From positions 367 through 64,366 of the forward strand of contig CAYPFT010000002.1 of the NCBI GenBank assembly GCA_964410165.1: 64,000 nucleotides of DNA, read 5' to 3'. Positions 1 to 64,000 of this stretch are shown here, in pieces. Origin of the DNA: an uncultured Candidatus Saccharibacteria bacterium (GTDB lineage: Bacteria > Patescibacteriota > Minisyncoccia > Phycocordibacterales > CAIJYI01). The notes beneath the pieces were generated by a model. That model ran no database searches and was not told where the DNA came from. It was given only the letters and a program-made list of their open reading frames with translations. Both the position numbers and the translations under genes were made by a program. How positions within the stretch are numbered: position 1 is the stretch's first letter; every line of letters begins with the position of its first letter.

Positions 1-2
1 AG

Positions 3-911
3 AATCCGGATGCTTTTCGGGATATTTTGCGAAAGGTGAAAAAAGAACACCGTGTGAATTTCGCGCGCATATCTTTACCCGAATCATACGCCTACCACGT
101 GGAGATGGAGATTGCGAAGGTAAAGAAAAAAGAACTTCGAGAAAGCATAGAGCTCCAGCTTGAAGAATATGTGCCGCTGAAAGCCGCGGAAGTATTTTTT
201 GATTATGATATTGCGAAAATCGCGCCACAGAGGTCGGATAGTCTAACCGCTATCGTATCCGTCATCCCAAAAGACATCGCGCTTTCTTATATTGATGTCT
301 TCGCCTCCGCCGGAATAACGATTATTTCCATGGATGTGGATGCCAATGCGGTTGCGCGCGCGGTCATTCCGGAGGGTGACCCCGACACATTCATGATAGT
401 TGATCTGGGAAGAGTGAAAACCGGCGTGTATGTGGCGAGCCGAGGGTTCGTGCGTTTTTCGTCGGAAATCGAAATAGGGGGCAAGACGGTTGTTTCCGCG
501 ATAGAGAAAAACGTCGGCTGTTCGACGGAAGAGGCTCAGGCATTGAAAGAGTCATGTTACGGTGAAAATTTTTCCGAAGAGACAATGTCTGAAGCGGTAA
601 AGAAAAGCCTCGTTGCCGTTTTTTCCGATTTGGTTGAAGAAATAAACAAACATTTTGTGTACTGGCACACGCACAAAGACAAAAACGGCGCGGGGAGAGA
701 AAGGATTGAGAAAGTTATTCTTACCGGAACAGAATCGGTTCTGGTCGGCTTTCAAGATTATTTGGCGGGGGGGCTTCATGCGTCGGTTGATTTGGCAAAT
801 GTTTGGACGAATGTGTTTTCCTTCGACGAACACATCCCGAAAATAGGATATCACGAATCGCTTCGTTTTAGTACGGCAATAGGGCTTGCGCTCGCGCCGG
901 AAGAGAATTAG
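3..911 (+). CDS. pilM: Type IV pilus assembly protein PilM (actin-like ATPase); 5' end truncated by window edge
   Basis: Reading frame is open from the window start with no in-frame stop before the annotated TTG. Translation has the FtsA/actin-like PilM architecture. It is followed directly by pilN- and pilO-like genes. Confidence 0.7.
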   Translation, partial: NPDAFRDILRKVKKEHRVNFARISLPESYAYHVEMEIAKVKKKELRESIELQLEEYVPLKAAEVFFDYDIAKIAPQRSDSLTAIVSVIPKDIALSYIDVFASAGITIISMDVDANAVARAVIPEGDPDTFMIVDLGRVKTGVYVASRGFVRFSSEIEIGGKTVVSAIEKNVGCSTEEAQALKESCYGENFSEETMSEAVKKSLVAVFSDLVEEINKHFVYWHTHKDKNGAGRERIEKVILTGTESVLVGFQDYLAGGLHASVDLANVWTNVFSFDEHIPKIGYHESLRFSTAIGLALAPEEN

Positions 912-930
912 TTGCACCACGTTTCTTTCC

Positions 931-1518
931 ATGATTAATCTTTTACCAACGGCGGAAAAATATGTCATCCGCAAGGAATACCACTTGCGGGTCGTTACCG
1001 TGTGTTTCGCCATGTTTTCTTTCGTACTCGTCGTCATGGTGCTCTCGTATCTCCCAACCTATCTCGCCGTTGTTTCCCGGCACGAAACATTTTTAGCCGA
1101 AATGCAGAATGATAAAACGCAAGGGCGCATGTCTCAAATGAAAGAGATGGAGGCGGTAATTCAAGAAACAAATAAAAAAATTGACTTACTGAAGATCGGC
1201 GCGTCAAACCCCGATGTCCCCGGTATTTTTCTGAAGATATTGGAAAGCAAGACGGCGGGGCTCACCCTTACGGGGTTTTCGTACGACTTCGGGGGGTATG
1301 TGGCACAAAAAGGAAAAGAAGAAGCTGTTCCGATAAGCATCAGCGTGCAAGGAAGATCATCCGATCGCGCGGCACTCATTGCGTTTAAGGATGCTCTCGT
1401 TCAACAAAAAGAATTTAAGACGGTTGATCTTCCCATTTCAAGTTTAGTGAAAGAAACGGACTTGAGTTTTTCGATACGCATCTTAATGGCTTTGTCCGAC
1501 AAAAAACAAGCGCCATGA
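931..1518 (+). CDS. pilN: Type IV pilus assembly protein PilN
   Basis: ATG at 931 gives MINLLP..., the INLLP motif typical of PilN. A single N-terminal transmembrane helix follows. It lies between pilM and pilO. Confidence 0.65.
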   Translation: MINLLPTAEKYVIRKEYHLRVVTVCFAMFSFVLVVMVLSYLPTYLAVVSRHETFLAEMQNDKTQGRMSQMKEMEAVIQETNKKIDLLKIGASNPDVPGIFLKILESKTAGLTLTGFSYDFGGYVAQKGKEEAVPISISVQGRSSDRAALIAFKDALVQQKEFKTVDLPISSLVKETDLSFSIRILMALSDKKQAP

Positions 1519-2093
1519 ATAGCAAAAAAAACAAAAGGCTTCTCGCGGTATTTTTCTCGATTAACATCGTCTTGGTCGGCGTGTACGGGTATTTCATTTA
1601 TGCGGTGGAAACAAAAAACAAGGAAACGGCGGTGTTGTACGCCGCATTTCACCAAGCGGCTTCGGACAGAGAAAAAATCCAGGGATTTGAACGCGTACTG
1701 AAAGATACCGAGAAAGACCGCAACCAGCTTTCCGCTTATTTCATTACGAAAACAAATGAAGTAACATTCATAGAGCGGATAGAAAAAATCGGCAAAAGCG
1801 CGGGGGTGGCGTTGTCTGTGAATTCGGTTTCGGACAAAACGAAAGATAGCGGAGCGGTCGAGCTTAACTTTTCAACATCGGGGAAGTTTTCCGATATATA
1901 CCGCCTTATGGCGCTTATCGAGTCCATGCCGTATAAGGTAACGCTGAAGAAAGCCGATATAAGGAAAGCGATGGTCGTGGGGGGAGCGGGGTCGGAATGG
2001 AAAGGGGACTTTACTGTTGCCCTTGAAAGCGTCGTTGCGGTAAATACCAAAGTGGCGCCGCCGGAAGTTTTGGCACACACGGACAAAAAATAA
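1515..2093 (+). CDS. pilO: Type IV pilus assembly protein PilO-like (bitopic membrane protein)
   Basis: N-terminal transmembrane helix followed by a coiled-coil-like region, of typical PilO size and position. Its start overlaps the pilN stop, suggesting translational coupling. Confidence 0.5.
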   Translation: MNSKKNKRLLAVFFSINIVLVGVYGYFIYAVETKNKETAVLYAAFHQAASDREKIQGFERVLKDTEKDRNQLSAYFITKTNEVTFIERIEKIGKSAGVALSVNSVSDKTKDSGAVELNFSTSGKFSDIYRLMALIESMPYKVTLKKADIRKAMVVGGAGSEWKGDFTVALESVVAVNTKVAPPEVLAHTDKK

Positions 2094-2107
2094 AGGTAAT
2101 TATTATT

Positions 2108-2500
2108 ATGCCAAATCCATTTTCTCGATTTACCATACAAGACATCATTGACCGCGATGCGGAGAAACTTGAGCCGCATCCGCGCCGCGTATGGGCTGGC
2201 ATCTTTTTTGCCGAGATTGTTTTGATATTCTTTGTGCTGTTGGCCCACTCGTATGTATACAATTACATGCGCACCAACGGTTCTTTTCAGCAGGATGACA
2301 ACCCGCCGGCGGTGACGGGAGCAAAACTTAACCGCAAAGGACTCGCTGAAGTTACCGCAATGTTTGATAAAAAAAATGCCCGGTTTCAAGAACTTCTTCT
2401 CTCATCTCCAGCGGTGGCGGACCCCTCCGCGATGACCGCGACCCAAAACACTCCCGGGGGTATTTCCGTTCAGTCCGGAACGACAACCTCCGCGCAATAG
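2108..2500 (+). CDS. Hypothetical membrane protein, last gene of the pilMNO operon (PilP-like position)
   Basis: One hydrophobic helix and a Ser/Thr/Ala-rich C-terminus. It is co-directional with and 15 bp downstream of pilO. No recognisable motif. Confidence 0.35.
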   Translation: MPNPFSRFTIQDIIDRDAEKLEPHPRRVWAGIFFAEIVLIFFVLLAHSYVYNYMRTNGSFQQDDNPPAVTGAKLNRKGLAEVTAMFDKKNARFQELLLSSPAVADPSAMTATQNTPGGISVQSGTTTSAQ

Positions 2501-2567
2501 CGAACGATTGACTGGCGGTAGAAATGTTGTTAATGTGGAAGACATTCTCTTTGTGTATAGCGGTGAG

Positions 2568-2587
2568 TTTTCCTCCCATAGTTTAAT
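2568..2587 (+). repeat. 20-nt partial duplicate of the tRNA-Arg 5' end plus 4 upstream nt (TTTTCCTCCCATAGTTTAAT)
   Basis: Identical 20-mer at 2738-2757, which is the 5' acceptor/D-arm of tRNA-Arg with its TTTT flank. The upstream copy cannot be folded into a cloverleaf. Confidence 0.6.
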
Positions 2588-2741
2588 CAAAAGAGGATAG
2601 CGAACGAAAACCATGAAGCCCGAAGCCCTAACAGGAATTCTGACTCACGCCACCACAGGAATTGGAAACGGCTGTCATTTGAGTTTCAGTGTATAGATAA
2701 GGGACGGGCATCATGCTTCAGAAGAGAACGGATAAAATTTT

Positions 2742-2813
2742 CCTCCCATAGTTTAATGGATAAAACGAAAGCCTTCTAAGCTTTAGATCCAAGTTCGATT
2801 CTTGGTGGGGGGA
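2742..2813 (+). tRNA. tRNA-Arg (anticodon TCT)
   Basis: Manual cloverleaf fold. Acceptor CCTCCCA/TGGGGGG. D-stem GTTT/AAAC. Anticodon stem AAAGC/GCTTT with loop CTTCTAA, giving anticodon TCT. T-arm CCAAG-TTCGATT-CTTGG. Discriminator A. No encoded CCA. Confidence 0.8.
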
Positions 2814-2893
2814 TGGTATACAAAAAATTGCAAAAAATGAGAAATGAGGTATTCTATTGCAGTACTTGGTGATATGGAAAACAAATAAATTAA

Positions 2894-2966
2894 GGGCGGT
2901 TAGCTCAGTTGGTAGAGCAATTCGTTTACACCGAAAAGGTCAGAGGTTCAAGTCCTCTACCGCCCA
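2894..2966 (+). tRNA. tRNA-Val (anticodon TAC)
   Basis: GGGCGGT TA GCTC AGTTGGTA GAGC; anticodon loop TTTACAC; T-arm AGAGG TTCAAGT CCTCT; 3' acceptor ACCGCCC; discriminator A. Classic cloverleaf. Confidence 0.85.
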
Positions 2967-3262
2967 CAATAAAATCGTCCCGAAAGGGCGATTTTATTGT
3001 GGGCGGTAAGGAAGGCAACTGCTTGCCTTCCGTGAGGACTTGAAGGGCGCAGCGTTGTTTTTGTTTGCCCTGCAAGGGCAAGGCAAAAACCGCGAGCTGG
3101 GGAAGCGAAAAATTTCCGTCAGGAAATTTATTCGTTGACGATGTCCTCTACCGCCCACAAATTACAAAAATAGCGGAGAGACCGCCAAAGGGTGGACTCA
3201 CCGCATTTTTGAATTTGTGGGCGGTAAGTGAATGAACTGCTTCATTCACGTGAGGACTTGAA
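2945..3262. repeat. Two tandem units (~2945-3043 and ~3143-3262) built from the tRNA-Val T-arm/3' acceptor: a direct copy plus an interrupted inverted copy, forming long hairpins
   Basis: GTCCTCTACCGCCCACAA occurs at 2952 (the genuine tRNA end) and again at 3143. Each is followed by TTGTGGGCGGTAAG, a 7-bp-stem hairpin with loop ACTGCT, and GTGAGGACTTGAA, which is the reverse complement of the T-arm. The hairpin stems are GAAGGCA/TGCCTTC versus TGAATGA/TCATTCA; they differ at several positions but are fully compensated. Confidence 0.6.
3165..3215. repeat. Partial copy (~35 bp core) of the MITE family found at 11284 and 49113
   Basis: AGCGGAGAGACCGCCAAAGGGTGGACTCACCGCA closely matches GGCGGAGAGACCGCCAAAGGGCGGACTCACCGACC inside the 49113-49287 element. 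Confidence 0.4.
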
Positions 3263-3421
3263 CGACGGAGGCATGTTTTTTTCGAGGCCGGCAAAAACGG
3301 CCGAGTTGGTGCCCAGACAAACTTTTTCGCAAAAAAATTTAGTCGATGGAAAGACTTCTCTGTTGCAGGCGTGATTGGAAGGCTCGTGTTGTGTTTTTTA
3401 AATAAAGATATTTCGTGTATA

Positions 3422-4330
3422 ATGTCTAACATGCCAGTCCAAAGTCTACAAAAAGCACAACAGTCAGTAACAGAGAATACCCTTCTAGAAATGGAACTTA
3501 GAACCATTTCCGCTGAAATTATACTCGGAGACTGCCTTGAAACTCTTAAAAGGGTGGAATCCAACTCTATTGATCTTATCGTTACATCTCCGCCGTATAG
3601 CGACCAAAGAAGCTCAACTTATGGGGGAATAAAAGCAGACAAATATGTAGAATGGTTTTTGCCAATAACAGGAGAACTTTTAAGAGTGCTGAAGCCAACA
3701 GGAACTTTTGTTTTGAATATAAAAGAAAAAGTTTCTGATGGCGAAAGACATACTTATACTCTTGAACTTATATTAGAAATGCGGAAACAAGGCTGGTTGT
3801 GGACGGAAGAATTTATTTGGCACAAAAAAAATTGTTACCCAGGAAAATGGCCGAATCGCTTCCGTGATGCATGGGAACGGCTTTTGCAGTTCAATAAAGA
3901 AAGAAAATTTAATATGTATCAAGATAATGTCATGGTACCTACGGGTGATTGGGCAAAAACAAGACTAAAAAAACTAAGCGAAACGGATAAAACGCGAGAT
4001 ACTTCTAAAGTAGGGAGTGGCTTCGGTAAAAACATCTCCAATTGGGTAGGTCGAGATATGGCATATCCAAGCAATGTGTTACATTTGGCGACCGAAAGCG
4101 GGAATAAAAATCACAGTGCCGCTTTTCCAAAGGAGTTGCCGAGGTGGTTTATCAAATTGTTTACTCAACCGGGTGATATGGTGCTAGACCCTTTTTTGGG
4201 TTCAGGTACTACGAGTGTCGTCGCAAAAGAAATGGGAAGAAATAGCATAGGTATAGAAATATTGGAAGATTATTATAATCTTGCAAAAGAAAATGTAGAT
4301 ACTACCCAAAACCAATGCGTTTTGTTTTAA
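3422..4330 (+). CDS. DNA methyltransferase (beta-class; N4-cytosine or N6-adenine)
   Basis: Motif IV SPPY (VTSPPYSDQ) precedes motif I FxGxG (DPFLGSGTT); this order is typical of m4C/m6A beta-class enzymes. The gene is very AT-rich compared with its flanks. Confidence 0.75.
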   Translation: MSNMPVQSLQKAQQSVTENTLLEMELRTISAEIILGDCLETLKRVESNSIDLIVTSPPYSDQRSSTYGGIKADKYVEWFLPITGELLRVLKPTGTFVLNIKEKVSDGERHTYTLELILEMRKQGWLWTEEFIWHKKNCYPGKWPNRFRDAWERLLQFNKERKFNMYQDNVMVPTGDWAKTRLKKLSETDKTRDTSKVGSGFGKNISNWVGRDMAYPSNVLHLATESGNKNHSAAFPKELPRWFIKLFTQPGDMVLDPFLGSGTTSVVAKEMGRNSIGIEILEDYYNLAKENVDTTQNQCVLF

Positions 4331-5097
4331 AATATATGCCAAAGCTAGATTATATAGAAATAAATAAATATATTGCCGAGGAGGTTATGAAACCATTTTA
4401 TGAAATCAGGCTTAAGAAACTGACCGAATTAAACCTAAACGCTATTCTGAAAAGAAAAAACCCGTACTTGTTTAAAGCAAAAAACATTGAGACAAGCGGA
4501 GAATTCATCAAGTATATTTTAGACGCGTATCTTTCTTCACAGGAAGAAACAATGTTTGGGAATCTTCTGGAACATTTAGCAATATTTGTTTGCGGTAAAG
4601 CTTTTAAGGGAAGAAAAGCGGAACAGGGTTTGTTGAAAAGCGTTGATTTGGAATTTGAAAGAAATAAAAAATATTATATTGTCGGAATAAAGTCTGGGAT
4701 TTATTGGGGCAACAAGGACCAGATTGACAGAATGAAGTCGAATTTTAAACAGGCAAAAAAAGTACTGAAAAAAAGCGGGGTTTCAAAAGAGATTATCGCC
4801 ATTAACGGTTGTATTTACGGAAAGGACAATAAACCGTTCAAAGCAGATGCCGACCAAGAGCAGAATTATTATAAAATATGCGGACAAGAATTTTGGGAAT
4901 TAATCTCTGGCGACAACGAGCTTTACAAGAATATAATTTTACCTTTGGACAAAGAAGCAAAAAAGAGAAGCGACCACTTCAAGGAGGCATATGCGGAAAA
5001 AACCAATGAAATGGTTAAGGAATTTTCAGATTCTTTCTTAACAAAAAAAGGCGCAATTGACTGGGAAAAAATGATTGATTTTGTATCTAAAAAATAA
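4315..5097 (+). CDS. Putative type II restriction endonuclease (cognate partner of the methyltransferase)
   Basis: Overlaps the methyltransferase stop by 16 bp with the same strand and the same AT-rich composition. No homology could be asserted from sequence alone. The call rests on position. Confidence 0.4.
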   Translation: MRFVLKYMPKLDYIEINKYIAEEVMKPFYEIRLKKLTELNLNAILKRKNPYLFKAKNIETSGEFIKYILDAYLSSQEETMFGNLLEHLAIFVCGKAFKGRKAEQGLLKSVDLEFERNKKYYIVGIKSGIYWGNKDQIDRMKSNFKQAKKVLKKSGVSKEIIAINGCIYGKDNKPFKADADQEQNYYKICGQEFWELISGDNELYKNIILPLDKEAKKRSDHFKEAYAEKTNEMVKEFSDSFLTKKGAIDWEKMIDFVSKK

Positions 5098-5230
5098 AAA
5101 ATTCGACAAACAAACCGTTTCGCCCGTGCTTGTCATCGAAGTAAACGATTCGTCCCAAGTAGGGGAAAAAAGAAAAATAAAATAATCAAAGTTGTGATAT
5201 AGCGGTTCCAACATCCAAACTCCCCACAAT

Positions 5231-5266
5231 AAAGGCGCCAATGGCGCCTTTATACGGTTTTTTAAG
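5231..5266. terminator. Bidirectional hairpin terminator between the restriction gene (+) and the sigma factor gene (-)
   Basis: AAAGGCGCC-AAT-GGCGCCTTT perfect hairpin followed by a T-run. Confidence 0.5.
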
Positions 5267-6215
5267 TATTCTTTAGAATTTCTCCCTTACACTGGCGCAG
5301 TTTCTTCAGCGCTTTTTCTTTAATTTGTCGAACATATTCGCCTGTTACGCCAATGTATTTCCCAACTTCCCGAAGCGTATGTTCATCATTTCCATTGAAT
5401 CCAAATAGGAGCTCGATAACCAACCGTTCTCGTGGCTCAAGACTGCTGAGAAGTTTCCCGAAGAATTCTTTTTGAGTATGAGAAGCGCAGTGTTCTTCGG
5501 GGGTGGATACACTGTTGTCCCGTATAACACGCGCCCACCCCTCATCGCTGTCTTCAGGGGATAAATCTTCTAACGAAAAATCGTTTGTTTTCCATGCGAG
5601 TTGGAGTAGCTCAATAGTTTTTGTGTCATCCTGAATGCCTAAGTATCGCATGGTTTCGTCGTCTGATGGTACGCGTCCGAGTTTTGTTTCAAGAACGTTT
5701 TTAGCGCGAAAATATACTCGCTTTTGTTGTTGAAGATGTACCGGGAGTCGAATAGTTTTCCCAAAATCCTCAATCGCTCGCGTTATCCGTTGGCGAATCC
5801 AATGGTCGGCATAAGTGGAAAACCTCCACCCAAGCTCAGGGTCAAATTTATCTACCGCACGCATTAATCCTATATTTCCTGCTTGGATAAGGTCGAGCAA
5901 CTCAAGCCCTCGGTTTTGGTATCGGTATGCGATATGGAGTACGAGGGTGAGGTTTGAGGTGATAAACTCAGTTCTTGCTTTTTGGTCGCCAGCTTTGATT
6001 TTTTTTGCCAGCGCTTTTTCTTGCTCGGCGGTGAGTTGCGGTGTTTTTGGGAACCCTGCCTTATAGAGATTTAAGATGTTGTAGGGAGGTATTTTTTTGG
6101 TATTCGTTTTTTTTGTGGTGAGTGGATTATTTTCCAAAATCGTTTCATCTTCGACGCTAGATTCCGGAATAAGTTCGGTATCAAAATCACCGGTAGTTTC
6201 AATAGGGAAAGACAT
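5262..6215 (-). CDS. RNA polymerase sigma-70 family factor (RpoD-like)
   Basis: Regions 2.1-2.4 are present (LTLVLHIAYRYQNRGLELLDLIQAGNIGLMRAVDKFD, YADHWIRQRI), and region 4.2 has an HTH (HTLREVGKYIGVTGEYVRQIKEKALKKLR). Confidence 0.8.
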   Translation of the reverse strand: MSFPIETTGDFDTELIPESSVEDETILENNPLTTKKTNTKKIPPYNILNLYKAGFPKTPQLTAEQEKALAKKIKAGDQKARTEFITSNLTLVLHIAYRYQNRGLELLDLIQAGNIGLMRAVDKFDPELGWRFSTYADHWIRQRITRAIEDFGKTIRLPVHLQQQKRVYFRAKNVLETKLGRVPSDDETMRYLGIQDDTKTIELLQLAWKTNDFSLEDLSPEDSDEGWARVIRDNSVSTPEEHCASHTQKEFFGKLLSSLEPRERLVIELLFGFNGNDEHTLREVGKYIGVTGEYVRQIKEKALKKLRQCKGEILKNT

Positions 6216-6340
6216 GGCAATTTCCTTTATTGGTAATGATCAGAAACTGTATTCATGTATACACCATACTTTTTGTTCCGTCAATTTTTTCGGGATATTT
6301 TCCCCTGCATTTTTTGCGACGCGTATGCTACTATAGCCTC

Positions 6341-7675
6341 ATGAAGCAAGCGTTAAAAACCCCTGTGCCGTTTTGGCTGGTCGTGCTCCTTCTTTTCGTG
6401 ATGGGCGCCGGAATGCTCATCCTTTTTTCTCTTTTTCGCCAAACTATTTTTAATTACGCGCTTTCTCTTCCTCCGGGCGCGGGCGGCAGGGCAGCCGTGT
6501 TTTCATACGGCGAACAGCCGGCGCTTTCCGATTCTGATTTTTTCAAAAAGACAAAAGACGGATTTATCGCGCAAAAAGCGAATTTCATCGAAGCGGATCT
6601 TTCGGAAATGAAGCTCCGCCTGTATACGGAGGGGGCGCTTATGAAAGAAGTCGCCATTCTGACGAAAGGAAAAGAAGGGTCGTGGTGGGAAACGCCGGCG
6701 GGAATTTATAAAATCGGGAACAAGGAGAAAAACCACTTTTCTTCATTCGGGAAAGTGTATCAGCCGTGGAGCATGACGTTCCAGGGAAATTTTTTCATCC
6801 ACGGCTGGCCGTATCATCCCGACGGGAGTCCGGTAGCATCCACGTATTCCGGCGGGTGCATTCGCCTTTCCGATGATGACGCGGAAAGCATTTTTGGGCT
6901 TGCAAGCGTCGGCATGCCGGTGCTTGTGTTTGAAAAAGATTTCGCCTCTGACGAATTTTCTTACCGCACCCGCACTCCTGACGTAAGCGCGACGACGTAC
7001 TTTGCGGCGGACATAAAGAACAATTTCGTATTTTTAGAAAAAAAGGCAAAAGAATCAACGGCGTTCGGCGATTTTTCACAACTGCTCGGAGCGCTCGTTG
7101 CGACGGATTACATTAATATTGAAAAGAAAATAATTTTGAGCGAGAAAGAGCTTTCCGGCGCGGAAGACGGGCATCTTATCGCCGGCGGCGAAGTAACGCC
7201 TTATGATCTCCTTCACCTCGGGATTGTCGGCACATCCACCGCCGCTACTCGCGTATTTTCCAATATGTTGGGAGAGAAACGCTTTGCATCGCTCGTGAAC
7301 GATAAAGCGCACTCGGTTGGAATGAGCCACACGACGGGCGGCGAGACAACTCCGGAAGACTTGTTTTATCTCGCAAAGTATATTTACCATAGCCGAAATT
7401 TCATATTCAAAATGAGCGCGGGCGACCTCAAAAGCGCCACGTATGGCGAATCAAAATTCAAAGACGTTCCGAACGGCAATCTTTTTTCAGAAGATCCGAG
7501 CTTTTTCGGCGGGAAGCGCCAGGTTTCAAGCGACGGCACGGAAAGATTCATGGGCGTGTTCAATCTGGAAATAGGTGGCGAGACAAGACCGATATTTATT
7601 TTTCTCGACGGTTCATTAAGCATCACGGAAGACATGCCGTCCATGATACAATATATACGAGGTTCTTATCGGTAA
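6341..7675 (+). CDS. L,D-transpeptidase (YkuD) domain protein with a signal-anchor and an uncharacterised C-terminal domain
   Basis: N-terminal transmembrane helix. Catalytic motif FIHGWPYHPDGSPVASTYSGGCIRLS, with His and the Cys of the SxGCIR signature. The ~250 aa C-terminal half has no recognisable motif. Confidence 0.65.
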   Translation: MKQALKTPVPFWLVVLLLFVMGAGMLILFSLFRQTIFNYALSLPPGAGGRAAVFSYGEQPALSDSDFFKKTKDGFIAQKANFIEADLSEMKLRLYTEGALMKEVAILTKGKEGSWWETPAGIYKIGNKEKNHFSSFGKVYQPWSMTFQGNFFIHGWPYHPDGSPVASTYSGGCIRLSDDDAESIFGLASVGMPVLVFEKDFASDEFSYRTRTPDVSATTYFAADIKNNFVFLEKKAKESTAFGDFSQLLGALVATDYINIEKKIILSEKELSGAEDGHLIAGGEVTPYDLLHLGIVGTSTAATRVFSNMLGEKRFASLVNDKAHSVGMSHTTGGETTPEDLFYLAKYIYHSRNFIFKMSAGDLKSATYGESKFKDVPNGNLFSEDPSFFGGKRQVSSDGTERFMGVFNLEIGGETRPIFIFLDGSLSITEDMPSMIQYIRGSYR

Positions 7676-7694
7676 CATATTCACACCAAAAAGT

Positions 7695-7955
7695 ATGAAA
7701 GAAATAATTTTGGAGGAACTTTCGTCGCCGGGGTGCCACAACTGCGCCGAGTTTGAAAAGTGGTGGCACACTATTGAGAGCGAATGGCCGAATGTAAAGG
7801 TCAAGAAAATAAGCATTCTCGACCCCGAAGGGCAGGAGCTCGCGGGGAAGCACATGATCATGGCGTCGCCCGGCATTATTTTGAATGGCGAACTCTTTTG
7901 CACCGGCGGGGTGGATAAGGCGAAGCTTGTGGCGAAATTGAAGGAGTTGTCGTAA
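7695..7955 (+). CDS. Thioredoxin-fold small redox protein (CxxC)
   Basis: 86 aa with a CHNC active-site-like motif near the N-terminus, of the MJ0307/glutaredoxin-like small disulfide protein type. Confidence 0.6.
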   Translation: MKEIILEELSSPGCHNCAEFEKWWHTIESEWPNVKVKKISILDPEGQELAGKHMIMASPGIILNGELFCTGGVDKAKLVAKLKELS

Positions 7956-7967
7956 GTTTGTAAAAAA

Positions 7968-8375
7968 TTAGAGCATTTCCACTGTAATTTCCCGCACTTT
8001 TTTGAGCGCTTTATCGTTTGTGATGAATTTTTTCGCTCCGGCGTCAATCGCGGTCGCTATATGAATGGCATCCGGGGTTGTGATGCTGTATTTCGCGCGA
8101 AGGTCGGAGGAAAGCCAGACGATGCGCTCGTTTATTCCGATAATGGAGAGGTTTGGAAATTTTCGAAGGCGATATTCATATTCCGCCGCAATGTTCGCCC
8201 GCCCTTTCTTTTTTGGGCCCGTCAATATCTCAATCATGCCAATCACGGAAAAAACGCCTTTGTATTTCCCGCTTTCTATGGCGTGGAGGACTTTTGCGGA
8301 TGGTGCGAGATACGCCGGATTCTCCTCAAAAAGATAGATAAAGAGGGAAGTATCAAGCGCGATTATTTTTTCCAT
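7968..8375 (-). CDS. vapC: PIN-domain ribonuclease toxin VapC
   Basis: 135 aa with the PIN signature acidic residues (ALDTS..., EIL, TPDAIHIATA). It overlaps the downstream antitoxin gene by 13 bp. Confidence 0.75.
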   Translation of the reverse strand: MEKIIALDTSLFIYLFEENPAYLAPSAKVLHAIESGKYKGVFSVIGMIEILTGPKKKGRANIAAEYEYRLRKFPNLSIIGINERIVWLSSDLRAKYSITTPDAIHIATAIDAGAKKFITNDKALKKVREITVEML

Positions 8376-8605
8376 GATGCGCGTTCTGTTTTAATATATT
8401 TCTCCGTACCCCCAAGCGACCGCCACACGTCTTTTCCGAGTCCCGAAAGCGCGGATACGGGGTTGGTGTGAGAACGCACAAGAACCGCTTTATCTTTATC
8501 CACCATATGCACCGAAACCTCCTCGCCCGCGCGAAGCCCCATGCCTTTTCGCACGGCTTTTGGAATGACGACCTGATATTTTGTCGAGAGCGTGGTGACG
8601 GGCAT
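8363..8605 (-). CDS. vapB: AbrB/MazE-family (swapped-hairpin) antitoxin VapB
   Basis: 80 aa. The N-terminal segment YQVVIPKAVRKGMGLRAGEEV matches the AbrB/SpoVT looped-hinge helix. It lies upstream of and overlaps vapC. Confidence 0.65.
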   Translation of the reverse strand: MPVTTLSTKYQVVIPKAVRKGMGLRAGEEVSVHMVDKDKAVLVRSHTNPVSALSGLGKDVWRSLGGTEKYIKTERASWKK

Positions 8606-8739
8606 AATGTTTTTTTGTTTAGCCTAATATGTTTTACATTATACTAAAAGTAAAACGATAGTCAAGCTGCGGATAGGCGAAGTTTTTAGTGAAATTGAAG
8701 GAGCTCTCATAGAGGATAAGATTTTGTGCTATACTCGGA

Positions 8740-10515
8740 GTGATGCCGTCACTAACCGCAAATCAAGAACCTCTCTATACCACACGGAATCTCTTGCAGG
8801 ATATCCGGCCTTTTTTGTTGCCGTATAAGTGGAAATTCATTGTCGCCACGCTGTTTCGTCTTGCGTCCGATATCGCGTGGCTCTATCCGGCATACGGGCT
8901 TGCGGTGTTGGTTACTTTTTTCACGAAATACGCTCCCGGCGTGTCTCTTGCGCCCGTAAAACAAGTTTTTATATTTTGGATGCTTGCGAGTATCGTGCGC
9001 TATGTCGGCATGTATGCGGCGAAACGAATCATGTTTGCCGTGAGCGAGCAGATGGCTTTGGATGCACAGCTTGAAACCGTCAACCATCTTTTTTTGCTTG
9101 ATATGGGGTGGCATGAGCATGAAAACTCCGGCAACAAGCTCAAGAGAATTCAACGCGGAGGAGAAAGTATTGATCGGATTTTTCGAATGTGGATAAATGC
9201 TTTTATTGAAATCGGAGTCAATTTTTTCGGGGTACTTTTCATACTGTCCAAGTTCGATGCGGCCACGGCATCGCTCACACTTCTGTTTCTTTCGACGTAT
9301 TATGTCATTGCATTTGTGTTTCGCCGCAAAGCATCGGCGGCAACACAAGTGGTGAATATAAAAGAAGAGGAGATGAACGGTCTTTTTTTCGAATCAATTA
9401 ACAATATTCGGAGCGTGAAAGTCATGTCTATGCGAAGGCCTATTTCCGAGATACTTTCCAACGAGGCGAAAGACTTGTATGGGAAAGTTTTAAAGCGCAT
9501 ATTTTGGTTTCAGATAGGGAACAGTCTCAGGGGGTTTTATGCGAACGCTTTTCGGATCGGGGTAAGCGTCTTTATCGTGTACGGCATTTTGCACGGACAC
9601 TATGAAGTTGGGTTTCTGATCCTTTTCAATACGTATTTTATGCAGATTACTACGTCCATTTCCGAACTCGCGGAAGTGACGCAAGAATTTATCATCGCCA
9701 AATTAAGCATCGGACGAATGACGGATGTTCTTCGCGAACCGGTGGGGATTGACAAAGAAGAAGGGAAAGTGCCGTTTCCGAAAGGCTGGCAAAAAATCGT
9801 CTTTAACAATGTTTCATTTTCGTACGGCGACAACGAAGTTTTGAGCGGCGTGTCTTTTGAGGTGCGCCGCGGGGAAAGAGTCGGAATCATTGGTCTTTCC
9901 GGGGCGGGGAAGTCTACGCTCTTCAAGCTTCTGTTAAAAGAGCGCGCGCCGAGCGGCGGAGAAATTCTGATTGATAGTGTTCCATTGGAGCATATCAGCA
10001 AAGAAGATTATTTCCTTCATTCCGCCGCGGTTCTTCAGGAGACGGAAGTGTTTAACTTCACGCTTCGCCAAAATATCGTTCTTGCTAACAATGAGGAGGC
10101 GGAGAATGATGAACTTTTTGAAAAATCGCTTCACATTGCTCACGTTTCCGACTTTCTTTCCAAACTCCCGCAGGGCGCAGACACGCTTATCGGGGAGAAG
10201 GGCGTGAAGTTGTCCGGCGGAGAAAAACAGCGCCTCGGTCTTGCCCGCGCGGTCTTCAAACAGCCGGAGATCCTGCTTCTGGATGAAGCCACCTCGCATT
10301 TGGACGTAGAGTCGGAAGAGAAAATCCGAAGCTCGCTTCACGAATTTTTCCAAAGCGTTACCGCGCTCGTCGTCGCGCACCGTCTTACCACTGTCCGCGA
10401 GATGGACAAAATCATCGTGATTGAGGACGGGAAAATAATAGAAGAGGGAAGTTTTGACGAACTCTACCAAAAGGGCGGGAGATTTCATGAGTTGTGGGAG
10501 AAGCAGAAGCTGTAA
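8740..10515 (+). CDS. ABC exporter, fused permease-ATPase (MsbA-like)
   Basis: Six-helix N-terminal transmembrane domain. Walker A GLSGAGKST, signature LSGGEKQR, Walker B ILLLDEATSHLD. Confidence 0.8.
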   Translation: MMPSLTANQEPLYTTRNLLQDIRPFLLPYKWKFIVATLFRLASDIAWLYPAYGLAVLVTFFTKYAPGVSLAPVKQVFIFWMLASIVRYVGMYAAKRIMFAVSEQMALDAQLETVNHLFLLDMGWHEHENSGNKLKRIQRGGESIDRIFRMWINAFIEIGVNFFGVLFILSKFDAATASLTLLFLSTYYVIAFVFRRKASAATQVVNIKEEEMNGLFFESINNIRSVKVMSMRRPISEILSNEAKDLYGKVLKRIFWFQIGNSLRGFYANAFRIGVSVFIVYGILHGHYEVGFLILFNTYFMQITTSISELAEVTQEFIIAKLSIGRMTDVLREPVGIDKEEGKVPFPKGWQKIVFNNVSFSYGDNEVLSGVSFEVRRGERVGIIGLSGAGKSTLFKLLLKERAPSGGEILIDSVPLEHISKEDYFLHSAAVLQETEVFNFTLRQNIVLANNEEAENDELFEKSLHIAHVSDFLSKLPQGADTLIGEKGVKLSGGEKQRLGLARAVFKQPEILLLDEATSHLDVESEEKIRSSLHEFFQSVTALVVAHRLTTVREMDKIIVIEDGKIIEEGSFDELYQKGGRFHELWEKQKL

Positions 10516-10527
10516 AATGGGCAAGAA

Positions 10528-10557
10528 AAAATCGGGCGCTATGGGGGCGCCCGATTT
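10528..10557. terminator. Bidirectional hairpin terminator
   Basis: AAATCGGGCGC-TATGGG-GGCGCCCGATTT, between convergent genes. Confidence 0.5.
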
Positions 10558-10574
10558 CGATTTCGTGAGGTTTG

Positions 10575-11243
10575 TTATTCTTCGGTTTTGATTGGAACGA
10601 GAACCGATTTTTTACCGAAGCTCGCAAGCCATTCTTTGATTTTTCCCCTACATGGAGGAAGCGGGTCGCAGCTAATGAAAAATATTAAAAAGGTCACAAG
10701 AAGTTGAAAAACATTGTCGTATATTTGAATTTCCGGAATCGGCAACAGCACGAAGAGGGGCATTGTAACGATAAAATACAGACGAATAAAACGATATATA
10801 ATGTTTATCTTGAGGGGATTAGACAGTCCATGACTCATTCGGTCATATGCCCATGTTTCGTTTGTTTTCCACGCCCACGCGAAATGGTTGGTAAACATAA
10901 AAATGCCGAACCAAAACCATGTCGGATTTTTTCGGTCCAAAATAAGCGTATTTTCTCCGACAAGTTCTTTTGGAAACAGGTGATAATATATCCCCAAAGA
11001 AACCATGACGATTAAAAAACTGCATAATCCGGAGTAATAATAATTCGTTTTTCCCGTCCATCGTTGGAGGAAATGACACCCTTTTTCAAAGAGGGAAAGA
11101 AAGAACCAGTCAATTTTTTGAAACATAACAGTCTCCTTGTGGAAGTTGTGAAAATTCTTTTTTACCAACTTTAATATAGCATTTTTAAGTTTCTTTGTCA
11201 AATTTTTCCGCAAGAACCGGTTTTCCATGTCCACGGTATCCAC
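10575..11243 (-). CDS. Hypothetical polytopic membrane protein
   Basis: Several hydrophobic helices and Trp-rich loops (NHFAWAWKTNETWAYDRMSHG). No assignable family. The true start may be an internal Met (MFQKIDW...). Confidence 0.45.
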   Translation of the reverse strand: MDTVDMENRFLRKNLTKKLKNAILKLVKKNFHNFHKETVMFQKIDWFFLSLFEKGCHFLQRWTGKTNYYYSGLCSFLIVMVSLGIYYHLFPKELVGENTLILDRKNPTWFWFGIFMFTNHFAWAWKTNETWAYDRMSHGLSNPLKINIIYRFIRLYFIVTMPLFVLLPIPEIQIYDNVFQLLVTFLIFFISCDPLPPCRGKIKEWLASFGKKSVLVPIKTEE

Positions 11244-11283
11244 ACCTTTTTCGGCGGGGTTTTCTTTTTCGGTGTATAATTAA

Positions 11284-11498
11284 CTCACCTTACGCACGAT
11301 TACTGTATCGGTTTTTGGTCGGTTTCTCCGCCTCTTGGCGGTGGAACCGCCAAAAACTGATACCGGGGGTCGGAGATTTGGCGGTGAGACCTCCAAGAGG
11401 AGCGACCTAAAAAACAAGGAGTGCAACGACTATGTTTTTGGAAGTACTCTTTGTGGTGGACTCACCGACCAAATCTTTCCAGTCGTGCGTAAGGTGAG
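11284..11498. mobile_element. MITE-like non-autonomous element, copy 1 (215 bp)
   Basis: 16-bp perfect terminal inverted repeats, CTCACCTTACGCACGA and TCGTGCGTAAGGTGAG. Flanked by the 7-bp direct repeat TAATTAA (11277-11283 and 11499-11505). The interior is an extended imperfect palindrome. A second copy with the same inverted repeats is at 49113. Confidence 0.7.
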
Positions 11499-11556
11499 TA
11501 ATTAAAATAACTGCTTTTGAAAAACATTTAACAGTATTTTTTTAATAAAAAAACTT

Positions 11557-14500
11557 ATGCCACCGGACAAATCAAAATCAATTCTCATTTCGTCGATTTT
11601 TGGATTACTTGCCGTTATCGTCTTCGGACTCCTCTGGTTTTTCTTCCTCGCACCCGCCGTTCCCGCCGGTGCCGGATGGTTCATCTTCAGCTTCGCGGCG
11701 GGGCTGACGATGATCGTGCTTCCGTGCACGTTGCCGCTTGCTTTCGTCATCGTGCCGCTTTCTATGGGGAAGGGGGTGGCGAAGGGGATTGGCACGGCGC
11801 TTGCTTTTGCGTTCGGTATCGTCATTACTCTGAGCATATACGGCATCATCGCATCGCTCATCGGGAAAGCCGCTCTCGGCTCTCTCGGCGCTCCGCTTGA
11901 AACGGTCAAAAATTGGGTGTACTTCATAGCGGGAATTTTCGCGTATCTTTTCGCGCTCGGTTCCATAGGGCTTCTCGCCTTCAAAATGCCGACCTACACC
12001 GGCGCGGCTCCTGAGATCATTCAGAAAAAAGAAGACTATCTCAAGGCGTTTCTCATGGGGCTTTTTCTAGGAAATATCGGTATCGGATGTCCGCACCCCG
12101 CAACCCCGCTTCTTCTCATTGAGGCGGCGACGAGCGGCAATGTGCTGTACGGCTGGCTTCTCTTTTTCGTTCATGCCGTCGGACGCGTGCTCCCGCTCCT
12201 CTTCCTTGCCTTCATGGGGATTATGGGCGTGAACGGACTTTCGTGGCTTGTGGCGCGGAAGGAGAAAGTGGAACGCGCGACAGGGTGGGCGATGGTATTC
12301 GTCGGGGCGTTCATCTTGGTGCTCGGACTGTTCTCTCATGATTGGTGGGTCAATTCGGGACAGCACACGTTGCTTGAATCCATCACACAGGAAGAAACAA
12401 TCTTGAACGTCATTGGGGAGAAACTCAACACAGGGAACGCGCATAATCACGGACTTGAGGATGGTACCGGACTGTTCGGACTTCCGCTCTGGCTCGGGAA
12501 TTGGGTGCTGGTACTTCTGTGGGTCATCCCGTTCTTCTGGTATCTCCGAAAAGAAAAAGCGCGAATCGCGCAGATTCCCGAAGCAAACCAAGTACCCGAG
12601 CGCGTGGCGGAAGAAAATACGCGCCACATGAGAAGGAAGTTTTACATCGCACTCGCCATTGCGCTTGGCGCCATCTTTATTTACATTTTGCCGATGCGAT
12701 TTTACAACCAATCAATCGGTATCGGCGCGGGGCACGATGAAATGAAGATGACTGTTTCTGTCGGCGGCGAAACCTTTTCGCAAGACATTATCGGCCTTCC
12801 CGAAGCGAAGCCGTCCGAGGTCGTTTCGCTCAAAAACGGCGACACCTACACCCTCTCTCCTGGCGCGGTCTGGAAAGAAATAAACGGCAAGCGCGTAAAA
12901 ATGCTCGCGTACAACGGCATGATTCCGGGGCCGACGATTAAAGCGAAACAGGGGAGCGAGGTTATCATTCATTTCGTTAATAATTTGGAGATTAAAGATA
13001 CTCTGCATCCTCACGGCGTGCGCCTCAACAACAAATTTGATGGCGTGGCGGGGGTTACGCAAGAGCCGGTACTGCCCGGCGGATCATTTGACTACAAAAT
13101 CAAGTTTCCCGATTCGGGAATTTACTGGTACCACTCGCACATGAACGAGGCGTATACCCAGAATCTCGGCATGTATGGCGCGCTTCTCGTTGCTCCAAAA
13201 AGCGGCGAATTTTCCGGTCGTGAAGAAGTGGTTTTCTTGAGCGACTTGCTGATGAACGAAAGCGGCATCGCGCCATTCCCGAAAGACTTCACCGACCATG
13301 CGATGATGGGGCGATTCGGGAATACGATGCTTGTGAACGGAAGCACGAAGTATCGATTTATCGCGGCTCCCGGCGAGACAGTCCGTTTCCATTTCGTTGA
13401 TTCCGCCGTCGCGCGAACATTCCGATTGAGCATACTCGAAAAATGGGGAGGAGAGAAGGCGCAAAAGACTATTGTGACGCAAGTCGGGAGCGATGGGGGG
13501 GAAATGGAGCGCAAAATTGAGGTAGGCGAAGTAATCCTCAGTCCCGGCGAACGCGCAACGGTAGATATTCGTTTTCCTGAAAAAGAAGGAGCATACCATC
13601 TGTATCATGAATCGTCGAAACAACCATATTTACTTGCAACATTTGACGTAAAAGGCGAGGTACTGAAAGCCGCAAAAGAAATTACGTATGAAGACAAGCC
13701 GATTTTCTCAAAAGAAGAATTGAATCGTTATCGCATCGCGCCGCCCGACAAACGGATCAAGCTTTCTCTTGTGGCGGATATGAATGCGATGATGAAAGGC
13801 ATGGGCGATGGAATGATGATGCCGGCAGGCGCGGAACCCGCGGGGCATGATAATTCCGACGGACACCACGGAAGCGCGGGGATTGTTTCTGAAGCGCACG
13901 CGAGCACACCCATGCCTTTCGCCATGGACATGTCAAATATGCAGAACATGAATATGGGCGGCATGATGGGCGGCACACCGCAGAAGATAGAATGGGAAGA
14001 CGATATGGGCGCGATGAACGCCATGTCCAATTCCAACAGCGTGAAATGGGAAATAATAGACGAGGATAATGGCAGAGCAAACGGCGACATCAACTGGACG
14101 TTCAGTAAGGGAGACATGGTGAAGGTTCGGATTTTCAATGACCCGAAATCCATGCACCCAATGCAGCACCCGATACATTTCCATGGACAGCGATTCGTCG
14201 TGCTTGCGACGAACGGTGCGCCGAACGATAATATGGCGTGGAAAGACACGACGCTCGTGCAGACAGGGGACACCGTTGATATTCTCGTCGAGATGTCGAA
14301 CCCCGGCTTCTGGATGGCGCATTGCCACATCGCGGAACACCTCCACTCCGGCATGATGTTCGGTTTCGTGGTGAAAGACGGCAAAGTGGCGGCTGGGGGC
14401 GAAGAAGACTATAAAATTGTGATGCCGCAAGAACGAAGCCAACTCGCGTCAGCGTACGCATGGGCGCACGGCGATGAAGAAGACGGACATGAAGAACCCG

Positions 14501-14613
14501 CACCCGCCGCACAAGGGCAAGTGCCGATCAAATTCGTCCTCATTCTCGTTTCGCTTCTTCTCATGGGAGCTTTGAGTTACGGCGTCTGGCGGTATTTGGA
14601 TGTGAAGAAGTAA
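11557..14613 (+). CDS. Fusion of a CcdA/DsbD-like thiol-disulfide transporter membrane domain to a multicopper oxidase with a Met/His-rich segment and C-terminal membrane anchor
   Basis: The first ~260 aa have 6-8 transmembrane helices with Cys in LPCTLP and GCPHPATPLL, the CcdA pattern of one Cys in each of two helices. Multicopper oxidase copper ligands are present (HPHG, WYHSHMNE, HPIHFHG, HCHIAEHLHSGMM). There is a Met/His-rich insert (MMKGMGDGMMMP...NMQNMNMGGMMGG) and a terminal hydrophobic helix. Confidence 0.8.
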   Translation: MPPDKSKSILISSIFGLLAVIVFGLLWFFFLAPAVPAGAGWFIFSFAAGLTMIVLPCTLPLAFVIVPLSMGKGVAKGIGTALAFAFGIVITLSIYGIIASLIGKAALGSLGAPLETVKNWVYFIAGIFAYLFALGSIGLLAFKMPTYTGAAPEIIQKKEDYLKAFLMGLFLGNIGIGCPHPATPLLLIEAATSGNVLYGWLLFFVHAVGRVLPLLFLAFMGIMGVNGLSWLVARKEKVERATGWAMVFVGAFILVLGLFSHDWWVNSGQHTLLESITQEETILNVIGEKLNTGNAHNHGLEDGTGLFGLPLWLGNWVLVLLWVIPFFWYLRKEKARIAQIPEANQVPERVAEENTRHMRRKFYIALAIALGAIFIYILPMRFYNQSIGIGAGHDEMKMTVSVGGETFSQDIIGLPEAKPSEVVSLKNGDTYTLSPGAVWKEINGKRVKMLAYNGMIPGPTIKAKQGSEVIIHFVNNLEIKDTLHPHGVRLNNKFDGVAGVTQEPVLPGGSFDYKIKFPDSGIYWYHSHMNEAYTQNLGMYGALLVAPKSGEFSGREEVVFLSDLLMNESGIAPFPKDFTDHAMMGRFGNTMLVNGSTKYRFIAAPGETVRFHFVDSAVARTFRLSILEKWGGEKAQKTIVTQVGSDGGEMERKIEVGEVILSPGERATVDIRFPEKEGAYHLYHESSKQPYLLATFDVKGEVLKAAKEITYEDKPIFSKEELNRYRIAPPDKRIKLSLVADMNAMMKGMGDGMMMPAGAEPAGHDNSDGHHGSAGIVSEAHASTPMPFAMDMSNMQNMNMGGMMGGTPQKIEWEDDMGAMNAMSNSNSVKWEIIDEDNGRANGDINWTFSKGDMVKVRIFNDPKSMHPMQHPIHFHGQRFVVLATNGAPNDNMAWKDTTLVQTGDTVDILVEMSNPGFWMAHCHIAEHLHSGMMFGFVVKDGKVAAGGEEDYKIVMPQERSQLASAYAWAHGDEEDGHEEPAPAAQGQVPIKFVLILVSLLLMGALSYGVWRYLDVKK

Positions 14614-14637
14614 TATGGGAATCAAGAATAAGGAATT

Positions 14638-15186
14638 ATGAATGAGGAATCGTCACCGCCCTCCACCATTATGGAAAATACACAAGAAAAAACAGAGATA
14701 GAATTTATGGTAGAGAAAAGCCCAATGAAGGAAGCGTATAAATTGCTTGGCGCACAGACCCCATTTGAACTTTTTGATTTGTACGATAAAGAAGACCAGA
14801 GATTAATGAAAGCGGGTTTGTGGGATTATGATAACCCCAATCTCATCGTAAACAAGATAAAAAATATTATTGAAAGCATTGACATTAATGAACTTACGGA
14901 AGAGGAAAACGAATGGAGGCAGGAAATTCTTTGGTTTTGGTATCACCATGCAATCAGTTGTGCAATCTGGAGGTATAAAGACAAAGATAAGGCAAAAATA
15001 TACTCCGCCAAAGCATTTCAGTATCATCTAAACGACAACCAAAATCAGATAACTAAACTGCTAGATTTTCTTGTAAATGGTCAGGTAAAAGAAGCCGAAG
15101 AGTGGGCGGAAAAAATTCAAGACGAAGTGGAACAAAAAACAGCATCAGATTTGATTAAGGAGTACAAAGAAAAAGGATTTTTCTAA
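14638..15186 (+). CDS. Hypothetical protein
   Basis: 182 aa, acidic and helical, with no recognisable motif. An RBS-like AAGGA lies upstream. Confidence 0.4.
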   Translation: MNEESSPPSTIMENTQEKTEIEFMVEKSPMKEAYKLLGAQTPFELFDLYDKEDQRLMKAGLWDYDNPNLIVNKIKNIIESIDINELTEEENEWRQEILWFWYHHAISCAIWRYKDKDKAKIYSAKAFQYHLNDNQNQITKLLDFLVNGQVKEAEEWAEKIQDEVEQKTASDLIKEYKEKGFF

Positions 15187-15360
15187 AAATCCTTTTTTGT
15201 TGTAAATAAAAAAGTGCGGGGTGTCGTCTTTTATGGTATCATGTGCTTATGATTGCCCGCGAAAAAATCAAAGAAGTCGCCGACAAAATCGCTCGGGAAT
15301 TCGAGCCGAAATTTGAACAAACACAAGAAATGTTGTAACATACAAACTCCCACCGCTTTC

Positions 15361-15582
15361 ATGATAATCTTCACCAATCATGCTTTATTGAAACTGAAGC
15401 AGAGAAATCTGACGAAAGAGAAGGTGATACAAACGGTTGAAAATCCTGACGAAATAATGCTCACGTACGGAGAGCGAAACGCTGTTCTGAAAAAATTCGG
15501 CAAGCTCTATTTGAAAGTGGTATTTCGCAAAGATGGGAAAGATGTGATTATTATCACGCAACATTGGATAACCAAAACATAA
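15361..15582 (+). CDS. DUF4258-family toxin-like protein
   Basis: MIIFTNHALLKLKQRNLTKEKVIQTVENPDEI... matches the DUF4258 pattern (HAxxRxxER, then vlenPd). It is followed 7 bp later by a DUF2283 gene, a known pairing. Confidence 0.6.
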   Translation: MIIFTNHALLKLKQRNLTKEKVIQTVENPDEIMLTYGERNAVLKKFGKLYLKVVFRKDGKDVIIITQHWITKT

Positions 15583-15588
15583 ACCGCC

Positions 15589-15822
15589 ATGAAAATAACT
15601 TACGACCCATACGCCGACGCGCTTTCCATTTCTTTTAAAGAGGGGAAAGTGAAGAAAACCATCGAGATTGCGCCCGAGGTGAATTTGGATGTGGATGCGA
15701 AAGAACGACCGCTCTATCTTGAAATTTTAGGAGTGCGGGAGAAAATCGGGAAAGCGAATGTGGAGGAGATAACGATGAAGAATATTTTTATCGGTAAAAA
15801 TGCAACACTCGTTGCGACATAA
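15589..15822 (+). CDS. DUF2283-family protein (partner of DUF4258)
   Basis: MKITYDPYADALSISFKEGK... is the canonical DUF2283 N-terminus. Confidence 0.65.
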   Translation: MKITYDPYADALSISFKEGKVKKTIEIAPEVNLDVDAKERPLYLEILGVREKIGKANVEEITMKNIFIGKNATLVAT

Positions 15823-15834
15823 GAGTAGCATCAT

Positions 15835-16134
15835 ATGGAAAACATCCGAGAAAAAATTAAAAAAGCCGTAGAAAAAAACCCGTATAAAAAAGACATACGG
15901 CGTATTTCACTTTTCGGTTCGGAGCTTCATGGTACGGCGAAAGAAGGAAGCGATGTTGATTTGCTGGTGGAATTCATACCGGGCGCGAAAATCAGCTTTT
16001 TTAAGCTGGACGATATTGAAGAAAGTTTTGAGAAAGAGATAGGGCGCAATGTGGATTTGGTCACCCCGTGCGCACTGAGCCATTTTTTCCGTGATAAAGT
16101 GCTTGCCGAGGCGGAACTCCTTTATCATGCATAA
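15835..16134 (+). CDS. Minimal nucleotidyltransferase (MNT) antitoxin of a HepT/MNT module
   Basis: GSELHGTAKEGSDVDLLVEF is the GSx9-13DxD polymerase-beta-like nucleotidyltransferase motif. The downstream HepT-like reading frame is disrupted. Confidence 0.7.
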   Translation: MENIREKIKKAVEKNPYKKDIRRISLFGSELHGTAKEGSDVDLLVEFIPGAKISFFKLDDIEESFEKEIGRNVDLVTPCALSHFFRDKVLAEAELLYHA

Positions 16135-16144
16135 AACATGAATC

Positions 16145-16431
16145 ATGAACGACGAAACATACATCGGTCATATTGCGGAAGCGATTGAAAAAGTCGAACG
16201 CTATATAAACGGATTTACCTGCGAGCAGTTTTCAAAAAAGCGGCGAACAATATCAGCAAAGAATTTCAAAATACCCACGCGGAACTTCCGTGGAGTAAAA
16301 TGATTTCCATGCGCAACCGCTTAATCCATGAATACTTCGGCGTAAACGAAGAAGTGGTGTGGGGTACTTGTACGGAAGATTTACCATCGCTCAAAAAACA
16401 CATCGAAGAATTCTTAACACAAAGAGCTTAA
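16145..16431 (+). pseudogene. HepT (HEPN) toxin pseudogene, frameshifted and internally deleted
   Basis: The first frame gives MNDETYIGHIAEAIEKVERYINGFTCEQFSKK and then terminates. A +1 frame continues ...AANNISKEFQNTHAELPWSKMISMRNRLIHEYFGVNEEVVW with the Rx4HxY HEPN motif (RNRLIHEY). The break is at an A-run, and a ~15 aa segment expected between the two frames is missing. No ORF of 60 aa or more is reported here. Confidence 0.6.
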
Positions 16432-16452
16432 CAATTAATTTCTTTCGAAGAA

Positions 16453-16935
16453 ATGAACAAATATATTTACCTTATCATTGCGATGGTCGTCATACTCGGT
16501 GTCGGCGTCGCGTACAAAAATTTCGGAGCGGATAAAAGCAAGGCCGCTCTGACGACGGGGGAGGTGAAAGAGATTACGATTCGCGCGCAGAAGAACAAAT
16601 GGAACTGGTCGCCGGAGGATATTACTGTCAATCAGGGCGATACCGTCAAGCTCACGATTATCAATGAAGACGAATATGACCACGGCATTGCGATAGACGC
16701 CTACGGCATTTCACAGCGGGTTCCGGCACTCGGCACCATTGAAGCGGAATTCGTGGCGACTCAGCCGGGGGACTTTCCGTTCTACTGCTCCGTCCCGTGC
16801 GGGGAGGGGGAAGTGGACGGCGTGAAGCGCGGGCACTTTGACCAAGTGGGGAAGATACACGTGACCCACATGATGATGGATGGAAAAATGATGGAGGGCG
16901 ACATGCCGCACGACGAAATGATGAAGACGCAATAA
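16453..16935 (+). CDS. Membrane-anchored cupredoxin-like copper-binding protein with Met-rich tail
   Basis: N-terminal transmembrane helix. The cupredoxin-type segment has H...CxxxC...H (DHGIAID...FYCSVPCGEGEVDGVKRGH). The C-terminus is Met/His-rich (HVTHMMMDGKMMEGDMPHDEMM), suggesting Cu(I) binding. Confidence 0.6.
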   Translation: MNKYIYLIIAMVVILGVGVAYKNFGADKSKAALTTGEVKEITIRAQKNKWNWSPEDITVNQGDTVKLTIINEDEYDHGIAIDAYGISQRVPALGTIEAEFVATQPGDFPFYCSVPCGEGEVDGVKRGHFDQVGKIHVTHMMMDGKMMEGDMPHDEMMKTQ

Positions 16936-16947
16936 AAACTCCAAAAC

Positions 16948-16974
16948 CTCCGCTCAAATGGCGGAGTGTTTTTT
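16948..16974 (+). terminator. Rho-independent terminator after the cupredoxin gene
   Basis: CTCCGC-TCAAATG-GCGGAG followed by TGTTTTTT. Confidence 0.5.
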
Positions 16975-17000
16975 AAGCGATTCTATGGTATAGTAGAATC

Positions 17001-17279
17001 ATGCGACACATCCCTGAATTTTTTCAACCCATTTTCTGGTCATATGATTTCAGAGCTCTTGATGCCGAAAAGCACAAGAGAACCATCGTGGTTCAGACGA
17101 TTAACTATGGGAGGTGGAAGCACTGGCGATTTATCGCGGACAGGTACGGCAAAAACGGCGTTGCCGAGATAATAGCCTCCGAACCGGCAAGCGCATTTCG
17201 CAAACCAGCGCTTTTCTTGGCGAAGATTCTTTTTAGCGTTGAGAAACAAGCACATGCACTTCGAAGCACTCACAGATAA
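17001..17279 (+). CDS. Small protein upstream of AbiEii-like toxin; putative cognate antitoxin
   Basis: 92 aa, overlapping the start of the downstream AbiEii-like gene. No HTH recognised. Called on position only. Confidence 0.3.
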   Translation: MRHIPEFFQPIFWSYDFRALDAEKHKRTIVVQTINYGRWKHWRFIADRYGKNGVAEIIASEPASAFRKPALFLAKILFSVEKQAHALRSTHR

Positions 17280-17877
17280 AGGAAAAGAAATATTTCCGAA
17301 ACTCTCGCTGTTTTCGGGTTTTTATCTTGCCGGCGGAACAGCGCTTGCGCTTCAAATCGGACATCGCGTTTCCATAGACTTCGATTTTTTTACCGATGAG
17401 AAGATAAAAAAAACACTGCTCGCGAAAGCGGAAAGCATCTTTTCACCGAGCAGTCTTGAGATTTTTGTAAACAACTCGGGCGAACTCACTTTTTCCGTCA
17501 ACGACGTGAAAATCACTTTTCTTACCTATCCTTTTCCGGCGTTGCTTCCAAAAGTAAAAGTAGAAAAAGGCGAGTTTTGGCTCTTGGGCGTAAAAGAACT
17601 TGCCGCTACGAAAGCTTACACGATAGGAAGGCGAGGTGAACTCAAGGATTACATTGATGTATATTTTCTCCTCAAAGAAGGGCATACGACGCTTTTTGAA
17701 ATTTCCGAACTCGCGGAAAAGAAATACGGTGAAGCGTTTGACACAAGGCTTTTTCTTGAACAATTGCTGTATTTGGATGACATAGAAGACGTACAAATAG
17801 AATTTTTGAAAGACCCTGTCGGAAAAGAAGAACTCAAAAAGTTTTTTGAAGGGGAAATAGGAAAAATAAAGCTGTAA
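17254..17877 (+). CDS. AbiEii/AbiGii-family nucleotidyltransferase toxin-like protein
   Basis: FYLAGGTALALQIGHRVSIDFDFF matches the GG-TAL...HR-S-D-D-F signature of the AbiEii family. Confidence 0.65.
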   Translation: MHFEALTDKGKEIFPKLSLFSGFYLAGGTALALQIGHRVSIDFDFFTDEKIKKTLLAKAESIFSPSSLEIFVNNSGELTFSVNDVKITFLTYPFPALLPKVKVEKGEFWLLGVKELAATKAYTIGRRGELKDYIDVYFLLKEGHTTLFEISELAEKKYGEAFDTRLFLEQLLYLDDIEDVQIEFLKDPVGKEELKKFFEGEIGKIKL

Positions 17878-17902
17878 CGCAAACAAAAAAGGAATCGCAA
17901 AA

Positions 17903-17940
17903 AACAACGGTGGGGAAAAGTCCCCGCCGTTGTTTTTTGA
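17903..17940 (+). terminator. Rho-independent terminator after the AbiE-like module
   Basis: AACAACGGTGGGGA-AAAG-TCCCCGCCGTTGTT followed by TTTTTG. Confidence 0.55.
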
Positions 17941-17946
17941 AAGTGT

Positions 17947-17954
17947 TGTATAAT
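17947..17954 (+). promoter_or_regulatory. Extended -10 element (TGTATAAT) upstream of copA
   Basis: TG-N-TATAAT, 40 bp upstream of the copA start codon. No clear -35. Confidence 0.35.
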
Positions 17955-17993
17955 ATAAAGCAAATACTATAAAAACTAAAACCTAATTTTTTT

Positions 17994-20492
17994 ATGACCA
18001 AACTCGTACTTAAGGTAAAAGGCATGCACTGCGCGTCGTGCTCCATCTTGATCGACAAACTGCTCGGAAGTCAGCCGGGGGTGGTGTCAATAAAGACGAG
18101 CTACGGCGCGGAGAAGACGGCGGTTGAGTTTGATGAGTCGAAGATAACTCTTGAGAAAATGGACGAGTTCGTACACAAGCTCGGCTACGACATTATCCGT
18201 CCCGACGAAGAAGGCGCAAGCATTGAAGACCAAGAAAAGAAAGAAGCGCTTATAATCAAACAAGCGAAGCGGCGCGTCATTGCGGCGTTTATTATTGCGG
18301 CGCCTATCATAATTTACTACATGGTTATTCACATGTTTAACGTAACGCATGTGCATGAGCTTTTTGACTTTTTGAATTTGAAACAGCCGGTGGCGGGGGT
18401 CGCATCTGCCGGGTCATACGCGGTGCAGTATATGTTTTGGATGATTGCGAGCGCACTCAAGGCGTTTGTCGGGCTTTTTGTAGACGTAGCGAATCCGCCT
18501 TTCAAAATTGACCTCAATTATATTTACTGGATTCTTTCCACGCCCATACAGTTCGTCATCGGTTGGCCGTTTTACCGCAATGCATTTACCGCTATCCGCG
18601 TCGGCGTGGCGAACATGGATGTACTCGTCGTACTCGGCACTTCCGCCGCGTATTTTTACAGCGCAATCGGTTTTCTTTTTTTCAACATTGACCACCCGTT
18701 TTGGGAAAGTTCCGCCGCGCTTCTCTGCTTCATTCTTCTCGGGCGCTATATTGAAGTACTCGCTCGCGGTCGTGCCTCAAATGCCATTAAGGAACTTTTG
18801 AAACTGGAAGCGAAAGAAGCGCATGTGGTTCGTGATGGGCAGGAAGTTACCGTGCCGATAGATAAAATTCTTCTCGGGGATGTCGTCATTGTAAAGCCGG
18901 GTGAAAAAATACCCGTTGACGGCGTGATTGTTGAAGGAAAATCGCATATTGACGAGAAAGTGGTTACGGGGGAATCGTTTCCGGTAGGAAAGGGTGTCGG
19001 CGAAGAAGTTATCGGCGCGACGGTCAATCAGGAAGGCTTGATAAAATTCCGTGCGACGAAAGTCGGGAAAGACACGCTTTTGTATCAAATCATCAAAATG
19101 GTGGAAGAGGCGCAGGCGACGCGCGCGCCAATTCAAGACTTAGTGGACAAAATCAGTGAGTACTTCGTGCCTGCGGTTGTTTTGCTTTCCATGATGACGT
19201 TCGTCGGGTGGTATTTCTTCACCGGCATTGATTCATTCCGTTCGGCTTTGATGAAAATGATCGCGGTGCTCGTCATCTCCTGTCCGTGCGCCATGGGGCT
19301 TGCGACGCCGACCGCGCTTGTGGTGGGTATCGGCCGCGCCGCGAAGTTCGGCATTATTTTGAAAGGCGGAGAAGCGCTGGAAAAGGCCTATCGCGTTACA
19401 ACTTTCGTTTTCGATAAAACCGGCACGCTTACCATCGGCAAGCCCACCGTCACGGATGTGGTATTTCTTTCCGACTGGCATGACCGCGATAAAATTATTC
19501 ATCTTGCCGCCTCCATTGAACAAGGCTCTGAACATCCTCTTGCCCGCGCGGTGGTGGAAGAAGGGAAGAAACTCGGGCACCTCGGAGAATTGCGCGATTT
19601 TGAAGCCGTAGCCGGAATGGGGATTCATGGATGGACGGGCGCGCATGATGAGATTTATATCGGCAACGAGGCGTATATGGCAAAACTCGGTATTGATATA
19701 GCGGCGCATAAGCCGGCACTTGAAAAACTGCAAGGAGAAGCGAAGACCGCCGTGTTTATGTGTACCGCCAAAACCCCCGTGGCGCTTATCGCGATGGCGG
19801 ATACCTTGAAGCCGTTTGCGCTTGAGGCGATAGCTGAGCTCAAAAAAATGGGGAAAGAGATCGTGATGATTACCGGCGACAATCAAAAGACCGCGGAAGC
19901 AATCGCAAAGCAGGTCGGCATTGACCGCGTGATGGCACAGGTGCTTCCGCAAGATAAAGCAGAACAGGTGAAGAAACTCCAAACAGAAGGAAAGAATGTG
20001 GCGATGGTGGGCGACGGTATCAATGATTCTCCGGCGCTTGCGCAGGCAAATCTCGGCATTGCCGTTGGAAGCGGTACGGACGTTGCCATTGAGACAGGAG
20101 AGATCATCCTTGTGAAAGACGATCTTCGCGACGTAGTTACCGCGATCCAGCTTTCTCAAAGAACGATGCGAAAAATTTGGCAGAATCTTTTTTGGGCATT
20201 CTTCTACAACGTCATCGCCATTCCGGTCGCCGCCGGCGCGCATCTCCTCGTTACCCAGACCACGTTCGGCATTGCGGCAGGATGGACACTCGCCATGAAA
20301 GAGAGCATGGGCTGGTTCGGAAACGTCCTCTTCTCCCTCTCACAAACCACCCTCCGCCCGGAGATTGCCGGATTCGCGATGGCGTTCTCGTCCGTTTCGG
20401 TTGTGGCGAACTCGCTCTTGCTGCGCCGCTACGTCCCCACCATGGAGCGGGAGAGTGTAAGGGAGGTTGAAAGTGCCGACCAAAAAACTTGA
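17994..20492 (+). CDS. copA: Copper-translocating P1B-type ATPase CopA
   Basis: N-terminal heavy-metal-associated domain GMHCASC, transmembrane CPC motif ([12 protein letters not shown]), DKTGTLT phosphorylation site, [10 protein letters not shown] hinge. Confidence 0.9.
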
Positions 20493-20860
20493 CAAACGCA
20501 TATTAATAATGATAAACTCTAACTTAGAGACCCAGCTATTAGGGTTAAAAAACAACATATCCCAAATTCCAAATAGGGGGCAGGCCATGAATAGAAAATT
20601 AGTAAGGGTAAACAGAAAAAAACGCAGGTTTTTGCAGAATATTGGCAACAACATAGTCGATGGACTAAAAATCGCCGAAGATCGGAACAGTATCATCAGT
20701 ATCCGGTTCCAAGATTGCGCTATCATGTTTATCCCCGGCTTTCGAGGTTAAAATACCGAAAGCTCAAAATAAGGCTCTGTGCAGACATGTTCTGCGCGGA
20801 GTCTTTTTTATATCACCATATACCATTTGACAGAACATACCCATTGTATATACTTTAGTT

Positions 20861-21133
20861 ATGAAAACGCTCGTGGCTATAAAAGTTGATAAAGATGTAA
20901 AGGAATCGGCGCAAGAGGCGGCGAGGGAGATTGGTATTCCTCTTTCTACCATCGTGAACGCTTATTTGAAGCAATTCGGGCGCGAGAGACAGGTGCGGTT
21001 TGTTGTCGGTGAGAAGATGACGCCGAAGCTTGAAAAACGGCTCGGCATGATTGATGCGGACATCAAGAAAGGCAAAAATCTTTCCCCGGCGTTCTCCTCC
21101 ATGAAAGAGGCTATCAGCTACCTCCACTCCTGA
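20861..21133 (+). CDS. dinJ: DinJ/RelB-family antitoxin
   Basis: 90 aa with a ribbon-helix-helix-like N-terminus (IKVDKDVKESAQEAAREIGIPLSTIVNAYLKQF), typical of DinJ. It is followed 5 bp later by a YafQ/RelE-like gene. Confidence 0.65.
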   Translation: MKTLVAIKVDKDVKESAQEAAREIGIPLSTIVNAYLKQFGRERQVRFVVGEKMTPKLEKRLGMIDADIKKGKNLSPAFSSMKEAISYLHS

Positions 21134-21137
21134 TTGT

Positions 21138-21395
21138 ATGGATATTCATTTCCATCAAAAATTTAAAAAGAAATACAAGAAGTTTCAAAAAACTTTACAG
21201 GAGAAAGTGGATGAGCGACTGTTTTTGTTTGAAAGCGATTCGTTTCACCCGCTCCTCAATAACCACCCGCTTCATGGAAAGTACGATGGCTATCAAAGCA
21301 TCAACATTACCGGCGACATCCGCGCGATTTACAAGCAAAAAGGCGACACAATTATTTTTGCTGATATCGGGACGCACAGCGAATTGTACGGGTAG
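21138..21395 (+). CDS. yafQ: YafQ/RelE-family mRNA interferase toxin
   Basis: 85 aa; ...LNNHPLHGKYDGYQSINITGDIRAIYKQKGDTIIFADIGTHSELYG matches the YafQ C-terminal pattern (H-L-G...H...D-R-IY...GTHS-L). Confidence 0.65.
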   Translation: MDIHFHQKFKKKYKKFQKTLQEKVDERLFLFESDSFHPLLNNHPLHGKYDGYQSINITGDIRAIYKQKGDTIIFADIGTHSELYG

Positions 21396-21435
21396 CGCAG
21401 GGCTTTTTGCTGTTATTTTTTTCGGTTAAAACAAC

Positions 21436-22512
21436 ATGAACACCCCCGATGACATTTTACAGCTTCTTAAAAAGTACAACCAAGTGGTTGAGCGGGAGAT
21501 TGATGCCTTTTTGAAGCGCAGAAAAGGAAGCACTGCCGACATGTATGGCATGATGCGCTACTTCATGGGTTTTACGGACGAGAAATTTACTGGGCCGAAA
21601 GTGTACGGCGGAAAGCGATTTCGGTCGGGACTTTGTCTTTTGATTGCCGATTTGTACGGCACCGATAAAGAGACAAAGAAAGGAAAAGAAGTGGCGCAAA
21701 AAGGCGCGGCATCTCTTGAGCTCTTCCACAATTTCTCGCTTATTCACGACGATATTGTCGACAAAGATCCGCTTCGGCGCGGGCGTCCAACGGTGTGGAA
21801 AGTGTGGGGGGTTGATTACGCCATCAATACCGGCGATGCCGAGCTCATGCTCTCGCAAACGAAAGCGCTTGAAGCGTGCGAGATTGATTTGAAAAGAGGC
21901 GTTGAAATGAGCCGATTTTTGCTTGAAAAATATCTTGAGGTAATTGAGGGGCAGCATTTGGATTTTTTCTTGACCGCTTTGAAAATAGGGGACGCGCGCG
22001 TGAATGAAAAGAGCCACTATGAAATGATAGGTAAAAAGACCGCCGTCTTGATTGCGGCGGCCGCGCAAACCGCGGGGATTGCCTGCGGAAAAAACGAAAA
22101 AGAACAGGCGCTTTTATGGAAGTTCGGCTACTCTCTTGGCATGGCGTATCAACTAAACGACGACATCGTTTCCATTTGGGGCGCGCCGGAGATTACCGGA
22201 AAGATTTCTTTCAACGACTTGCGCGAGAAAAAGAAAACCCTTCCCGTTATCCGCGCCTTCGCCAAGATTTCCGAAAAAGAGAGGCAAGAATTTGCGGGCG
22301 TATACAATAAAAAAGAATCGCTCAACGAAGAAGACCTCAAGAAAATTCTCGCATACTTGGAATCAACCGGTGCACATGAGCATGCGCGCAAGCAAGTTTT
22401 GTCCCATTTGAAACGTGCAGAGAATGCCATCGCAGAACTTTCTGTTTCAAAAGAGGGGAGAGATATGTTATTGAGCCTCAGTAAAATGCTCTTGGTGGAG
22501 GTGAAAAAATAA
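21436..22512 (+). CDS. Polyprenyl diphosphate synthase (trans-isoprenyl diphosphate synthase family)
   Basis: First Asp-rich motif LIHDDIVD and second DDxxD (LNDDIVSIWG). Confidence 0.75.
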   Translation: MNTPDDILQLLKKYNQVVEREIDAFLKRRKGSTADMYGMMRYFMGFTDEKFTGPKVYGGKRFRSGLCLLIADLYGTDKETKKGKEVAQKGAASLELFHNFSLIHDDIVDKDPLRRGRPTVWKVWGVDYAINTGDAELMLSQTKALEACEIDLKRGVEMSRFLLEKYLEVIEGQHLDFFLTALKIGDARVNEKSHYEMIGKKTAVLIAAAAQTAGIACGKNEKEQALLWKFGYSLGMAYQLNDDIVSIWGAPEITGKISFNDLREKKKTLPVIRAFAKISEKERQEFAGVYNKKESLNEEDLKKILAYLESTGAHEHARKQVLSHLKRAENAIAELSVSKEGRDMLLSLSKMLLVEVKK

Positions 22513-22561
22513 TCAGATGAGGTATAATGAAAGAATTATATAATCAAGTCGTATAAATTTT

Positions 22562-22768
22562 ATGCAAAAAATCACATTACATATCGAAGGCATGCACTGC
22601 GGTTCGTGCGCCACAGGCATTCAAATGCTGACATCAACCATGGATGGGGTAAAATCTTCGTTTATTGATTATGATAAAAAAGAAGGAGTGGTTGAGTTTG
22701 ATGAGGCGAAGGTAACCAAGGAGGCGATTGTGAAAGCTATCGCCGAGCTTGGGTACACGGCTTCATAG
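22562..22768 (+). CDS. copZ: Heavy-metal-associated domain copper chaperone CopZ
   Basis: 68 aa with GMHCGSC metal-binding motif. Confidence 0.8.
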   Translation: MQKITLHIEGMHCGSCATGIQMLTSTMDGVKSSFIDYDKKEGVVEFDEAKVTKEAIVKAIAELGYTAS

Positions 22769-22770
22769 TA

Positions 22771-22920
22771 AATCCTCACACCCCAAAAATATCTTTACTG
22801 TACAGAGCGATATTACACACGAACCCCCTCTCAATCTCCCCCTTTGAAAAGGGGGAGAGGACGCCGGACGTCGTGCCTCCTCCCTCTCTTTAGAGGGGAG
22901 GACTGAGGTGGGGTGTGAGG
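22771..22920. repeat. Nested palindromic C/G-tract element immediately downstream of copZ
   Basis: Outer inverted repeat TCCTCACACCCCA ... TGGGGTGTGAGGA. Inner hairpins TCTCCCCC-TTTGAAAA-GGGGGAGA and CCTCCCTCTC-TTTA-GAGGGGAGG. Confidence 0.5.
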
Positions 22921-23013
22921 AGGTACGCTTCATAGACTTTTCACTTTCGAGACTTTATGTTATGGTAAATAGTAGCAATAGTTCATTAATTTTGGAGCAG
23001 AAGAGGGGGTATT

Positions 23014-23196
23014 ATGCGGGGGTTTTTAGAAGAAGCAATATATGAAGACCGTACTGTTCGGCAGTATGTTCGCTATGCGTTAAGCATGTTTGTGGCCGAA
23101 ATTATGGAAGGGTATCAAGATTATCGGCAATATCCCGAACCGCAGTCGCAGAATAAAAATTATCTGATTGGCTGGCAAATGGCGGAAAAAAATTGA
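23014..23196 (+). CDS. Hypothetical small protein
   Basis: 60 aa ORF with a strong RBS (GAAGAGGGGG) 7 bp upstream. No motif. Confidence 0.3.
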   Translation: MRGFLEEAIYEDRTVRQYVRYALSMFVAEIMEGYQDYRQYPEPQSQNKNYLIGWQMAEKN

Positions 23197-23251
23197 AAAG
23201 CGAAAGACATAAAGAAGAATCCCGCTCGGCTTTTGCCGAAGCGGGAGTTTT

Positions 23252-24166
23252 TTACGCCAAAAGTTTTTTTGATTTCATAAAGAAGTACCCGACGGAGGCG
23301 AAGGTGGTAATGGGGGCGAGCCAGTGGGGGACGTGGATACCAAAGGCTCCGGCGAGCATGATGAGGCCAAGGAAAAGAACGGAGTACATGGCGCCGTTTT
23401 TGAGGTAGACGTATTTTTGAACGCGCTCAATGTTGTTTATGGTGAAGTATCGGACGATTAAAGCACCGAAGCCGTTGCCGACGAGAATAAGCGGAATAGC
23501 GAACGTGAAAGCGAACGCACCGAGTACGCCGTCTATGGAAAAGGTCATGTCTATCACTTCCAGATACAAAATTTTGCTTATATCAGATATATTGCCTTTT
23601 CCATGAAGGAGTTTTTCTTCCGACTGCTCCGCCTGTTGTTTGAAGCCGTGGGTAATGAAAAAAGCCGATGACCCGATGATTGCCCCGAATGCCATCATGG
23701 CATTTATTTTGAGCGCGTACCACACGATGACGGAAAGCATGATGGAAATGACGGCGTAAAACCAAAGTCCTTGGCTGTGCAGGTACCTTTCTCCCGGGAA
23801 GCCGTATTTCTTCGGTTCAAGAAACAGCCAGTGAAAAAAGAGGAATATCAAAAAGACCCCGCCGCCCGCCAGAAGTATCGGTGCGGCGGTTTCAAGCGCA
23901 TTCTTTACCGCAACGCTGTCTTGAAAAGTGGCAAGAAAAGTTCCGGATGCGCCGAGCGATGGCGCCGCCGCCCAGAGGATAAGGAAGGGGAGCACGCCGC
24001 GGACGACGAACACCCCGAAAAACAGTCCCCACGTGAGAAACCACTTGCGAGCCTTTTTCCCAACCGTACCGAGCACTTCCGCGTTGATAATGGCATTGTC
24101 AAAACTGCTGATGCCCTCAAACAGCGCAAGTCCGATGATTATTAAAATTGCGGAGAAGATGTCCAT
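23252..24166 (-). CDS. TerC-family integral membrane protein
   Basis: N-terminal GISSFDNAIINAEVL motif and multiple transmembrane helices. Confidence 0.7.
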   Translation of the reverse strand: MDIFSAILIIIGLALFEGISSFDNAIINAEVLGTVGKKARKWFLTWGLFFGVFVVRGVLPFLILWAAAPSLGASGTFLATFQDSVAVKNALETAAPILLAGGGVFLIFLFFHWLFLEPKKYGFPGERYLHSQGLWFYAVISIMLSVIVWYALKINAMMAFGAIIGSSAFFITHGFKQQAEQSEEKLLHGKGNISDISKILYLEVIDMTFSIDGVLGAFAFTFAIPLILVGNGFGALIVRYFTINNIERVQKYVYLKNGAMYSVLFLGLIMLAGAFGIHVPHWLAPITTFASVGYFFMKSKKLLA

Positions 24167-24238
24167 GTTTCAAATTAAAAAGTAAAATTGAAAAAAGAAA
24201 AATGTCCGGCGTGAAATTCATTTTGGCGACACACCCTC

Positions 24239-24646
24239 TTATTGAGAGCGTAACCACTCTTTACACTGTTCGGATACATTGGAGTTGCGGGTAGAAAATA
24301 AATCTTTTTCTGTAACAGTAAATTTTTTGCCGCTATTCAGGGTTACTGTGTAAGTAAACGCGTTAGGGCTTGTTCTGGTGTATGAAGGAGCGTAACGCGG
24401 GCGTTCTTTTAAAATACCATCCGGCGCCCACTGCTCAAAGGTTGCCGGATATTGCTTATTCGTTTCATAATATTTTTGCAGATATATATTTGAGTGGATA
24501 CAGGCAACCTCTTTGATGGCTTCATCGTTCCTGTTTTTGGCGCTATTTACGCCAAAAGATGCCCTGAGTCCTACATAGGCGGCTGCTGATACCGCTAAAA
24601 GAACAGTCGAAGAAAGAAAAATTACGGTTATTTTTAGAGGTTTACT
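24239..24646 (-). CDS. Hypothetical exported/anchored protein
   Basis: N-terminal hydrophobic segment followed by a hydrophilic domain. No motif. Confidence 0.4.
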   Translation of the reverse strand, partial: SKPLKITVIFLSSTVLLAVSAAAYVGLRASFGVNSAKNRNDEAIKEVACIHSNIYLQKYYETNKQYPATFEQWAPDGILKERPRYAPSYTRTSPNAFTYTVTLNSGKKFTVTEKDLFSTRNSNVSEQCKEWLRSQ

Positions 24647-24992
24647 CATATAGAAAAATAATATCAATAATGACTACGATAATTGTGCCGACTATGAGCA
24701 TGTTACGAAAAAGATTTTCAGGATATTTTCGAGCAGCGAGAGAGGCGAGCACCGCTCCTGTCAAGGCAAAGAATGGCGCGATAAAAATAACTGGTACTAA
24801 AAGTGCCATGCTCCCAAGAAAAAGCAGAAAAATCTGGAGAAAGAAATCTTTCAGAGAAGAAGCCGGGCTTAAAACAAGCTCGCCAATTATCACAACAATC
24901 ATGCCTGCGGGTATGGAAAGTATAAATGCCCAAGCGCCCCGAAACCATGAACGATGTCGTACGGGTATTTTTTGTTTCTGTGTAATGTCCAT
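24642..24992 (-). CDS. Hypothetical membrane protein
   Basis: Three predicted transmembrane helices, 116 aa. Confidence 0.4.
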   Translation of the reverse strand: MDITQKQKIPVRHRSWFRGAWAFILSIPAGMIVVIIGELVLSPASSLKDFFLQIFLLFLGSMALLVPVIFIAPFFALTGAVLASLAARKYPENLFRNMLIVGTIIVVIIDIIFLYE

Positions 24993-25050
24993 GGTTTATT
25001 TTGATACCCTTTTTGTACGGGCTAAGATAAAACGGTGAAAAACCAAAGAA

Positions 25051-25437
25051 CTATAAAGGTTTTTTTAGAGCTTCGGCAAGTTTATGAAACATGTCTAGAG
25101 CATGTGGGAGTTCCGCGTAGATTTTTTCGGCAAATGCTTCCCGGTATGTGTGTACGGTATAATTTCTCGTGCTCGTCAATTCTATCCAGTGCTCATCATA
25201 ATCAATTACGCCAACGCGAAACGCTTCACGAAAGCAGGTTCTCGGAGAAGCGCACGTGGCATTGTGGTTTTCTTCAAGATACGCTTTCATCGCTTTCCAC
25301 CCGAGCTCAAAACACAGCTCGAAGCGTTTGATGGCGGAATCGCGGACAACATCATTTTTTGGCAACTCAAGCACTTCATCAAACCGTAATAGGGCTTTCG
25401 TGAAATCTTCGTGTAATGATTGAAATTTGGTAGACAT
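25051..25437 (-). CDS. HEPN-like nucleotidyltransferase substrate-binding protein (HI0074 family)
   Basis: 128 aa helical protein immediately downstream of and 2 bp from an MNT gene, with HI0074-like conservation (ELCFELGWKAMKAYL). Confidence 0.55.
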   Translation of the reverse strand: MSTKFQSLHEDFTKALLRFDEVLELPKNDVVRDSAIKRFELCFELGWKAMKAYLEENHNATCASPRTCFREAFRVGVIDYDEHWIELTSTRNYTVHTYREAFAEKIYAELPHALDMFHKLAEALKKPL

Positions 25438-25439
25438 AA

Positions 25440-25754
25440 TTATCCGGGTTGAAAAATAAATTCACGAGTATGGGCGACTTCTCGAAACTTTTCCGAAACG
25501 GAGGAAAAATCAACAATATCAATTTTATAAAGCGTCGGGATCTCGTCTATTTCCTCAAGAATATCATCAATGACTCTTTGCGACACGGGATTTTGGCCTT
25601 CAATGCCGACATCAATATCGGAACGGTCCGTTCCACGCCCTTCTACGCGAGAACCGAAAAAAAACACCGAATAAGCATTCATGTTGATATGTCTGCCGAT
25701 AATGCCAAGAATCTCTTTCTTCAGTTTTTCAACACCATAATGCTCAAGTTTCAT
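25440..25754 (-). CDS. Minimal nucleotidyltransferase (HI0073 family) of an MNT/HEPN pair
   Basis: FFGSRVEGRGTDRSDIDVGIE is the GSx10DxD motif. Confidence 0.7.
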   Translation of the reverse strand: MKLEHYGVEKLKKEILGIIGRHINMNAYSVFFFGSRVEGRGTDRSDIDVGIEGQNPVSQRVIDDILEEIDEIPTLYKIDIVDFSSVSEKFREVAHTREFIFQPG

Positions 25755-25792
25755 GAGTGTATGTTACCACAAAAACGACGAAAAACAAATTT

Positions 25793-27145
25793 TTATTCTC
25801 GAATGAGCGCCAGCACTTCGCCCCGCTTCTCCGCCATCATGACCTCTGTTTTCGCTTCAAGATTGAGCCTCAAGAGCGGTTCGGTGTTTGAGGAGCGGAC
25901 GTTGAACCACCAGTCGGGATAGGAGATTTTTATACCGTCGAGTTCGGTGAGGGCACCGTCTTTGTATTTTTCTTTAAGTTTTGCAACGATAGCGGGCGCA
26001 TCTTGTACGGTGCTGTTGATTTCTCCGGAGTGGAAATATTTTTTCACTTCCGCGACGAGTTCGGAGAGTTTTTTGCCGGTTTTTGCCATGGCGTTCAAGA
26101 GGAAGATGGCCGCAAGAGTGCTTGCTTCGGCGTAGGAATTTTCACGGAAGTAGTAATGTCCGGAAAGTTCCCCCGCAAAGGCGGCGTCTTCCTCGCGCAT
26201 TTGTTTTTTGATGTTTGCATGCCCCACCATGCACTCAAGCGCCTTTCCGCCAAGGCTCTCGATAGTTTCTTTGACGCTCAGAGAAGAACGCAGGTCGTAG
26301 AGGATCGTTCCTTCCGGATAGCGCTCAAGCACGGGGCGGGCGAGTATCGCGGTCATAAGATCCATCGGAATAATCGCGCCCGTTTCGTCCACGAAGCCGA
26401 TGCGATCCGCGTCGCCGTCGTAGGCGATGCCGAGATGCGCGCCGGTTTCCACCACCTTCTTGCGAAGTTCATCAAGCGTTTCCGTTTTGAGCGGATTCGC
26501 TTCGTGTGCTTGAAACGGATGCGCGAGGTCGTCGTAGAGAGTAACAAGTTCGATATTTTGTGGAAGGGCTTTGTAGAACGGCAATTCCAACACACCCATG
26601 GCGTTCGCGGTATCAACAATAATTTTGTATTTTGTATCTCCGAGTTTCCAAAATTGAGAAAAATGCTTCATGTATCGGTCGGTGAGAGCAAGGGGGATTA
26701 CGTTTCCGGTGAGGAGCAGTTTTTTGAAATCGCCTTTCATAGCGCGTTCTTTGATTTCATTCATGCCGGAATTTCCGCCGATCGGCACCGCATCTTTCAC
26801 GGTGAGTTTGAATCCGTTGTATTCCGGCGGGTTATGCGAAGCGGTGAGCGAAACGCTTGCGTCAACGCCGGACTGGCGGGACGCGAAATACACCATTGGC
26901 GTCGTTGCGAGCCCGAGGTCAAGGACATTACTGCCGCCCTCCGTGATCCCTTTTGCAAGCGCGGCAAACAGCGCGGGAGACGATTCTCTGGCGTCGCGCC
27001 CGACGGCGATGTTGTCCGCATTCACATATGAAACAAGAGCCCGACCGATGGCGTAGGCTGTTTTTTCGTCGATTTCGGAGGGGTAGATTCCGCGAATATC
27101 GTATGACTTGAAAATATTTGCATTCACCCACTTATCATCGCACAC
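25793..27145 (-). CDS. Phosphoglucomutase/phosphomannomutase (alpha-D-phosphohexomutase)
   Basis: Active-site TASHNPPEYNG, metal-binding DGDADR, sugar-binding GELSGHYYF. Confidence 0.85.
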   Translation of the reverse strand: MCDDKWVNANIFKSYDIRGIYPSEIDEKTAYAIGRALVSYVNADNIAVGRDARESSPALFAALAKGITEGGSNVLDLGLATTPMVYFASRQSGVDASVSLTASHNPPEYNGFKLTVKDAVPIGGNSGMNEIKERAMKGDFKKLLLTGNVIPLALTDRYMKHFSQFWKLGDTKYKIIVDTANAMGVLELPFYKALPQNIELVTLYDDLAHPFQAHEANPLKTETLDELRKKVVETGAHLGIAYDGDADRIGFVDETGAIIPMDLMTAILARPVLERYPEGTILYDLRSSLSVKETIESLGGKALECMVGHANIKKQMREEDAAFAGELSGHYYFRENSYAEASTLAAIFLLNAMAKTGKKLSELVAEVKKYFHSGEINSTVQDAPAIVAKLKEKYKDGALTELDGIKISYPDWWFNVRSSNTEPLLRLNLEAKTEVMMAEKRGEVLALIRE

Positions 27146-27216
27146 TTTCTCCTTCCCGAAAATACTTGACAGATATGTTTGTATGGTATATAAAAGACCT
27201 GTATCCGTTGTACCTT

Positions 27217-27495
27217 ATGCCCAAACAAGGGCGGGAGTTTTTTGTGGGAAAAATTTTATTGTTCATAGTCATCATCGCCGCCGGCGGTTGTCATGATGAA
27301 AAGAAAAATGTGTTCGTGGCGGAGGAAGCGTATACCAATAGCGCTACCACTTCCGCTGGCGATGAGTGCGATGCGGGTGTCGGCTATAAAGCCACACCGA
27401 CTGGTCAAAAAACAAAGGACGGTAAAACCATATACCGTCTGGATAAAATCGGAAAGCATGCGACATGTCCGAAAGGGCTTCTCGTCTCGAAATAA
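27217..27495 (+). CDS. Putative small lipoprotein
   Basis: MPKQGREFFVGKILLFIVIIAAGGC: hydrophobic signal followed by a Cys (lipobox-like AGGC). Confidence 0.4.
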   Translation: MPKQGREFFVGKILLFIVIIAAGGCHDEKKNVFVAEEAYTNSATTSAGDECDAGVGYKATPTGQKTKDGKTIYRLDKIGKHATCPKGLLVSK

Positions 27496-27513
27496 AAGAA
27501 CCATATTGCGTTG

Positions 27514-27544
27514 CGCCCCCGGCAGTTTTGCTTGGGGGTTTTTG
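27514..27544 (+). terminator. Rho-independent terminator
   Basis: GCCCCC-GGCAGTTTTGCTT-GGGGG followed by TTTTTG. Confidence 0.45.
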
Positions 27545-27611
27545 TCGGACACGGTCGCGGAATGCTTAAACACTTGATTATTTATCTATATACCTGTTAT
27601 TCTTAAACAAT

Positions 27612-28484
27612 ATGAAAAAGACAATTAAAAAAGCCATTCTTCCGGTTGCGGGAATGGGAACACGGTTTCTTCCGGCGACGAAAGCTCAACCAAAAGAGAT
27701 GCTTGCGGTGGTGGATAAGCCGGTGGTGCAATACATCGTCGAAGAGCTCGTCGAGTCCGGCATTGAGGAGATCATCTTCGTCACCGGCCGCGGAAAGCGC
27801 GCCATTGAAGATCACTTCGATATTTCCTATGAGCTTGAAAACATGCTCGTGGAAAAGCAGAAACACGAACTCATCGAGCAAGTGCGGAAAATCCCGCACC
27901 TCGCCCGTTTTTCCTATGTGCGGCAAAAGACAGCGCTCGGCGATGGCGACGCCATTGATCAGGTGGCGCACCTTGTGGGAGAAGAGCCGGTACTCGTGGT
28001 GTTCGGCGATTGTCTGTATGACAGCATTATTCCCGGCTCTCTTCAGCTCATTGAGGCCTACGAGAAATACCAAGCGCCCATTATTGGTCTTGCGGAGATA
28101 CCGATGGACGAAGTTTCAAAATTCGGAGTTATAGATGGCTCGAAGATTAATGAAAGAGACTGGAAGATCAGCCGCTTCGTCGAGAAGCCGAAAAGAGAGG
28201 ACGCGCCTTCGAATATCGCCGTACCCGGGAAATATGTTTTGACGCCGGAGATATTCAAAAAACTCAGGACAATGACGAAGTGGAAATCGGGAGAAAAGCG
28301 GCTTGCCGATGTCTTCGACGCTCTGCTTGAAGAGGGAAGCCCCATCTACGGCCGCATTCTCGAGGGCACATGGCTTGACACGGGGGATAAATTTAATTTT
28401 GTAAAAGCGACGATACATCTCGGGTTGAAACATCCGGAGATAGGAGAAAAACTGCGAGCATATCTCAAGGGGCTGGAGATATAA
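27612..28484 (+). CDS. galU: UTP--glucose-1-phosphate uridylyltransferase
   Basis: N-terminus AILPVAGMGTRFLPATKAQPKEML matches the GalU signature. Confidence 0.85.
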   Translation: MKKTIKKAILPVAGMGTRFLPATKAQPKEMLAVVDKPVVQYIVEELVESGIEEIIFVTGRGKRAIEDHFDISYELENMLVEKQKHELIEQVRKIPHLARFSYVRQKTALGDGDAIDQVAHLVGEEPVLVVFGDCLYDSIIPGSLQLIEAYEKYQAPIIGLAEIPMDEVSKFGVIDGSKINERDWKISRFVEKPKREDAPSNIAVPGKYVLTPEIFKKLRTMTKWKSGEKRLADVFDALLEEGSPIYGRILEGTWLDTGDKFNFVKATIHLGLKHPEIGEKLRAYLKGLEI

Positions 28485-28489
28485 TAGGT

Positions 28490-28535
28490 AGGGCTTTTAT
28501 TCTTTTCGGTTTTTGTGGTAAGAAGAGGGGAGACT
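28490..28535 (+). promoter_or_regulatory. Conserved ~45-bp upstream motif, copy 1 (GGGCTTTTATTCTTTTCGGTTTTTGTGGTAAGAAGAGGGGAG)
   Basis: Near-identical copy at 30700-30745. Both follow a terminator and precede an ORF by ~30-40 bp. Confidence 0.4.
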
Positions 28536-28562
28536 TCTCAGCTAACATACGAGGTATAAATT

Positions 28563-29267
28563 ATGAACCGGCGAGAATTTTTGTCGCTTTTTGTGGAAAA
28601 TACAAAGAAACGAAGCAGGACATCATCAGGGGTTGGCGAAACGTCAATAAGTCCAATGAAGAAAGGGTTGTTAAAGGCGGGCGAGGACTTGAAGCGGCAA
28701 GTTCACGAGAATACGCTCATGCTTGCCGAAGAAATATGGGGGGTACCATTCGTATATTTTGAAGCTTCTCGCATACGCTCCTTGTTGGAAAATTGGTTTG
28801 ATATCATTCAAAAAGATATTTTCGACAGAGAGGCGTGTTCCCTCGAACGATCTCGGCAGGGGAAACATTCCGTTACCATGCTCCATGGTTTGAGTTGTCG
28901 GTCCAACAACAAATATCGCTTCTGGGAAGTGAACTATGCGTTCCCTGAACACAACCCGCCGCCGGAGTATCTTGAGGTGTGGATGGATGTTTTTTATGCG
29001 GAAATTGTGAAAAAAATGATACAGACTGACGGTACATCGGTAAATTCGGTCGCTAAGTTGTTGGCGTGGGCGGACAGGGAAATGGATTTCATCATTCACC
29101 CATGGAGCGATGGATGCGGACGAATGTCGACCGCTCTCGTCATGTGGCTTGCGCTTCGGGTATCGAAAGTCGGTTTGCCAAAGTTTGGCAAACGAGAGAA
29201 ACATTACAAAACAATAAAAACAACCACGAAGCATACGGAGTATTTTCTTAAATGCCTCAAGTCGTAA
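28563..29267 (+). CDS. Fic/Doc (Fido)-like protein with non-canonical motif
   Basis: HPWSDGCGRMSTALVMW resembles the Fic motif HPFx[DE]GNGRxxR, with H, P, D, G, G and R conserved and N replaced by C. Confidence 0.4.
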   Translation: MNRREFLSLFVENTKKRSRTSSGVGETSISPMKKGLLKAGEDLKRQVHENTLMLAEEIWGVPFVYFEASRIRSLLENWFDIIQKDIFDREACSLERSRQGKHSVTMLHGLSCRSNNKYRFWEVNYAFPEHNPPPEYLEVWMDVFYAEIVKKMIQTDGTSVNSVAKLLAWADREMDFIIHPWSDGCGRMSTALVMWLALRVSKVGLPKFGKREKHYKTIKTTTKHTEYFLKCLKS

Positions 29268-29326
29268 GCGGCTCACGCGCCTTGTCCCCTTGTCGGACAA
29301 GGCGCTTTTTGCAATACTGAAAAGTA

Positions 29327-29944
29327 ATGACCGAAGACAACACAGAAAAAAACGACAGAGAAAAAATTCTTGCGTATATAAAAAAGAAACACGATGGGCA
29401 GATGCGCGCCGAGAATGTTCCGACGTGGCATCATCTCGCCCGGGTGGCTCATATTTTGGAAACCGTTTTGGAAAAACACAAAGAGGGGACGGCGGAGGAA
29501 AGGCAAGCGATAATCCGCGCCGGTTACGGACACGACCTTTTGGAAGATACGAATGCCACGGAGAAAGAGCTTGTCGAAATTTTTGGTACAGATGGGGCGC
29601 GTATTATCCACGGGGACACAAACGAATGGGGCGATGACGATGTGCGTCCGTATGTGGAGAAAATGCGCCATGAGCCGGAGAGTGTCCGCCTCGCAAAACT
29701 TGCCGACCTCTATGATAATGTCAGCAATGTCACCTATTGCCTCTCCGCGCTTGGAGCGGAGTGGGTAACTTCATATTTTCTTCGCGTTGTGACGCCTATG
29801 TATGAAATGGTTATTGATTCACCGTTTACTGTCTACGAAAAGTCCGGAAATGAATTAAAAGCAATGGCTCAAAACGCTTTTTCGCTCCTTCATGACGAAT
29901 TTTCGCGATATGTCTCCTCGTTGCCGAGCGGAATCCCTCGTTGA
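29327..29944 (+). CDS. HD-domain phosphohydrolase
   Basis: H...HD...D metal ligands (WHHLARVAHI...GYGHDLLEDT), spaced like SpoT/YfbR-type HD hydrolases. Confidence 0.55.
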   Translation: MTEDNTEKNDREKILAYIKKKHDGQMRAENVPTWHHLARVAHILETVLEKHKEGTAEERQAIIRAGYGHDLLEDTNATEKELVEIFGTDGARIIHGDTNEWGDDDVRPYVEKMRHEPESVRLAKLADLYDNVSNVTYCLSALGAEWVTSYFLRVVTPMYEMVIDSPFTVYEKSGNELKAMAQNAFSLLHDEFSRYVSSLPSGIPR

Positions 29945-30001
29945 TTTTTGGCATTGCGCATGCTACTCTCCTTGTAGGTTTGAAAATCTAAGGAGAATAC
30001 C

Positions 30002-30670
30002 ATGTTCCAGTCCATTCCGCTTGAAATTTTTCAAGCACGAACCGGCATATCTCGAGACATTATGACGCCGACATGGGCGCAAGCGTCCGAAGTTGTTTCT
30101 CTTCGCGATATTGTTTCCGTTTCTTCCATACAGGTTATGTCCGAAGAGTATTTGAGAAAACTCATTTGCAGTACGACCCTTGAAGGCGATGAGCACTCTC
30201 TCGTGTACGAAAAGTGTCATATTTCTCGCGCGAGAATTGACCCGCATAATATCCTTGTGGGTCAGGCGTTTGTCGAGCGCGCGAAATATCAGAGGATGAT
30301 TGAAAATCTTTCGAGGGTGTTTGAGGGGTTTTGCGTAAATCACGGCTTTGCCAAAAGTATCGCACTTGTTGTTTTGGGGAAGATTGCCGATGGCTCTGTC
30401 GGGATTGCACACTACGTTCCTCCGATTGTGGAACAGCACCATGGCGGACTCTATCTTCTTGATGGCGTTCACCGTAATTTTCTGGTCGGTTCGGTCGGTA
30501 CTACCATTGAAGCGATTATTTTGAAAAATATCCAGATACCCTTTCCGTGCGATGTGCATACATGGTCGTCGCTTCATCCGGTTGACGAGAAACCGCCAAG
30601 AGCCGAACGATTCTATAATCTTCGTCCGGATATTTTCCGTGATCTCAAACGGGTCGGAGTGGATGGATAG
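30002..30670 (+). CDS. Hypothetical protein with a ParB/Srx-like DGxHR motif
   Basis: LYLLDGVHRNF resembles the DGQHR/DGQQR-type motif of the ParB-like nuclease superfamily. The overlapping antisense ORF 29963-30577 is Arg-rich low-complexity and is rejected. Confidence 0.4.
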   Translation: MFQSIPLEIFQARTGISRDIMTPTWAQASEVVSLRDIVSVSSIQVMSEEYLRKLICSTTLEGDEHSLVYEKCHISRARIDPHNILVGQAFVERAKYQRMIENLSRVFEGFCVNHGFAKSIALVVLGKIADGSVGIAHYVPPIVEQHHGGLYLLDGVHRNFLVGSVGTTIEAIILKNIQIPFPCDVHTWSSLHPVDEKPPRAERFYNLRPDIFRDLKRVGVDG

Positions 30671-30699
30671 GCGCGATACATATTTTTGAAAGCCCGCAG

Positions 30700-30745
30700 C
30701 GACCGGGCTTTTTTCTTTTCGGTTTTTGTGGTAAGAAGAGGGGAG
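30700..30745 (+). promoter_or_regulatory. Conserved ~45-bp upstream motif, copy 2
   Basis: GGGCTTTTTTCTTTTCGGTTTTTGTGGTAAGAAGAGGGGAG directly after the terminator hairpin AGCCCGCAGCGACCGGGCT. It precedes the RBS AAGGGAGG and the ATG at 30784. Confidence 0.4.
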
Positions 30746-30783
30746 TTTATTCTTTTACATCGCAACATAAGGGAGGCAGTACT

Positions 30784-31929
30784 ATGATTTTACACTACGA
30801 CCAACTGTTACAGTTTGCATTTCCGCCAAGCGGACCAAGCCTTATTTCCGGGGAAGTTCCTCTGAAGAGAGGGCAGATGCAGTCCGAATCGGTGGACTGC
30901 CGTTTGGGCGATCGAGTATATCGCATGCGTTCATCGGCTCTTCCGCGAAAGAACGAAACAGTCGAGCAGCTGATAAATGATTACTGCATGTACGATTTTT
31001 CTCTTCCTGAAAAAGAAGCGCGGGTTTTGGAGGCCGGGGCGTGCTACATTATTCCGCTCCAAGAAAAAGTTTTGATGTCTCCGGAATATTCGGTTTTGTT
31101 TTCTCCGAAAAGTTCCACGGGAAGATGTTTCGTTTTTGTGAGAGTACTCACGGACAACAACACCTATTACGACTGTATCAAGGGCGGATATTCCGGTAAT
31201 TTTTATCTCGAAGTTTTACCGCTTGCTTTTACCATAAGCGTTCGGTCAGGGGTATCGTTGACGCAGTTTCGGCTGAAAGATCAATTTGAGGATAAATTAA
31301 CGACTGAGCAGATTCGCTTTATTCACCAGATGAAACTTCGGACAGGGGACGGGCTTGTTTTTTCAAAAGAAGAGAAAGCCCTTTCTTTTGATGAGTTTGC
31401 CATCTCAAACAGCCGCCTGTATTTTACCCTCGACCTCGCCCGTTCGATTGTCGGCTTTGAAGCAAAGCAGTCATGCGTCACGGAACTTCATATGGATAAA
31501 ATGGATTATCATGATGCGGAAGATTTCTGGCTTCCCATTACCAGACCGAAGAACGGACAGATTATTCTTGAGCCGGGGAAATTTTACCTGCTCTCTACAA
31601 AGGAGCGGGTAAAAATACCGTCAAATTTGTGCGGCTCCGTCGTGGATTACGATGCGCGCGCCGGAGAGTTCCGGACGCATTATGCCAGTTGGTTCGGCGC
31701 CGGATTCGGCGGAGAGACAGGAATCCCCGTGGTTCTTGAGGTTCGCGGTTCAGACGCGCCGTTCCGTCTCGTGGACGGCCAACCGATATGCGGTATGGAA
31801 TTTGAGCGTCTCTTCGGCACCCCATCGCTTCTGTATGGAAAAGAAAGAAATTCAAACTATGTAATAGGTGTACCGTCTCTTTCCAAGCATTTCAAAAACA
31901 GAGAGAGTGTTTGGGGAGAAATGATTTAG
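30784..31929 (+). CDS. dCTP deaminase-like protein, long two-domain form (dUTPase-fold)
   Basis: 381 aa, a plausible two-lobed dUTPase/Dcd-like fold with a VDCRLGD Dcd-like N-terminal motif. Sits beside ThyX-like, kinase and dUTPase genes. Confidence 0.45.
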   Translation: MILHYDQLLQFAFPPSGPSLISGEVPLKRGQMQSESVDCRLGDRVYRMRSSALPRKNETVEQLINDYCMYDFSLPEKEARVLEAGACYIIPLQEKVLMSPEYSVLFSPKSSTGRCFVFVRVLTDNNTYYDCIKGGYSGNFYLEVLPLAFTISVRSGVSLTQFRLKDQFEDKLTTEQIRFIHQMKLRTGDGLVFSKEEKALSFDEFAISNSRLYFTLDLARSIVGFEAKQSCVTELHMDKMDYHDAEDFWLPITRPKNGQIILEPGKFYLLSTKERVKIPSNLCGSVVDYDARAGEFRTHYASWFGAGFGGETGIPVVLEVRGSDAPFRLVDGQPICGMEFERLFGTPSLLYGKERNSNYVIGVPSLSKHFKNRESVWGEMI

Positions 31930-31990
31930 AAATATTATTGATGCAATTTGTTTTTGCAAAAAAAGGCGCCGTAATGGCGCCTTTTTCCTA

Positions 31991-33400
31991 TCATACTTTT
32001 TTAACAATATCCTGCTCGCCGCGCTTGATGTCGAAGCGTCCGATTTCTTTGGCGGTGTGGACTTGAAGTCCATATTCGCCGAAATTGTCCGTTAAGAATC
32101 CGGCTATTCGATGGGCTTGTTTTTGGAGCGTCGGGTGGACGAACGGCGTTGCGCGAAGTTCGGCAAGGTAGACAAAAGCGGGTAAGTCTCCGGTGATACG
32201 GTTCGAGACACGGTATCCCATGGGGATATAGTATTGAGCGTCCAGAGGGGAGATATCGCTTAGGAACGAGAGCAAATCCGTTGTTTTGAGGAGTGCCACC
32301 GCCTTCTGCCGGATGTCTTCGGGAAGTTCATTGAGATACCACGGCTCGAATCCGTGTACGGTCGTGAGAAGCGGCATGCGCTGTACGACAGCCCTCTGTC
32401 GCTGAATATCTCGGAACGAACCGAAGTCAAGGAGGAAACGGAACCGAAGCGAAGATGCTTGCGCCAAAAATTTCGGGAGTTCGGTTTTTGGCGGTCTTGC
32501 GACAAGCACCTGACGGTGTTTATTCAGTTCGTCTTCATCTGTAAAGAGAACAGTTCCTTCGAATTCCGGACATTCGCCGTCAAATAAATAGTAATATTCA
32601 TGCATCCACATCTCGTTATAATTTTCCGTAGCCTCGTATCTTTTGTGTGAGAACGAGCTTGGGAAAGCTTCTCTGAGTGCCGATTCCATAGCTTCCGCGA
32701 CTGTCCGGACCTCTTCAAGCGGATGGTGGCGCAATATCGCGATTTTGTCAGCCGTTTGGCGGAGGTTGGCGTGCCACGAAAGATTGGTCATAGCGCCACC
32801 GGGAAGAAAGCTGCGTAAAATGTCAAAGGCTCTCGCCGCGATGGCCTTTTCATATTTTCCAGAATCCTCCTGCTCGGGTCTTGGAAACCGGAACCGCAAG
32901 TCTTTTTTGAGTGGCTCCAAAGATTCAAGATAAAACATCCGCAAACATTCATGAAGGTTTTTCGCCCATGAGAAACCGAGGATGTTAATAAACAGTTGTT
33001 CGGCGAAATCCACGTAGCGTGTCGAGACTTCTTGCCCCGAATACAAAAGCCAGTCTTGAATCGCTTTCGCTACGAGCATCGAAACGCCTTCAATAAAAAT
33101 GGTGACCGAACCGCAGTCGCCGATGGATTTGTGTCCGTAGCCGACGTAAAATTGCGCCATGAATTTTTCCGCGCCTTTTTTCGCAATCTCAACCAAGTGT
33201 TTGAGCACGCTTCCGGGAGAGCGCGAATAGAGTGCCTGAAGCATCGCTTCGGCTTCGGGGCCGATGAGGGCACCGGTGTTTAAGACGAGAACCATTCCGC
33301 CGTTTGGAAGCGGGCGGATGGCGTGTTTGAGTTTTTCAAATGCGCGATATTTTTGCCATTGACTGAGCAAAGCCGAGGCTTTTTGGAAATAGGAAATCAT
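31991..33400 (-). CDS. ThyX-like (flavin-dependent thymidylate synthase fold) protein, divergent and extended
   Basis: GHKSIGDCGSVTIFIEGVSMLVAKAIQDWLLYSGQEVSTRY aligns to the ThyX core GHETPFEH..FTFHVK..RQWFRHRIASYNELSGRY, but RHR is replaced by DWL. The second motif TNLSWHANLRQTADKIAILR is kept. 469 aa versus ~220-250 for canonical ThyX. Confidence 0.5.
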   Translation of the reverse strand: MISYFQKASALLSQWQKYRAFEKLKHAIRPLPNGGMVLVLNTGALIGPEAEAMLQALYSRSPGSVLKHLVEIAKKGAEKFMAQFYVGYGHKSIGDCGSVTIFIEGVSMLVAKAIQDWLLYSGQEVSTRYVDFAEQLFINILGFSWAKNLHECLRMFYLESLEPLKKDLRFRFPRPEQEDSGKYEKAIAARAFDILRSFLPGGAMTNLSWHANLRQTADKIAILRHHPLEEVRTVAEAMESALREAFPSSFSHKRYEATENYNEMWMHEYYYLFDGECPEFEGTVLFTDEDELNKHRQVLVARPPKTELPKFLAQASSLRFRFLLDFGSFRDIQRQRAVVQRMPLLTTVHGFEPWYLNELPEDIRQKAVALLKTTDLLSFLSDISPLDAQYYIPMGYRVSNRITGDLPAFVYLAELRATPFVHPTLQKQAHRIAGFLTDNFGEYGLQVHTAKEIGRFDIKRGEQDIVKKV

Positions 33401-33535
33401 AGAGTGCCTGCCCTTTTTTGTGAAAGAAAAATGTATCCATCTTCCACACTAAATGAATCGGGCGATAAGTCAACTTCCGTTCGCGCGCAGTTTGTGATTA
33501 AATGAAAGAAGATAATTTTTTGGAGACAATATACC

Positions 33536-34126
33536 ATGGCACACAAAGGCAAATTTATCGCGCTTTATGGCATTAACAATATCGGCAAATCAACGCAAAT
33601 AAAGAAATTGCAGCAAAAGTTTCATTATTTATCCATTGGCTGTTATTTTGTTAAATACGGGGTGTATGACCTCATCCCGTCGGGTCCGGAACTCAATGCG
33701 TATTTGCGTAAAGGAAATCCGGAAAATCTCTCTCCGCGCGAATTTCAGCTCATTCATGTCATTAATCGAGCTCAGTATGAGCCTCGCATTGGAGCTATTC
33801 TTTTCGGTGGGACTCATGTAATCGCCGAAGATTATACCGGAACAGGCATCGCTTGGGGTATGGGGGCCGGGGTCAACAAGGAATTCCTTTTGCGCATGAA
33901 CAGTCATTTGCGCAAGGAAGACCTCGCTATTCTTATGGACGGCGAACGATTCTCAGAGAGTATCGAAGTTGGACATGCGCATGAAGAAAAAGAGGAGTTA
34001 GTAAAAAAGGTAAGACAAATCCATCTTGAACTCGCGAAAGAGTTTGGCTGGCATGTTGTGAACGCGAATCAGTCGGACAAGAAAGTGCATAATGACATTT
34101 GGCGTATCGTCGAGCCGATTTTATGA
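33536..34126 (+). CDS. P-loop (deoxy)nucleoside monophosphate kinase, thymidylate kinase-like
   Basis: P-loop GINNIGKST near the N-terminus and a Tmk-like size (196 aa). Adjacent to dut and the ThyX-like gene. Confidence 0.5.
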   Translation: MAHKGKFIALYGINNIGKSTQIKKLQQKFHYLSIGCYFVKYGVYDLIPSGPELNAYLRKGNPENLSPREFQLIHVINRAQYEPRIGAILFGGTHVIAEDYTGTGIAWGMGAGVNKEFLLRMNSHLRKEDLAILMDGERFSESIEVGHAHEEKEELVKKVRQIHLELAKEFGWHVVNANQSDKKVHNDIWRIVEPIL

Positions 34127-34172
34127 AAACAATCTCCGTCCGCAAGGCGGAGATTTTTGCTATACTGTTTTT

Positions 34173-34601
34173 ATGACACTCATCCTCAAAATCAAACGCC
34201 TTACGGAAGACGCGAAAATTCCAAACTGCGCCCATCCGGGGGATGCGGGGCTTGATTTGTATGCGACGGAGGATGTAACGCTTGTGCCGAACGAACGCAA
34301 GGCTGTTCCGACTGGAATCGCGATGGAAATTCCCGATGGTTATGCGGGTCTTATGTGGGACAAAAGCGGGCTTTCCATAAAACACGGACTAAAAACTCTC
34401 GGCGGGGTAATAGACTCCGGTTACCGCGGAGAAGTGCTTGTCGGCATTATAAATTTGTCCGGCGAGGAATACACGATACGAAAAGGCGAAAAAATCGCGC
34501 AGATGATTATTCAGAAAAAAGAAACCATTGAGGTTGAAGAAGCGTCGGAATTAAGCGAAACCGCTCGGGGAGAAGGGGGGTTTGGGAGTACGGGGAAATG
34601 A
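34173..34601 (+). CDS. dut: dUTP diphosphatase
   Basis: dUTPase motifs AGLDLYA, RSGL-like KSGLSIKHG, GVIDSGYRGEV, GERIAQ-like GEKIAQMI and a C-terminal Gly-rich tail. An extended -10 TGCTATACT lies upstream. Confidence 0.85.
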   Translation: MTLILKIKRLTEDAKIPNCAHPGDAGLDLYATEDVTLVPNERKAVPTGIAMEIPDGYAGLMWDKSGLSIKHGLKTLGGVIDSGYRGEVLVGIINLSGEEYTIRKGEKIAQMIIQKKETIEVEEASELSETARGEGGFGSTGK

Positions 34602-34708
34602 TGAAAAAGTCCTGTCTTTGTGCTAGGATAACCGAATGAAGATGAAAGAGAATAATTACGCTTTTATCGACAGCCAGAATTTTGAAATTCACTAGTGATT
34701 GGCGCCAA

Positions 34709-34746
34709 ACAAAAGTGCCATCGGACAAGCCAGACGGCACTTTTGT
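34709..34746 (+). terminator. Rho-independent terminator after dut
   Basis: CAAAAGTGCC-ATCGGACAAGCCAGAC-GGCACTTTTG. Confidence 0.5.
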
Positions 34747-34846
34747 TGGTAGGTCTACATAAGGACGAAACCTTATGCCGACCACACCGTTACCCATGGG
34801 GATAAGTTTATATGGTAACGGTACAGAAAATAAAAGTCAATAGCGT

Positions 34847-36532
34847 ATGGTAAAAATTATTCTCGAAAAAGCAATACGGAGCATTCTTGAGGCGCAAGGT
34901 ATTACTGTGCCGAGTTTTATCGTGGAGAAATCGCCCACTTTTGGCGACTATGCGACGAATGCGGCACTCGTTTCGGCAAAAGAACTCGGAAAGAATCCGC
35001 GTGAAGTGGCGGAGCTTTTGGTTGCGGAACTGGAGAAGTCTGATGATGTGAATGAAGCGATTTTGAAAATGGAAATCGCGGGTCCCGGTTTCATAAATTT
35101 TTTTGTAAAAGACGAAGTCATCCAGAAGCACATCAGTGAGATAGTTTCTCTCGGCGCAGGGTACGGGGAAAACAAAACACTTGAAAGGCAGAAAGTGATG
35201 GTGGAATACACCGACCCGAATCCGTTCAAGGAATTTCATATAGGGCACCTCATGTCGAATGCGGTGGGGGAATCACTCTCGCGCATCGTGGAAGCGCAGG
35301 GTGCGGAGGTGAAGCGGGCGTGCTATCAAGGAGATGTGGGAATGCATGTGGCGAAGACCGTTTTTGGAATCAAGAATCAAGAATCAGGAATCAGGAATGT
35401 TGCCGACCTCGGCCGGGCTTACGCTTTTGGGGCGCAGGATTACGATGAACACAAAATGGAAATTCAGGAGATCAATAAAAAGATTTATAACCGTTCTGAC
35501 GCAGAAATAAATGAGATATATGACGCGGGGCGGAAAATATCGCTGGATTATTTTGAAACTATTTATCAAAAGCTCGGGACGAAATTCGACTGCTATTTTT
35601 TTGAAAGCGCGACTGGCGTGTTTGGAAAGCAGATTGTCGAAGAAAACACCCCGGCAGTATTTGAGAAAAGCGACGGGGCGGTGATTTTCAAAGGGGAAGA
35701 CCATGGACTTCACACGCGCGTATTTATAAATTCCGAAGGCCTGCCGACGTATGAGGCGAAAGAGTTGGGGCTTGCGAAAATGAAATATGACACATACCCG
35801 TACGATGCGTCCATCGTGGTGACTGGCAATGAAGTGAATGATTACTTCCAAGTATTGCTTCGCGCGATGTACCTCATTTTTCCAGAGCTTGAAAAGCGGA
35901 CGAAGCACATTTCGCACGGCATGTTGCGGCTCCCGACCGGCAAGATGTCTTCGCGCACGGGCGATGTGATTACCGCCGAATCGCTCATTTCGGAAGTGAA
36001 AGACATGGCGCTTGAGAAAATGAAAGACCGCGAGCTTGAAGGCAAAGAACAAATCGCCGAACAAATAGCCGTCGGCGCGATTAAATACTCCATTCTGAAA
36101 CAATCCCCCGGCAAAGACATCATCTTTGATTTTGAAAAATCACTCTCGTTCGAAGGCGATTCCGGTGTGTATTTGCAGTACGCGTATGTCCGCACGCAAG
36201 CCATTCTCCGAAAATCCGAGTTTACACAGGGTAGTCCTCAGGAGAATCTCCTGAGGACTACCCTTGGGGAAACTGGGGGGCTAAGTGAGCTTGAAAAACT
36301 GCTCTTTGAAGGATTGCCGAATGTGGTGAAGCTCGCGCACCACGACCTTGCTCCGAATTATATTGCTACTTACCTCATCAATGTTTGCCGTGCGTTCAAT
36401 GCGTACTATGAGCAAAACCCGATACTCGGAAATGAACATACGCCCTATCGCCTCGCGCTTGTGGAAGCGGTTGGTATCGTTTTGAGGAATGGCTTGTATC
36501 TGCTCGGCATCGCCGCGCCGGAACGGATGTAG
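34847..36532 (+). CDS. argS: Arginine--tRNA ligase
   Basis: Class I HIGH motif (HIGHLMSN), ArgRS N-terminal domain and C-terminal DALR-type anticodon-binding region; 561 aa. Confidence 0.9.
   Translation: MVKIILEKAIRSILEAQGITVPSFIVEKSPTFGDYATNAALVSAKELGKNPREVAELLVAELEKSDDVNEAILKMEIAGPGFINFFVKDEVIQKHISEIVSLGAGYGENKTLERQKVMVEYTDPNPFKEFHIGHLMSNAVGESLSRIVEAQGAEVKRACYQGDVGMHVAKTVFGIKNQESGIRNVADLGRAYAFGAQDYDEHKMEIQEINKKIYNRSDAEINEIYDAGRKISLDYFETIYQKLGTKFDCYFFESATGVFGKQIVEENTPAVFEKSDGAVIFKGEDHGLHTRVFINSEGLPTYEAKELGLAKMKYDTYPYDASIVVTGNEVNDYFQVLLRAMYLIFPELEKRTKHISHGMLRLPTGKMSSRTGDVITAESLISEVKDMALEKMKDRELEGKEQIAEQIAVGAIKYSILKQSPGKDIIFDFEKSLSFEGDSGVYLQYAYVRTQAILRKSEFTQGSPQENLLRTTLGETGGLSELEKLLFEGLPNVVKLAHHDLAPNYIATYLINVCRAFNAYYEQNPILGNEHTPYRLALVEAVGIVLRNGLYLLGIAAPERM
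36229..36263. repeat. 35-bp perfect palindrome inserted in-frame inside argS (GGGTAGTCCTCAGGAG-AAT-CTCCTGAGGACTACCC)
   Basis: Reads as QGSPQENLLRTTLGE within an otherwise ordinary ArgRS. A half-site GGTAGTCCTCAGGGG recurs at 48459-48473 just downstream of ileS. Confidence 0.6.
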
Positions 36533-36579
36533 CGCTCATTTTCAAAAAACATTTCCCGCACCACTTCCTTGCTTGTTCT

Positions 36580-36623
36580 CCCCTATAGCTTTTTCTAGCA
36601 TATGCTAGAAAAAGCTATAGGGG
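36580..36623. repeat. 44-bp perfect palindrome between convergent argS and spoVR-like genes; probable bidirectional terminator
   Basis: CCCCTATAGCTTTTTCTAGCATATGCTAGAAAAAGCTATAGGGG, perfect dyad centred on CATATG. Confidence 0.6.
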
Positions 36624-36712
36624 AGTTTGTTCAGACGGTACAATGATACAAAGATAAAAAAAGTACGCACCGTTTCGGCGCGCACTGGTCTAAAGAACAA
36701 ATCATTTCCATA

Positions 36713-38245
36713 TTATTTCTTTCCCGATTTCGACGGACATTCGGCGATAAGTTCAACCTTGTCGTCTTCTTTGACCGCCTCAATCCGCACCGGACACTGC
36801 CAGAGCTGGAAGAGGTGTTTGAGCACTTCCGCCGCGCTTTCTTTGTGGAGCGGAACGCGATTGCGTTCCGTATGCCGCAAAGTAAGCGTGCGGTCGTTGC
36901 GCAAATCAACGTTCCATATCTGAATATCAGGTTCGATGGCGCCGATGTCGTACTGACCGGCAAGCGCTCGGCGTACATCGCGGTACCCGTCTTCGTTGTG
37001 GATTGCATTCACAATATAGTTTGCCGTGTCGAGTCCCGGGTAGTCTATTATATGCCACAGCCGCATGTCGCGCATGACTTTCGGAGAAAGATACTGTGAG
37101 ATAAAGCTCTCGTCTTTGAAGTTTTCCATAGTGAACTTCATTGTGGCAAGCCAGTCCGTACCCGCAATATCAGGGAACCACTTTTTGTCCTCTTCCGTCG
37201 GATTTTGACAGATGCGCGGAATGTCGCGAAACATATCGAAGCCGAGAGCGTAAGGATTTATTCCGGAATAATACGGCTTATCCCACGTCGGCTGAAGAAT
37301 CACATTTGTATGAGATACCAAAAATTCCAGCATAAAGCCGTCGTTCACGTATCCTTCGTCGTAGAGATCGTACATGAGCGTGTAATGCCAGAACGTCGCC
37401 CACCCTTCGTTCATGACTTTCGTCTGCCGTTGGGGATAGAAGTACTGCGCAATCTTGCGAACGATGCGCACAATCTCTCTTTGCCATGGTTCCAGAAACG
37501 GAGCGTTCTTTTCGATGAAATACAGGATATTTTCCTGCGGTTCGGTCGGGAAACGCTCCCGCCACTTTTTTTCCGCCTCCTTTTTGATCTTTGGCACCGT
37601 TTTGTCCCAGAGGTCGTTTACCTGCGACTGGAGATATTCCGCGCGTTCTTTCTGCCGCGCCCTTTCTTTTTCGAGCGAAATCGGCGCGGGGCGCTTATAG
37701 CGATCAACACCATAATTGCTTAATGCATTGCATGAGTCCAAAAAGAACTCCACTTCCTCTCGCCCATATTTCTCTTCGCACTCCGCGATATAGCGTTTTG
37801 CGAAGAGCATGTAATCCACGATAGCATCGGGGCTCGTCCACTGACGGAACAGATAATTTCCCTTAAAGAAGGAATTATGTCCGTAGCAGGCATGGGCGGT
37901 GACGAGTTCCTGCATCGCGGAAGAGTTCTCTTCCATAAGGTAGGCAATGCAAGGATTCGAGTTGATAACGAGCTCGTAGGCAAGACTCACATCGCCTCTC
38001 ATGTACGCGCGCCTCGTATTTTCCGCTTCTTTTCCGAGAGACCAGTGATAAAACGATACCGGCAGTCCGATGGATGAATACCGATCTATCATTTGCTCCG
38101 CGGTGATAATCTCAATCTGATTCGGAAACGTCTTGAGGCCGTACTTTTCGCATGCGATCCGCCCAATCACTTCGTTTGCTTTTTGAATATCCTCAATGGT
38201 CCATGCGGAAGATTCGGTAATTAACCGTGATATGTTGTGTGACAT
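36713..38245 (-). CDS. SpoVR/YcgB-family protein
   Basis: 510 aa. Last gene of a prkA-yeaH-spoVR arrangement, and full-length for the SpoVR family. Confidence 0.75.
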   Translation of the reverse strand: MSHNISRLITESSAWTIEDIQKANEVIGRIACEKYGLKTFPNQIEIITAEQMIDRYSSIGLPVSFYHWSLGKEAENTRRAYMRGDVSLAYELVINSNPCIAYLMEENSSAMQELVTAHACYGHNSFFKGNYLFRQWTSPDAIVDYMLFAKRYIAECEEKYGREEVEFFLDSCNALSNYGVDRYKRPAPISLEKERARQKERAEYLQSQVNDLWDKTVPKIKKEAEKKWRERFPTEPQENILYFIEKNAPFLEPWQREIVRIVRKIAQYFYPQRQTKVMNEGWATFWHYTLMYDLYDEGYVNDGFMLEFLVSHTNVILQPTWDKPYYSGINPYALGFDMFRDIPRICQNPTEEDKKWFPDIAGTDWLATMKFTMENFKDESFISQYLSPKVMRDMRLWHIIDYPGLDTANYIVNAIHNEDGYRDVRRALAGQYDIGAIEPDIQIWNVDLRNDRTLTLRHTERNRVPLHKESAAEVLKHLFQLWQCPVRIEAVKEDDKVELIAECPSKSGKK

Positions 38246-39534
38246 TACGCATTCTCCTTTTTTTTGAAGAGTTCATGAAACACCGGATAGATGTCCTTTT
38301 GTTCTCGGATGAATTTCATCGCGAATCGATCTTTAAATACGCTCTCTTCGGCAATCCGCAGATAGTTCGCCCAGAGTTCATCTTGCTTCTCTTTTTCAAT
38401 CTGAACGTAAGCGAAGTAGCGGAGCACAGAAAGAATTTCATTTACCAACATATCTTCGCAGATGTTGGAATCAAGCGACCAGTTCTCTCCATCGGAGGCT
38501 TGCGCGACATATCTGTTCCAAGAAGAGTCGCTGTATCTTTCGTCAATAATCTCTTTCATAAGGCGGAGCCCCGTGGAGACGACCGTACCGCCCGTTTCCG
38601 TGGACTCAAAAAATTCTTTTTCGACCACTTCTTCGGCGATAGTGTGATGCTTGATGAACACCACATCGGTCCGTTCGTAATTTCGTGTAAGGAACAGATA
38701 TAAAAGCAAGAAGAATCGTTTGGCAATATCCTTCCTGTTTTTGTCCATGGAGATCGAGACATCCATAATACAAAACATCACTGCTTGCGCGGTCGGCTCC
38801 GGCACTTTTGCAAATTGCCTGAAACGAAGGTCCGAAGTGTCTATGAACGGAATGCCGCGAAGTTTTTGTTTGAGCAGGGTAATTTCTTGCGCAACGGCAA
38901 TAACCCGCTCCCTTGCTTTTTCGTCCGGATCAGGCAATGCCAAAAGCAGAGCCATCTCCCCCTCAAGTTTGCAAAGGAGTTCCTCCTTATCTTTTTTCCC
39001 GAATACGATGCGCCTTGCAAGCGATTGACGAAAGGAGCGGACAAGGTCGAGGTTCGTCGGATTTCCCGCGGTGGTTATGCCCGCGCGTTTCCATTTGTAC
39101 TCGTCTATGCCTGAAAAGAGCTCGGTCTTTATCATATTCGGAAGTTCGCAGTCCTCAAAATAGATTTCCAAAAATTCTTTGCGGGTGAGGTGAAAAACAA
39201 AATCATCTTCGCCCTCGCCGTCCGGACTGCCTTTCTTTCCGCCCCCGCTTCCTCCTTTCGGGCGGGGGATTTTGTCTCCTGGAATAAAGCGGTCATTGCC
39301 GGGGTGCACATATTCCCGGTTGCCGCCTGTTCCGTGCCGGAATCGCGGTTCTTGAATGCCCTTTTTCGGGATGGTTATATCTTCTCCGTCTTTATGCGAA
39401 TCGGTAATGCTGCCGATCCCGGCTTTTTTCTGCACCGCTTCTTTTATCCACGGTTTCATTCGTTCAATGAATCTTCCACGATTGACGTGGCTGCCTCCTC
39501 CTTGACCTCTTCTGTCTACAATAACGTCGCTCAT
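38245..39534 (-). CDS. YeaH/YhbH-family (DUF444) protein
   Basis: N-terminal Gly/Arg-rich region (RRGQGGGSHVNRGRF ... GGSGGGKKGSPDGEGEDD) followed by a vWA-like C-terminal domain. Lies between prkA and spoVR. Confidence 0.75.
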   Translation of the reverse strand: MSDVIVDRRGQGGGSHVNRGRFIERMKPWIKEAVQKKAGIGSITDSHKDGEDITIPKKGIQEPRFRHGTGGNREYVHPGNDRFIPGDKIPRPKGGSGGGKKGSPDGEGEDDFVFHLTRKEFLEIYFEDCELPNMIKTELFSGIDEYKWKRAGITTAGNPTNLDLVRSFRQSLARRIVFGKKDKEELLCKLEGEMALLLALPDPDEKARERVIAVAQEITLLKQKLRGIPFIDTSDLRFRQFAKVPEPTAQAVMFCIMDVSISMDKNRKDIAKRFFLLLYLFLTRNYERTDVVFIKHHTIAEEVVEKEFFESTETGGTVVSTGLRLMKEIIDERYSDSSWNRYVAQASDGENWSLDSNICEDMLVNEILSVLRYFAYVQIEKEKQDELWANYLRIAEESVFKDRFAMKFIREQKDIYPVFHELFKKKENA

Positions 39535-39622
39535 GGCATTTCTCCCATATTACTCTGTCTTTGAAAAAAATAGGGGCGGCGTCGAAACTTCGAACCACCG
39601 CCCCTAAGCCTTTGACCCCTTC

Positions 39623-41548
39623 TTAGGAACTCTTTCTTACCCGCAGGTACCATTCCGAAAGCAGGCGCACCTGCTTGGGTGTGTAACCTTTCGCTCCCAT
39701 CCGATTCACGAAATCTTCGTGTTTTTTTTGGTCGTCTTTCGACGCTTTCGAGCTGAAAGAAATGACTGGCAAGAGCTCCTCGGTATTCGCGAACATCTTT
39801 TTCTCAATCACCGCCCGCAATTTTTCGTAGCTCGTCCATACCGGATTTTTCCCGCTGTTTTTCGATCTTGCACGAAGTACGAAGTTTACCACTTCGTTTC
39901 GGAAATCCTTCGGGTTTGAAATGCCCGCCGGTTTTTCAATCTTTTCAAGCTCCGTATTGAGCGCCGTTCGGTTGAAACTTTCTCCGGTGTCAGCGTCTCG
40001 GTATTCTTGATCTTGGATCCAGTAGTCCGCATACGTGACATAACGATCGAAAATGTTTTGCCCGTATTCCGAATACGATTCCAGATACGCCGTTTGGATT
40101 TCTTTCCCGATGAACTCGATATAGCGCGGAACGAGATACTCCTTGATGAAACGGAGATAGCGTTCCTGCATTTCCGACGGGAACTGTTCCTGAGCGATTT
40201 GCTGCTCCAATACATAAACCAGATGCACCGGATTCGCCGCCACTTCAGTGTGGTCGAAGTTGAACACTTTGGAGAGGATCTTGAACGCGAAGCGCGTCGA
40301 GATTCCTTCCATGCCCTCGTCCACGCCGGCGAAATCTTTATATTCCTGATAGGATTTGGCTTTCGGGTCGGTGTCTTTCAAGTTCTCGCCGTCATAGGTG
40401 CGCATCTTTGAATAGATGCTCGAATTCTGCGGTTCTTTGAGGCGGGACAAGACGACGAATTGCGCGAGCATTTGGAGCGTCCCCGGAGCGCACGGCGCTT
40501 CGGAGAGCGAGCTGTATCTGAGCAGTTTTTCGTAGATCTTCACTTCTTCCGAAACACGGAGACAATACGGAACTTTCACGACATACACGCGGTCGAGGAA
40601 CGCTTCGTTGTTCCGGTTTCCTTTGAAGGTTTTCCATTCCGATTCGTTCGAGTGGGCGAGAATAATGCCCTCGAACGGAATGGCGGAAAGCCCTTCCGTG
40701 CCTTTGTAGTTTTGTTCTTGGGACGCCGTCAGGAGCGGATGAAGCACTTTGATCGGCGCTTTGAACATTTCCACGAATTCCATGATGCCGCGGTTGCCGA
40801 GGCATAATCCTCCGGAGAAGCTGTACGCGTCCGGATCGTCCTGCGAATAGTGCTCGAGTTTTCTGATATCCACTTTGCCGACGAGAGAGGAAATGTCCTG
40901 GTTGTTCTCATCACCCGGCTCGGTTTTGGAAACGGCGCGCTGGTCGAGCTGCGAAGGGTGGACTTTTACGACGGTAAATTTTGTAATATCTCCCCCGTAT
41001 TCGTGAAGGCGTTTTACCGCCCACGGAGAGGGGATAATGCCGATATATCGGCGCGGAATGTTGTATTCTTGCTCAAGAATTTCCGCATCTTCCGCCGAAA
41101 AAAGTCCGAGAGGCGATTCGTTCACAGGGGATCCTTTGATCATATAGAACGGCTGTTTCTCCATGAGCGATTTGAGCTTTTCCGCAAGCGACGATTTGCC
41201 GCCGCCGACGGGACCCAAAAGGTAGAGGATCTGCTTCTTCTCTTCAAGTCCTTGCATTGCGTGGAGAAAGAACGCGACGATTTTTTGAATGGTTTCTTCC
41301 ATGCCGTAGAATTCCGCGAAAGAAGAATATACGTCAATGACCTTGTTTGCATGGATGCGCGAGAGGCGCGGGTCAAGCCGGGTATCAATGGCGTCCGGCG
41401 TCCCGATAGCAAGCAATTCACGCTCTTGCGGTGTGGCGTAAGCGCTCGGGTCATTTCGGCAAATTTCAAGATACTCTTCCAGAGAATATTCTTGCGCGCG
41501 GGTTTGGTCGTAACGCTCCGTGAGGCGGGTAAATAAACTGGTGTTCAT
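39623..41548 (-). CDS. prkA: PrkA/YeaG-family AAA+ serine protein kinase
   Basis: 641 aa with Walker A LLGPVGGGKSSL and PrkA-type N- and C-terminal domains. First gene of the three-gene operon. Confidence 0.85.
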   Translation of the reverse strand: MNTSLFTRLTERYDQTRAQEYSLEEYLEICRNDPSAYATPQERELLAIGTPDAIDTRLDPRLSRIHANKVIDVYSSFAEFYGMEETIQKIVAFFLHAMQGLEEKKQILYLLGPVGGGKSSLAEKLKSLMEKQPFYMIKGSPVNESPLGLFSAEDAEILEQEYNIPRRYIGIIPSPWAVKRLHEYGGDITKFTVVKVHPSQLDQRAVSKTEPGDENNQDISSLVGKVDIRKLEHYSQDDPDAYSFSGGLCLGNRGIMEFVEMFKAPIKVLHPLLTASQEQNYKGTEGLSAIPFEGIILAHSNESEWKTFKGNRNNEAFLDRVYVVKVPYCLRVSEEVKIYEKLLRYSSLSEAPCAPGTLQMLAQFVVLSRLKEPQNSSIYSKMRTYDGENLKDTDPKAKSYQEYKDFAGVDEGMEGISTRFAFKILSKVFNFDHTEVAANPVHLVYVLEQQIAQEQFPSEMQERYLRFIKEYLVPRYIEFIGKEIQTAYLESYSEYGQNIFDRYVTYADYWIQDQEYRDADTGESFNRTALNTELEKIEKPAGISNPKDFRNEVVNFVLRARSKNSGKNPVWTSYEKLRAVIEKKMFANTEELLPVISFSSKASKDDQKKHEDFVNRMGAKGYTPKQVRLLSEWYLRVRKSS

Positions 41549-41823
41549 GGCTGTTCTCCTGTGTGTGGCGGTTTTTGGTGAAGCAAAAAGATTGCTTCAA
41601 TAAATGAAGTTTTTGAGTTGTCGAAGAACAACCCTTTCCTGATTAAAAGTATAACAAAGTTCATCTCTGCCGTTGCTGTGCACAAGTTGTGCATAAGTAT
41701 TAAGAGCCATTTTGGGTATAGCACCGTCATCTCGTTGTCTTTTTCCGTCCGAGAAGGTACGCTATAAGCAGTACGGGCGCATTCGTCCATTGAAAAAGAT
41801 TTTACAAAATACAGGAGGGAGAC

Positions 41824-43158
41824 ATGGGTAAAATTATCGTTCCGGAAAACAAACTTATTCTGCTCGACCATACTCGCGCCGGTCCGATGGCGGAGAGATT
41901 TTACGAATTTGCCAAGACGCGCTTCGTCGGACAGCCGCGCGTTGTTCGGTGGCTCGCTCAAATGTCAGAATCTATATTTCAAGGTTTTTATCCCGCAAGG
42001 GGTCCGTTGGGAAGCGTACTTCTGGTCGGACCTTCCGGTGCGGGAAAAACGCTTGCCGCGGAACTTCTCGCGTGGTTTCTTTTCGGCGACCCGGAAGGAT
42101 TTTCCCGGATCGACGGACAGGAGATGGCGTTGCGAGAAAATATCGCGCGTGTGATCGGCGCATCGCCCGGGTATGTCGGGTATGATGATCCGCCGATGAT
42201 TACCCAAAAAAGCCTCGATGAACCCGCATATTTGTGCATACTCGAAAACGCGCTTAACAATGCCACTGAAGGAGTTCGTCGGGAGTACCACAATATTCAA
42301 GAAGAACGGCGCGGACTTTTGGCGCACATTACCGGGCTTGGAAAGACAAAATCCGACCAGGAAGAATTGGCGCTTGCTGTGCAAAAAATCAAATCACTCA
42401 ACCATCGGACGAAAGCGCTTGGCATTCCCGAATATGACCGAAGGAAATATACATATATTTCCATACTTCTGCTCGACGAGATTGAAAGAGCACATTCCGC
42501 TTTTCATAATCTGTTATATCGGATACTCGACGAAGGAAAACTGCCGATCGTGTCAAAGAACCAAAATATGGGAAGCGGTTTTATTGACTTCAGGAGAACC
42601 ATTATTATTGCAACCAGCAATCTTGGCGAAGAAGAACTGAAAAATCTTTTTAAGAGTTCAAGCGGCCGTTCACTCGGGTATAGTTTTATGAGGCAGACGT
42701 ATACCAGCGATGAGCTTGATCAAGCAACTTATCGGATTTGCAACAAAGCGATAGAAAGCTTTTTTCCGATGCCGCTCCTGAATCGTTTCGGAGATAAGAT
42801 TGCCGCGAGGATACATTCTCGGGAAGAACATCTTCAAGTTCTTGATATTGAGCTGAACAAGATTCGGGATTGGCTGTTTGATCCGGAGGGATGTAATTTT
42901 CCGATTGTAATTCGGGTTGAAGACTCGGTCAAAGCATATTTGGCGGACGAAATGTCGGAGAGCCTCGAAAAAGGAGTTCGTTTTTTGCAACAAAAGCTGA
43001 AGACACATCTCGTTGATAGAATTATATCACTCAAGGCGACAGGACAGGTTTGCGCGGGAGACATACTCATCGTGTCCACCGACCCGATTTCGAAAGAGTT
43101 TGTTTTTCACAAAGAACATAATCCCACCGCCGCGGAAAAGATTATAAAAACCAGCTGA
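41824..43158 (+). CDS. Orphan Hsp100/Clp D2-type AAA+ ATPase (single AAA module) with an ~80-aa insertion between Walker A and B
   Basis: FVGQPRVV...GSVLLVGPSGAGKT (Walker A), SPGYVGYDDPP (Clp hallmark), ILLLDEIERAH (Walker B), TSNLG (sensor 1), C-terminal small domain with GVRFLQQ. No N-domain and no D1. Confidence 0.7.
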   Translation: MGKIIVPENKLILLDHTRAGPMAERFYEFAKTRFVGQPRVVRWLAQMSESIFQGFYPARGPLGSVLLVGPSGAGKTLAAELLAWFLFGDPEGFSRIDGQEMALRENIARVIGASPGYVGYDDPPMITQKSLDEPAYLCILENALNNATEGVRREYHNIQEERRGLLAHITGLGKTKSDQEELALAVQKIKSLNHRTKALGIPEYDRRKYTYISILLLDEIERAHSAFHNLLYRILDEGKLPIVSKNQNMGSGFIDFRRTIIIATSNLGEEELKNLFKSSSGRSLGYSFMRQTYTSDELDQATYRICNKAIESFFPMPLLNRFGDKIAARIHSREEHLQVLDIELNKIRDWLFDPEGCNFPIVIRVEDSVKAYLADEMSESLEKGVRFLQQKLKTHLVDRIISLKATGQVCAGDILIVSTDPISKEFVFHKEHNPTAAEKIIKTS

Positions 43159-43173
43159 CGTTTTCTGTTCCGA

Positions 43174-43202
43174 CTCGCCCGTACCATATGGGCGAGTTTT
43201 TA
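43174..43202 (+). terminator. Rho-independent terminator between the two AAA+ paralogs
   Basis: CTCGCCC-GTACCATAT-GGGCGAG followed by TTTTTATTG. Confidence 0.5.
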
Positions 43203-43306
43203 TTGTCGCAAGGATTGTTTTTTTGCCCTATCAGGAGTACTGTTTAGGGCAGGAAAGACAAATTAGTCCATTGAAACAATTTTTCTTAAAAATACAGGAG
43301 GGGAGC

Positions 43307-44659
43307 ATGGATAACCGCAACACAAATTTTGTTCGTCTTGATCATCTGAAGCGAGGACAAACAGCGGAGGCGTTTATGGAATTTGCCGGCACAAAAGTAA
43401 TCGGACAATCGCACATTATTAAAACTATCGGTCAGACGATTGAACAAGAGCTTGCCGGATTCAGCAATCCCAAAAAGCCGATCGGCTCTTTCTTTATTGC
43501 CGGTCCGTCCGGCGTCGGCAAGACATCCATCATTAAAGCGCTTGCGGAGTTCTTATTTGAAGACGAAAAGGCAATGACCCGTCTTGAGGGACAGGAATTT
43601 TCGGAGCCGCATTCGGTAGCGAACCTGAAAGGATCGCCGGCGGGATATGTCGGATTCGATGAACCGCCGAGAATTACTCAAGAAGGACTCGATAAATACG
43701 GGTTCAATGCGATCCTTGATGATTTTTACTCGCGCTTGTTTCCGGGAGAGGAAGAATTCTTTCAAGAGAAAGAGGCAATGATCCGAACGCTTGTTTCGGA
43801 GATAAATTCATTGACTCAAAGGGATGCTCAAACGGCGAGCAAAAGAGAATCCTGCATGGAGAGCATAAAGGCGCTACAGAGAGAACTTGCCGCAAGAGGG
43901 TATCCTCTTTATGATATTACGGGTTCTCGTTCCAAGTATATCTCCGTTTTCCTTATAGATGAAGTTGAACGGGCGGACAAGGCGCTTTGGAATCTTCTCT
44001 ATACCCCTCTTGATGAAGCGTATCTCCCCATTAAGGGGTATAAAAGATGGAACGGAAGTGTCGTTGACAAAATACGATTTAACAGCACTTTTTTCTTTGC
44101 GACCTCAAATGTCGGCGATGATGTTATCCGCGAACTCTTGAACGTCCAAAGCGGCAAAAGTACGGGTTTTAAGTTTCATCATTCGTCCGTTTCAAAAAAT
44201 GTCGCGCAGGAAGTTTACTCGTCCTGCAAAAAGGAAGTGCGCAGGCATTTTCAGTCCAGTTTCATCGGCCGATTTGACCATTTTTTCGTTGCACAGCCAT
44301 TGTTTCGCCTTGAAATCCGGCAGGTTGTGGACTTGAAAATTTCAGAATTAAACAAGCGGTTGGCGAATAAATTGAATTTCCGGCTTTCTCTTGATGTTGA
44401 TGAAAAGGCGCGCGAGTTTATTGTTGATGAATCTGCCGATGATCCGACTATCGGCGCCCGGTTGGTGGAACAAAAGATTAAGAGGCGGTTGACGGATTCG
44501 CTTGTTTCGCTTACGGCAAGCAAACAAATAACAGACGGCGACCGTATTTTCGTTCGTCTGGAAACGCTTCTTGACCGTCCGGTTTTGACCTTTTACAGAG
44601 AAGAATATGCGGCAAAACCGCTTTTGGTACAAAAAGATTTAGCCGGGGGCAGACCATGA
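43307..44659 (+). CDS. Orphan Hsp100/Clp D2-type AAA+ ATPase, paralog 2, with ~100-aa insertion
   Basis: VIGQSHII...GSFFIAGPSGVGKTS, SPAGYVGFDEPP, VFLIDEVERAD, TSNVG. Same architecture as the upstream paralog. The ~40-bp leader/RBS is duplicated (TCCATTGAAA...AAATACAGGAGGGGAGCATGG). Confidence 0.7.
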   Translation: MDNRNTNFVRLDHLKRGQTAEAFMEFAGTKVIGQSHIIKTIGQTIEQELAGFSNPKKPIGSFFIAGPSGVGKTSIIKALAEFLFEDEKAMTRLEGQEFSEPHSVANLKGSPAGYVGFDEPPRITQEGLDKYGFNAILDDFYSRLFPGEEEFFQEKEAMIRTLVSEINSLTQRDAQTASKRESCMESIKALQRELAARGYPLYDITGSRSKYISVFLIDEVERADKALWNLLYTPLDEAYLPIKGYKRWNGSVVDKIRFNSTFFFATSNVGDDVIRELLNVQSGKSTGFKFHHSSVSKNVAQEVYSSCKKEVRRHFQSSFIGRFDHFFVAQPLFRLEIRQVVDLKISELNKRLANKLNFRLSLDVDEKAREFIVDESADDPTIGARLVEQKIKRRLTDSLVSLTASKQITDGDRIFVRLETLLDRPVLTFYREEYAAKPLLVQKDLAGGRP

Positions 44660-44666
44660 TTTTTCA

Positions 44667-44712
44667 CCCTCTCCTTAAACTTTAAGTTTCGGGAGAGGTT
44701 TTTTATTTTTTG
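44667..44712 (+). terminator. Rho-independent terminator
   Basis: CCCTCTCC-TTAAACTTTAAGTTTC-GGGAGAGG followed by TTTTTTATTTTTT. Confidence 0.55.
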
Positions 44713-44864
44713 CAAACAGCCTTAAAAATGGTATATTTTCCCTATGTTAGAAGAACTGAGGGCTCACCCACGAATAAAATCCCCGTCTCGCCTCCATATT
44801 TCCGCAATCTTTTATTTTTTCTCTCCGCCAGCTGGCGGACACAAATCTCTCATCGTAGCTCACT

Positions 44865-47800
44865 ATGCCTCAAAATTTTCTCAATCAAAAAAATAAAATC
44901 TTACAAAAATCTGGAACCGAATCCGGGGAAGTTATTCGTGGGCGAACCCTTGAAAAATCTAAAATCGCCGAAAGCGAAGAAAAAACCCTCGCTTTTTGGC
45001 GCGAGAATAACATTTTCCAAAAAACGCTTGAGGCGACGCGCGAGGGCGAGCCGTTTGTCTTTTACGATGGGCCGCCTTTTGCGACTGGGCTTCCGCACTA
45101 TGGGCATCTTTTGCAGGGGACAATCAAAGACACCGTACCGCGATACCAGACGATGCGCGGGCGATATGTCCGTCGCGTGTGGGGGTGGGACTGCCATGGA
45201 CTGCCGATTGAAAATCTTATTGAAGGAGAGCTCGGGCTGAAGCACAAAAAAGACATCGAAAACATCGGCATCGCGAATTTCAACGAGGCCGCGCGAAAAA
45301 GCGTGCTTCGCTACGATGAGGATTGGAAGAAAATCGTTCCGCGGATGGGGCGATGGATAGACATGGAGGCGAGCTACAAAACGATGGATTGGCAATACAC
45401 GGAATCTATTTGGTGGGCGTTCAAAACGCTCTACGACAAAGGACTTATTTATGAGGGATACAAGCCGATGCATATCTGCCCGCGATGCGAAACGACGCTG
45501 GCGAACTCTGAAGTAACGCTCAATTATCAGGATGTGAAAGATATTTCCGTAACGGCGAAGTTTGAGCTCGCAGATGAGCCGGGAACGTTCGTGCTTGCGT
45601 GGACGACCACGCCGTGGACGCTGCCGGGGAATGTCGCGCTTGCAATCGGTGAAGTTATTGAATACGTAAGAGTAGGAATTTGGAATCAGGAATTAGGAAT
45701 TAGGGAAACGTATATTGTGGCGAAAGAGCGGGTGGAAACGGTATTCGCAGGCAAGGAGTATGAGATACTTGGATTAGTGCATAATCCGGATTTGATAGGC
45801 AAAAAATACAAACCTGTTTTTGACTATTACACTGGCGACGAGAAGCTTCCAAACCGCGAGAACGGCTGGAAAATAGTTGTGGCGGAATTCGTGACGACGG
45901 ATACCGGTACGGGCGTTGTCCACATTGCTCCGGCGTTCGGAGAGGAAGACATGGCGCTCGGCATCGTACAAAATTTGCCGTTCATTCAGCATGTCGGCAT
46001 GGGCGGGGTTTTCAAACCCGAAGTAACAGACTTTGCGGGAATGCCGGTGAAGACGAAAGGCGACACGCAATCGGCGGATGTGGCGGTCATAAAATATCTC
46101 GCGGCACACGGCACGCTGTTTGCAAAAGAAAAAATAGAGCACTCCTACCCGATGTGCTGGCGGTGCGACACGCCGCTTTTGAATTACGCCGCGAGCTCGT
46201 GGTTTGTGAAAGTTACCGCGCTTAAAGAAAAGATGCTTTCAGAAAATGAAAACATTTCGTGGGTGCCGGAGAACATGAAGCACGGTCGTTTCGGAAAATG
46301 GCTCGAAGGCGCCCGCGACTGGGCCATCTCCCGCTCGCGATATTGGGGCGCGCCGATTCCGGTCTGGAAATGCGACAAATGTGAAAAACTTGATGTTATT
46401 GGTTCTGTGTCGGATTTGCGCAAAAACATCAAGCCCAAAAATCAGTATTTTGTGATGCGGCACGGGGAGGCGGAACATAATGCGACCAACACTGTGAGTT
46501 CGAAGCCGGAAAATCCAACACACCTTACAGAAAAGGGAAAAGAGGAAGTTAGGGTGGCGACGGAAGGACTAAAAGATAAAAAAATTGACTTCATTTTCGC
46601 GTCCGATTTCGTGCGCACAAAAGAAACGGCGGAAATGGTTGCGGGAATGCTCGGAATTCCAAAAGATAAAATCGTGTACGATGAACGTTTGCGTGAAATA
46701 AATGCCGGTGATTTCGACGGAAGACCGATTTCAGAATACCGCGCTTATTTTCCCAGACTCCTTGAAAGGTTTACGAAGCCTGCACCGAACGGCGAGAATG
46801 TCGTTGGTGTCAAAGTGCGGGCAATGGATTTTCTTTCGGAAACCGACGCGAGAGAAGCGGGAAAAAATATTTTGCTCGTTACCCATGAATACGTGGCATG
46901 GATGCTTGCCACCGGAGTGAAAGGGCTCTCAAAAGAAGATTCTTGCCGCGAGAAAGAGGGGAAAGATGATTTTATCGTAACCGGAGGAGTGCTTTCTATT
47001 TCTTACGCGCCGTTCCCGCACAACGCCGATTACGAGCTCGACCTGCACCGACCCTACATAGACGACATCGTGCTTCCGTGCAAATGCGGCGGCGATATGA
47101 AGCGCGTGCCGGAAGTTTTTGACTGCTGGTTTGAATCCGGGTCAATGCCGTACGCGCAGTTTCATTACCCGTTTGAAAACGAACAAGAATTTAAGCGCAA
47201 TTTTCCCGCGGATTTTATCGCCGAAGCGGTAGATCAGACGCGCGGATGGTTTTACAACATGCACGCGCTTTCCGTCGGGCTTTTTGGAGAACGGGCATTT
47301 AAGAACGTTATTACGACCGGACTTATTCTTGCGGAAGACGGACAGAAAATGTCCAAGAAGCTCAAGAATTATCCCGACCCGATGGATGTGGTAGAAAAAT
47401 ACGGCGCGGACGCACTCCGGTATTACCTGCTTTCTTCCCCGGTGGTTGTCGGAGAAGAGCTTCGTTTTTCTGAAAAAGGCGTGGACGAGGTGTACAAAAA
47501 GATTGTGATACGCCTGCAGAATGTCGCGGCGTTTTATGAACTGTATCGCGACGTATCAGGGAACAGTATCAGTATCAGGGAGATGACGAATGTTCTTGAT
47601 GAGTGGATTTTGGCTCGGCTCGCAGAGTTAGTTGCTGAAGTGGAAGCGGGGATGGAGGGTTACGAGCTCGACCGCGCGGCTCGGCCGTTTATGCTTTTCA
47701 TTGATGACCTTTCCACATGGTATTTGCGCCGTTCTCGCGACCGAATGAAAGGGAAAGAGGGAAAAGCCGGCGAAGAAGAAGATACGAATAATGCCCGCGC

Positions 47801-48443
47801 AACACTCCGCCACGTGCTTTTGGAGCTCTCAAAAACCCTCGCGCCATTCATGCCGTTTCTTGCGGAAGATGTGTACAAACGCGCGGACGGGGAGAGGGAG
47901 AGTGTACATTTGGAACAAATCACAAATCCCAAATCCCAAATTCCAAACGCAGACGTACTTGTCCAAATGCAGGAAGCAAGGAAGGTTGTAGCAATGGGAC
48001 TTGAAGCACGCGCAAAAGCTGGGATTAAAGTGCGTCAACCTCTTGAAACGATCAAAACAACCATTACATTTTCCGGCGGCGGTATCATTATTTCTGATTT
48101 ATTCGGTACAATAAAAGCTGAACTTAATGTCAAGAATGTTTTGTTGGGACAAGATAAAGATGAGTTGGATACCGTTATAACCCCAGAACTCAAAGAAGAG
48201 GGAATGGTACGCGAATTCATCCGCCACGTGCAAGAGCTTCGTAAAAAGGAAGATTTAAGCCCCGCCGATAAAGATCGCATACTTCTTGTTTCCACCGACG
48301 AAGAGGGAGAAACATTCCTTAAAAAATTTGAAGCGGAGATAAAAAGAGCAACGCTTTTCGCCGCCGTGGAGTATCGGGAACCAAATGAGGGAGAGCAGAC
48401 GAAAGTAGAACATATCTTATTCTCTCTCGCGATAAAAAAGTAG
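44865..48443 (+). CDS. ileS: Isoleucine--tRNA ligase carrying an internal histidine-phosphatase (PGAM-like) domain
   Basis: HIGH (HYGHLL) and KMSKS (KMSKKL) motifs, editing domain and zinc knuckles. Residues ~527-720 (nt ~46440-47030) contain RHGEAEHN, ASDFVRTKETAE, LVTHEYV: the RHG...H signature of the histidine phosphatase superfamily. The insert sits between the CDKC knuckle and DLHRPYIDD. 1192 aa. Confidence 0.85.
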   Translation: MPQNFLNQKNKILQKSGTESGEVIRGRTLEKSKIAESEEKTLAFWRENNIFQKTLEATREGEPFVFYDGPPFATGLPHYGHLLQGTIKDTVPRYQTMRGRYVRRVWGWDCHGLPIENLIEGELGLKHKKDIENIGIANFNEAARKSVLRYDEDWKKIVPRMGRWIDMEASYKTMDWQYTESIWWAFKTLYDKGLIYEGYKPMHICPRCETTLANSEVTLNYQDVKDISVTAKFELADEPGTFVLAWTTTPWTLPGNVALAIGEVIEYVRVGIWNQELGIRETYIVAKERVETVFAGKEYEILGLVHNPDLIGKKYKPVFDYYTGDEKLPNRENGWKIVVAEFVTTDTGTGVVHIAPAFGEEDMALGIVQNLPFIQHVGMGGVFKPEVTDFAGMPVKTKGDTQSADVAVIKYLAAHGTLFAKEKIEHSYPMCWRCDTPLLNYAASSWFVKVTALKEKMLSENENISWVPENMKHGRFGKWLEGARDWAISRSRYWGAPIPVWKCDKCEKLDVIGSVSDLRKNIKPKNQYFVMRHGEAEHNATNTVSSKPENPTHLTEKGKEEVRVATEGLKDKKIDFIFASDFVRTKETAEMVAGMLGIPKDKIVYDERLREINAGDFDGRPISEYRAYFPRLLERFTKPAPNGENVVGVKVRAMDFLSETDAREAGKNILLVTHEYVAWMLATGVKGLSKEDSCREKEGKDDFIVTGGVLSISYAPFPHNADYELDLHRPYIDDIVLPCKCGGDMKRVPEVFDCWFESGSMPYAQFHYPFENEQEFKRNFPADFIAEAVDQTRGWFYNMHALSVGLFGERAFKNVITTGLILAEDGQKMSKKLKNYPDPMDVVEKYGADALRYYLLSSPVVVGEELRFSEKGVDEVYKKIVIRLQNVAAFYELYRDVSGNSISIREMTNVLDEWILARLAELVAEVEAGMEGYELDRAARPFMLFIDDLSTWYLRRSRDRMKGKEGKAGEEEDTNNARATLRHVLLELSKTLAPFMPFLAEDVYKRADGERESVHLEQITNPKSQIPNADVLVQMQEARKVVAMGLEARAKAGIKVRQPLETIKTTITFSGGGIIISDLFGTIKAELNVKNVLLGQDKDELDTVITPELKEEGMVREFIRHVQELRKKEDLSPADKDRILLVSTDEEGETFLKKFEAEIKRATLFAAVEYREPNEGEQTKVEHILFSLAIKK

Positions 48444-48547
48444 AAACTGTTTACTGAAGGTAGTCCTCAGGGGCATTTTTCATTGCATTTTTTGGGTTTA
48501 TGCCGTATAAATGAAGAAGGCTGGTATTCGTAAATTCTTGGAATTAT

Positions 48548-48847
48548 TTGTGGGGAGGTTGTATGGCTGTTTTTCTTGATATGGCGCTGAAGGGTTGTGT
48601 ATTGCTGGCATGGGGTTTTTTGATATGGGGTATGATAAAAGAGTTGAAAGCTCGCAGGCCGGAACATGCTAGGGATCGCAATCTTCAAGTCGGAACTTTT
48701 TGGGTGTTCTTTTTCGGGAGTATTTTGTGGCTTATCATAGGTACAGCGAATGCTTTCTTTGGAGAACCTTTTTTACTGGAGGGTTTCCTCACGATTCTTC
48801 TTGGGCACAGGGCGTATGCCCTGAATAAAACAATTAGAACGCTATAG
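48548..48847 (+). CDS. Hypothetical small membrane protein
   Basis: Two or three hydrophobic helices. No motif. Confidence 0.3.
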   Translation: MWGGCMAVFLDMALKGCVLLAWGFLIWGMIKELKARRPEHARDRNLQVGTFWVFFFGSILWLIIGTANAFFGEPFLLEGFLTILLGHRAYALNKTIRTL

Positions 48848-48937
48848 GACTTACGCGTTTGGCGACATACTTGCCAAAATCTGCGATAATTAAAATCCAC
48901 GAGATTAAAGCTCGGGGATTTTTTGTTTTTCTACTTC

Positions 48938-49112
48938 TCAATCTCCCGTATCACCTCTTCGCTTTGCATGAAGCGGTAGAAGAGTGCCGCGACGATGAAA
49001 GCGATGATCATCATGACGACGGCGTACTTTCCAAAGACGTTCGAGCTTTTGCCGAAGTAGTAGCCGATGCCGAGAAAGGGAAACGTCCAGATGATGGAAG
49101 TGATGAGGATAA
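48938..49112 (-). pseudogene. C-terminal fragment of a DedA-like membrane protein gene, truncated by MITE insertion
   Basis: The minus-strand frame reads ILITSIIWTFPFLGIGYYFGKSSNVFGKYAVVMMIIAFIVAALFYRFMQSEEVIREIEK*, a hydrophobic DedA-like C-terminus with GYYFG. It runs directly into the MITE terminal repeat at 49113, and there is no room for an N-terminal part beyond the element. Confidence 0.4.
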
Positions 49113-49287
49113 CTCACCTTACGCACGATTGTGATACCGTACGGTTTCGGCGTAGAATTTTGGTCGGTTTCTCCGCCCCTTGGCGGTGGAACCGCCAAAA
49201 TAGAGCGTCGGAAGCGGAAGATTTGGCGGAGAGACCGCCAAAGGGCGGACTCACCGACCAAATCTTTCCCGTCGTGCGTAAGGTGAG
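49113..49287. mobile_element. MITE-like element, copy 2 (175 bp)
   Basis: Same 16-bp terminal inverted repeats CTCACCTTACGCACGA/TCGTGCGTAAGGTGAG. Flanked by the 7-bp direct repeat AGGATAA (49106-49112 and 49288-49294). The interior is ~85% identical to copy 1. Confidence 0.7.
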
Positions 49288-49352
49288 AGGATAATTGGTA
49301 TGTAGAGCACGCGGTTCATTTTGGAAAGTCCGGCGGAAAAGGCGATGGCGCT

Positions 49353-50426
49353 TTAATTCCGCGGCAATGCATTTTTGAAAGCCTCAAGCGAGTTCGGGTC
49401 GGAGTTTATGCGCCAATCTTTTTCTTTGTTTTCATTGAACCATATCCATCCTTCGATTTTCGGGTATTTTGGGATTTGCTTGGTGAATGTGTCGCTCACC
49501 CACGCCGCCTTGTTTGATCCTTCGGCGCTGGCGAACGAAAAAATGTATATGGGTTTGTTGTAATTTGCGAGTATGGCGAGCGGGGCGGCGAACATCTCGT
49601 CAAAGGTTTTCCACGGGTCGCCGAAGTTAAAACCGTCGAGTCCGACGTAATCCGCGTACGCATCGCCCGGATAGTATTTGTCGAGGCTGTTTTCGGGTGT
49701 GTTGGGGACGGATTCATTATTGGGCGCCCAGCCGAATTTGACGTTTGGTGCATCCGAAAAAATATCATGAACGCGGCGGTAGGCGAGAATCGCTTTTTCC
49801 GGGCTGTTGCCGTTTTTCGTTCCCGACCACGGAAACCAGTCGCCGTTTGCTTCGGAGAATGGTATCAGTATGACCGGCGCTCCGTACGCTTTCGCATCCG
49901 CGGCAAACGAGCGCATGTATTCATCCCAGTCGCCGCGAAGGATAGCGTCATAAGAGAATCGCGGCTGTTCCGCGCCGCCCGCCGCGTAGTCGGTGGCTTC
50001 CCAGAAAATAACCAAAGTTTTTCCGCGGTCTTTTATCGTGTGCACGAGATAAAAAGGAAACCCGTTTTCATTTCCCCAATGAATGAATACGGCAATCATG
50101 TCGGGACTTTTCCCGAGAGTTTGTTCAAGGGCGAGAATTTTTTCGGGTTCGGAGCGGTTCTCGTAGAAGCCCCACTTCTGCGGACGTGGCAGCGGCATAT
50201 TTATTTTTGGAATCGGAACGATGACGGCGGGGACACTGGTGATTGGTGACTGGTCACTTGTCACTGGTGCGGACGCCGGCAGAGGCGCGGGTGTCGGGCT
50301 TTCGGTCGTGTTTCCGGGGACGGCATCACTTTTCGGCAGAGAAAAAAAAGACAGACCGAAAAGAATGGTACAGCCGAAAAAAAGAAACGCCGAAGTTTTT
50401 TTACGCATCAAGTCTATGGTTCCCAC
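49353..50426 (-). CDS. Secreted glycoside hydrolase, GH26-like (beta-mannanase-like fold)
   Basis: Signal/anchor helix, Pro/Thr-rich linker, catalytic region with FSEANGDWFPWSG and WAPNNE... WIWFNEN, resembling the GH26 acid/base and nucleophile contexts. ~65% identical to the C-terminal half of the 59217 gene. Confidence 0.55.
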   Translation of the reverse strand: MGTIDLMRKKTSAFLFFGCTILFGLSFFSLPKSDAVPGNTTESPTPAPLPASAPVTSDQSPITSVPAVIVPIPKINMPLPRPQKWGFYENRSEPEKILALEQTLGKSPDMIAVFIHWGNENGFPFYLVHTIKDRGKTLVIFWEATDYAAGGAEQPRFSYDAILRGDWDEYMRSFAADAKAYGAPVILIPFSEANGDWFPWSGTKNGNSPEKAILAYRRVHDIFSDAPNVKFGWAPNNESVPNTPENSLDKYYPGDAYADYVGLDGFNFGDPWKTFDEMFAAPLAILANYNKPIYIFSFASAEGSNKAAWVSDTFTKQIPKYPKIEGWIWFNENKEKDWRINSDPNSLEAFKNALPRN

Positions 50427-51433
50427 AGCTGTTCTTCCCGCCTGATTTCGTTGTTCTCGTAACTTACCAGTAGAGGAATTCCAAAACTTGCCAAAAGGAG
50501 CGACAGTCCCAAAAAGAGCATGGTGCGGTCGGAAAGTTCGCCGTTTTGGTTTTGGAGAGAAGTTATCGCAGTCCCGAGCGTCGATCCCGAGCTTTCTTTC
50601 AGTGAAGCGTTTTTCGCAGGTTCTTCTTGCGCATGGGCAGAATACGCGAGCGGTGAAGGTGTTTCGTTTATGGTTCTCAAAACCGCCACAAGAGCCGGAA
50701 TCTGGAGATTTTTTTCAGCGCTTGGAGTCGGTAGTGGTGCGGGAGGAAGAGCGGCGGCGGGCGCGGGCGGCGTTTGCCTGCCGGTGATATAGGAGAGCGG
50801 GACGGCTCCTCCGGCCACAGACATCGGAGGCGGTGCCGGCATTTCTTGCACGGTTGCGGTAAGCGCCGTCGGCGCGGGGAGGCGGATGAGGGAAACGTTG
50901 TCAATGGAAAGCGACCCTATTTCGCGGACGAGATGAAAAACGGTCAGCGAAACCGCACCTTCCGGAATCAGAAAAGGGAAAGTTTCATATCCGGTCCATT
51001 CCGGCGATATGACGGATGTTCCGAGATACGCGTACCGATACGCCCCATCCTGAAGCGTGTAGCGGACGACGACATCCGCCGGAACATTCGCAAGATAGTG
51101 CCCCGAAAAAACGTATCGTTCCATCGGCGCCACAGGAATGTCGTCGAAATACCACTTCGCGTCGCCGCTTTCGTAGGAAGTGATTTCTACTTTCGCGGCC
51201 CTCGTGCCATTCGGGCCAAGCACGGGATAGGTGAATACGGCGTTATTCGTGCCCCAAAAGCCTTGACTCCAATACTCGGGAACGCTTGCGTTGCCCGGAT
51301 CTGCCACCTCAAGTCCCGGATTGGCAATCGGGTTTTGGGCGGTGTCCGCGTAAGTTAAAAAAGGCAACAAAAGAATTCCGCCAACAATCATGGCCGATAC
51401 GCTTGATGTAAATCGCAGTATGTTTTTTTGCAT
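50414..51433 (-). CDS. Cell-surface protein with a CBM_4_9-like carbohydrate-binding module, Pro-rich stalk and C-terminal membrane anchor
   Basis: Module NPGLEVADPGNASVPEYWSQGFWGTNNAVFTYPV...DAKWYFDDIPV...TVFHLVREIGSLSIDNVSL is repeated in the neighbouring giant proteins. Also has a poly-Pro/Ala region and a terminal hydrophobic helix. Confidence 0.6.
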   Translation of the reverse strand: MQKNILRFTSSVSAMIVGGILLLPFLTYADTAQNPIANPGLEVADPGNASVPEYWSQGFWGTNNAVFTYPVLGPNGTRAAKVEITSYESGDAKWYFDDIPVAPMERYVFSGHYLANVPADVVVRYTLQDGAYRYAYLGTSVISPEWTGYETFPFLIPEGAVSLTVFHLVREIGSLSIDNVSLIRLPAPTALTATVQEMPAPPPMSVAGGAVPLSYITGRQTPPAPAAALPPAPLPTPSAEKNLQIPALVAVLRTINETPSPLAYSAHAQEEPAKNASLKESSGSTLGTAITSLQNQNGELSDRTMLFLGLSLLLASFGIPLLVSYENNEIRREEQLWEP

Positions 51434-51600
51434 GTTTGAAAATTTGGTTTATAAACTTTTCTTTTTCTTTCGTATCGGTTGCATCATCGCTTCTTTCACC
51501 CCGCCTTCAAGCCGCGGCGGCCGGGTAAGATGGTCTTGTTCCCGCAACAATCTTTTCTTATCCACGATACGTTCGTTTGCTTTCTTTGTTTTCATGGCGG

Positions 51601-52023
51601 TTATTTCTTAATCTCTATCTTCACCGCTTTTTCTTTCGCCCCCGCAATTGCCGGCATCGTTACGATGAGTTCGCCGTTTTCATATTTCGCATCGGCGCGG
51701 GAAGCATCAACAGACTTCGGCAGGCGTATTGAACGCGAGAAAGAGCCTCTTCTAATCTCTTTGCTGTAATAATCTTTTTTTTCCGTTTCCTTTTCCTCCT
51801 CGTGTTTGCCGGAAACCGTGAGTATGTCTTCCTCAAGCGAAATATCAAGCTCCTCAGGTTTTACTCCCGGTAAACTCATCTTTACTGCGATATTGTCTTT
51901 TTCTTCATATACATCCGCCGCAAAATCCATTCCCAAACGAGGAAATGAAGTAAACGGCTGTAAGAACCGGTCGTCGAAAAAGCGATCGATTTCTCTAAAG
52001 GGATCCCGTTTGATTATTTGCAT
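51601..52023 (-). CDS. Hsp20/alpha-crystallin family small heat-shock protein
   Basis: Alpha-crystallin domain (DVYEEKDNIAVKMSLPGVKPEELDISLEEDILTVSG...GSFSRSIRLP...ENGELIVTMP). Confidence 0.85.
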   Translation of the reverse strand: MQIIKRDPFREIDRFFDDRFLQPFTSFPRLGMDFAADVYEEKDNIAVKMSLPGVKPEELDISLEEDILTVSGKHEEEKETEKKDYYSKEIRRGSFSRSIRLPKSVDASRADAKYENGELIVTMPAIAGAKEKAVKIEIKK

Positions 52024-52178
52024 AGGGGTGATTGCATTAAATTGATTTTAATAAATTTCCTTAACGTGATGCTACCAAGCATTTCTGAAAACTTCGTGAA
52101 GAAAAATCCCCCCCGAGGTGAAGTCAAGCAACAAAAACTTGAGTTTACTTGCTGACCGATGTGTTTTGCATTTTCACC

Positions 52179-54329
52179 CTACGGATTCATCCGAGAGACG
52201 CCTTGCGCGACCGTCACCACATCCACATTCGCGGTCCTCACATAGTCCACTATTTGCTGAAAGAATGCGGGAGTAACGCCGAGGTCGTGTTCGGGGTTGG
52301 CATCTTCTTGGTGGAACATGAGAATGAGCCATTGTTTGTTCGCCGCCGCCTGCGCCACCCACGTTTGCACGTCAGTCATGGTGGTGGTACGGTCCATCTG
52401 CTGTATTTTCAGTTCGTATTTGTTCGTGCTTTTCGTATTGAAGCCGCGGTCAACGCTTCTTGCCGCGATAAATCCCGCGTTTTGCGCCATTGTTTCAACT
52501 GAGGCGTTGTAGTCTCCCAAGGGATACGCCATGGTGTCGGGCGTGGTTACGCCCATTCCGAAAAGGTCGTTTCGCGAGCCGACGATTTCATTGTTCGCCG
52601 CGACAGGCGGAACGTTTGTAAGTGAAATGTGCGTTTGCGTGTGTCCGCCTATTTCATGTCCGGCATTTTGAATTTCAAGCATTTGGTTTTGATTGACATA
52701 TATCGGAACCATTTTTAGAGAATAGTTGTCTACGGTGAGGGAGCCGTTATTCCGAAGCAAATGAAAAATCGTGACGATGGCAACATTCGCGGGAATGTTT
52801 ATGGTCTGTGAAAAGTTTTTCCATACCCCGTTTGAAGGCGGAAGGGAAGCTATATCGACAAACTGCACACTATCATCAAGATAGGTGTATCGTACCGTTA
52901 CGACCGAGGCGACGTCTGATTTGTAACTCTCGGTGAGCACGTAGTCTTCGTTCGGCAAGACGGTCGCGTCTTTGAAATACCACTTCGCATCGCCGCTCGC
53001 GTAATTCGCCACATCAATTTGCGCGGCCTTACCCCCATCCGCCCCCGTTACCGGATAGGTGAACGCCGCCGTATTCGTTCCCCACCCCCCGCGGAACCAG
53101 TTTTCCGGGTCGCCGTTTGCACCGGCGGTTTCGAGGGAAGAGTTTTGTATTCTCTCGGTCGGTACCGCCAAAAGTGTTTCTTGACTGACAATATAAAATG
53201 TTCCCTTGAGTCCCGCGGCGTTCAAGATGGGAAGCGCATCGTTGTACTGCGTAATCCACCCGTCATCGAACGTGAACGATACGAGTCCGCGCGAGAACAG
53301 GTCTTCCGGCGGAGGCGGCGTTTCTCCCGGCGCTAGAGAATAGTTATCAACGGTCAGCATGCCGTTCGTGTTGAGGGCGTGGAACACCGTCAGTGCAGTT
53401 GCTCCCACCGGTACGGTAAGATTATAGTTTGCCGTTTTCCACACGCCGGACGCTCCGAGGGATGCGATGAATTGATAGATGAAACCGCTCGGTGTTTGGT
53501 ATCGGGCAACGAGTTCGGTTGGCGCGGTGGATTTGTATGAGTCGGTGAATGAATAGATTTGCCCGGAACTCACCGGCACATCGGCAAAATACCATTTCGC
53601 ATCGCCGCTCGCGTAATTCGTCACGTTAATTTGCGCCGCCTTTCCGCCGCCCGCCCCCGTTATCGGATAGGTGAAAGTTGCGCTGCTCGCTCCCCATTCT
53701 CCGCGGAACCAGTTTTCCGGGTCGCCGTTTGCACCGGCGGTTTCGAGAGAAGGATTCACAATGAGACCCGGCGGAGCAGTCTTTTCCGTCAAAGAAGAGT
53801 TGTCGGTCGTGAGAAAACCAACCGTTTCAATCAGGTGAAAAACCGTTATGAAAGCCGCATCGCTCGGGGTGGTGAAAGTGAATTGCTTGTCGGTTGCAAG
53901 AGATGTCGCCGGCACCGTTCCGAGAAACACATACGAGAATGTTCCCGATGTGCTTTTATACCGAATAGTATAACTCGTTGCGGCATTGGAAACATATCGG
54001 TCGGAAAAAACATATGTTGTGGAGGGGCTTACCGGCACATCGGCGAAAACCCACTTCGCATCGCCATCGGTGTGTGCGCTCATCTCCACGCGCACCGCGC
54101 GCGCCCCGACAAGCCCCGCCGTCGGATAGGTGAAGGCCGCGGTATTCGCGCCCCAGTTTCCCGTACTCCAAGAATCGGGGAGCGTCGCGCCGGTTTCCAC
54201 GGAAGGATTTATTATGAGATTTTCTCCCGCCGCAGAAGCGATACCGGAATACAAGAATGAAACAAAGAGAATCATTGCGGCAAGAGACGATATTCTTTTG
54301 TCGGCTTTTGTGTTCGCTTTTGTTTTCAT
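52179..54329 (-). CDS. Secreted multi-CBM protein with a NodB-type polysaccharide deacetylase domain interrupted by a CBM insertion
   Basis: Four copies of the ~140-aa CBM_4_9-like module. NodB motif 1 FTFDDGW...FYIVS and the His motif HEIGGHTQTH are separated by one complete CBM module. Confidence 0.65.
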   Translation of the reverse strand: MKTKANTKADKRISSLAAMILFVSFLYSGIASAAGENLIINPSVETGATLPDSWSTGNWGANTAAFTYPTAGLVGARAVRVEMSAHTDGDAKWVFADVPVSPSTTYVFSDRYVSNAATSYTIRYKSTSGTFSYVFLGTVPATSLATDKQFTFTTPSDAAFITVFHLIETVGFLTTDNSSLTEKTAPPGLIVNPSLETAGANGDPENWFRGEWGASSATFTYPITGAGGGKAAQINVTNYASGDAKWYFADVPVSSGQIYSFTDSYKSTAPTELVARYQTPSGFIYQFIASLGASGVWKTANYNLTVPVGATALTVFHALNTNGMLTVDNYSLAPGETPPPPEDLFSRGLVSFTFDDGWITQYNDALPILNAAGLKGTFYIVSQETLLAVPTERIQNSSLETAGANGDPENWFRGGWGTNTAAFTYPVTGADGGKAAQIDVANYASGDAKWYFKDATVLPNEDYVLTESYKSDVASVVTVRYTYLDDSVQFVDIASLPPSNGVWKNFSQTINIPANVAIVTIFHLLRNNGSLTVDNYSLKMVPIYVNQNQMLEIQNAGHEIGGHTQTHISLTNVPPVAANNEIVGSRNDLFGMGVTTPDTMAYPLGDYNASVETMAQNAGFIAARSVDRGFNTKSTNKYELKIQQMDRTTTMTDVQTWVAQAAANKQWLILMFHQEDANPEHDLGVTPAFFQQIVDYVRTANVDVVTVAQGVSRMNP

Positions 54330-54380
54330 ACGGAAGTTGAGTTTACATGAGGCGGATAATGATTGCGTGAAGTTATGAAG

Positions 54381-57300
54381 TTAGTTATTCACCACAATGT
54401 TAATAATCTGCCGTTCATTGTTTCCCGCCGCATCCGTTGCGGTCGCTTTCAGCGTGTGGGCGCCATTTTGAACGGTGGTGGAATCCCAATCAATCGCGTA
54501 TGGTTCGGCCGTCATGATTGGCCCGAACGGGTCGCCGTCAACGGCAAAGAAGAATTGAGTGACGCCGACATTGTCGGCCGCATCCGCGGTAAGCGTTACT
54601 GTTCCCGAAACGGTGTTTCCTTCAAGCGGATTCGTAAATGCGACGGTCGGAGGGACAGTTTCCGCCGGGGTGCATGACCCGCCGGCAGTGAGAGAAACAT
54701 CATCAAGAGAAAGATTTGTTATCGTGCTCAAAAGATGGAAGAGGGTAATGCTTTTCGTTCCAATGGGCGGGCAGAATGAGCCGGTGTTAAACGTCCAGCC
54801 AGTGGTCGGCGGCAGTTCTTTTGTGAGACCGAAATAGTGCTGTGATCCGTCGTCCATGGTGTACCGGCCGATGACATCGGAAATCGTATTCGCTTGGTAT
54901 CGTTCCGCGTAGGTATAGAGCGTCCCCGGCGTCACTGGCACATCGTCAAATACCCATTTGGAATCGCCACTGGTTGCCGGATATGCGGTAATTTGGAGCC
55001 CCACCGCTTTTCCTCCGTCAAACCCGGCAATAGGATAGGTGAATACGGCGGTCTGATCACCCCATCCGCCGCGAGTCCAGCCGAGAGGGTTGCCTCCCGT
55101 TCCCGCAGTTTCAAATGAGCCGTTCGCGATGAGGTTTTCTCCTATCGGCGACGGCGGAGGGGGAGGAGGAGGCGGAGCGCCACTGCCGAGGGTCAAAGAA
55201 AAGTTATCCGTTGTCAGTGTTCCGTTGCCTGCAAGCTCATGGACAACGCTGAGTCTTTGCACATTCGCGGGGATGGTGATGGTACTTTCAATGCGTGTCG
55301 GTGTCGTGGCGGACGGAAATGTTCCAAGGTCGACGTATTTATACGTGCCGTCCGCAAAACCGAATTCGGCGGTAAGGCTCGAGTTCGTATCGGAAGTGTA
55401 GTAGCCGGAGAACTGATAATTTTCACCCGGAGTTACAAAGACCGGGTCATGATACCAATGCGCCGTACCGCTCTTATATCCGGTTACTTGAACTTTCCCG
55501 GCTTTTGCGCCGTCAAACCCGGGAACAGGGTAGGTGAATGCGGTATCATTGTCGCCCCAAAATCCTCCTGTCCAATAGAGCGGACTCTCGGCATTGTTCG
55601 GGTTGACGATTTCCATGGAGGCATTTTTGATCAGGTTTCCGGAACCGCCGGCGGTGCCGTTATTGAGATAGAGGTTAATGCTTCGCGAACCCGTGAGTTC
55701 CGCGCCGTCCGTTACCGCAAGAAGAACTTCCGTGTACACGTCGGTTTCGCCGCCATGATCCGGTGCGGTAAATGACGGACTCGTCGTGTTAAAAAATTCC
55801 TGAAGGAGGTGCGTGTGCGTATTGTGATGAAGGATAATCTGCCAATTGTAGGCTGACGCGGGAAGCGCTCCGCTTTCGGAATCCGTTCCTTGCCCTTGCA
55901 ATTTGATAGTGTCGCCGACTTGATAGAGCGATCCGCTCGCGGGGCTTGTGATATTTGCCTGCGGCGGCTGGTTGCCTACTGTTATCGTAACGCTTTTAAT
56001 GTCAACGCCGCCGCGGACGTCGGAAAGCGTGAGTACCGCATTGTACCTGCCGTTCGCGGAGTACGCATGAGTCGGGTTCGCGAGAGCGGATGTCGCGCCA
56101 TCGCCGAAGTTCCACGAGTAAGCGAGCGGGTCGCCGTTCGGGTCGCTTGAGCCGACGCTTGAGAAACTCACGGAAAGGGGAGTGAGTCCCGCCATTGGCA
56201 TCGCACCGATAGAGGCGATGGGATTTCTGTTGCCGGTCGTATAAACGAGTCGCTTAAGTTCGCCGGTATAAATGGCGATGTAGTACACATTCCCGTCTGG
56301 TCCTGTCGAAAGATCCACCGGCCCGCCCGGATTATCCATCACGTCTTGTTGTACGGAAAGGACATTGTTCGCGCCGTCCAAGACAAGGCGTTTAATCCAA
56401 TTTTGCGCATAGTCGCCGAAGAAAAGCGAGTTCCCATATTGGGAAGGATACGCTCCGCCCGAAGGAAACGCTCCCGCGACAACCGCTCCCGCAAAGGCGC
56501 TGTTGTGCTGATAGAAGTAAAGCGGGTCGGTTGCGCCCGGAGCATCGCAGATGTAACCGGGACCGCCGCTTGCGGGCGTTGAGCGGGACGTCCCTTCAAA
56601 GCACGGCCAGCCGTAATTTTTGCCGGGAAGAATAAGATTTATTTCTTCCCACCTGTCCCAGCCGACATCGCCCAAAAAGAGCGCGCCGTCGGAAGGGCGA
56701 AAGTTGAAGCGGAATGCGTTTCGCACGCCGTAGGCGTAGACCTTTGAACGGTTTGCGTTCGGGTCGCCATTGTAAAACGGATTGTCTGCAGGCGCGGAGC
56801 CATCGGGATTTAAGCGCAGTACTTTTCCGCCGAGGCTGTCTATATCTTGCGCGCGAAGAGCAAGCGGGTCTACGCGGTCAAAGCTCGCCCCTTCTCCAAG
56901 CGTCGCGTACAGTTTCCCGTCGGGGCCGAAGCGGAGTCCTCCGGCACTGTGGCTCGGCGAGTCCGACGGAATGCAGTCATCGGTAACGAGAAAATTCTCG
57001 CATGAAGGACTGGCCGCGTTTCCGTCAACGGTTCCGACGAGTATTACTTTGCTTGACTCGCTCGCCGTATCGCCGATGACCGTCACGCGCGCGATGTGGA
57101 CTGTTTTCGGTCCGGAGAAATTCGCCCCCGGCGTGTTTTCGTACGTATAAGAAAGATACAGGTAGCCGTTTGCGGAAAAGTTCTGGTCAATGGTTATGCC
57201 GATGAGTCCGCGGTCGGCGTAGGTGTTTACGTCAGTGAGCGTAATGACCGGCTCAGGAAGAAGCAATCCATTCTTTACCGCGCGAACCGTACCGCCTTTC

Positions 57301-58424
57301 TCGGCGATGAAAATGCGTCCATCCGGCGCGAAGGACATCGCGGTCGGAAGCACCAATCCGCTCGCTACGGTTTCCGCTTCAAATCCGGGAGTTATCGGCG
57401 GATCCGTGTCTGCGGACAAAGAAAAGTCATCCGTCTCAAGCACTCCGACGGAACGGAGAAGGTGGAAAACCGATACCGCCGTGGCCTCCGCAGGAACGGT
57501 TATGTTGTGCGTGAAAGTCGTCCAGTCGGCCGCAACAGGCACGCTTCTCAGAAATTGGTATGAGAAACCTGTCCCCGTGCGGTATTGCGCGACGAGTTCG
57601 GTGGCGACATTCGCTTTATATTTTTCGGTGAAAGCATACACTGTACCGGCGGTTACCGGAACATCATCGAAAAACCATTTGGCATCGCCATCGACATAAG
57701 AGGTGATTTCCACTTTCGCCGCTTTGTTTCCGTCAAGTCCTGTGGCTGGATAGGTAAAGACCGCCGTATTCGTCCCCCAGCCGCCTCGTCCCCAGTTCGC
57801 CGGGTTTCCCCCGATTCCGGCGGCTTCGTACGAACCGTTGTTGATGAGATTCCCCGTTGTCGGAGGAGGAGGCGGCGGAGTGCCGGCATCCTCGGTCAGA
57901 GAATAATCATCCGTAATGAGATACCCGACTTTGTTGATTAAATGAAAAACAGTAAGAGAGGAAGCATTCTCAGGCGTTGTAAAGGTAAATTGCGCCGTCG
58001 CGTTCACGGCTCTAGCCGGGAGCGTTCCGAGCGAAACATAACTTGTCGCACCGTTCGTCGTTTTATACCGTATGACCGCTTCGGTATCGACATCGGAGAT
58101 AAACCTGTCCGAGAAAATATATTTTGTTTCCGGCGAGACCGGTACATCCGCAAAAAACCACTTGGCGTCGCCGCCCGTGTGAGCGGAAACATCAATCCGC
58201 ATCGCCCGCCCGCCGTCAATTCCCGGAGCCGGATAGGTAAAGACCACCGTATTCGCACCCCAGTTTCCCGTACTCCAAGAATCGGGAAGCGTGGATCCGT
58301 TTTCTGCCGAAGGATTCGCGATAAGGTTGGACGGCGCGGCAAGTGCCTGAAGCGGTAAAAACGAGAGTGGCGATAAAAGTGTTTCCGCAACAAGCAGCGC
58401 GGAGAGAACGGATTTTTTAATCAT
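54381..58424 (-). CDS. Giant secreted multidomain protein: CBM_4_9-like modules, beta-propeller (sugar dehydrogenase-like), PKD domain, C-terminal Ig-like domain
   Basis: Signal peptide MIKKSVLSALLVA.... Repeated CBM modules. Propeller-like DGRIFIAEKGGTVRAV. PKD signature WNFGDG...HAY. C-terminal bacterial Ig-like fold. ~1347 aa. Confidence 0.65.
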   Translation of the reverse strand: MIKKSVLSALLVAETLLSPLSFLPLQALAAPSNLIANPSAENGSTLPDSWSTGNWGANTVVFTYPAPGIDGGRAMRIDVSAHTGGDAKWFFADVPVSPETKYIFSDRFISDVDTEAVIRYKTTNGATSYVSLGTLPARAVNATAQFTFTTPENASSLTVFHLINKVGYLITDDYSLTEDAGTPPPPPPTTGNLINNGSYEAAGIGGNPANWGRGGWGTNTAVFTYPATGLDGNKAAKVEITSYVDGDAKWFFDDVPVTAGTVYAFTEKYKANVATELVAQYRTGTGFSYQFLRSVPVAADWTTFTHNITVPAEATAVSVFHLLRSVGVLETDDFSLSADTDPPITPGFEAETVASGLVLPTAMSFAPDGRIFIAEKGGTVRAVKNGLLLPEPVITLTDVNTYADRGLIGITIDQNFSANGYLYLSYTYENTPGANFSGPKTVHIARVTVIGDTASESSKVILVGTVDGNAASPSCENFLVTDDCIPSDSPSHSAGGLRFGPDGKLYATLGEGASFDRVDPLALRAQDIDSLGGKVLRLNPDGSAPADNPFYNGDPNANRSKVYAYGVRNAFRFNFRPSDGALFLGDVGWDRWEEINLILPGKNYGWPCFEGTSRSTPASGGPGYICDAPGATDPLYFYQHNSAFAGAVVAGAFPSGGAYPSQYGNSLFFGDYAQNWIKRLVLDGANNVLSVQQDVMDNPGGPVDLSTGPDGNVYYIAIYTGELKRLVYTTGNRNPIASIGAMPMAGLTPLSVSFSSVGSSDPNGDPLAYSWNFGDGATSALANPTHAYSANGRYNAVLTLSDVRGGVDIKSVTITVGNQPPQANITSPASGSLYQVGDTIKLQGQGTDSESGALPASAYNWQIILHHNTHTHLLQEFFNTTSPSFTAPDHGGETDVYTEVLLAVTDGAELTGSRSINLYLNNGTAGGSGNLIKNASMEIVNPNNAESPLYWTGGFWGDNDTAFTYPVPGFDGAKAGKVQVTGYKSGTAHWYHDPVFVTPGENYQFSGYYTSDTNSSLTAEFGFADGTYKYVDLGTFPSATTPTRIESTITIPANVQRLSVVHELAGNGTLTTDNFSLTLGSGAPPPPPPPPSPIGENLIANGSFETAGTGGNPLGWTRGGWGDQTAVFTYPIAGFDGGKAVGLQITAYPATSGDSKWVFDDVPVTPGTLYTYAERYQANTISDVIGRYTMDDGSQHYFGLTKELPPTTGWTFNTGSFCPPIGTKSITLFHLLSTITNLSLDDVSLTAGGSCTPAETVPPTVAFTNPLEGNTVSGTVTLTADAADNVGVTQFFFAVDGDPFGPIMTAEPYAIDWDSTTVQNGAHTLKATATDAAGNNERQIINIVVNN

Positions 58425-59083
58425 ACGTTTTATTTTTAATGAATAATAATGATGTACTCCACACAATCTTTGTGAAGCCTCTGTGAAAGATGGATAGAAC
58501 AGATTCGCCGAACATTCGAAAAAAACGCACCGTGTTTCAGGTGCGTTTTGGTTCCTTACTTTCTTCTCACCGACTCTTCGCGATGATTTCCGTCATTTTG
58601 ATTCATAGCGTCTTTTTCTTCCGTGCCGTTTGAAGAAAAGAAAAAACGGTTTCCTTCGGGATTCCTTTGAAACCATATTGAAGACGGACAGCCGGGAAAA
58701 AACTGGTCGCCCGTGCCATCTTGATAGTATTCGGTGAGATAATCGTCGTTATCGTTTTGCATTTTTATTCTCCAAGAGCGTTGACCGGATTCTATCTTCT
58801 TCTTTGAAGATGAAGAGAGCGTTAGCTTGCGGTTTCAGACTTCATGCCCCATGTCAACTTTTTTTATTTTTTCTTCTTCATAAATGTTTTACACGCGCAT
58901 GAAGTCTGTTAGGGTTTATGAGGGTTTGCTGAAGTATTGAGAAAAGATGAAGTTTTCGGTTTTATTGCTCGGCATCATTTTGCACTCATTTTGAACAAGC
59001 GATTTCGGTGGAAATGCGCATTGATTCTCATTTTGAAATGACTGCCCGCGCAAAAAACCGAAAACTTCAACAACCTCAAACTT

Positions 59084-59184
59084 CCCGCACCGCACTCAGG
59101 TAATTTTGGCCTAGAAAAATTTCTCGGTGGAATATTAAAAGACGAGAAATTTTAAGGGCCAAAATTACCTGAGTGCGGTGCGGG
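59084..59184. repeat. ~100-bp extended palindrome upstream of the GH26/FN3 gene
   Basis: 28-bp perfect inverted arms CCCGCACCGCACTCAGGTAATTTTGGCC / GGCCAAAATTACCTGAGTGCGGTGCGGG around a spacer that is itself palindromic (GAAAAATTTCTCG ... CGAGAAATTTT). Confidence 0.55.
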
Positions 59185-59216
59185 AGCAAACTCTCTAACA
59201 GTAACATTAATAATAT

Positions 59217-60896
59217 ATGAATTATAAAAAAATCAAAAAACAAATATTTTTTGTCGCAACCGCCGTTCTGGCGCTTGCCATGAGCGGGCTTTTGTCGCTT
59301 GCTACCGCCAATGCCGCGGAAGCATACAACGCAAACTCTCCGGCGTATTATCCGTTCAGTCTTAATGCTCCCACGACGAGCTGCGTGAACGGCGTGTTTC
59401 AAGTTTCCCTTTCGTGGGGCGCATCCGTCAGTGGAGTTACCTACAGCGTTTCCCGAAAAAGTCCCGGAACCACCGCATGGCCGGTTGTTGCAAGCGGGCT
59501 TTCTTCGCGGAGCTACACCGACGTCCCGACAAGTTCCGGAACATACTCCTATCAAGTCAAAGCGATAAATGCGTACGGCATCGGGTACTCAAGCATTCAG
59601 AGCGTGACGATGGTGGCATGTTCCGCTCCGGCTCCGGTTATCGCGCCAACGCCGACTCCGGCCCCCGCGCCTGCACCCGCTCCGGCACCGAGCCCGACTT
59701 CCGTATATATGGCAACCAATCCCGCTTTTGTGCCGTATGCTCTTAGTGTTCCAATTGCGAGCTGTGTGAACGGACAGCCGCAAGTTTCCCTTTCATGGGG
59801 CGCTTCCGCAAGCGGAGTGACCTATAGCGTTTCCCGAAAAAGTCCCGGAACCACCGCATGGCCGAATATCGCAAGCGGACTTACCGCCCGACAGTACACC
59901 GACGCGCCGGGAACTGCCGGAACATATTCGTATCAGATTAAAGCGATAAACTCCGCCGGTACGGGGTACTCAAGCATTCAGAGTGTAACGGTGGGGACGT
60001 GTTCCGTTACGGCTCCGGTTATCGTGCCAACACCAACACTGACTCCAGTGCCTGTGCCGACACCGGTCAGTTCTTCGCTTCAATGGGGTTTCACCGCCGG
60101 ATGGCAGCCGGAGAGCATGACAGCGCTTGCGCAAACCATCGGACAGCAGCCGGACATGATTGCGGTGTTCACTCACTTCGGAAACGAAAATCAGTTTCCT
60201 CACTATCTTGCCCCGACCATACGAGACACTGGCAAAACAATGGTCATCTTCTGGGAGTACACTGACTATAATGTCGCGAGCCCTTACCAGCCGAGATTCT
60301 CGTATGACGCGATGCTTCGCGGAGACTGGGATTCGTACATGAGAACATTCGCCGAGGAAGCGAAAGCCTACGGCGGCCCCGTCATCTTGATTCCGTTTTC
60401 CGAAATGAACGGCAACTGGTTCCCATGGTCGGGAACGCTCAATGGGAATACGCCGGCAAAGATGATTCAATCGTACCGCCACATCCACGACCTGTTCGCG
60501 GACGCGCCGAATGTGAAATTCGGATGGGCGCCCAATAACGGCTCCGTCCCCGATACCGCCGAAAACAGCATACAGAGCTATTATCCGGGAGATGCGTATG
60601 TAGACTATGTCGGCGTCGACGGATTCAACTTCGGATACCCGTGGGAGACCTTCGACCAAGTCTTCGGACGCCCGCTTTCCATTCTCTCCGGCTACAATAA
60701 ACCGATTTATATCTTCTCCATGGCATCCGCCGACGGTCCGAACAAGGCGGCATGGATTACGGACGCGTTCAAAGTACAGATTCCCAAGTATCCGAAAATC
60801 GCCGGCTGGATCTGGTTCAACGAGAACAAAGAACGCGATTGGCGAGTAAACTCCGACCCGAATTCTCTCGCCGCATTTCAGGCGATAGTGCCATAG
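59217..60896 (+). CDS. Secreted protein with two fibronectin-III-like repeats and a C-terminal GH26-like catalytic domain
   Basis: Signal peptide. Two ~100-aa repeats (…CVNG.PQVSLSWGAS.SGVTYSVSRKSPGTTAWP…YSYQ.KAIN..G.GYSSIQSVT…C) separated by Pro/Ala/Thr linkers. The C-terminal half is paralogous to the 49353-50426 gene. Confidence 0.6.
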   Translation: MNYKKIKKQIFFVATAVLALAMSGLLSLATANAAEAYNANSPAYYPFSLNAPTTSCVNGVFQVSLSWGASVSGVTYSVSRKSPGTTAWPVVASGLSSRSYTDVPTSSGTYSYQVKAINAYGIGYSSIQSVTMVACSAPAPVIAPTPTPAPAPAPAPAPSPTSVYMATNPAFVPYALSVPIASCVNGQPQVSLSWGASASGVTYSVSRKSPGTTAWPNIASGLTARQYTDAPGTAGTYSYQIKAINSAGTGYSSIQSVTVGTCSVTAPVIVPTPTLTPVPVPTPVSSSLQWGFTAGWQPESMTALAQTIGQQPDMIAVFTHFGNENQFPHYLAPTIRDTGKTMVIFWEYTDYNVASPYQPRFSYDAMLRGDWDSYMRTFAEEAKAYGGPVILIPFSEMNGNWFPWSGTLNGNTPAKMIQSYRHIHDLFADAPNVKFGWAPNNGSVPDTAENSIQSYYPGDAYVDYVGVDGFNFGYPWETFDQVFGRPLSILSGYNKPIYIFSMASADGPNKAAWITDAFKVQIPKYPKIAGWIWFNENKERDWRVNSDPNSLAAFQAIVP

Positions 60897-61307
60897 CTTG
60901 CAGTGAAGCAATAATCGAAAAGCAATAAAACCCAAAACCCCCTCCGAGAAATCGGTGGGGGTTTTGGGTGAAAGTTTTTTCGGATTTTAGCGATAGGGGC
61001 GCGTGTTGATCGGGCCGACATGGCCGTAGGTATCATCCCAAACGCTTTCCATGTCGTAGAGTGAAAAATCAAGTTTGCCGCGGAATTTTTTGTCGTATTG
61101 CCGATCCTCATATTTGAGGAACTTGTCTTCTTTTTTGTATTTTCTCATAGAGTTATGCAACAGAATTATGCGTGGTAATTTTTTGCCGTGCGCTTTGCTC
61201 GGGCGGAGAAAGAATCCGGTTTACAATTTTTCTTTCAATTTTTATCGTCATTTCTTCTTTTTCTATCGGTATGATGAGAGTTCCATGAGAAATCAAAATA
61301 GCAAATC

Positions 61308-61552
61308 CTAGCATATACGTAATAGCCGGATTAATTTGGTTGATAGCGTAGTCGTTTTAGTTCGGTAGCGTAAGCATTTTTTTCGTTTTTTTGAAACAAT
61401 TCGCGTGTATAAAAAAAATACATGCGAAATCATCGTGTTGCGAGCTTAAAATCGTTCGTTTTGAGGAGAGAAGAAGCCGGTGTACGAGGCACATTACCTG
61501 CAATCCGAGTTGATTATCAACCAAATTAATCCGGCTAAGTGGCATATACTAG
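61308..61552. mobile_element. Candidate MITE-like element with 22-bp perfect (~38-bp imperfect) terminal inverted repeats
   Basis: AGCCGGATTAATTTGGTTGATA (61324-61345) and its exact reverse complement (61515-61536). Flanks extend imperfectly (CTAGCATATACG... / ...CATATACTAG). ~170 bp AT-rich non-coding interior. No clear target-site duplication found. Confidence 0.4.
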
Positions 61553-61558
61553 AGTTTG

Positions 61559-61906
61559 CTATTTTTGCGGAGTATCGGATTTGAGTTCGGCGGACATTAT
61601 TGCTTTCGGCGTTTCATATGCTTGCAAGTTGCCCAGCGCGCTTTCTACGAGATCAAAAGTATTCGGCTTGCTTCGGTAGCTTAATCCTATGGAAAAAAAC
61701 GCAATGCCGGCAATTATGGAAAAGATTGATCCGATGGTCACTGCCGGGAGAATGGTTTCATTGCGGGCGCGGACAAGAAGAGTAAGATTTTCATCCGTTT
61801 TCTTTTTGAACCCGAAAAACAATCCGCGAAAGAAACGCAGTATTTTATAGAGGAGGCAGATGAAGAGATGTGTTATGAGCGACATGCCCGCGAATGGTGA
61901 TAGCAT
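61559..61906 (-). CDS. Hypothetical membrane protein adjacent to GT2
   Basis: Two or three transmembrane helices, 115 aa, 20 bp downstream of the glycosyltransferase gene. Confidence 0.4.
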   Translation of the reverse strand: MLSPFAGMSLITHLFICLLYKILRFFRGLFFGFKKKTDENLTLLVRARNETILPAVTIGSIFSIIAGIAFFSIGLSYRSKPNTFDLVESALGNLQAYETPKAIMSAELKSDTPQK

Positions 61907-61925
61907 AATGTTAAATATTGATTAT

Positions 61926-62942
61926 TTATATGATCTTCCTCTCAGGCTTGAACCAATAAAGATTTTTTTTGCGCAAGATGACTTCTCGCACCATTTGTTC
62001 CAGAAATATGTAAGAGTTTATATACATAAGAATGAGATATGCCGGTGAGATAAACACGATATCCCATCTCCTTTCTTTTAGCCCCGAATAGACCGAGAAA
62101 ACAGTGGTAAGAACGAGACAGGAAATCATAAATTGAAGAAAAAAACGGACATTGATAAACGGGAGGAGAAAAAGCAATGTTGAAAACATCACGCCCTCTC
62201 CATACGAAAGCGAAAGTTCAAGCGCCATGTTGAAACGACGCACGACGAACCTGCGATGTTTCATCAGGTTCTGCCATCCGCCACCGTACCATCGGCGCAT
62301 TTGGTTTACATAAGCATGTAGCGTCATCGGATCTTGGGTGTAGACTATCATTCGTCGATCATAAGCGATCCGCAGTCCGTATTTGTGAAAGCGATAAGTG
62401 AAGTCAAGATCCTCCGTCAGCGTGTCATGATCAAAAGAAATATATTTTTTGAATGATTCCGTACGAAACGCGCCGGCGGCACCCGGTATGACAAGCATAA
62501 ATCCAATGTAGGATTGCCCGAGTTTGTAAAGGTTTTGCCCGATGGCGTATTCAAAAGCGCGGCACGCGGTTATCCAGTTATATCGCATGCTTCGGACATA
62601 TCCGCCGACGGCGTGAATATCGGGATTCTCAAAATTTTCCAATGCGTATTCCACAAAATGCGGTTCAAGAACAGTGTCGCCGTCGGTTGCGGCAAATATG
62701 TCGGTCGTGACGAATTGCAATCCGTATTCCTGCGCATGGCTTTTGTTTCCCGTTGCGGTCGGAATGGCAATGACCGTAATTTTATTCCCGAATGCTTCCA
62801 AAATTTCGGCAGTGCCGTCGGTGCTCCCGTCATCCACCACGATTATTTCATCCGCAAGCCTGGTTTGCCGAAGACACGAATCAATGGTCGCTCGGATGGA
62901 TTTTTCTTCGTTATGGCAAGGGATGAGGATGGAGATGGTCAT
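61926..62942 (-). CDS. Family-2 processive glycosyltransferase (cellulose/chitin-synthase-like) with C-terminal membrane helices
   Basis: GT-A motifs VVDDGSTDGT and DGD (ATDGDTV). Q(R/Q)xRW motif QMRRWYGGGW. Hydrophobic C-terminal segment. Confidence 0.8.
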   Translation of the reverse strand: MTISILIPCHNEEKSIRATIDSCLRQTRLADEIIVVDDGSTDGTAEILEAFGNKITVIAIPTATGNKSHAQEYGLQFVTTDIFAATDGDTVLEPHFVEYALENFENPDIHAVGGYVRSMRYNWITACRAFEYAIGQNLYKLGQSYIGFMLVIPGAAGAFRTESFKKYISFDHDTLTEDLDFTYRFHKYGLRIAYDRRMIVYTQDPMTLHAYVNQMRRWYGGGWQNLMKHRRFVVRRFNMALELSLSYGEGVMFSTLLFLLPFINVRFFLQFMISCLVLTTVFSVYSGLKERRWDIVFISPAYLILMYINSYIFLEQMVREVILRKKNLYWFKPERKII

Positions 62943-63060
62943 GTGGTGGATATTTCATTCTGTGCCCGTGAAAATTCTATGAAAAGCATTTTTGCAATGT
63001 TTCTTCACAAGGAAATCATTTGAGGCGCGTATGATTTTACTTTCACCACGCGCATATTCT

Positions 63061-63645
63061 ATGTCAAAAAATGTAATATTCATTGCCAATTGGTTCAAGA
63101 AATGGCGCGACCTCGCCGAAGTTTTTTTGAACCCGCTTTTTATCATTTCTGCGGGGATAGCAGTGGTGACGCTGTTCTTTTATCACACGATCCGCGACAA
63201 CCATCTTTTTGCGAACACGATGCTTATCATCGGGAGCTTGTTCGCAGGCATTGCCGGCGTATTTTTTAAAGACGAATACGACGAGCATACCGGAAAAGGA
63301 GTTTTGGAAAAGAAGGGGCGTTCCGCGCTGCGCAATCTTGAGACCATCAGCACCCAGCTCTATATCATCAAAACGTGGGCGGAGGTGTTTTCACGCGATG
63401 TTCCCGAAGGCAAAGAAAACAAGCGCGCTTTTGAAGAAATCTCGCGCCATATTTTGGCGATTGAATTGAACATCGCTTCCGGCATAGAAGATTGGGTCGA
63501 TATTATTCCCGAAGTGAAGTCGGGAGGACAGCCGGAGTTCGCCATAGACAAGAAATATAAAGAAGTGGCGGAATCCATCATGGCGGAGCTGACCGAAAAA
63601 AAACAGAATCATGCCAATAGAGCAAATGGGGAAGCAAAACCGTAG
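63061..63645 (+). CDS. Hypothetical membrane-anchored protein
   Basis: Two N-terminal transmembrane helices followed by a helical soluble domain. No motif. Start is uncertain: 62992, 63031 or 63061. Confidence 0.4.
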   Translation: MSKNVIFIANWFKKWRDLAEVFLNPLFIISAGIAVVTLFFYHTIRDNHLFANTMLIIGSLFAGIAGVFFKDEYDEHTGKGVLEKKGRSALRNLETISTQLYIIKTWAEVFSRDVPEGKENKRAFEEISRHILAIELNIASGIEDWVDIIPEVKSGGQPEFAIDKKYKEVAESIMAELTEKKQNHANRANGEAKP

Positions 63646-63793
63646 ATTGACAGATAACATACTGTATGGTAGTATGCAAAAACGCCAAAAAATCGTTATG
63701 AATTTCATCAAAACTTCATAATTGGATTGTTATCTGGAGAAACCTTTATCCCCGTATCCCAAAATTTTTTAGCGAAAATAAAAAATAAAACAT

Positions 63794-64000
63794 ATGAGAA
63801 TATTGATTGTTGAAGACGAAGAAAAATTAGCGCAATCCGTAAAGGTGTATTTGGAAAAAGAAGGATACGCTACGGATATTGTTCTTGACGGAGATACGGC
63901 AGAACGGCGAATCCGCATGTCAAGGAAAGACTATGACCTCGTCATACTTGATTTGATGCTGCCGAAAAAAAGCGGATATGAAGTGTGCAAAGCGGCACGG
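63794..64000 (+). CDS. OmpR-family response regulator, receiver domain; 3' end truncated by window edge
   Basis: MRILIVEDEEKL...DLVILDLMLPKKSGYEVCKAAR, a canonical receiver domain with the phospho-accepting Asp context. Confidence 0.8.
   Translation, partial: MRILIVEDEEKLAQSVKVYLEKEGYATDIVLDGDTAERRIRMSRKDYDLVILDLMLPKKSGYEVCKAAR

Follow-up and report, generated by a model that had tools for sequence, protein, structure and literature searches.

Two tandem, structured units directly downstream of a tRNA-Val(TAC) gene on contig CAYPFT010000002.1 of an uncultured, groundwater-type member of the Patescibacteria, of which a 64-kb stretch was analysed (hereafter the window), are probably non-autonomous miniature integrative modules of 190–220 bp that carry no genes, are specific for tRNA 3' ends and are moved in trans. 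Insertion polymorphism between genomes, the repeat structure, covariation of the stems and conservation above the coding level were all observed. The units belong to a previously undescribed family of ~200-bp gene-less modules, and the tRNA-Val site that they occupy marks the landing spot of larger foreign islands. Patescibacteria have tiny genomes with few recognised mobile elements, and their acquisition of islands such as restriction-modification systems is, to our knowledge, poorly known. tRNA 3' ends serve here as integration points for both Rep-plus-serine-recombinase elements and the small structured modules.

Anatomy and covariation of the units

The features of the locus, in window coordinates, are as follows.

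2741–2814, + strand: tRNA-Arg(TCT), upstream neighbour (ARAGORN, Rfam)
2894–2967, + strand: tRNA-Val(TAC), 3' end ...ACCGCCCA-CAA, encoded CCA absent (ARAGORN, Rfam)
2947–2969, + strand: left arm of forked palindrome A and proximal att-like copy (repeat analysis, folding)
2970–2996, no strand: unit A apical hairpin TAAAATCGTCCCGAAAGGGCGATTTTA (repeats, folding)
2997–3044, + strand: inverted copy A (b' 2997–3008, AG, hp1, CGT, a' 3034–3044)
3011–3017 / 3024–3030, + strand: stem of hp1 of unit A, loop ACTGCT at 3018–3023
3045–3142, + strand: unit A body, extended hairpins hp2 (~3052–3093) and hp3 (~3105–3135)
3143–3160, + strand: direct repeat GTCCTCTACCGCCCACAA of the tRNA-Val 3' end (repeat analysis, folding)
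3161–3214, no strand: unit B apical region, an imperfect hairpin with a 31-nt MITE-core fragment (3173–3203)
3215–3262, + strand: inverted copy B (b' 3215–3226, AG, hp1, CGT, a' 3252–3262)
3229–3235 / 3242–3248, + strand: stem of hp1 of unit B, loop ACTGCT at 3236–3241
3263–3361, + strand: unit B body, hp2 (~3274–3298, weak in this copy) and hp3 (3319–3340)
3362–5203, + strand: restriction-modification islet, GC ~0.37, starting where the distal repeat of unit B is missing
3371/3431–4330, + strand: N4/N6 DNA methylase, islet gene
4315–5097, + strand: EcoO109I-family endonuclease, islet gene
5204–5252, + strand: islet right end GGTTCCAACATCCAAACTCCCCAC|AA, then a terminator hairpin (homology to serine-recombinase elements)

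A sequence-only reading of this DNA had described two tandem hairpin units derived from the tRNA-Val 3' end, and the observation proved real overall, with all main elements present. The direct copies of the tRNA 3' end that it placed after tRNA-Val are exact and 18 nt long: the 64 kb contain GTCCTCTACCGCCCACAA just two times, at 2952–2969 (in and just past tRNA-Val) and at 3143–3160, against a chance expectation of 0.03. The second of these serves both units at once, closing unit A as its distal att-like copy and providing forked palindrome B with its left arm. The left arm of palindrome A consists of the T-loop and T-stem 3' strand of tRNA-Val (a, TTCAAGTCCTC) followed by the acceptor 3' strand and trailer (b, TACCGCCCACAA). 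The inverted copies, described as split by a hairpin with a conserved loop, correspond to the 48-nt pattern TTGTGGGCGGTAAG-N7-ACTGCT-N7-CGTGAGGACTTGAA, again found exactly twice in 64 kb (2997–3044 and 3215–3262; chance 0.00). Each reverse-complements the final 23 nt of tRNA gene and trailer together (TTCAAGTCCTC|TACCGCCCACAA) and is interrupted precisely at the T-stem/acceptor junction by AG-hairpin-CGT.

Each unit comprises a forked palindrome, two more covarying hairpins and a direct repeat of the tRNA end, the distal repeat having been lost in unit B, and neither contains any ORF. The size first given, ~100–120 bp, was too small, the actual repeat period being 191–218 bp. The feature had likewise been ended too early, at 3262; the second unit runs on to 3361, where it terminates in a stump of the distal repeat (GACTTCTCT, 3353–3361). 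The rest of that repeat is gone, and homology to other type-B units ends after CTCT. On either strand the apical hairpin of unit A has the look of a terminator, and it differs from the terminator found at empty sites in relatives; it is supplied by the insert and replaces the original tRNA flank. A and T tracts flank the apical hairpins on each side, and a simple terminator scan did not flag 2970–2996 on the + strand. An earlier proposal that the units are terminators could fit the apical hairpin only, which covers at most 27–54 nt of each ~200-nt unit. On the 5' side of tRNA-Arg(TCT), repeat analysis and comparison with the locus L008 revealed a separate and different tandem partial-copy unit (2568–2740).

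Folding of the exact sequences gave extended pairing: both modules form forked hairpins whose z lies between -12 and -15, whether they are folded as DNA or as RNA and whichever strand is taken, and the forked palindrome folds equally on both strands. The hp1 stems (GAAGGCA versus TGAATGA) differ at 5/7 positions, not four as originally counted, and all five differences are compensated. Across seven sequences, with only 7–10 independent unit copies at hand, 93% of cells were paired and compensatory double changes occurred in 24/55 pairs, a level of covariation matched by 0/500 shuffles, while slid controls paired at only 39–53%. Within hp1, 8/9 pairs showed compensatory change and all were Watson–Crick; G.U pairs were rare in the hairpins overall (~4 in ~280 cells). 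The inference from compensatory change to selection on structure, already drawn for hp1, holds and now extends to three hairpins in the seven sequences. Unit B identity between genomes was 78–88%, compared to 70–78% for the adjacent YkuD gene, and units were more conserved than a coding gene in 9/10 genome pairs.

Empty and occupied sites at tRNA genes

Patescibacteria relatives carry 0, 1 or 2 units at tRNA-Val, confirming that unit number varies at this locus. At empty sites (L008/L027, L026, L009), tRNA-Val ends in ACCGCCCA-CCA and is followed by its own terminator with no unit; in L008/L027 and L026, synteny with the window extends to either side. At L004/L024, L025 and L030, the tRNA ends in CAA and the CCA end is found distal to one unit, with the hairpin after the displaced CCA end visible in L030. 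Displacement of the old CCA end and terminator to the far side of the unit is a classic signature of site-specific integration. Order varies as well: A then B in the window, B only in L024, L029 and L030, A only in L006, and B followed by an A remnant in L005. The body of unit A is homologous to the L006 unit and to this 50-nt remnant in L005 (94% identity). A direct repeat of the tRNA end bounds the insert in the window (18-nt exact) as well as in L004/L024, L006, L009, L010, L029 and L030; the repeats are target-specific and 14–19 bp long, and in every case repeat identity stops exactly at ...CCCAC. L005, like window unit B, lacks the distal repeat, and both retain an intact 5' part. Serial site-specific integration, one of several explanations originally offered, is therefore well supported by the empty sites, the variable number and order of units and the displaced CCA end and terminator.

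The same architecture was found after other tRNA genes. In L009 it follows tRNA-Ser(TGA), where the inverted copy (CGGAGGCG-hairpin-GGTGAGATTCGAA) and the repeat both match tRNA-Ser; the inverted copy is the exact complement of the tRNA-Ser 3' strand (GGAGGCG) and not a copy of the 5' strand (GGAGGTG). L025 combines a Leu-like tRNA end with a matching inverted copy, the remainder being 100% identical to L024, and the unit that follows tRNA-Leu in L010 is degenerate, its repeat being Leu-like and its b' and hp1 absent. The module family thus aims at several tRNAs, demonstrating retargeting.

Several contigs begin or end within a unit or at the tRNA end (L005, L025, L030, L033, L035, L036); the units break metagenome assemblies at tRNA genes and could pass for tRNA pseudogenes. 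Among the loci compared, we found no excised form and no exact empty/occupied pair inside one species. The unit pattern had 0 matches in one-genome-per-species contigs and 0 in viral contigs, and the units had no Rfam, phage or plasmid match. Two of five metagenome matches (L002 and L003) were chance matches within a kinase gene, and matches of the tRNA-end 16-mer in viral contigs were chance coding-region matches plus one unrelated tRNA fragment (L017). No homologues were detectable for the 130-aa protein encoded upstream of the tRNAs.

Could the units be passive debris, that is, decayed island ends with duplicated tRNA flanks and terminators and no function of their own? Compensation would then be mechanical, produced by intrastrand template switching that corrects imperfect palindromes, and conservation would reflect recent spread or gene conversion. 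We regard this as unlikely. Palindrome correction would be expected to leave hairpins that are almost purely Watson–Crick, as observed, but the imperfect basal extensions of hp2 and hp3, with their internal loops, covary too (helices 4 and 7), and the non-palindromic linkers are conserved. Decay is visible in the L010 copies and in the lost repeat and weak hp2 of window unit B, and tRNA-proximal junk arrays have been documented in other systems; however, the same multi-part architecture recurs at three tRNAs, in diverged subtypes (A, B and Ser-type) with a constant hairpin junction, and unit identity exceeds that of the coding gene in 9/10 genome pairs.

A structured non-coding RNA may instead be the selected entity, with the DNA repeats as by-products of the gene's origin, a reading that appears somewhat improbable though not negligible. 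In one version, a + strand molecule would be closed by two stems, one acceptor-like (b' paired to the distal repeat) and one resembling the T-stem (a' paired to the repeat), hp1 replacing the D and anticodon arms, yielding a mimic of the tRNA top half ending in ACCA; in another, an antisense RNA to the 3' part of pre-tRNA-Val, trailer included, would affect tRNA maturation. RNAalifold gives a closed multi-helix fold that covaries between types A and B, the distal end ACCGCCCACCA is present in L024 and L030, and a conserved G stands opposite T in the trailer stem of L024, L025 and L029. Yet the inverted copy fits the upstream tRNA copy better than its own distal repeat in 6/7 cases, matching at 24/24 (or 23/24, 22/24) positions, trailer bases included, where the neighbour is the tRNA itself; the acceptor-like closing stem of L025 would have 2 mismatches, and window unit B and L005 have lost the 3' partner while keeping the 5' part. 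Stems vary, but neither the single-stranded linkers nor the hp1 loop ACTGCT does, and the units are more conserved than the neighbouring coding gene; on the other hand, there is no Rfam match even at E<=10. G.U pairs slightly exceed A.C pairs on the + strand (~5 versus 2) and are very rare for an RNA. From the sequence, terminator-like hairpins bracket the units on both sides and no consistent promoter is visible on either strand. If the fold does work as RNA, it would represent a new tRNA-linked RNA family.

A closed tRNA-like RNA gene (5' GGGCGGT...ACCGCCCA 3') was rejected as the primary reading and retained as a rival. The 5' strand of L025 tracks the upstream Leu-like tRNA instead of the 3' end of its own unit, agreement with the upstream copy takes in trailer bases and T-loop that are absent from the distal repeat, the Ser-type copy complements the 3' strand with no copy of the tRNA 5' strand, and window unit B and L005 are without the 3' partner. 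In Rfam searches, the two tRNAs alone reached the gathering threshold and nothing credible appeared at E<=10 in 2500–3500; ARAGORN found no tmRNA. Neither program supported a tmRNA, Y RNA or ribozyme.

A candidate recombinase and the restriction-modification islet

In the integrative explanation that we favor, the window units would be tandem members of a module family in Paceibacterota-like Patescibacteria, type A proximal and type B distal. Entry would occur by site-specific recombination, inside the common core ...CCTCTACCGCCCAC| or at its right border, the incoming module swapping the tRNA's encoded CCA and terminator for its own CAA and hairpin, and the former tRNA 3' end would be pushed outward to persist as the direct repeat. 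Because newcomers would insert beside the tRNA, units stack up. The parts of a module are the apical hairpin, the inverted tRNA-end copy, two extended hairpins and the direct repeat. The inverted copy, which reverse-complements the final ~23 bp of the target tRNA gene exactly and has a junction hairpin whose stem is free to vary, forms the forked palindrome with the tRNA end.

Since the modules carry no genes, the enzyme must come in trans. No recombinase, the search for which had been suggested as a check, was found in the 64-kb window, either by tblastn with the serine recombinase and Rep or by a Pfam scan of 30 window ORFs, which covered tyrosine recombinases. The best candidate is the large serine recombinase (LSR) of Rep-plus-recombinase elements in the same bacteria. 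These elements integrate at the same tRNA-Val end, and their junction falls on the same nucleotide as that of the units. In L036, the recombinase ORF runs out in antisense of tRNA-Val with the junction CCCAC|ATTG; L037 and L039 show a like arrangement at tRNA-Gln. In L029, a Rep-plus-recombinase element lies directly upstream of unit B, the recombinase end of the contig stopping short of any tRNA. The junction position ...CCCAC| is identical in L036 and all units, although the likeness of the arms to P/P' is weak (an AGAAA.ATCG stretch only). The units showed no sequence similarity to the non-coding parts of the recombinase elements L029, L036 and L037.

We infer that the LSR is the mover, that the units are still mobile and that it is single-stranded or cruciform DNA, not RNA, in which the folds may operate. 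The att-bounded structure without recombination genes fits a cis-mobilizable element that would be moved in trans or by accretion; polymorphism between genomes bears on such movement only indirectly. If they ride actively with the recombinase, the units would rank with the smallest site-specific integrative elements known and would illustrate in nature how target specificity is re-set between tRNAs. Besides the lack of a recombinase in the scanned window sequence, of an excised form and of an exact empty/occupied pair among the loci compared, the weak likeness of the arms and the small number of independent copies, three points weigh against this explanation. First, the units match the tRNA over 14–19 bp, whereas serine-recombinase attP and attB usually have few bases in common and such long identity is more typical of tyrosine integrases. 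Second, a ~200-bp double-stranded circle is a poor recombination substrate. Third, most relatives carry type B at one and the same position, so that it may be old, vertically inherited and not currently mobile; if old and conserved, it calls for a function beyond recombination.

The restriction-modification islet had been viewed as cargo between the att-like cores. It is indeed inserted DNA, absent from syntenic relatives, but it is not bounded by the two 18-mers, running instead from 3361/3362 to 5204–5229. The islet and the serine-recombinase element have a common ~65-bp right end: the segment 5204–5252, with the end motif at 5204–5229, shows homology to the distal (P-arm) end of such elements, and it is a diverged look-alike of the tRNA 3' end. 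The best reading of these similarities is that the islet may be a decayed Rep/serine-recombinase-type element in place of the unit B repeat, leftover repeats perhaps serving as secondary landing sites for elements of the LSR type. Putative inverted repeats at both islet ends were too weak to call.

The inverted copy might also act as a guide, a proposal we consider doubtful, in which a folded single strand, DNA or RNA, would pair over ~23 nt with the target tRNA 3' end. The hairpin would mark the exchange point and the target would be chosen by base pairing, moving from Val to Ser or Leu by changing this stretch. Such a guide would play a role similar to that of the bridge RNAs in IS110 or the guide bases in IS608, differing in its tRNA-gene target and trans-acting enzyme.

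Comparison with known elements

Folded single-stranded sites are known from integrons (attC) and from the forked-hairpin attP of CTX phage and other Xer-dependent elements. The attC and CTX-type folded recombination sites are reportedly the subject of Bouvier et al. 2005 and Val et al. 2005. As in these sites, two inverted core copies in the units pair into a bulged or branched stem with a variable tip, structure is conserved while sequence varies, and both inverted copies stay at one end of the insert. In contrast, the units target a tRNA gene end and not attI or dif, their arms mimic the target tRNA over ~23 bp, and a single-stranded stage is hypothetical for them. The earlier suggestion of attC-like sites survives as that analogy, in the forked palindrome and variable tip, while integron membership is largely refuted. 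It is very improbable that an integron integrase recombines the units as integron-type cassettes or attC sites: tandem imperfect palindromes with variable tips and a side bulge recall folded attC, but no integron integrase or other tyrosine recombinase was present among the 30 scanned ORFs, the tRNA-derived arms lack RYYYAAC/GTTRRRY boxes, there are no ORFs between sites and the array is anchored on a tRNA gene, not attI.

Two further identities were rejected. A retroelement primer-binding site would complement a mature CCA end, and the complement here reads ...TTG or GTG, corresponding to the gene trailer. For a homing spacer of a CRISPR-transposon, repeats and cas genes were absent and the match is split by a hairpin.

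Tandem islands are found at ssrA in Dehalococcoides, with the LSR encoded beside attL (PMC3146451), and at tRNA 3' ends in Prochlorococcus tycheposons (bioRxiv 10.1101/2020.12.28.424599). The units resemble both in their tRNA-like 3'-end integration, in boundary direct repeats, in the displacement of older insertions by newcomers and in the partial-tRNA remnants that pile up. However, those islands are kilobases long and gene-bearing, and no conserved, structured module of ~200 bp is described among their remnants. In the present family, conservation lies in the module as such, which is found again at several tRNAs. An inverted att-core copy split by a hairpin, present in the units, is not known from those islands (PMC3146451; bioRxiv 10.1101/2020.12.28.424599). 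Cis-mobilizable elements (CIMEs) are att-bounded, lack integrase and transfer genes and move by accretion with a neighbour (PMC5704250; term in PMC3146451). Like CIMEs, the units are non-autonomous, have attL/attR-type flanking repeats and lie in tandem with autonomous elements using the same site. CIMEs, however, arise by deletion from conjugative elements, measure several kb and have no defined secondary structure, whereas the units are ~200 bp, consist almost entirely of covarying hairpins and have a putative mobilisation.

Lastly, the units resemble MITEs in being small, non-coding, structured and non-autonomous. They differ in having no terminal inverted repeats and no short fixed target duplication, and they are not dispersed: a covariance model search for further units recovered just two copies in 64 kb, both at the tRNA. 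A true MITE is present in the same window, at 11284–11498 and 49122–49287. As the sequence-only reading had noted, the second unit encloses a fragment of the MITE core, 31 nt long (3173–3203) and 97% identical to 49226–49256.

Tandem units behind tRNA-Val

Two tandem gene-less units, A (proximal) and B (distal), follow tRNA-Val among these features of the window:

27-2500, pilM/N/O-like genes
2741-2814, tRNA-Arg(TCT)
2894-2967, tRNA-Val(TAC)
3371-5097, restriction-modification islet with a DNA methylase (N4/N6) and an EcoO109I-family endonuclease, GC ~0.37
after the islet, minus strand, sigma-70 gene
after the islet, L,D-transpeptidase (YkuD) gene

Judged by its tRNA-Val and by how its proteins are named, the host belongs to the Patescibacteria (Paceibacterota/Parcubacteria-like). 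In line with the sequence-only reading, the direct copy of the tRNA-Val 3' end (18-mer GTCCTCTACCGCCCACAA) has just two occurrences, starting at 2952 and 3143, where 0.03 would be expected. The inverted 48-nt pattern with its 7+6+7 hairpin likewise has two, starting at 2997 and 3215, against an expectation of 0. The inverted copy corresponds, as reverse complement, to TTCAAGTCCTC|TACCGCCCACAA, a span covering the T-loop, T-stem 3' strand, acceptor 3' strand, discriminator and two trailer bases, and is interrupted by AG-hairpin-CGT exactly at the T-stem/acceptor junction. In each unit the tRNA-end copy, an apical hairpin and the inverted copy form a forked hairpin whose z-scores lie between -12 and -15 for either strand, whether folded as DNA or as RNA, bearing out the extended pairing expected from the sequence. 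The stems of the splitting hairpin (hp1; GAAGGCA vs TGAATGA) are fully compensated as claimed, differing at five of seven positions rather than the reported four. The units are longer than the ~100-120 bp proposed, since A/B homology runs ~100 nt further with a period of 191-218 bp, and unit B ends at 3361. A fragment of a MITE core was confirmed within the second unit, where a 31-nt piece (3173-3203) lies in the apical region; the MITE itself, whose ends carry the inverted repeats CTCACCTTACGCACGA...TCGTGCGTAAGGTGAG, is found at 11284-11498 and 49122-49287 with differing internal lengths.

Tandem units of another kind, each ~170 nt, were observed on the 5' side of tRNA-Arg(TCT), at 2568-2740 in the window and at 2030-1690 (minus strand) in a relative's contig, L008, which carries two. 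Each opens with the 5' part of tRNA-Arg, copied over 20 nt in the window and over as much as 32 nt, to the anticodon stem, in L008, and closes with promoter-like GTATAAAATAGGG..GGGCATCATGC. They may stem from integration or duplication in mirror image at this neighbouring tRNA.

Empty and occupied sites in relatives

Loci in other genomes and metagenomes (L numbers) came from a metagenome scan with the inverted pattern (three real loci, L004, L005 and L006), an exact-tRNA scan of species genomes (four, L007 to L010) and contigs encoding YkuD-protein orthologues (L024-L035). Empty sites (L008/L027 and L026) were syntenic with the window on both flanks; there and in L009, tRNA-Val reads ACCGCCCA-CCA and is followed by its own terminator. 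A single type-B unit occupied the site in L004/L024, L029 and L030, and one type-A unit in L006. The window carries A then B, and L005 carries B followed by a 50-nt A remnant with 94% identity to window A. The L033 and L035 contigs start within a unit's distal end or shortly ahead of it. At type-B-occupied sites tRNA-Val ends in CAA and the hairpin of the unit, and the distal repeat ...TCCTCTACCGCCCAC-CA in L024, L025 and L030 is the CCA end of the uninterrupted tRNA; in L030 a hairpin resembling that of empty sites comes after this repeat. Repeat identity constantly stops at ...CCCAC. This insertion polymorphism, sampled in about ten independent copies from fragmentary metagenome contigs, is the footprint of textbook site-specific integration into a tRNA gene end, with newer inserts closer to the tRNA. 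Unit number varies among relatives, and the recombination-site reading put forward from the sequence thus passes the check that came with it.

Six independent metagenome contigs (L005, L025, L030, L033, L035 and L036) have an end within a unit or at the 3' end of tRNA-Val, which suggests that assemblies are systematically broken by these repeats or by strain differences at the site.

Pairing, conservation and exchange of tRNA-matching ends

The inverted copy was closer to the upstream tRNA-end copy than to its own distal repeat in window A, window B, L024, L025, L006 and L009, the distal match being lower in 6/6; the exception was L029, where a large element is inserted in between. With the tRNA as direct upstream neighbour, matches reached 24/24 (window A, L006), 23/24 (L024) and 22/24 (L025) and took in trailer bases and T-loop, supporting the register originally proposed. 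The neighbour of window B is the unit A repeat, without T-loop, so its match is only 13/13 plus 7/11. A closed tRNA-like RNA is argued against by the better match to the upstream copy than to the distal repeat.

In a seven-sequence alignment 93% of cells were paired, compared to 39-53% with slid partners, and 24 of 55 pairs showed compensatory double changes; none of 500 shuffles attained the observed values. Eight of nine hp1 pairs are compensatory, all Watson-Crick, and covariation extends to the two extended body hairpins (hp2, hp3), also when type A is compared with type B. Val-type units do not vary in the hp1 loop ACTGCT or in several linkers. G.U pairs are scarce, with ~4 among 280 hairpin cells, and the two strands fold equally well; in this small sample that agrees better with DNA-level pairing, or with a requirement that each strand can fold, than with a typical RNA. 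We consider it unlikely that the units are a structured RNA, whether one mimicking the top half of a tRNA or one antisense to pre-tRNA; an Rfam search gave no match to the units. Functionless debris with mechanically corrected palindromes would display compensated stems, an explanation we consider quite unlikely. Between genomes unit B is 78-88% identical, above the 70-78% of the adjacent YkuD genes, so it is under constraint or has recently spread. Phage and plasmid collections held no similarity to the units.

A covariance model built from seven units detected only A and B in the 64-kb window and a new copy in L009, directly after tRNA-Ser(TGA). Here the module has been retargeted: the part order is unchanged and both tRNA-derived parts fit tRNA-Ser (inverted part CGGAGGCG-hairpin-GGTGAGATTCGAA; distal part CTCACCGCCTCCG). 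Its inverted copy complements the tRNA-Ser 3' strand (GGAGGCG) exactly; the 5' strand of the tRNA reads GGAGGTG, and a decayed tRNA duplicate is therefore ruled out. Starting at the hairpin, L025 and L024 are 100% identical, but L025 has a Leu-like tRNA end (TCCCGGGCACAA) with a matching inverted copy (TTGTGGCCGGGA, 11/12); it is a short-read contig and conceivably a chimera, with the Leu-type block itself real sequence. L010 has degenerate units after tRNA-Val and tRNA-Leu, the latter with a Leu-like repeat, and a body hairpin is common to L035 (Val repeat) and L009 (Ser repeat). These comparisons point to a modular body with exchangeable tRNA-matching ends. An inverted copy acting as a base-pairing guide would be new in kind, and we regard this as very unlikely.

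Recombinase elements and the nature of the units

Integrative elements encoding a rolling-circle Rep (Phage_CRI or REP_ORF2-G2P) and a large serine recombinase were found in the following contigs:

L029, 1-6240
L036
L037, 2840-9734
L038-L045

The ~6-kb L029 element precedes unit B, encodes a large serine recombinase, a rolling-circle Rep (Phage_CRI), an HTH protein, a kinase and a TPR protein, and ends in GTTCCAACATCGTCCCAAACTCCCCAC|AA. Its close relative in L036 exposes the opposite junction, CCCAC|ATTG, and the recombinase ORF there continues into tRNA-Val antisense (...ATGTGGGCGGTAGAGGACTTGAACCTCTGA); homologous Rep-recombinase pairs are placed likewise on tRNA-Gln in L037 and L039. The CCCAC| junction is the same nucleotide where the repeats of all mini-units end. 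Because the last ~10 recombinase codons are the antisense strand of the target tRNA 3' end (tRNA-Val or tRNA-Gln), the protein's C-terminus differs between the integrated and the excised element. The recombinase belongs to a family with >4000 homologues at E<=1e-20; several of those scoring best carry a Patescibacteria annotation.

The islet has a ~65-bp terminal sequence in common with these elements at its right end (5204-5229), then a terminator, and its start (3361/3362) cuts the unit B distal repeat after CTCT. It can be read as a decayed recombinase-type element that landed on a unit's repeat; tblastn and a Pfam scan of 30 ORFs found no recombinase in the window. In L005 two units are broken at the equivalent position and opposite-strand ORFs come after, different from the N4/N6 methylase and EcoO109I-family endonuclease pair of the islet. 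One of these L005 ORFs reads as a putative cytosine methylase; if confirmed, restriction-modification or methylase genes would recur as cargo at this hotspot.

We lean towards the units being gene-less miniature integrative modules for tRNA 3' ends that would be moved in trans, perhaps to this day, with a serine recombinase as leading candidate. Counting against such modules, a shared stretch of 14-19 bp is rare for serine-recombinase sites, recombination works poorly on a 200-bp circle, and type B may be an old insert passed on by vertical descent. The forked palindrome and two body hairpins could form a folded att site like that of CTX phage or like integron attC, a single-strand signal such as an origin tied to the rolling-circle Rep, or putative protein-binding sites. 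That the units are integron attC sites, which such folding recalls, is highly improbable.

The closest known systems to these putative integrative modules are islands arrayed in tandem, and remnants of partial tRNAs, at tRNA or tmRNA genes (the ssrA islands of Dehalococcoides, with a serine recombinase, PMC3146451; tycheposons, bioRxiv 10.1101/2020.12.28.424599) and att-only cis-mobilizable elements. The units differ from all of these in their ~200 bp size, conserved multi-hairpin fold and target-matched inverted copy split by a hairpin, which recur at three tRNAs. A literature search found no description of such modules.

Elsewhere in the window, a perfect 48-bp palindrome (36578-36625; 24-nt arms, no spacer) lies between arginyl-tRNA synthetase and SpoVR-like genes, and a three-gene PrkA/DUF444/SpoVR-like cluster (36713-41548) seemed unexpected for a small Patescibacteria genome. 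An AbiEii-family nucleotidyltransferase toxin gene (17239-17877; type IV toxin-antitoxin/abortive infection) adjoins copper-ATPase and multicopper-oxidase genes. Long internal repeats of 47-300 nt, with eight copies of a GGATAGGTGAA...CCCCA motif, occupy 51225-58316 and 59324-60004 within very large minus-strand ORFs (716 and 1361 aa) that probably encode repetitive surface proteins.

Follow-up and report, generated by a model that had tools for sequence, protein, structure and literature searches.

The 64-kb stretch of DNA that was analysed, hereafter the window, contains two small related elements on the plus strand, which we call copy 1 (11284-11498, 215 bp) and copy 2 (49113-49287, 175 bp). 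Copy 1 lies in a divergent intergenic region and ends 58 bp upstream of the ATG (position 11557) of a gene whose product is a 1018-aa DsbD_TM-multicopper-oxidase fusion, which agrees with a preliminary description that had placed an element directly upstream of a copper oxidase gene. A strong promoter-like site on the minus strand, which would serve the left neighbour, is located about 80 bp from this copy. Copy 2 is inserted in the remnant of a hydrophobic open reading frame (ORF) on the minus strand. Excision of copy 2 in silico, together with one AGGATAA, restored an uninterrupted minus-strand frame of 79 codons, and we consider this frame a remnant because it begins directly after the stop codon of the neighbouring GH26 gene. 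The preliminary description had spoken here of a decayed membrane-protein gene; a hydrophobic frame could indeed be restored, but Pfam named no family for its 79 codons. A more specific identity for the interrupted ORF, a fragment of the DedA family, was dropped because Pfam did not confirm it. A mate of the GH26 protein in its 90%-identity cluster comes from a 'Parcubacteria group bacterium'. We also searched for empty-site alleles in a related Parcubacteria contig (L125), in which the GH26 gene region is 91% identical to the window at the DNA level. Synteny ended at the end of this gene, ahead of the insertion site, and neither the left neighbour of copy 1 nor the IleRS gene was on record for a similar comparison. 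The search yielded no empty-site allele for either insertion, so our case for mobility is built on the footprints that the insertions left.

We found that all four ends of the two copies are exactly CTCACCTTACGCACGA or its reverse complement, which bears out the perfect 16-bp terminal inverted repeats (TIRs) first noticed in both copies. The left TIRs occupy 11284-11299 and 49113-49128 on the plus strand, and the right TIRs occupy 11483-11498 and 49272-49287 on the minus strand, with that of copy 1 reading TCGTGCGTAAGGTGAG on the plus strand. With up to three mismatches allowed, the 16-mer occurred at four sites in the 64-kb window, all of them ends of these elements, compared with 0.32 expected by chance, and four sites were reached in none of 100 shuffles. 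A perfect 7-bp direct repeat abuts both ends of each copy, and these repeats differ between the copies, as had been claimed: TAATTAA flanks copy 1 (11277-11283 and 11499-11505) and AGGATAA flanks copy 2 (49106-49112 and 49288-49294). The lengths of 215 and 175 bp fall within the range of MITEs, which measure from tens to a few hundred base pairs. The copies are 95% identical across 151 alignable positions, and the whole gapped alignment gives 60% identity. Three indel blocks separate them: about 17 nt of extra sequence on the left side of copy 2, a short difference in the spacer and, as the largest, about 55 nt of extra sequence in copy 1 at the apex of the second hairpin. The palindromic interiors had originally been put at about 85% identity; the near-palindrome stands, and the single figure gives way to an identity that is not uniform along the elements.

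Folding of the elements as single-stranded DNA gave -68.7 kcal/mol for copy 1 (z=-12.5 versus shuffles) and -63.2 kcal/mol for copy 2 (z=-11.4). In the predicted fold of each copy, the TIRs form a terminal stem around two GC-rich hairpins, A (TTTTGGTCGG..CCGCCAAAA) and B (GATTTGGCGG..CCGACCAAATC). Hairpin B is approximately the reverse complement of hairpin A, and the whole element is therefore near-palindromic. Hairpin A of copy 1 (TTTTGGTCGGTTTCTCCGCC-TCTT-GGCGGTGGAACCGCCAAAA; 11313-11355, plus strand) is 97.7% identical to that predicted in copy 2 (49158-49200, plus strand). Hairpin B has a long form in copy 1 (11375-11475, plus strand), with the extra nucleotides at its apex, and a predicted short form in copy 2 (GATTTGGCGGAGAGACCGCC-AAAG-GGCGGACTCACCGACCAAATC; 49220-49264, plus strand). 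We aligned 10 hairpin units from the window and from related loci and observed that 94% of cells were paired. Changes on both sides of the stem were present in 4 of 12 pairs, for example from CCGCC/GGCGG to CCTCC/GGAGG, and the observed covariation score was reached by no shuffle. As judged from this alignment, pairing in the hairpins is kept through compensatory changes. Because co-variation between the two arms of a palindrome in DNA does not require an RNA function, it shows that the hairpin is maintained, and not why.

We looked for functions that the elements might encode. Neither copy matched an Rfam family at threshold, and permissive scans of both gave nothing above 22 bits; mir-255, mir-957 and twister-P3, at about 21-22 bits, were rejected as sub-threshold hairpin look-alikes. 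Across the whole window, Rfam reported only two tRNAs at the gathering score. A protein search for mis-called ORFs with the 58-aa translation of the open frame in copy 2 found no homologue. A candidate short peptide in copy 1 (AAGGAG, 10 nt, ATG and a 21-codon frame running to a TGA in the TIR) was discarded because the homologous segment at a related locus, L126, is frameshifted. To judge from their sequences, both copies are non-coding. Simple scans detected neither an outward sigma-70-like promoter nor a terminator-like site in or at either copy, and a terminator role for the hairpins was rejected because no T-run follows them. The effects of both insertions are probably only insertional. 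Copy 1 would separate the copper-oxidase gene from its former upstream sequence, and any transcript reading through it would gain a strong hairpin; copy 2 would sit in an ORF that was already truncated.

The 16-mer was then used as a probe in one genome per prokaryotic species, and the tips that it detected were paired within loci. Among the matches listed, about half of the 16-mer sites were chance occurrences within conserved genes, one of them enterobacterial and the other also widespread, and many others were element tips, often with TAA before them and lineage-specific sequence after them. The matches listed included no contig from the genome of the window, in whose 64 kb two copies are visible. 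The preliminary description had proposed a search for a full-length insertion sequence (IS) with the same termini, and such elements were found. Two of them, with the 16-mer at their ends, lie in a Bacteroidetes MAG (L006, 107-1265, 1159 bp) and in a Rubrobacteraceae MAG (L038, 1621-2772, 1152 bp). Each contains a single ORF (359-361 aa). These ORFs score 325 and 345 bits, respectively, against NCBIfam NF049921 (IS701 family transposase, ISAba11-like), for which the cut-off is 250 bits, and they match Pfam DDE_5 with E-values of 2e-15 and 6e-19. Through four proteins related to the L038 transposase we fetched 15 more full-length copies from metagenomes (L110-L124; 1157-1169 bp), which have the ends CTCACCTTACGCA...TCGTGCGTAAGGTGAG. 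The 16-mer, or its first 13 nt, is present at both ends of all 17 full-length IS701-family elements. Most full-length copies have the full 16-mer at the right end only and read CTCACCTTACGCA followed by A-rich bases at the left; the left end of the L006 element carries the full 16-mer. In the L038 element, the right TIR encodes the last residues of the transposase (..CVR) and its stop codon. In MAGs of Legionellaceae, Chloroflexia and Rubrobacter, partial transposase copies at the ends of contigs also adjoin the 16-mer.

Relatives of this transposase form at least 8000 clusters at 90% identity, all at E<=1e-10. The best 120 of these clusters are 80-94% identical to the L038 transposase, and the named proteins among them come from Actinomycetota, Deinococcota and Acidobacteriota (Pyrinomonadaceae) MAGs. 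Such high identity to the L038 transposase in proteins named from different phyla points to frequent horizontal transfer. A homologue with 53% identity on a cyanobacterial plasmid, annotated as 'group ISAba11 transposase', has related ends (CTGATGTTACGCA). The 16-bp end is conserved letter for letter in at least six phyla, which is partly a consequence of exact-match searching and also fits the high identity of the transposases. No transposase homologue was detected by tblastn in the 64-kb window (best E=1.3), in agreement with the earlier remark that the window holds no transposase gene, and the two elements are therefore non-autonomous. Likewise, tblastn up to E=1 returned no transposase homologue in CPR-like loci, and the CPR contigs examined contained no full-length IS of the clade. 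A literature search for the TIR sequence returned nothing relevant.

We found that the flanking repeats behave as target-site duplications in the window, in related MITEs and in the cognate ISs. Ten MITE-sized elements (94-190 bp) with the same TIR are flanked by perfect 7-bp repeats, all of them different (TTATTAA, TTAAAAG, TTATAAA, TTAATTG, TCATTAA, TTCATAA, TTAAGTG, TTATTAT, TTAGAAA and CTTTTAA). Treponema and Aggregatilineales MAGs are among the hosts of these elements, as are an uncultured bacterium and a groundwater MAG. MITEs with these ends were seen in Treponema, Chloroflexota, Thiomargarita and CPR genomes; taken together, they and the full-length copies have differing AT-rich duplications of 7 bp and occasionally 8-9 bp. 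Among full-length ISs, the L110/L111 element has a 7-bp duplication (TTATTCA) and the L115 element an 8-bp duplication (TTACATAA), and insertions whose two sides lie on different contigs gave TTGATAA (7 bp) and TCCGAGTAA (9 bp). Many metagenome contigs of this multicopy IS have mismatched flanks, which we attribute to chimeric assembly. The 17 duplications pooled are 85% A+T (hand count) and tend to begin with TTA and/or end with TAA, giving a target of approximately TTAnTAA; duplications that end in TAA explain why TAA so often precedes the left tip. Because the repeats differ from one insertion to the next, they are target-site duplications and not sequence of the element. The possibility that the 7-mers belong to the element, set beforehand as grounds for refutation, failed on the different 7-9-bp repeats of other MITEs and ISs.

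These duplications, at 7 bp in the window and 7-9 bp in the cognate ISs and related MITEs, are longer than the 4-5 bp usually quoted for direct repeats of the IS701 family (Siguier 2015, as cited in PMC8024623). However, the IS701 elements ISGka1 and ISGka2 of Geobacillus kaustophilus have experimentally variable repeats of 4-9 bp at AT-rich hot spots (PMC8024623), so duplication length is not strictly defining for this family. The 7-9-bp, 85% A+T duplications of the present clade fit within that range; ISGka1 and ISGka2 differ from the window elements in being autonomous.

Together, we consider it very probable that the two window elements are non-autonomous, non-coding MITEs that carry the TIRs of an IS701 ISAba11-like clade (NF049921) of about 1.16 kb. 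The transposase-mediated insertion of a non-autonomous MITE family, as originally proposed, finds support in the shared IS ends, in the differing duplications and in a further intact member at an unrelated site (L127/L131, below). The 16-bp TIRs would be the binding and cleavage sites of the DDE transposase of the clade. By analogy with the known behaviour of DDE ISs, transposase supplied in trans would pair the TIRs and excise or copy the element. Its 3' ends would then be joined to an AT-rich target, approximately TTAnTAA, with a stagger of 7 nt and occasionally 8-9 nt, and repair of the stagger would produce the flanking direct repeats. Because the 64-kb window contains no cognate transposase, the helper may be encoded elsewhere in the genome, may have been present transiently or may have been lost. 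As the TIRs and duplications of both copies are perfect, we infer that both insertions are evolutionarily recent.

To find other family members, we scanned metagenomes with a degenerate pattern of hairpin B and obtained six loci; family members lie on three other metagenome contigs. One of them, L127/L131, is an intact 176-bp member with perfect 16-bp TIRs and an 8-bp duplication (TGATATAA). Its TIR, hairpin A, hairpin B and second TIR follow one another as in the window copies, its aligned positions are 83% identical to those of copy 2, and it too lies in a divergent intergenic region. L128 and L129, on one contig, are copies with degenerate or missing TIRs. L126/L130 has a long-form hairpin B that is 92% identical to that of copy 1 as well as an A-like hairpin, and it is devoid of TIRs. 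Apart from the elements, there was no DNA match between the window and the L126-L131 loci, and a 30-nt probe from the right end of the MITE found no match in the metagenome scan, which does not cover the window's own strain. In a Saccharibacteria MAG (L025) we also observed a relative of 105 bp that has one hairpin and a decayed right TIR. MITEs of other phyla that have the same TIR carry their own lineage-specific hairpins.

A single hairpin module is present elsewhere in the window (3173-3203, plus strand), where 30 of 31 positions (97%) match the hairpin B apex in copy 2 (E=6e-10). The preliminary description had counted a third, partial core copy at 3165-3215; this count has to be withdrawn in favour of the 31-nt solo hairpin. 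We classify it as a solo hairpin and not as a truncated MITE because it has neither TIRs nor a flanking duplication. It lies within a larger palindrome (3149-3226) downstream of the duplicated 3' end of a tRNA-Val gene, and the duplicated 18-nt tRNA-Val 3' end forms one arm of that palindrome. The tRNAs nearby are tRNA-Arg and tRNA-Val. The module is flanked by A- and T-runs in the manner of a bidirectional terminator. By its sequence, it may be either a decayed remnant or evidence of a hairpin that exists independently of MITEs.

The latter possibility bears on a different reading of the family, in which it is the GC-rich hairpin module itself that moves or functions, as a REP-like or structured-RNA repeat of Parcubacteria that lies between, or was captured by, IS ends. 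The TIR-less units in the window (3173-3203) and at L126/L130 speak for it, as do the compensatory changes that maintain hairpin pairing and the lineage-specific hairpins held by same-TIR MITEs in other phyla. However, TIRs and perfect duplications enclose the whole unit in the window, and the L127/L131 member repeats this arrangement at an unrelated site, again with a duplicated target. At L128/L129 the core lies beside degenerate or missing TIRs, and decay would thus readily explain TIR-less copies. The presence of only one solo hairpin in the 64-kb window is, moreover, unlike REP families, and a structured RNA finds no echo in the Rfam searches or in a terminator-like T-run after the MITE hairpins. 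We therefore regard this reading as improbable and favour a mobile MITE bounded by its TIRs.

How the MITE arose from its parent is a related question. MITEs are known to arise by internal deletion, and the TIRs of the window copies are identical to those of full-length ISs, as would be expected if each copy were an independent internal-deletion remnant of a local full-length IS and no miniature family were transposing. The interiors argue against it. About 150 nt of interior are common to both copies at 95% identity, and other metagenome contigs carry this interior as well. It does not resemble the body of the IS: beyond their 16-nt ends, the full-length ISs read ...ACGAACCA/ACAA or ...GCAAAAGCC, whereas the MITE differs immediately after the 16-mer, and we detected no similarity between the MITE and the sampled full-length ISs beyond the 16-nt TIR. 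Deletions that occurred independently would not arrive at one foreign interior, and we consider this origin very improbable. On these comparisons, the IS body was not the source of the MITE interior, and it is the TIR that links the MITE by descent to the sampled ISs. The near-palindromic interior suggests that both halves of the MITE came from one end and its subterminal hairpin. Together with the full 16-mer at both MITE ends, the palindrome suggests that two right ends were joined in the founder, an idea that we hold loosely because the L006 element has the full 16-mer at its left end.

Finally, there is only a negligible chance that the similarity of the two copies reflects a segmental duplication or an artefact of MAG assembly: the contig is metagenome-assembled and short-read assemblies break at the elements, but similarity between the copies ends exactly at the TIR tips, their flanks proved unrelated when tandem or segmental duplication was tested, each copy has its own target-site duplication, the right junctions of both are reproduced in independent Logan short-read assemblies of two runs (L001 and L109), and homologous elements occur in unrelated datasets. 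The Logan contigs break 27 nt inside the right end of copy 1 (L001) and about 30 nt inside that of copy 2 (L109), as expected of a repeat.

The relationship of these MITEs to described systems is closest at their ends. ISDge5, ISDge12 and ISDge14 of Deinococcus geothermalis are IS701-family elements that agree with the ISs found here in size and TIR length, and their right TIR overlaps the 3' end of the transposase gene (PMC8369957). ISDge5 is 1162 bp long and has a 1092-nt gene, a 16-nt TIR and a 5-bp duplication (PMC8369957). The cognate ISs found here resemble it in length (1152-1169 bp), in their DDE transposase of about 360 aa and in a right TIR that overlaps the 3' end of the gene. They differ in the TIR itself, which is CTCAGGAGTTGCACCT in ISDge5 (PMC8533066) and CTCACCTTACGCACGA here, and in the duplication, which is 5 bp there and 7 bp (7-9 bp) here. 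Unlike members of the IS701 ISAba11-like clade, to which ISAba11 of Acinetobacter also belongs, the window elements have no transposase gene.

Known bacterial MITEs include Correia/NEMIS of Neisseria, RUP of Streptococcus pneumoniae and MITEAba12 of Acinetobacter (PMC6382973). The window elements share with bacterial MITEs their small size, TIRs that match those of an IS, target duplications, the lack of coding capacity, a self-complementary interior and insertion sites in intergenic regions or pseudogenes. They differ from Correia/NEMIS, RUP and MITEAba12 in parent family, in TIR, in duplication length and in their host, a member of the CPR (Parcubacteria). In Correia elements the duplicated target is TA, and promoter, IHF and RNase III features are present, whereas the scans revealed no signal of a promoter or terminator in the window elements. 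REPs, which are linked to RAYT (Y1) transposases, and BIMEs are likewise GC-rich, imperfect intergenic hairpins, and the solo hairpin at 3173-3203 resembles such a unit. By contrast with the window elements, which have both, REPs lack TIRs and target duplications.

The setting of these MITEs in CPR bacteria allows a further reading, which we think unlikely: the copies may be orphans in ultra-small CPR genomes (Parcubacteria, Saccharibacteria) that have no cognate transposase, and/or the conserved, covarying hairpins that they carry may have acquired a role at the RNA level. If the MITEs were orphans, a transposase of this widely transferred IS clade would have to reach them from outside the cell lineage for their recent insertions, and it could come from a host bacterium or from a plasmid or phage present transiently. 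If the cargo were co-opted, the hairpins would act as an RNA-level regulatory or stability module before genes such as that of the copper oxidase.

The elements that we favour as MITEs with IS701-family ends are ordinary MITEs of a known IS family. The kind of element is not new, and they leave the understanding of transposition unchanged. What is new is this MITE family, its presence in CPR bacteria and the documentation of 7-9 bp duplications for the clade. Our literature search found no description of MITEs in CPR bacteria, and as far as the literature searched shows, these active-looking transposon miniatures are the first to be described in a CPR genome. The 7-9-bp duplications at AT-rich, TTAnTAA-like targets should be useful for IS annotation. 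The TIR can serve as a probe, and it marks break points of short-read metagenome assemblies. With it, copies could be counted, empty sites found and the activity of these elements dated in CPR populations.

MITEs that carry the same 16-nt terminal inverted repeat (TIR) as the two copies of the window are found in other lineages. They are 94–190 bp long and multicopy, and they occur in Treponema, Aggregatilineales, Anaerolineae, Thiomargarita and other MAGs (loci L029, L034, L043, L045, L047, L054, L062, L071, L085, L089, L092, L094 and L095). The GC-rich hairpin interior differs by lineage, with each lineage having its own version. One Aggregatilineales MAG by itself accounts for at least seven of the 16-nt TIR matches among those listed.

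We also observed effects of these repeats on assembly. In the metagenome contigs that contain the full-length IS701-family element (L116–L118 and L119–L124), the left and right flanks often come from different insertions; for example, the left flank of L124 pairs with the right flank of L120, and the left flank of L121 with the right flank of L122. Judging from their flanking sequences, the contigs with mixed flanks appear to be chimeric assemblies across a multicopy IS. The MITE repeat itself fragments k=31-type assemblies of the window organism: L001 and L109, two Logan contigs (SRR4343428 and SRR4343430), stop 27–30 nt within the right ends of the two window copies (11284–11498 and 49113–49287).

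Around copy 1, we found a multicopper oxidase gene (11557–14613, forward strand) whose product has a DsbD_TM membrane domain fused at its N terminus. This gene leads a copper island, which continues downstream on L001 and includes a cupredoxin and an HMA P-type ATPase, with several toxin–antitoxin-like genes (DUF4258/DUF2283, NTP_transf_2, AbiEii and YafQ) interspersed. On the reverse strand, a near-consensus sigma-70-like promoter is predicted at 11173–11201 (TTGACA, a 17-nt spacer and TG-TATATT; 11 of 12 matches). The ORF at 10575–11243, as listed, contains this predicted promoter, and the start of the gene probably lies downstream of the GTG at 11243. Closer to copy 2, the 1,192-aa isoleucyl-tRNA synthetase encoded at 44865–48443 (forward strand) has a class-I catalytic domain that is interrupted mid-domain by a histidine-phosphatase domain (His_Phos_1, residues 529–691, 107 bits).

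Repeats of a different kind involve tRNA gene ends. At 2952–3280, the 18 nt that form the 3′ end of tRNA-Val (GTCCTCTACCGCCCACAA) recur 191 bp downstream. At both places a long hairpin comes next, with the tRNA 3′ end as one of its arms; beyond the hairpin, the two copies share a 66-nt segment at 76% identity. A 20-nt stretch made up of the 5′ start of tRNA-Arg and a few preceding bases is also duplicated 170 bp upstream (2568–2587 and 2738–2757). The arrangement of these tRNA-Val and tRNA-Arg end repeats looks like att-site duplications left by integrating elements, or like decayed tandem tRNA copies.

Follow-up and report, generated by a model that had tools for sequence, protein, structure and literature searches.

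The fusion gene and its membrane module

The window, a stretch of 64,000 nucleotides analysed over its whole length, comes from an uncultured Candidatus Saccharibacteria bacterium and carries, at 11557..14613 (all features described here are on the + strand), a gene with an ATG start that encodes a protein of 1018 aa, exactly as the original prediction had it. As judged by Pfam and by homologues, the protein consists, in order, of an eight-helix DsbD-like membrane module, an anchor helix (TM8), a three-domain multicopper oxidase and a C-terminal anchor. It contains a total of three cysteines, C57, C178 and the type-1 copper ligand C923. An identical protein (P0001) was present among the database homologues, more than 90 of which have the same architecture, and the ORF is unbroken across more than 90 independent assemblies. 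The gene fusion is genuine and recurrent in tiny, uncultured Patescibacteria, and these homologues refute the possibility that a frameshift had joined two adjacent genes. A literature search found no published description of a DsbD-like module fused to a multicopper oxidase, and to that extent the fusion is undescribed as claimed. However, it is already visible in public databases, where the JGI automatic annotation names both halves.

The module begins with an extra N-terminal helix (TM0, aa 8-32, 11578..11652), identified by hydropathy and seen as a helix at 5-30 in the AF2 model, which is predicted to set the Lys-rich N-terminus in the cytoplasm. The six-helix DsbD_TM core (aa 44-262, 11686..12342) was recognised by PF02683, hhalign and its conserved cysteines. 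In the Pfam profile search, aa 44-220 matched PF02683 with a score of 32.7 bits, above the curated cut-off (27.1 bits); the match is precomputed in nearly all of 120 homologues, and the NCBIfam models DsbD and TsoB gave weak matches over the same span. Both cysteine motifs named in the original prediction were found, LPCTLP (C57, codon 11725-11727) and GIGCPHPATP (C178, codon 12088-12090). When aligned by hhalign to E. coli DsbD (84.5% probability, E 6.9e-6), C57 fell on the cysteine of TPCVLP and C178 on the second cysteine of CSPC, which we take to be Cys163 (TM1) and Cys285 (TM4), respectively. The essential membrane cysteines of DsbD are numbered Cys163 and Cys285, and what defines the family is a pair of this kind, through which electrons from thioredoxin in the cytoplasm reach an exported partner (PMC3322552). 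Equivalents of C57 and C178 are present in all 120 homologues, 121 residues apart in 116 and 119-123 apart in the remaining four, a pattern that does not arise by chance, and the AF2 model shows helices broken at 55-57 and 177-181, at both membrane cysteines. The module therefore shares with DsbD, CcdA and ScsB (PF02683; TCDB 5.A.1) a six-helix core with cysteines at the same aligned positions in the first and fourth helices, proline-flanked cysteine motifs and, as compared with 122 residues in E. coli DsbD, nearly the same spacing, whereas the second motif reads G-C-P-H-P in place of the P-C of DsbD. On these profile and alignment data the N-terminal module is assigned to the DsbD/CcdA family as a divergent member, as had been predicted.

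The predicted length of ~260 aa was too short, although the polytopic, two-cysteine character of the domain was confirmed. The conserved module reaches ~aa 335 and includes TM0, the core, a His-rich outer loop and a final helix, TM7 (aa 304-330, 12466..12546). It is followed by TM8 (aa 362-382, 12640..12702), the anchor that takes the ectodomain outwards; both helices were placed using the sequence, the AF2 model and split homologues. The topology is fixed by the positive-inside rule, with 24 Lys/Arg in the loops assigned inside and three in the short outside loops, and the loop before TM8 was assigned inside because it contains nine Lys/Arg.

In the split homologues, which had been suggested as a check, the break lies between TM7 and TM8. 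The first gene stops just past TM7, TM8 becomes the N-terminal anchor of the second gene, and the stop and start codons overlap, which indicates that the halves are separate units that work together. As judged by the same class of distant relatives, the module, with 55-67% identity (alignment A1), is far better conserved than the oxidase, the full-length identity being ~45%. It follows from these data that a plain membrane anchor for the oxidase, or a pair of genes joined by sequencing error, can hardly be credited. Exported enzymes do need anchors if there is no outer membrane, and a further point in favour of this explanation is that TM8 and the C-terminal helix already anchor the ectodomain. 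However, the difference in conservation, the invariant cysteines, prolines and histidines of the module and its occurrence without any ectodomain all speak against a plain anchor, while an artefact is opposed by the unbroken ORFs and by the true split forms, which break at another, defined point. The conservation data already contradict both versions.

An extracytoplasmic loop (aa 261-303, 12337..12465) lies between the core and TM7, and the alignment columns for H261-x-W-W-V-x-S-G-x-H270 and H296-x-H298-G are invariant. The loop was placed outside because it has one Lys/Arg in 41 residues, and neither the Pfam nor the hhalign match to DsbD extends over it. The loop is a candidate site for metal binding or docking. 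The invariant histidines of the module, H180 (beside C178), H206, H261, H270, H296 and H298, together suggest metal binding, and this counts against the module being an electron conduit.

The main alternative to a conduit is that the N-terminal domain has been re-purposed to bind or translocate copper. Cu(I) would be held by C57, C178 and H180 in the membrane and by the outer loop, and would then pass to the ectodomain (the oxidase, or the His/Met of Ig-like domains) and to a cupredoxin encoded nearby, for metallation or disposal. The histidine adjoining the second cysteine (CPHP) and the four invariant histidines of the loop favour this, as does the survival of the scaffold in Cys-less relatives: in a sister clade further away both cysteines are gone while the fold motifs remain. 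The scaffold can thus work in a function that needs no thiols, which also counts against a conduit. However, the next tier of relatives has Asn or Ser in place of H180 and still retains both cysteines, and the positions, spacing and flanking prolines of the cysteines match the redox family. We know of no DsbD_TM member for which metal transport has been demonstrated. The DsbD family is nonetheless assigned to the LysE superfamily, in which most families are exporters of metal ions such as Ni/Co, Mn and Fe/Pb (PMC4608589), and Cu(I) binding by DsbD or ScsB proteins has been raised as a possibility for archaea (PMC7785015). With the operon evidence given below included, we consider a copper-handling module unlikely.

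The oxidase and the relatives of the module

The ectodomain (~aa 440-945, 12874..14391) was identified as a three-domain multicopper oxidase from Pfam, NCBIfam, motifs and solved relatives. Cu-oxidase_3 matched aa 444-549 (E 1e-29) and Cu-oxidase_2 matched aa 841-942 (E 1e-27), so that the Pfam search suggested earlier returned two oxidase families as well as DsbD_TM. The copper motifs H484-P-H486, H526-S-H528, H871-x2-H874-x-H876 and H922-C923-H924-x3-H928-x4-M933 include all type-1 and trinuclear-centre ligands, and are kept in 83-94 of the 94 oxidase-type homologues. Ahead of cupredoxin domain 3 lies a Met/His-rich insert recognised from its composition (aa 741-825, 13777..14031), which has up to 14 Met per 60 aa and is the richest among the homologues. 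The C-terminal anchor helix (aa 985-1010, 14509..14586), evident in the sequence and shared with the relatives that have Ig-like domains, is followed by the basic tail RYLDVKK. The oxidase is therefore complete, with all four His motifs, the insert and the C-terminal hydrophobic helix as predicted, and according to the predicted topology it faces outwards, held by a helix at either end.

The relatives of the oxidase are CueO and bacterial laccase-like oxidases, and relatives with solved structures matched it with E 1e-43 to 1e-25. The match to the CueO-like NCBIfam model NF008205 (E 1e-43) scored 149.8 bits against an equivalog cut-off of 525, and hence the oxidase is CueO-like and orthology with CueO was rejected. 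Like CueO-type cuprous oxidases and bacterial three-domain laccase-like oxidases such as Thermus Tth-MCO, it has three cupredoxin domains, four copper motifs, a Met-rich segment before domain 3 and genetic linkage to a CopA pump. It differs from them in being neither soluble nor periplasmic, since it is anchored at both ends and joined to an eight-helix module. It is a putative cuprous oxidase; the Met-rich insert points to Cu(I) as its substrate.

The module is not tied to an oxidase. Its commonest fusion partner is a Cys-free tandem of Ig-like domains, and at 50 of the 69 scored loci Ig-like domains are found in place of an oxidase, in the same operon. It was also seen fused to a two-domain oxidase or standing alone, and the stand-alone relatives keep eight helices. 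The module clade is present in at least 196 species-level genomes, almost all from Patescibacteria according to record titles, and forms a separate compact branch, since its profile reaches only 442 proteins among 1.84 billion.

These findings do not support the original prediction of a supply of thiols or electrons that the fusion would hard-wire to the oxidase. Apart from the type-1 copper ligand, the oxidase domain has no cysteine, and thus the ectodomain offers no cysteine pair for a DsbD-type thiol-disulfide relay. The proposal is further undercut by the conserved module occurring more often on the Cys-free Ig-like domains, or alone.

The copper operon and candidate partners

The module belongs to a conserved copper-handling operon that is found almost only in Patescibacteria. 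The set comprises a thioredoxin-like CxxC protein, a DoxX/MauE-like membrane protein, the module with its ectodomain, a CX3C cupredoxin and a CopA-type ATPase, and the partners are identical whether or not the ectodomain is an oxidase. Every member except the DoxX/MauE-like gene is present in the window, where toxin-antitoxin genes separate them, and no shared operator sequence was found upstream of the operon fragments in the window. This break-up by inserted genes and the lack of a shared operator count against an electron conduit.

The thioredoxin-like protein (7695..7955, 86 aa) includes the motif SPGCHNC and matched Pfam Thioredoxin_3 with 29.6 bits (cut-off 24.8); neither a signal peptide nor a TM segment was found in it. 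A homologue lies directly upstream of the module at 47 of 80 loci, an arrangement that differs from that of DsbD. PGCxxC and SPG are conserved in this partner, with CxHC or CHxC in 42 of the 47. A histidine within CxxC is typical of rather oxidising enzymes, for example PDI and DsbA. Such a motif would be odd for a reductant donor and counts against the conduit; the protein is nevertheless a candidate dedicated electron donor.

Directly downstream of the module, at 55 of the 80 loci, is the gene for the CX3C cupredoxin. In the window this gene (16453..16935) encodes a membrane-anchored, CuA-like cupredoxin with a Met-rich tail, recognised by Pfam Cupredoxin_1 and by homology to nitrosocyanin and to the CuA domains of NosZ and CoxB. 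Its invariant residues are H77, C112-x3-C116 and R126-x-H128, the His and the two Cys aligning with those of CuA domains. As compared with H-x(33-40)-C-x3-C-x3-H-x2-M, which we take to be the PROSITE signature of CuA, H77-x34-C112-x3-C116 is invariant, the position of the next His varies (E, D, H, others) and there is no Met, with the invariant R-x-H in place of the canonical second His and Met. The cupredoxin is a candidate extracytoplasmic acceptor or copper-binding partner. The fifth gene (17994..20492), present at 64 of the 80 loci, encodes a CopA-type P1B-1 Cu(I)-exporting ATPase with an HMA domain, as judged by Pfam and by its CPC, YN..P, MxxSS and CxxC motifs.

Across the 80 loci, no exported thioredoxin-fold gene was a regular member of the operon or fused to the module, and a DsbA-like gene was near it at only 10. 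The normal partner of DsbD, an exported thioredoxin-fold acceptor, is thus missing from both places, which is a further point against a conduit. The sole conserved exported cysteine pair in the operon is the CX3C of the cupredoxin. Separate operon genes, 7695..7955 and 16453..16935, encode the likely redox partners, alongside CopA; these were absent from the original prediction.

The operon also bears on the copper-handling alternative, under which the CxHC protein would be a cytoplasmic copper carrier or a keeper of reduced ligand cysteines. The histidine in the CxxC of 42 of the 47 small proteins would fit this, as would the fused and neighbouring extracytoplasmic domains, all of which are copper-type or His/Met-rich and none of which has a thioredoxin fold. 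However, a pump dedicated to Cu(I) is already encoded in the operon.

In its strongest form, the hard-wiring idea would make the operon a quinone-free chain running from cytoplasmic thiols through the thioredoxin-like protein, C57/C178, the CuA-like cupredoxin and the type-1 copper of the oxidase to O2, with formation of water. In bacteria that are generally reported to be without a respiratory chain, such a minimal thiol:oxygen oxidoreductase would serve to balance redox state or to defend against oxygen. All components are encoded in one operon and lie at the correct sides of the membrane, the oxidase has an intact oxygen-reducing trinuclear site, and CuA-type cupredoxins are electron-transfer centres. 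However, the oxidase cannot be the conserved end point, because most modules (those of the 50 loci noted above) have none. The loss of the canonical CuA second His and Met, the unprecedented hand-over here from a two-electron thiol to a one-electron copper, and the Met-rich insert, which would make Cu(I) the substrate, are further objections, and such a chain is very unlikely.

The cysteine pair might instead reduce Cu(II) at the His-rich loop and deliver Cu(I) to the ectodomain or the cupredoxin, in which case the forms that carry an oxidase would control the balance between Cu(I) and Cu(II) on the cell surface. Reduction of Cu(II) by thiols occurs readily, the loop adjoins the exit of the cysteine pathway and the operon partners appear to be copper-binding proteins. 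A cupric reductase and a cuprous oxidase in one polypeptide would, however, amount to a futile cycle; no copper importer is evident in the operon and there is no precedent in the DsbD family, making this activity highly improbable.

Known systems and the role of the module

As in DsbD and ScsB, extra helices after the core lead to a C-terminal extracytoplasmic domain. Unlike in DsbD, the place of this domain is taken by a multicopper oxidase or by Ig-like domains in Cys-free tandem, neither of which has a thioredoxin fold or redox cysteines; there is no alpha domain, and the protein has gained one more N-terminal helix and the invariant His-rich outer loop. Two features of the ScsB class are its alpha domain and a Lys that is conserved eight residues beyond the first membrane cysteine (PMC3322552). 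Assignment to this class was rejected, as the module has no N-terminal periplasmic domain and residue 65 (C57+8) is Ile in PCTLPLAFVIVP, a segment that is invariant, Ile65 included, across the module family. The CcdA class, a membrane domain of six helices only, was rejected given the presence of TM0, the His-rich loop, TM7, TM8 and a large ectodomain. ScsB links DsbD-family proteins, DsbD among them, to copper tolerance (PMC3322552), and the module lies in a copper operon. The E. coli dsbD gene adjoins cutA.

Another parallel may be the assembly of CuA by TlpA, ScoI and PcuC, fed by CcdA/DsbD, in which a membrane reductant route keeps the two copper-bridging cysteines of a membrane-anchored CuA cupredoxin reduced for copper insertion, a task performed before metallation by TlpA in Bradyrhizobium (PMC6669012). 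The likeness, drawn from gene order only, is that a DsbD-like module lies near a CX3C CuA-like cupredoxin and a copper pump. The cupredoxin differs from the target of that system in being no cytochrome oxidase subunit and in lacking the canonical second His and Met, and the module operon yielded no thioredoxin-fold intermediary of the TlpA or Sco type. CopC-CopD (YcnJ-type) fusions of Gram-positive bacteria and Thaumarchaeota also join an extracytoplasmic, copper-binding beta domain to a polytopic membrane protein, which has been rationalised by the want of a true periplasm (PMC7785015). However, there is no family relationship, CopD lacks a pair of cysteines, and the two systems also differ in their partners and in the direction of transport, which is import for CopD.

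The best explanation, to which we give slightly less than even confidence, is that the module is a conduit for reductant, dedicated to keeping the cysteines of copper sites reduced, and is tethered to a cuprous oxidase. From the direction of electron flow and the donor and acceptor that we infer, C57/C178 would receive electrons on the cytoplasmic side, with the thioredoxin-like CxxC protein of the operon as the most likely donor, and would hand an electron pair to the outer face. The acceptor would probably be a separate exported thiol pair, the best candidate being the CX3C pair of the cupredoxin, which would need the dithiol state for copper binding; other surface thiols oxidised by copper are possible alternatives. 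We know of no precedent for a cupredoxin as a DsbD-type electron acceptor. Meanwhile, the Met-rich oxidase would turn Cu(I) pumped out by CopA into less toxic Cu(II). Since the oxidase has no cysteines to take electrons, the module and the oxidase are probably teammates that are not directly wired. Patescibacteria are thought to have no outer membrane to retain soluble proteins, and the fusion would thus act as a tether that holds two cooperating activities together, rather than as a direct electron wire.

To our knowledge, the extracytoplasmic partner that receives the electrons is thioredoxin-like in every characterised DsbD-family class. In the present case, a well-conserved DsbD branch is joined to Cys-free copper domains instead. 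It is possible, though quite unlikely, that the module represents a fourth class of the DsbD superfamily coupled to copper chemistry, providing a quinone-free electron path from cytoplasmic thiols through the CuA-like cupredoxin to an oxygen-reducing oxidase or moving or reducing copper itself; if true, this would be a new link of the cytoplasmic redox state with the cell surface in Patescibacteria without a respiratory chain. If the module still carries electrons, its acceptor would be of a new kind, maybe the ligand cysteines of a cupredoxin, and these would offer a compact model of how cells that lack a periplasm keep their copper sites ready to take up metal. If it handles copper, the DsbD family would gain its first metal transporter. 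The system is small enough for tests by expression in E. coli or Bacillus, and either outcome bears on how very small, mostly uncultured, host-dependent and gene-poor bacteria cope with copper and oxygen.

Architecture of the fusion protein

The ORF at 11557..14613 (+) is uninterrupted, has a level GC content throughout, junction included, and encodes a product of 1018 aa. Pfam searches identified a DsbD_TM domain (PF02683; aa 44-220; 32.7 bits as compared with the curated cut-off of 27.1), a Cu-oxidase_3 domain (aa 444-549; E 1e-29) and a Cu-oxidase_2 domain (aa 841-942; E 1e-27). Among the NCBIfam models, a CueO-like match (E 1e-43) fell far under the equivalog cut-off, and aa 43-254 gave weak matches to the membrane domains of DsbD and TsoB. 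The motifs quoted in the original prediction are present, with C57 within LPCTLP and C178 within GIGCPHPATP, as are the four copper motifs of the oxidase half, its Met/His-rich insert (approximately aa 741-825, with up to 14 Met per 60 residues) and a C-terminal hydrophobic helix (aa 985-1010). The oxidase half bears cuprous-oxidase hallmarks. The whole protein includes three cysteines, namely C57, C178 and the type-1 copper ligand C923.

The topology was derived from a reading of the sequence, supplemented with the AF2 secondary structure. A Lys-rich N-terminus is followed by TM0 (aa 8-32) and a six-helix core (aa 44-262), in which the breaks in helices 1 and 4 coincide exactly with the two cysteines, then by an outside loop (about aa 261-303), TM7 (aa 304-330), an inside loop with nine Lys/Arg, and TM8 (aa 362-382), which precedes the oxidase. 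The C-terminal helix, read from the sequence, is followed by a basic tail. Lys/Arg residues number 24 in the loops assigned to the inside and 3 in the short outside loops; the oxidase is therefore outward-facing and held in the membrane at both ends.

A database search returned one identical protein and more than 90 proteins that share its architecture, the named examples being from metagenome-assembled genomes of Parcubacteria, Paceibacteria and Patescibacteria. The closest named relative (84% identity) is from a Parcubacteria group bacterium. Both membrane cysteines are kept in all 120 retrieved homologues, with a spacing of 121 residues in 116 of them, and essentially no cysteine is found elsewhere except the type-1 ligand. 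The possibility that a frameshift had joined two adjacent genes was ruled out, as the ORF is continuous both here and in the >90 homologues from independent assemblies, and the even GC content over the junction also speaks against it. The fusion is real, as predicted, and recurrent.

Split versions, the search for which had been part of the original prediction, were found in relatives. The two genes always part between TM7 and TM8, a point that differs from the DsbD/oxidase border that had been pictured, and the stop codon of the first often overlaps the start codon of the second. The second gene of the split loci begins with TM8 as an anchor, and its product is an oxidase in locus L034 and an Ig-like protein in loci L080, L045 and L069. 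The fusion therefore consists of an eight-helix module and an anchored ectodomain protein that are otherwise operon neighbours.

The DsbD-like module and its ectodomains

The profile of the module, built from an alignment in which identity to the query's module is 55-67%, was aligned by hhalign to translated E. coli DsbD (probability 84.5%, E 6.9e-6), and together with the Pfam score this bears out the proposed DsbD/CcdA family assignment. The alignment pairs C57 with the cysteine of TPCVLP and C178 with the second cysteine of CSPC, which we take to be Cys163 and Cys285. These two essential cysteines are the family-defining residues (PMC3322552). At E ≤ 1e-3, the module profile reaches only 442 proteins among 1.84 billion representatives, so that canonical CcdA/DsbD proteins lie largely beyond it; the module clade is both divergent and compact. 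Invariant residues outside the DsbD-matching regions include H180, located beside C178, and H206-x2-G-R210 in the fifth helix, together with H261-x-WWV-x-SG-x-H270 and H296-x-H298-G in the outside loop. Unlike ScsB, the module does not include the ScsB-specific lysine.

A distant sister clade of ~400-455 aa proteins (P0138, P0146, P0160, P0169, P0182, P0186, P0189, P0200 and P0226) has lost both membrane cysteines; LPSMLP and GSPHPA, for instance, stand in the place of the motifs that held them. In the fifth helix, H-A-x-G-R is retained, as is, in several members, a WW motif in the form HxWW or SxWW. The scaffold can therefore also serve a non-thiol function.

The module was seen in at least 196 species-representative genomes. 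It is joined to a three-domain oxidase, with or without an additional C-terminal beta domain, to a two-domain oxidase, to ~350 residues of cysteine-free beta structure, or to shorter tails, and it also stands alone. Oxidase forms account for 15, and non-oxidase forms for 50, of 69 species-representative loci whose ORF is complete. The non-oxidase ectodomain includes invariant H-x-H-P and G-x-Y-K motifs, and its model, a confident one (pLDDT 81), shows two Ig-like sandwiches in tandem. No Pfam match was obtained for it even at E 10, and Foldseek returned generic Ig-like/E-set matches, the metal-binding Zcp among them, and no specific family.

Gene neighbourhood in relatives and in the window

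Neighbouring genes were clustered across 80 fetched module loci, nearly all labelled Patescibacteria, and the gene order was found to be fixed. The first gene (47 of 80 loci) encodes a Thioredoxin_3 protein of ~88 aa with an invariant PGCxxC motif, an SPG loop and no signal peptide; 42 of the 47 members have a His between the two cysteines. Directly upstream of the module (45 of 80 loci) lies a gene for a cysteine-free four-helix membrane protein of ~130 aa (cluster 4; e.g. L031:7607-8005), for which matches to DoxX, MauE and DoxD were all sub-threshold. The third gene, encoding the module with its ectodomain, is followed by one for a membrane-anchored Cupredoxin_1 protein of ~145 aa with an invariant D-H...C-S-V-x-C...R-x-H pattern (55 of 80 loci), and then by one for a P1B-1 Cu(I) ATPase, CopA, of ~780 aa with HMA, CPC, YN..P and MxxSS motifs (64 of 80 loci).

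Other genes accompany the operon less often. In 10 of the 80 loci, a membrane-anchored DsbA-like protein (cluster 6; Thioredoxin_4/DSBA, CPFC; e.g. L004:3333-4043 (-)) is encoded a few genes upstream; none was found within the window. The predicted product of this gene shows that exported disulfides are formed in the organisms carrying it, and it prompts the question of how the DsbA-like enzyme is re-oxidised or reduced. A membrane protein of ~180 aa without a Pfam match (cluster 7) is encoded after CopA in eight loci (e.g. L044:14819-15364), and a pterin-4a-carbinolamine dehydratase gene (cluster 11) lies near CopA in five of the 80 (L003, L004, L023, L034 and L046). In the E. coli locus, L081, dsbD directly adjoins cutA, and a 2025 paper reports that CutA has pteridine ligands by which copper binding is modulated (PMC12685090). 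The parallel may be a coincidence.

The window includes copies of the genes for the thioredoxin-like protein (7695..7955), the cupredoxin (16453..16935) and CopA (17994..20492); the DoxX-like cluster-4 gene is absent from it. Homologues of the cupredoxin include nitrosocyanin as well as the CuA domains of N2O reductase and of cytochrome oxidase subunit II. Residues H77, C112 and C116 of the cupredoxin align with the CuA His and Cys ligands, and the canonical second CuA His and Met are not conserved. An iron ferroxidase-permease of the Fet3-Ftr1 or EfeUOB type, suggested by the Cupredoxin_1 domain of this partner, was set aside because the ATPase has Cu(I) signature motifs and the oxidase a Met-rich insert.

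The operon is contiguous in most relatives; in the window, toxin-antitoxin pairs, an ABC exporter and small genes separate the partners from the fusion gene. Interruptions of toxin-antitoxin type lie at 7968-8605 (-), 15253-16134 (+) and 17001-17877 (+), and the interrupting genes are a PIN/MazE-like pair, a DUF4258/DUF2283 pair, a small nucleotidyltransferase and a DUF6922/AbiEii pair. Past the thioredoxin-like gene and ahead of the fusion gene lie the genes for the ABC exporter (8740-10515) and for a membrane protein of 222 aa (10575-11243 (-)); these two are also found directly upstream of the fusion gene in the locus of the closest relative, L001. When the upstream sequences of the window's four scattered operon fragments were compared, no operator/promoter motif common to them was found. 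An Rfam scan of the window found two tRNAs and nothing else.

Just upstream of the fusion gene, the intergenic region 11272-11510 includes ~239 nt of nested inverted repeats that form one long imperfect hairpin (MFE -124 kcal/mol; z-score -12.7 compared with shuffles). The outer arms are a perfect 17-nt pair (11283-11299/11483-11499), and inner pairs lie at 11314-11332/11455-11473 and 11331-11354/11377-11400. Candidate identities for this element, which has no match in Rfam, are a structured RNA, a regulatory element and the relic of a small mobile element. A 182-aa ORF (14638-15186 (+)) starts 25 nt past the stop codon of the fusion gene; neither a Pfam match nor a counterpart in any of the 80 related loci was found for it. 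At 3371-5097 (+), genes for an N6/N4 DNA methylase and, after it, an EcoO109I-family endonuclease make up a type II restriction-modification pair.

Proposed role of the module

The conserved set comprises a thioredoxin-like protein without an export signal, the transmembrane module with its two cysteines, an exported copper protein with a CX3C motif and a Cu(I) pump. The favoured reading of this set is a copper-handling unit whose module would carry reducing power across the membrane. DsbD-family proteins support copper tolerance (PMC3322552), and such a need has a precedent in the two bridging cysteines of CuA, which must stay in the dithiol form before copper insertion; in Bradyrhizobium this is ensured by TlpA (PMC6669012). 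The neighbouring CopA pump would deliver the Cu(I) substrate to the oxidase.

This role as a reductant conduit is weakened by the lack of a thioredoxin-fold acceptor, by the rather oxidising-looking CxHC-type motif of the small protein, by the many invariant histidines of the module and by the distant sister clade that dispensed with both cysteines and kept the scaffold. All four features leave room for a module that binds or translocates copper itself; in further support of that role, the DsbD family is described as belonging to the LysE superfamily of metal exporters (PMC4608589). We consider a copper-binding or copper-translocating role unlikely, if well short of negligible.

Returning to the supply of reducing power, the original prediction had the module hard-wired to the oxidase. 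While its family assignments, the fusion and the split forms stand, direct electron or thiol supply to the oxidase was not upheld: the oxidase has no acceptor cysteines and the module more often serves other ectodomains, and the fusion is therefore taken as a tether between cooperating activities, not a wire. On paper, electrons could travel all the way to oxygen via the cupredoxin and the oxidase, but this cannot be the conserved function, as most operons do not include an oxidase.

A literature search found no description of the fusion, in agreement with the original prediction, or of the operon; a lead from Corynebacterium (PMC3353115) was discarded, as ccdA and the oxidase belong there to unrelated regulons. 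Automatic JGI names already list both halves, and the architecture is abundant in public data. The components are thus familiar and the combination is not, making this a variant within a known superfamily, and it opens a testable question, namely whether Patescibacteria have a DsbD-type transporter of a new class.
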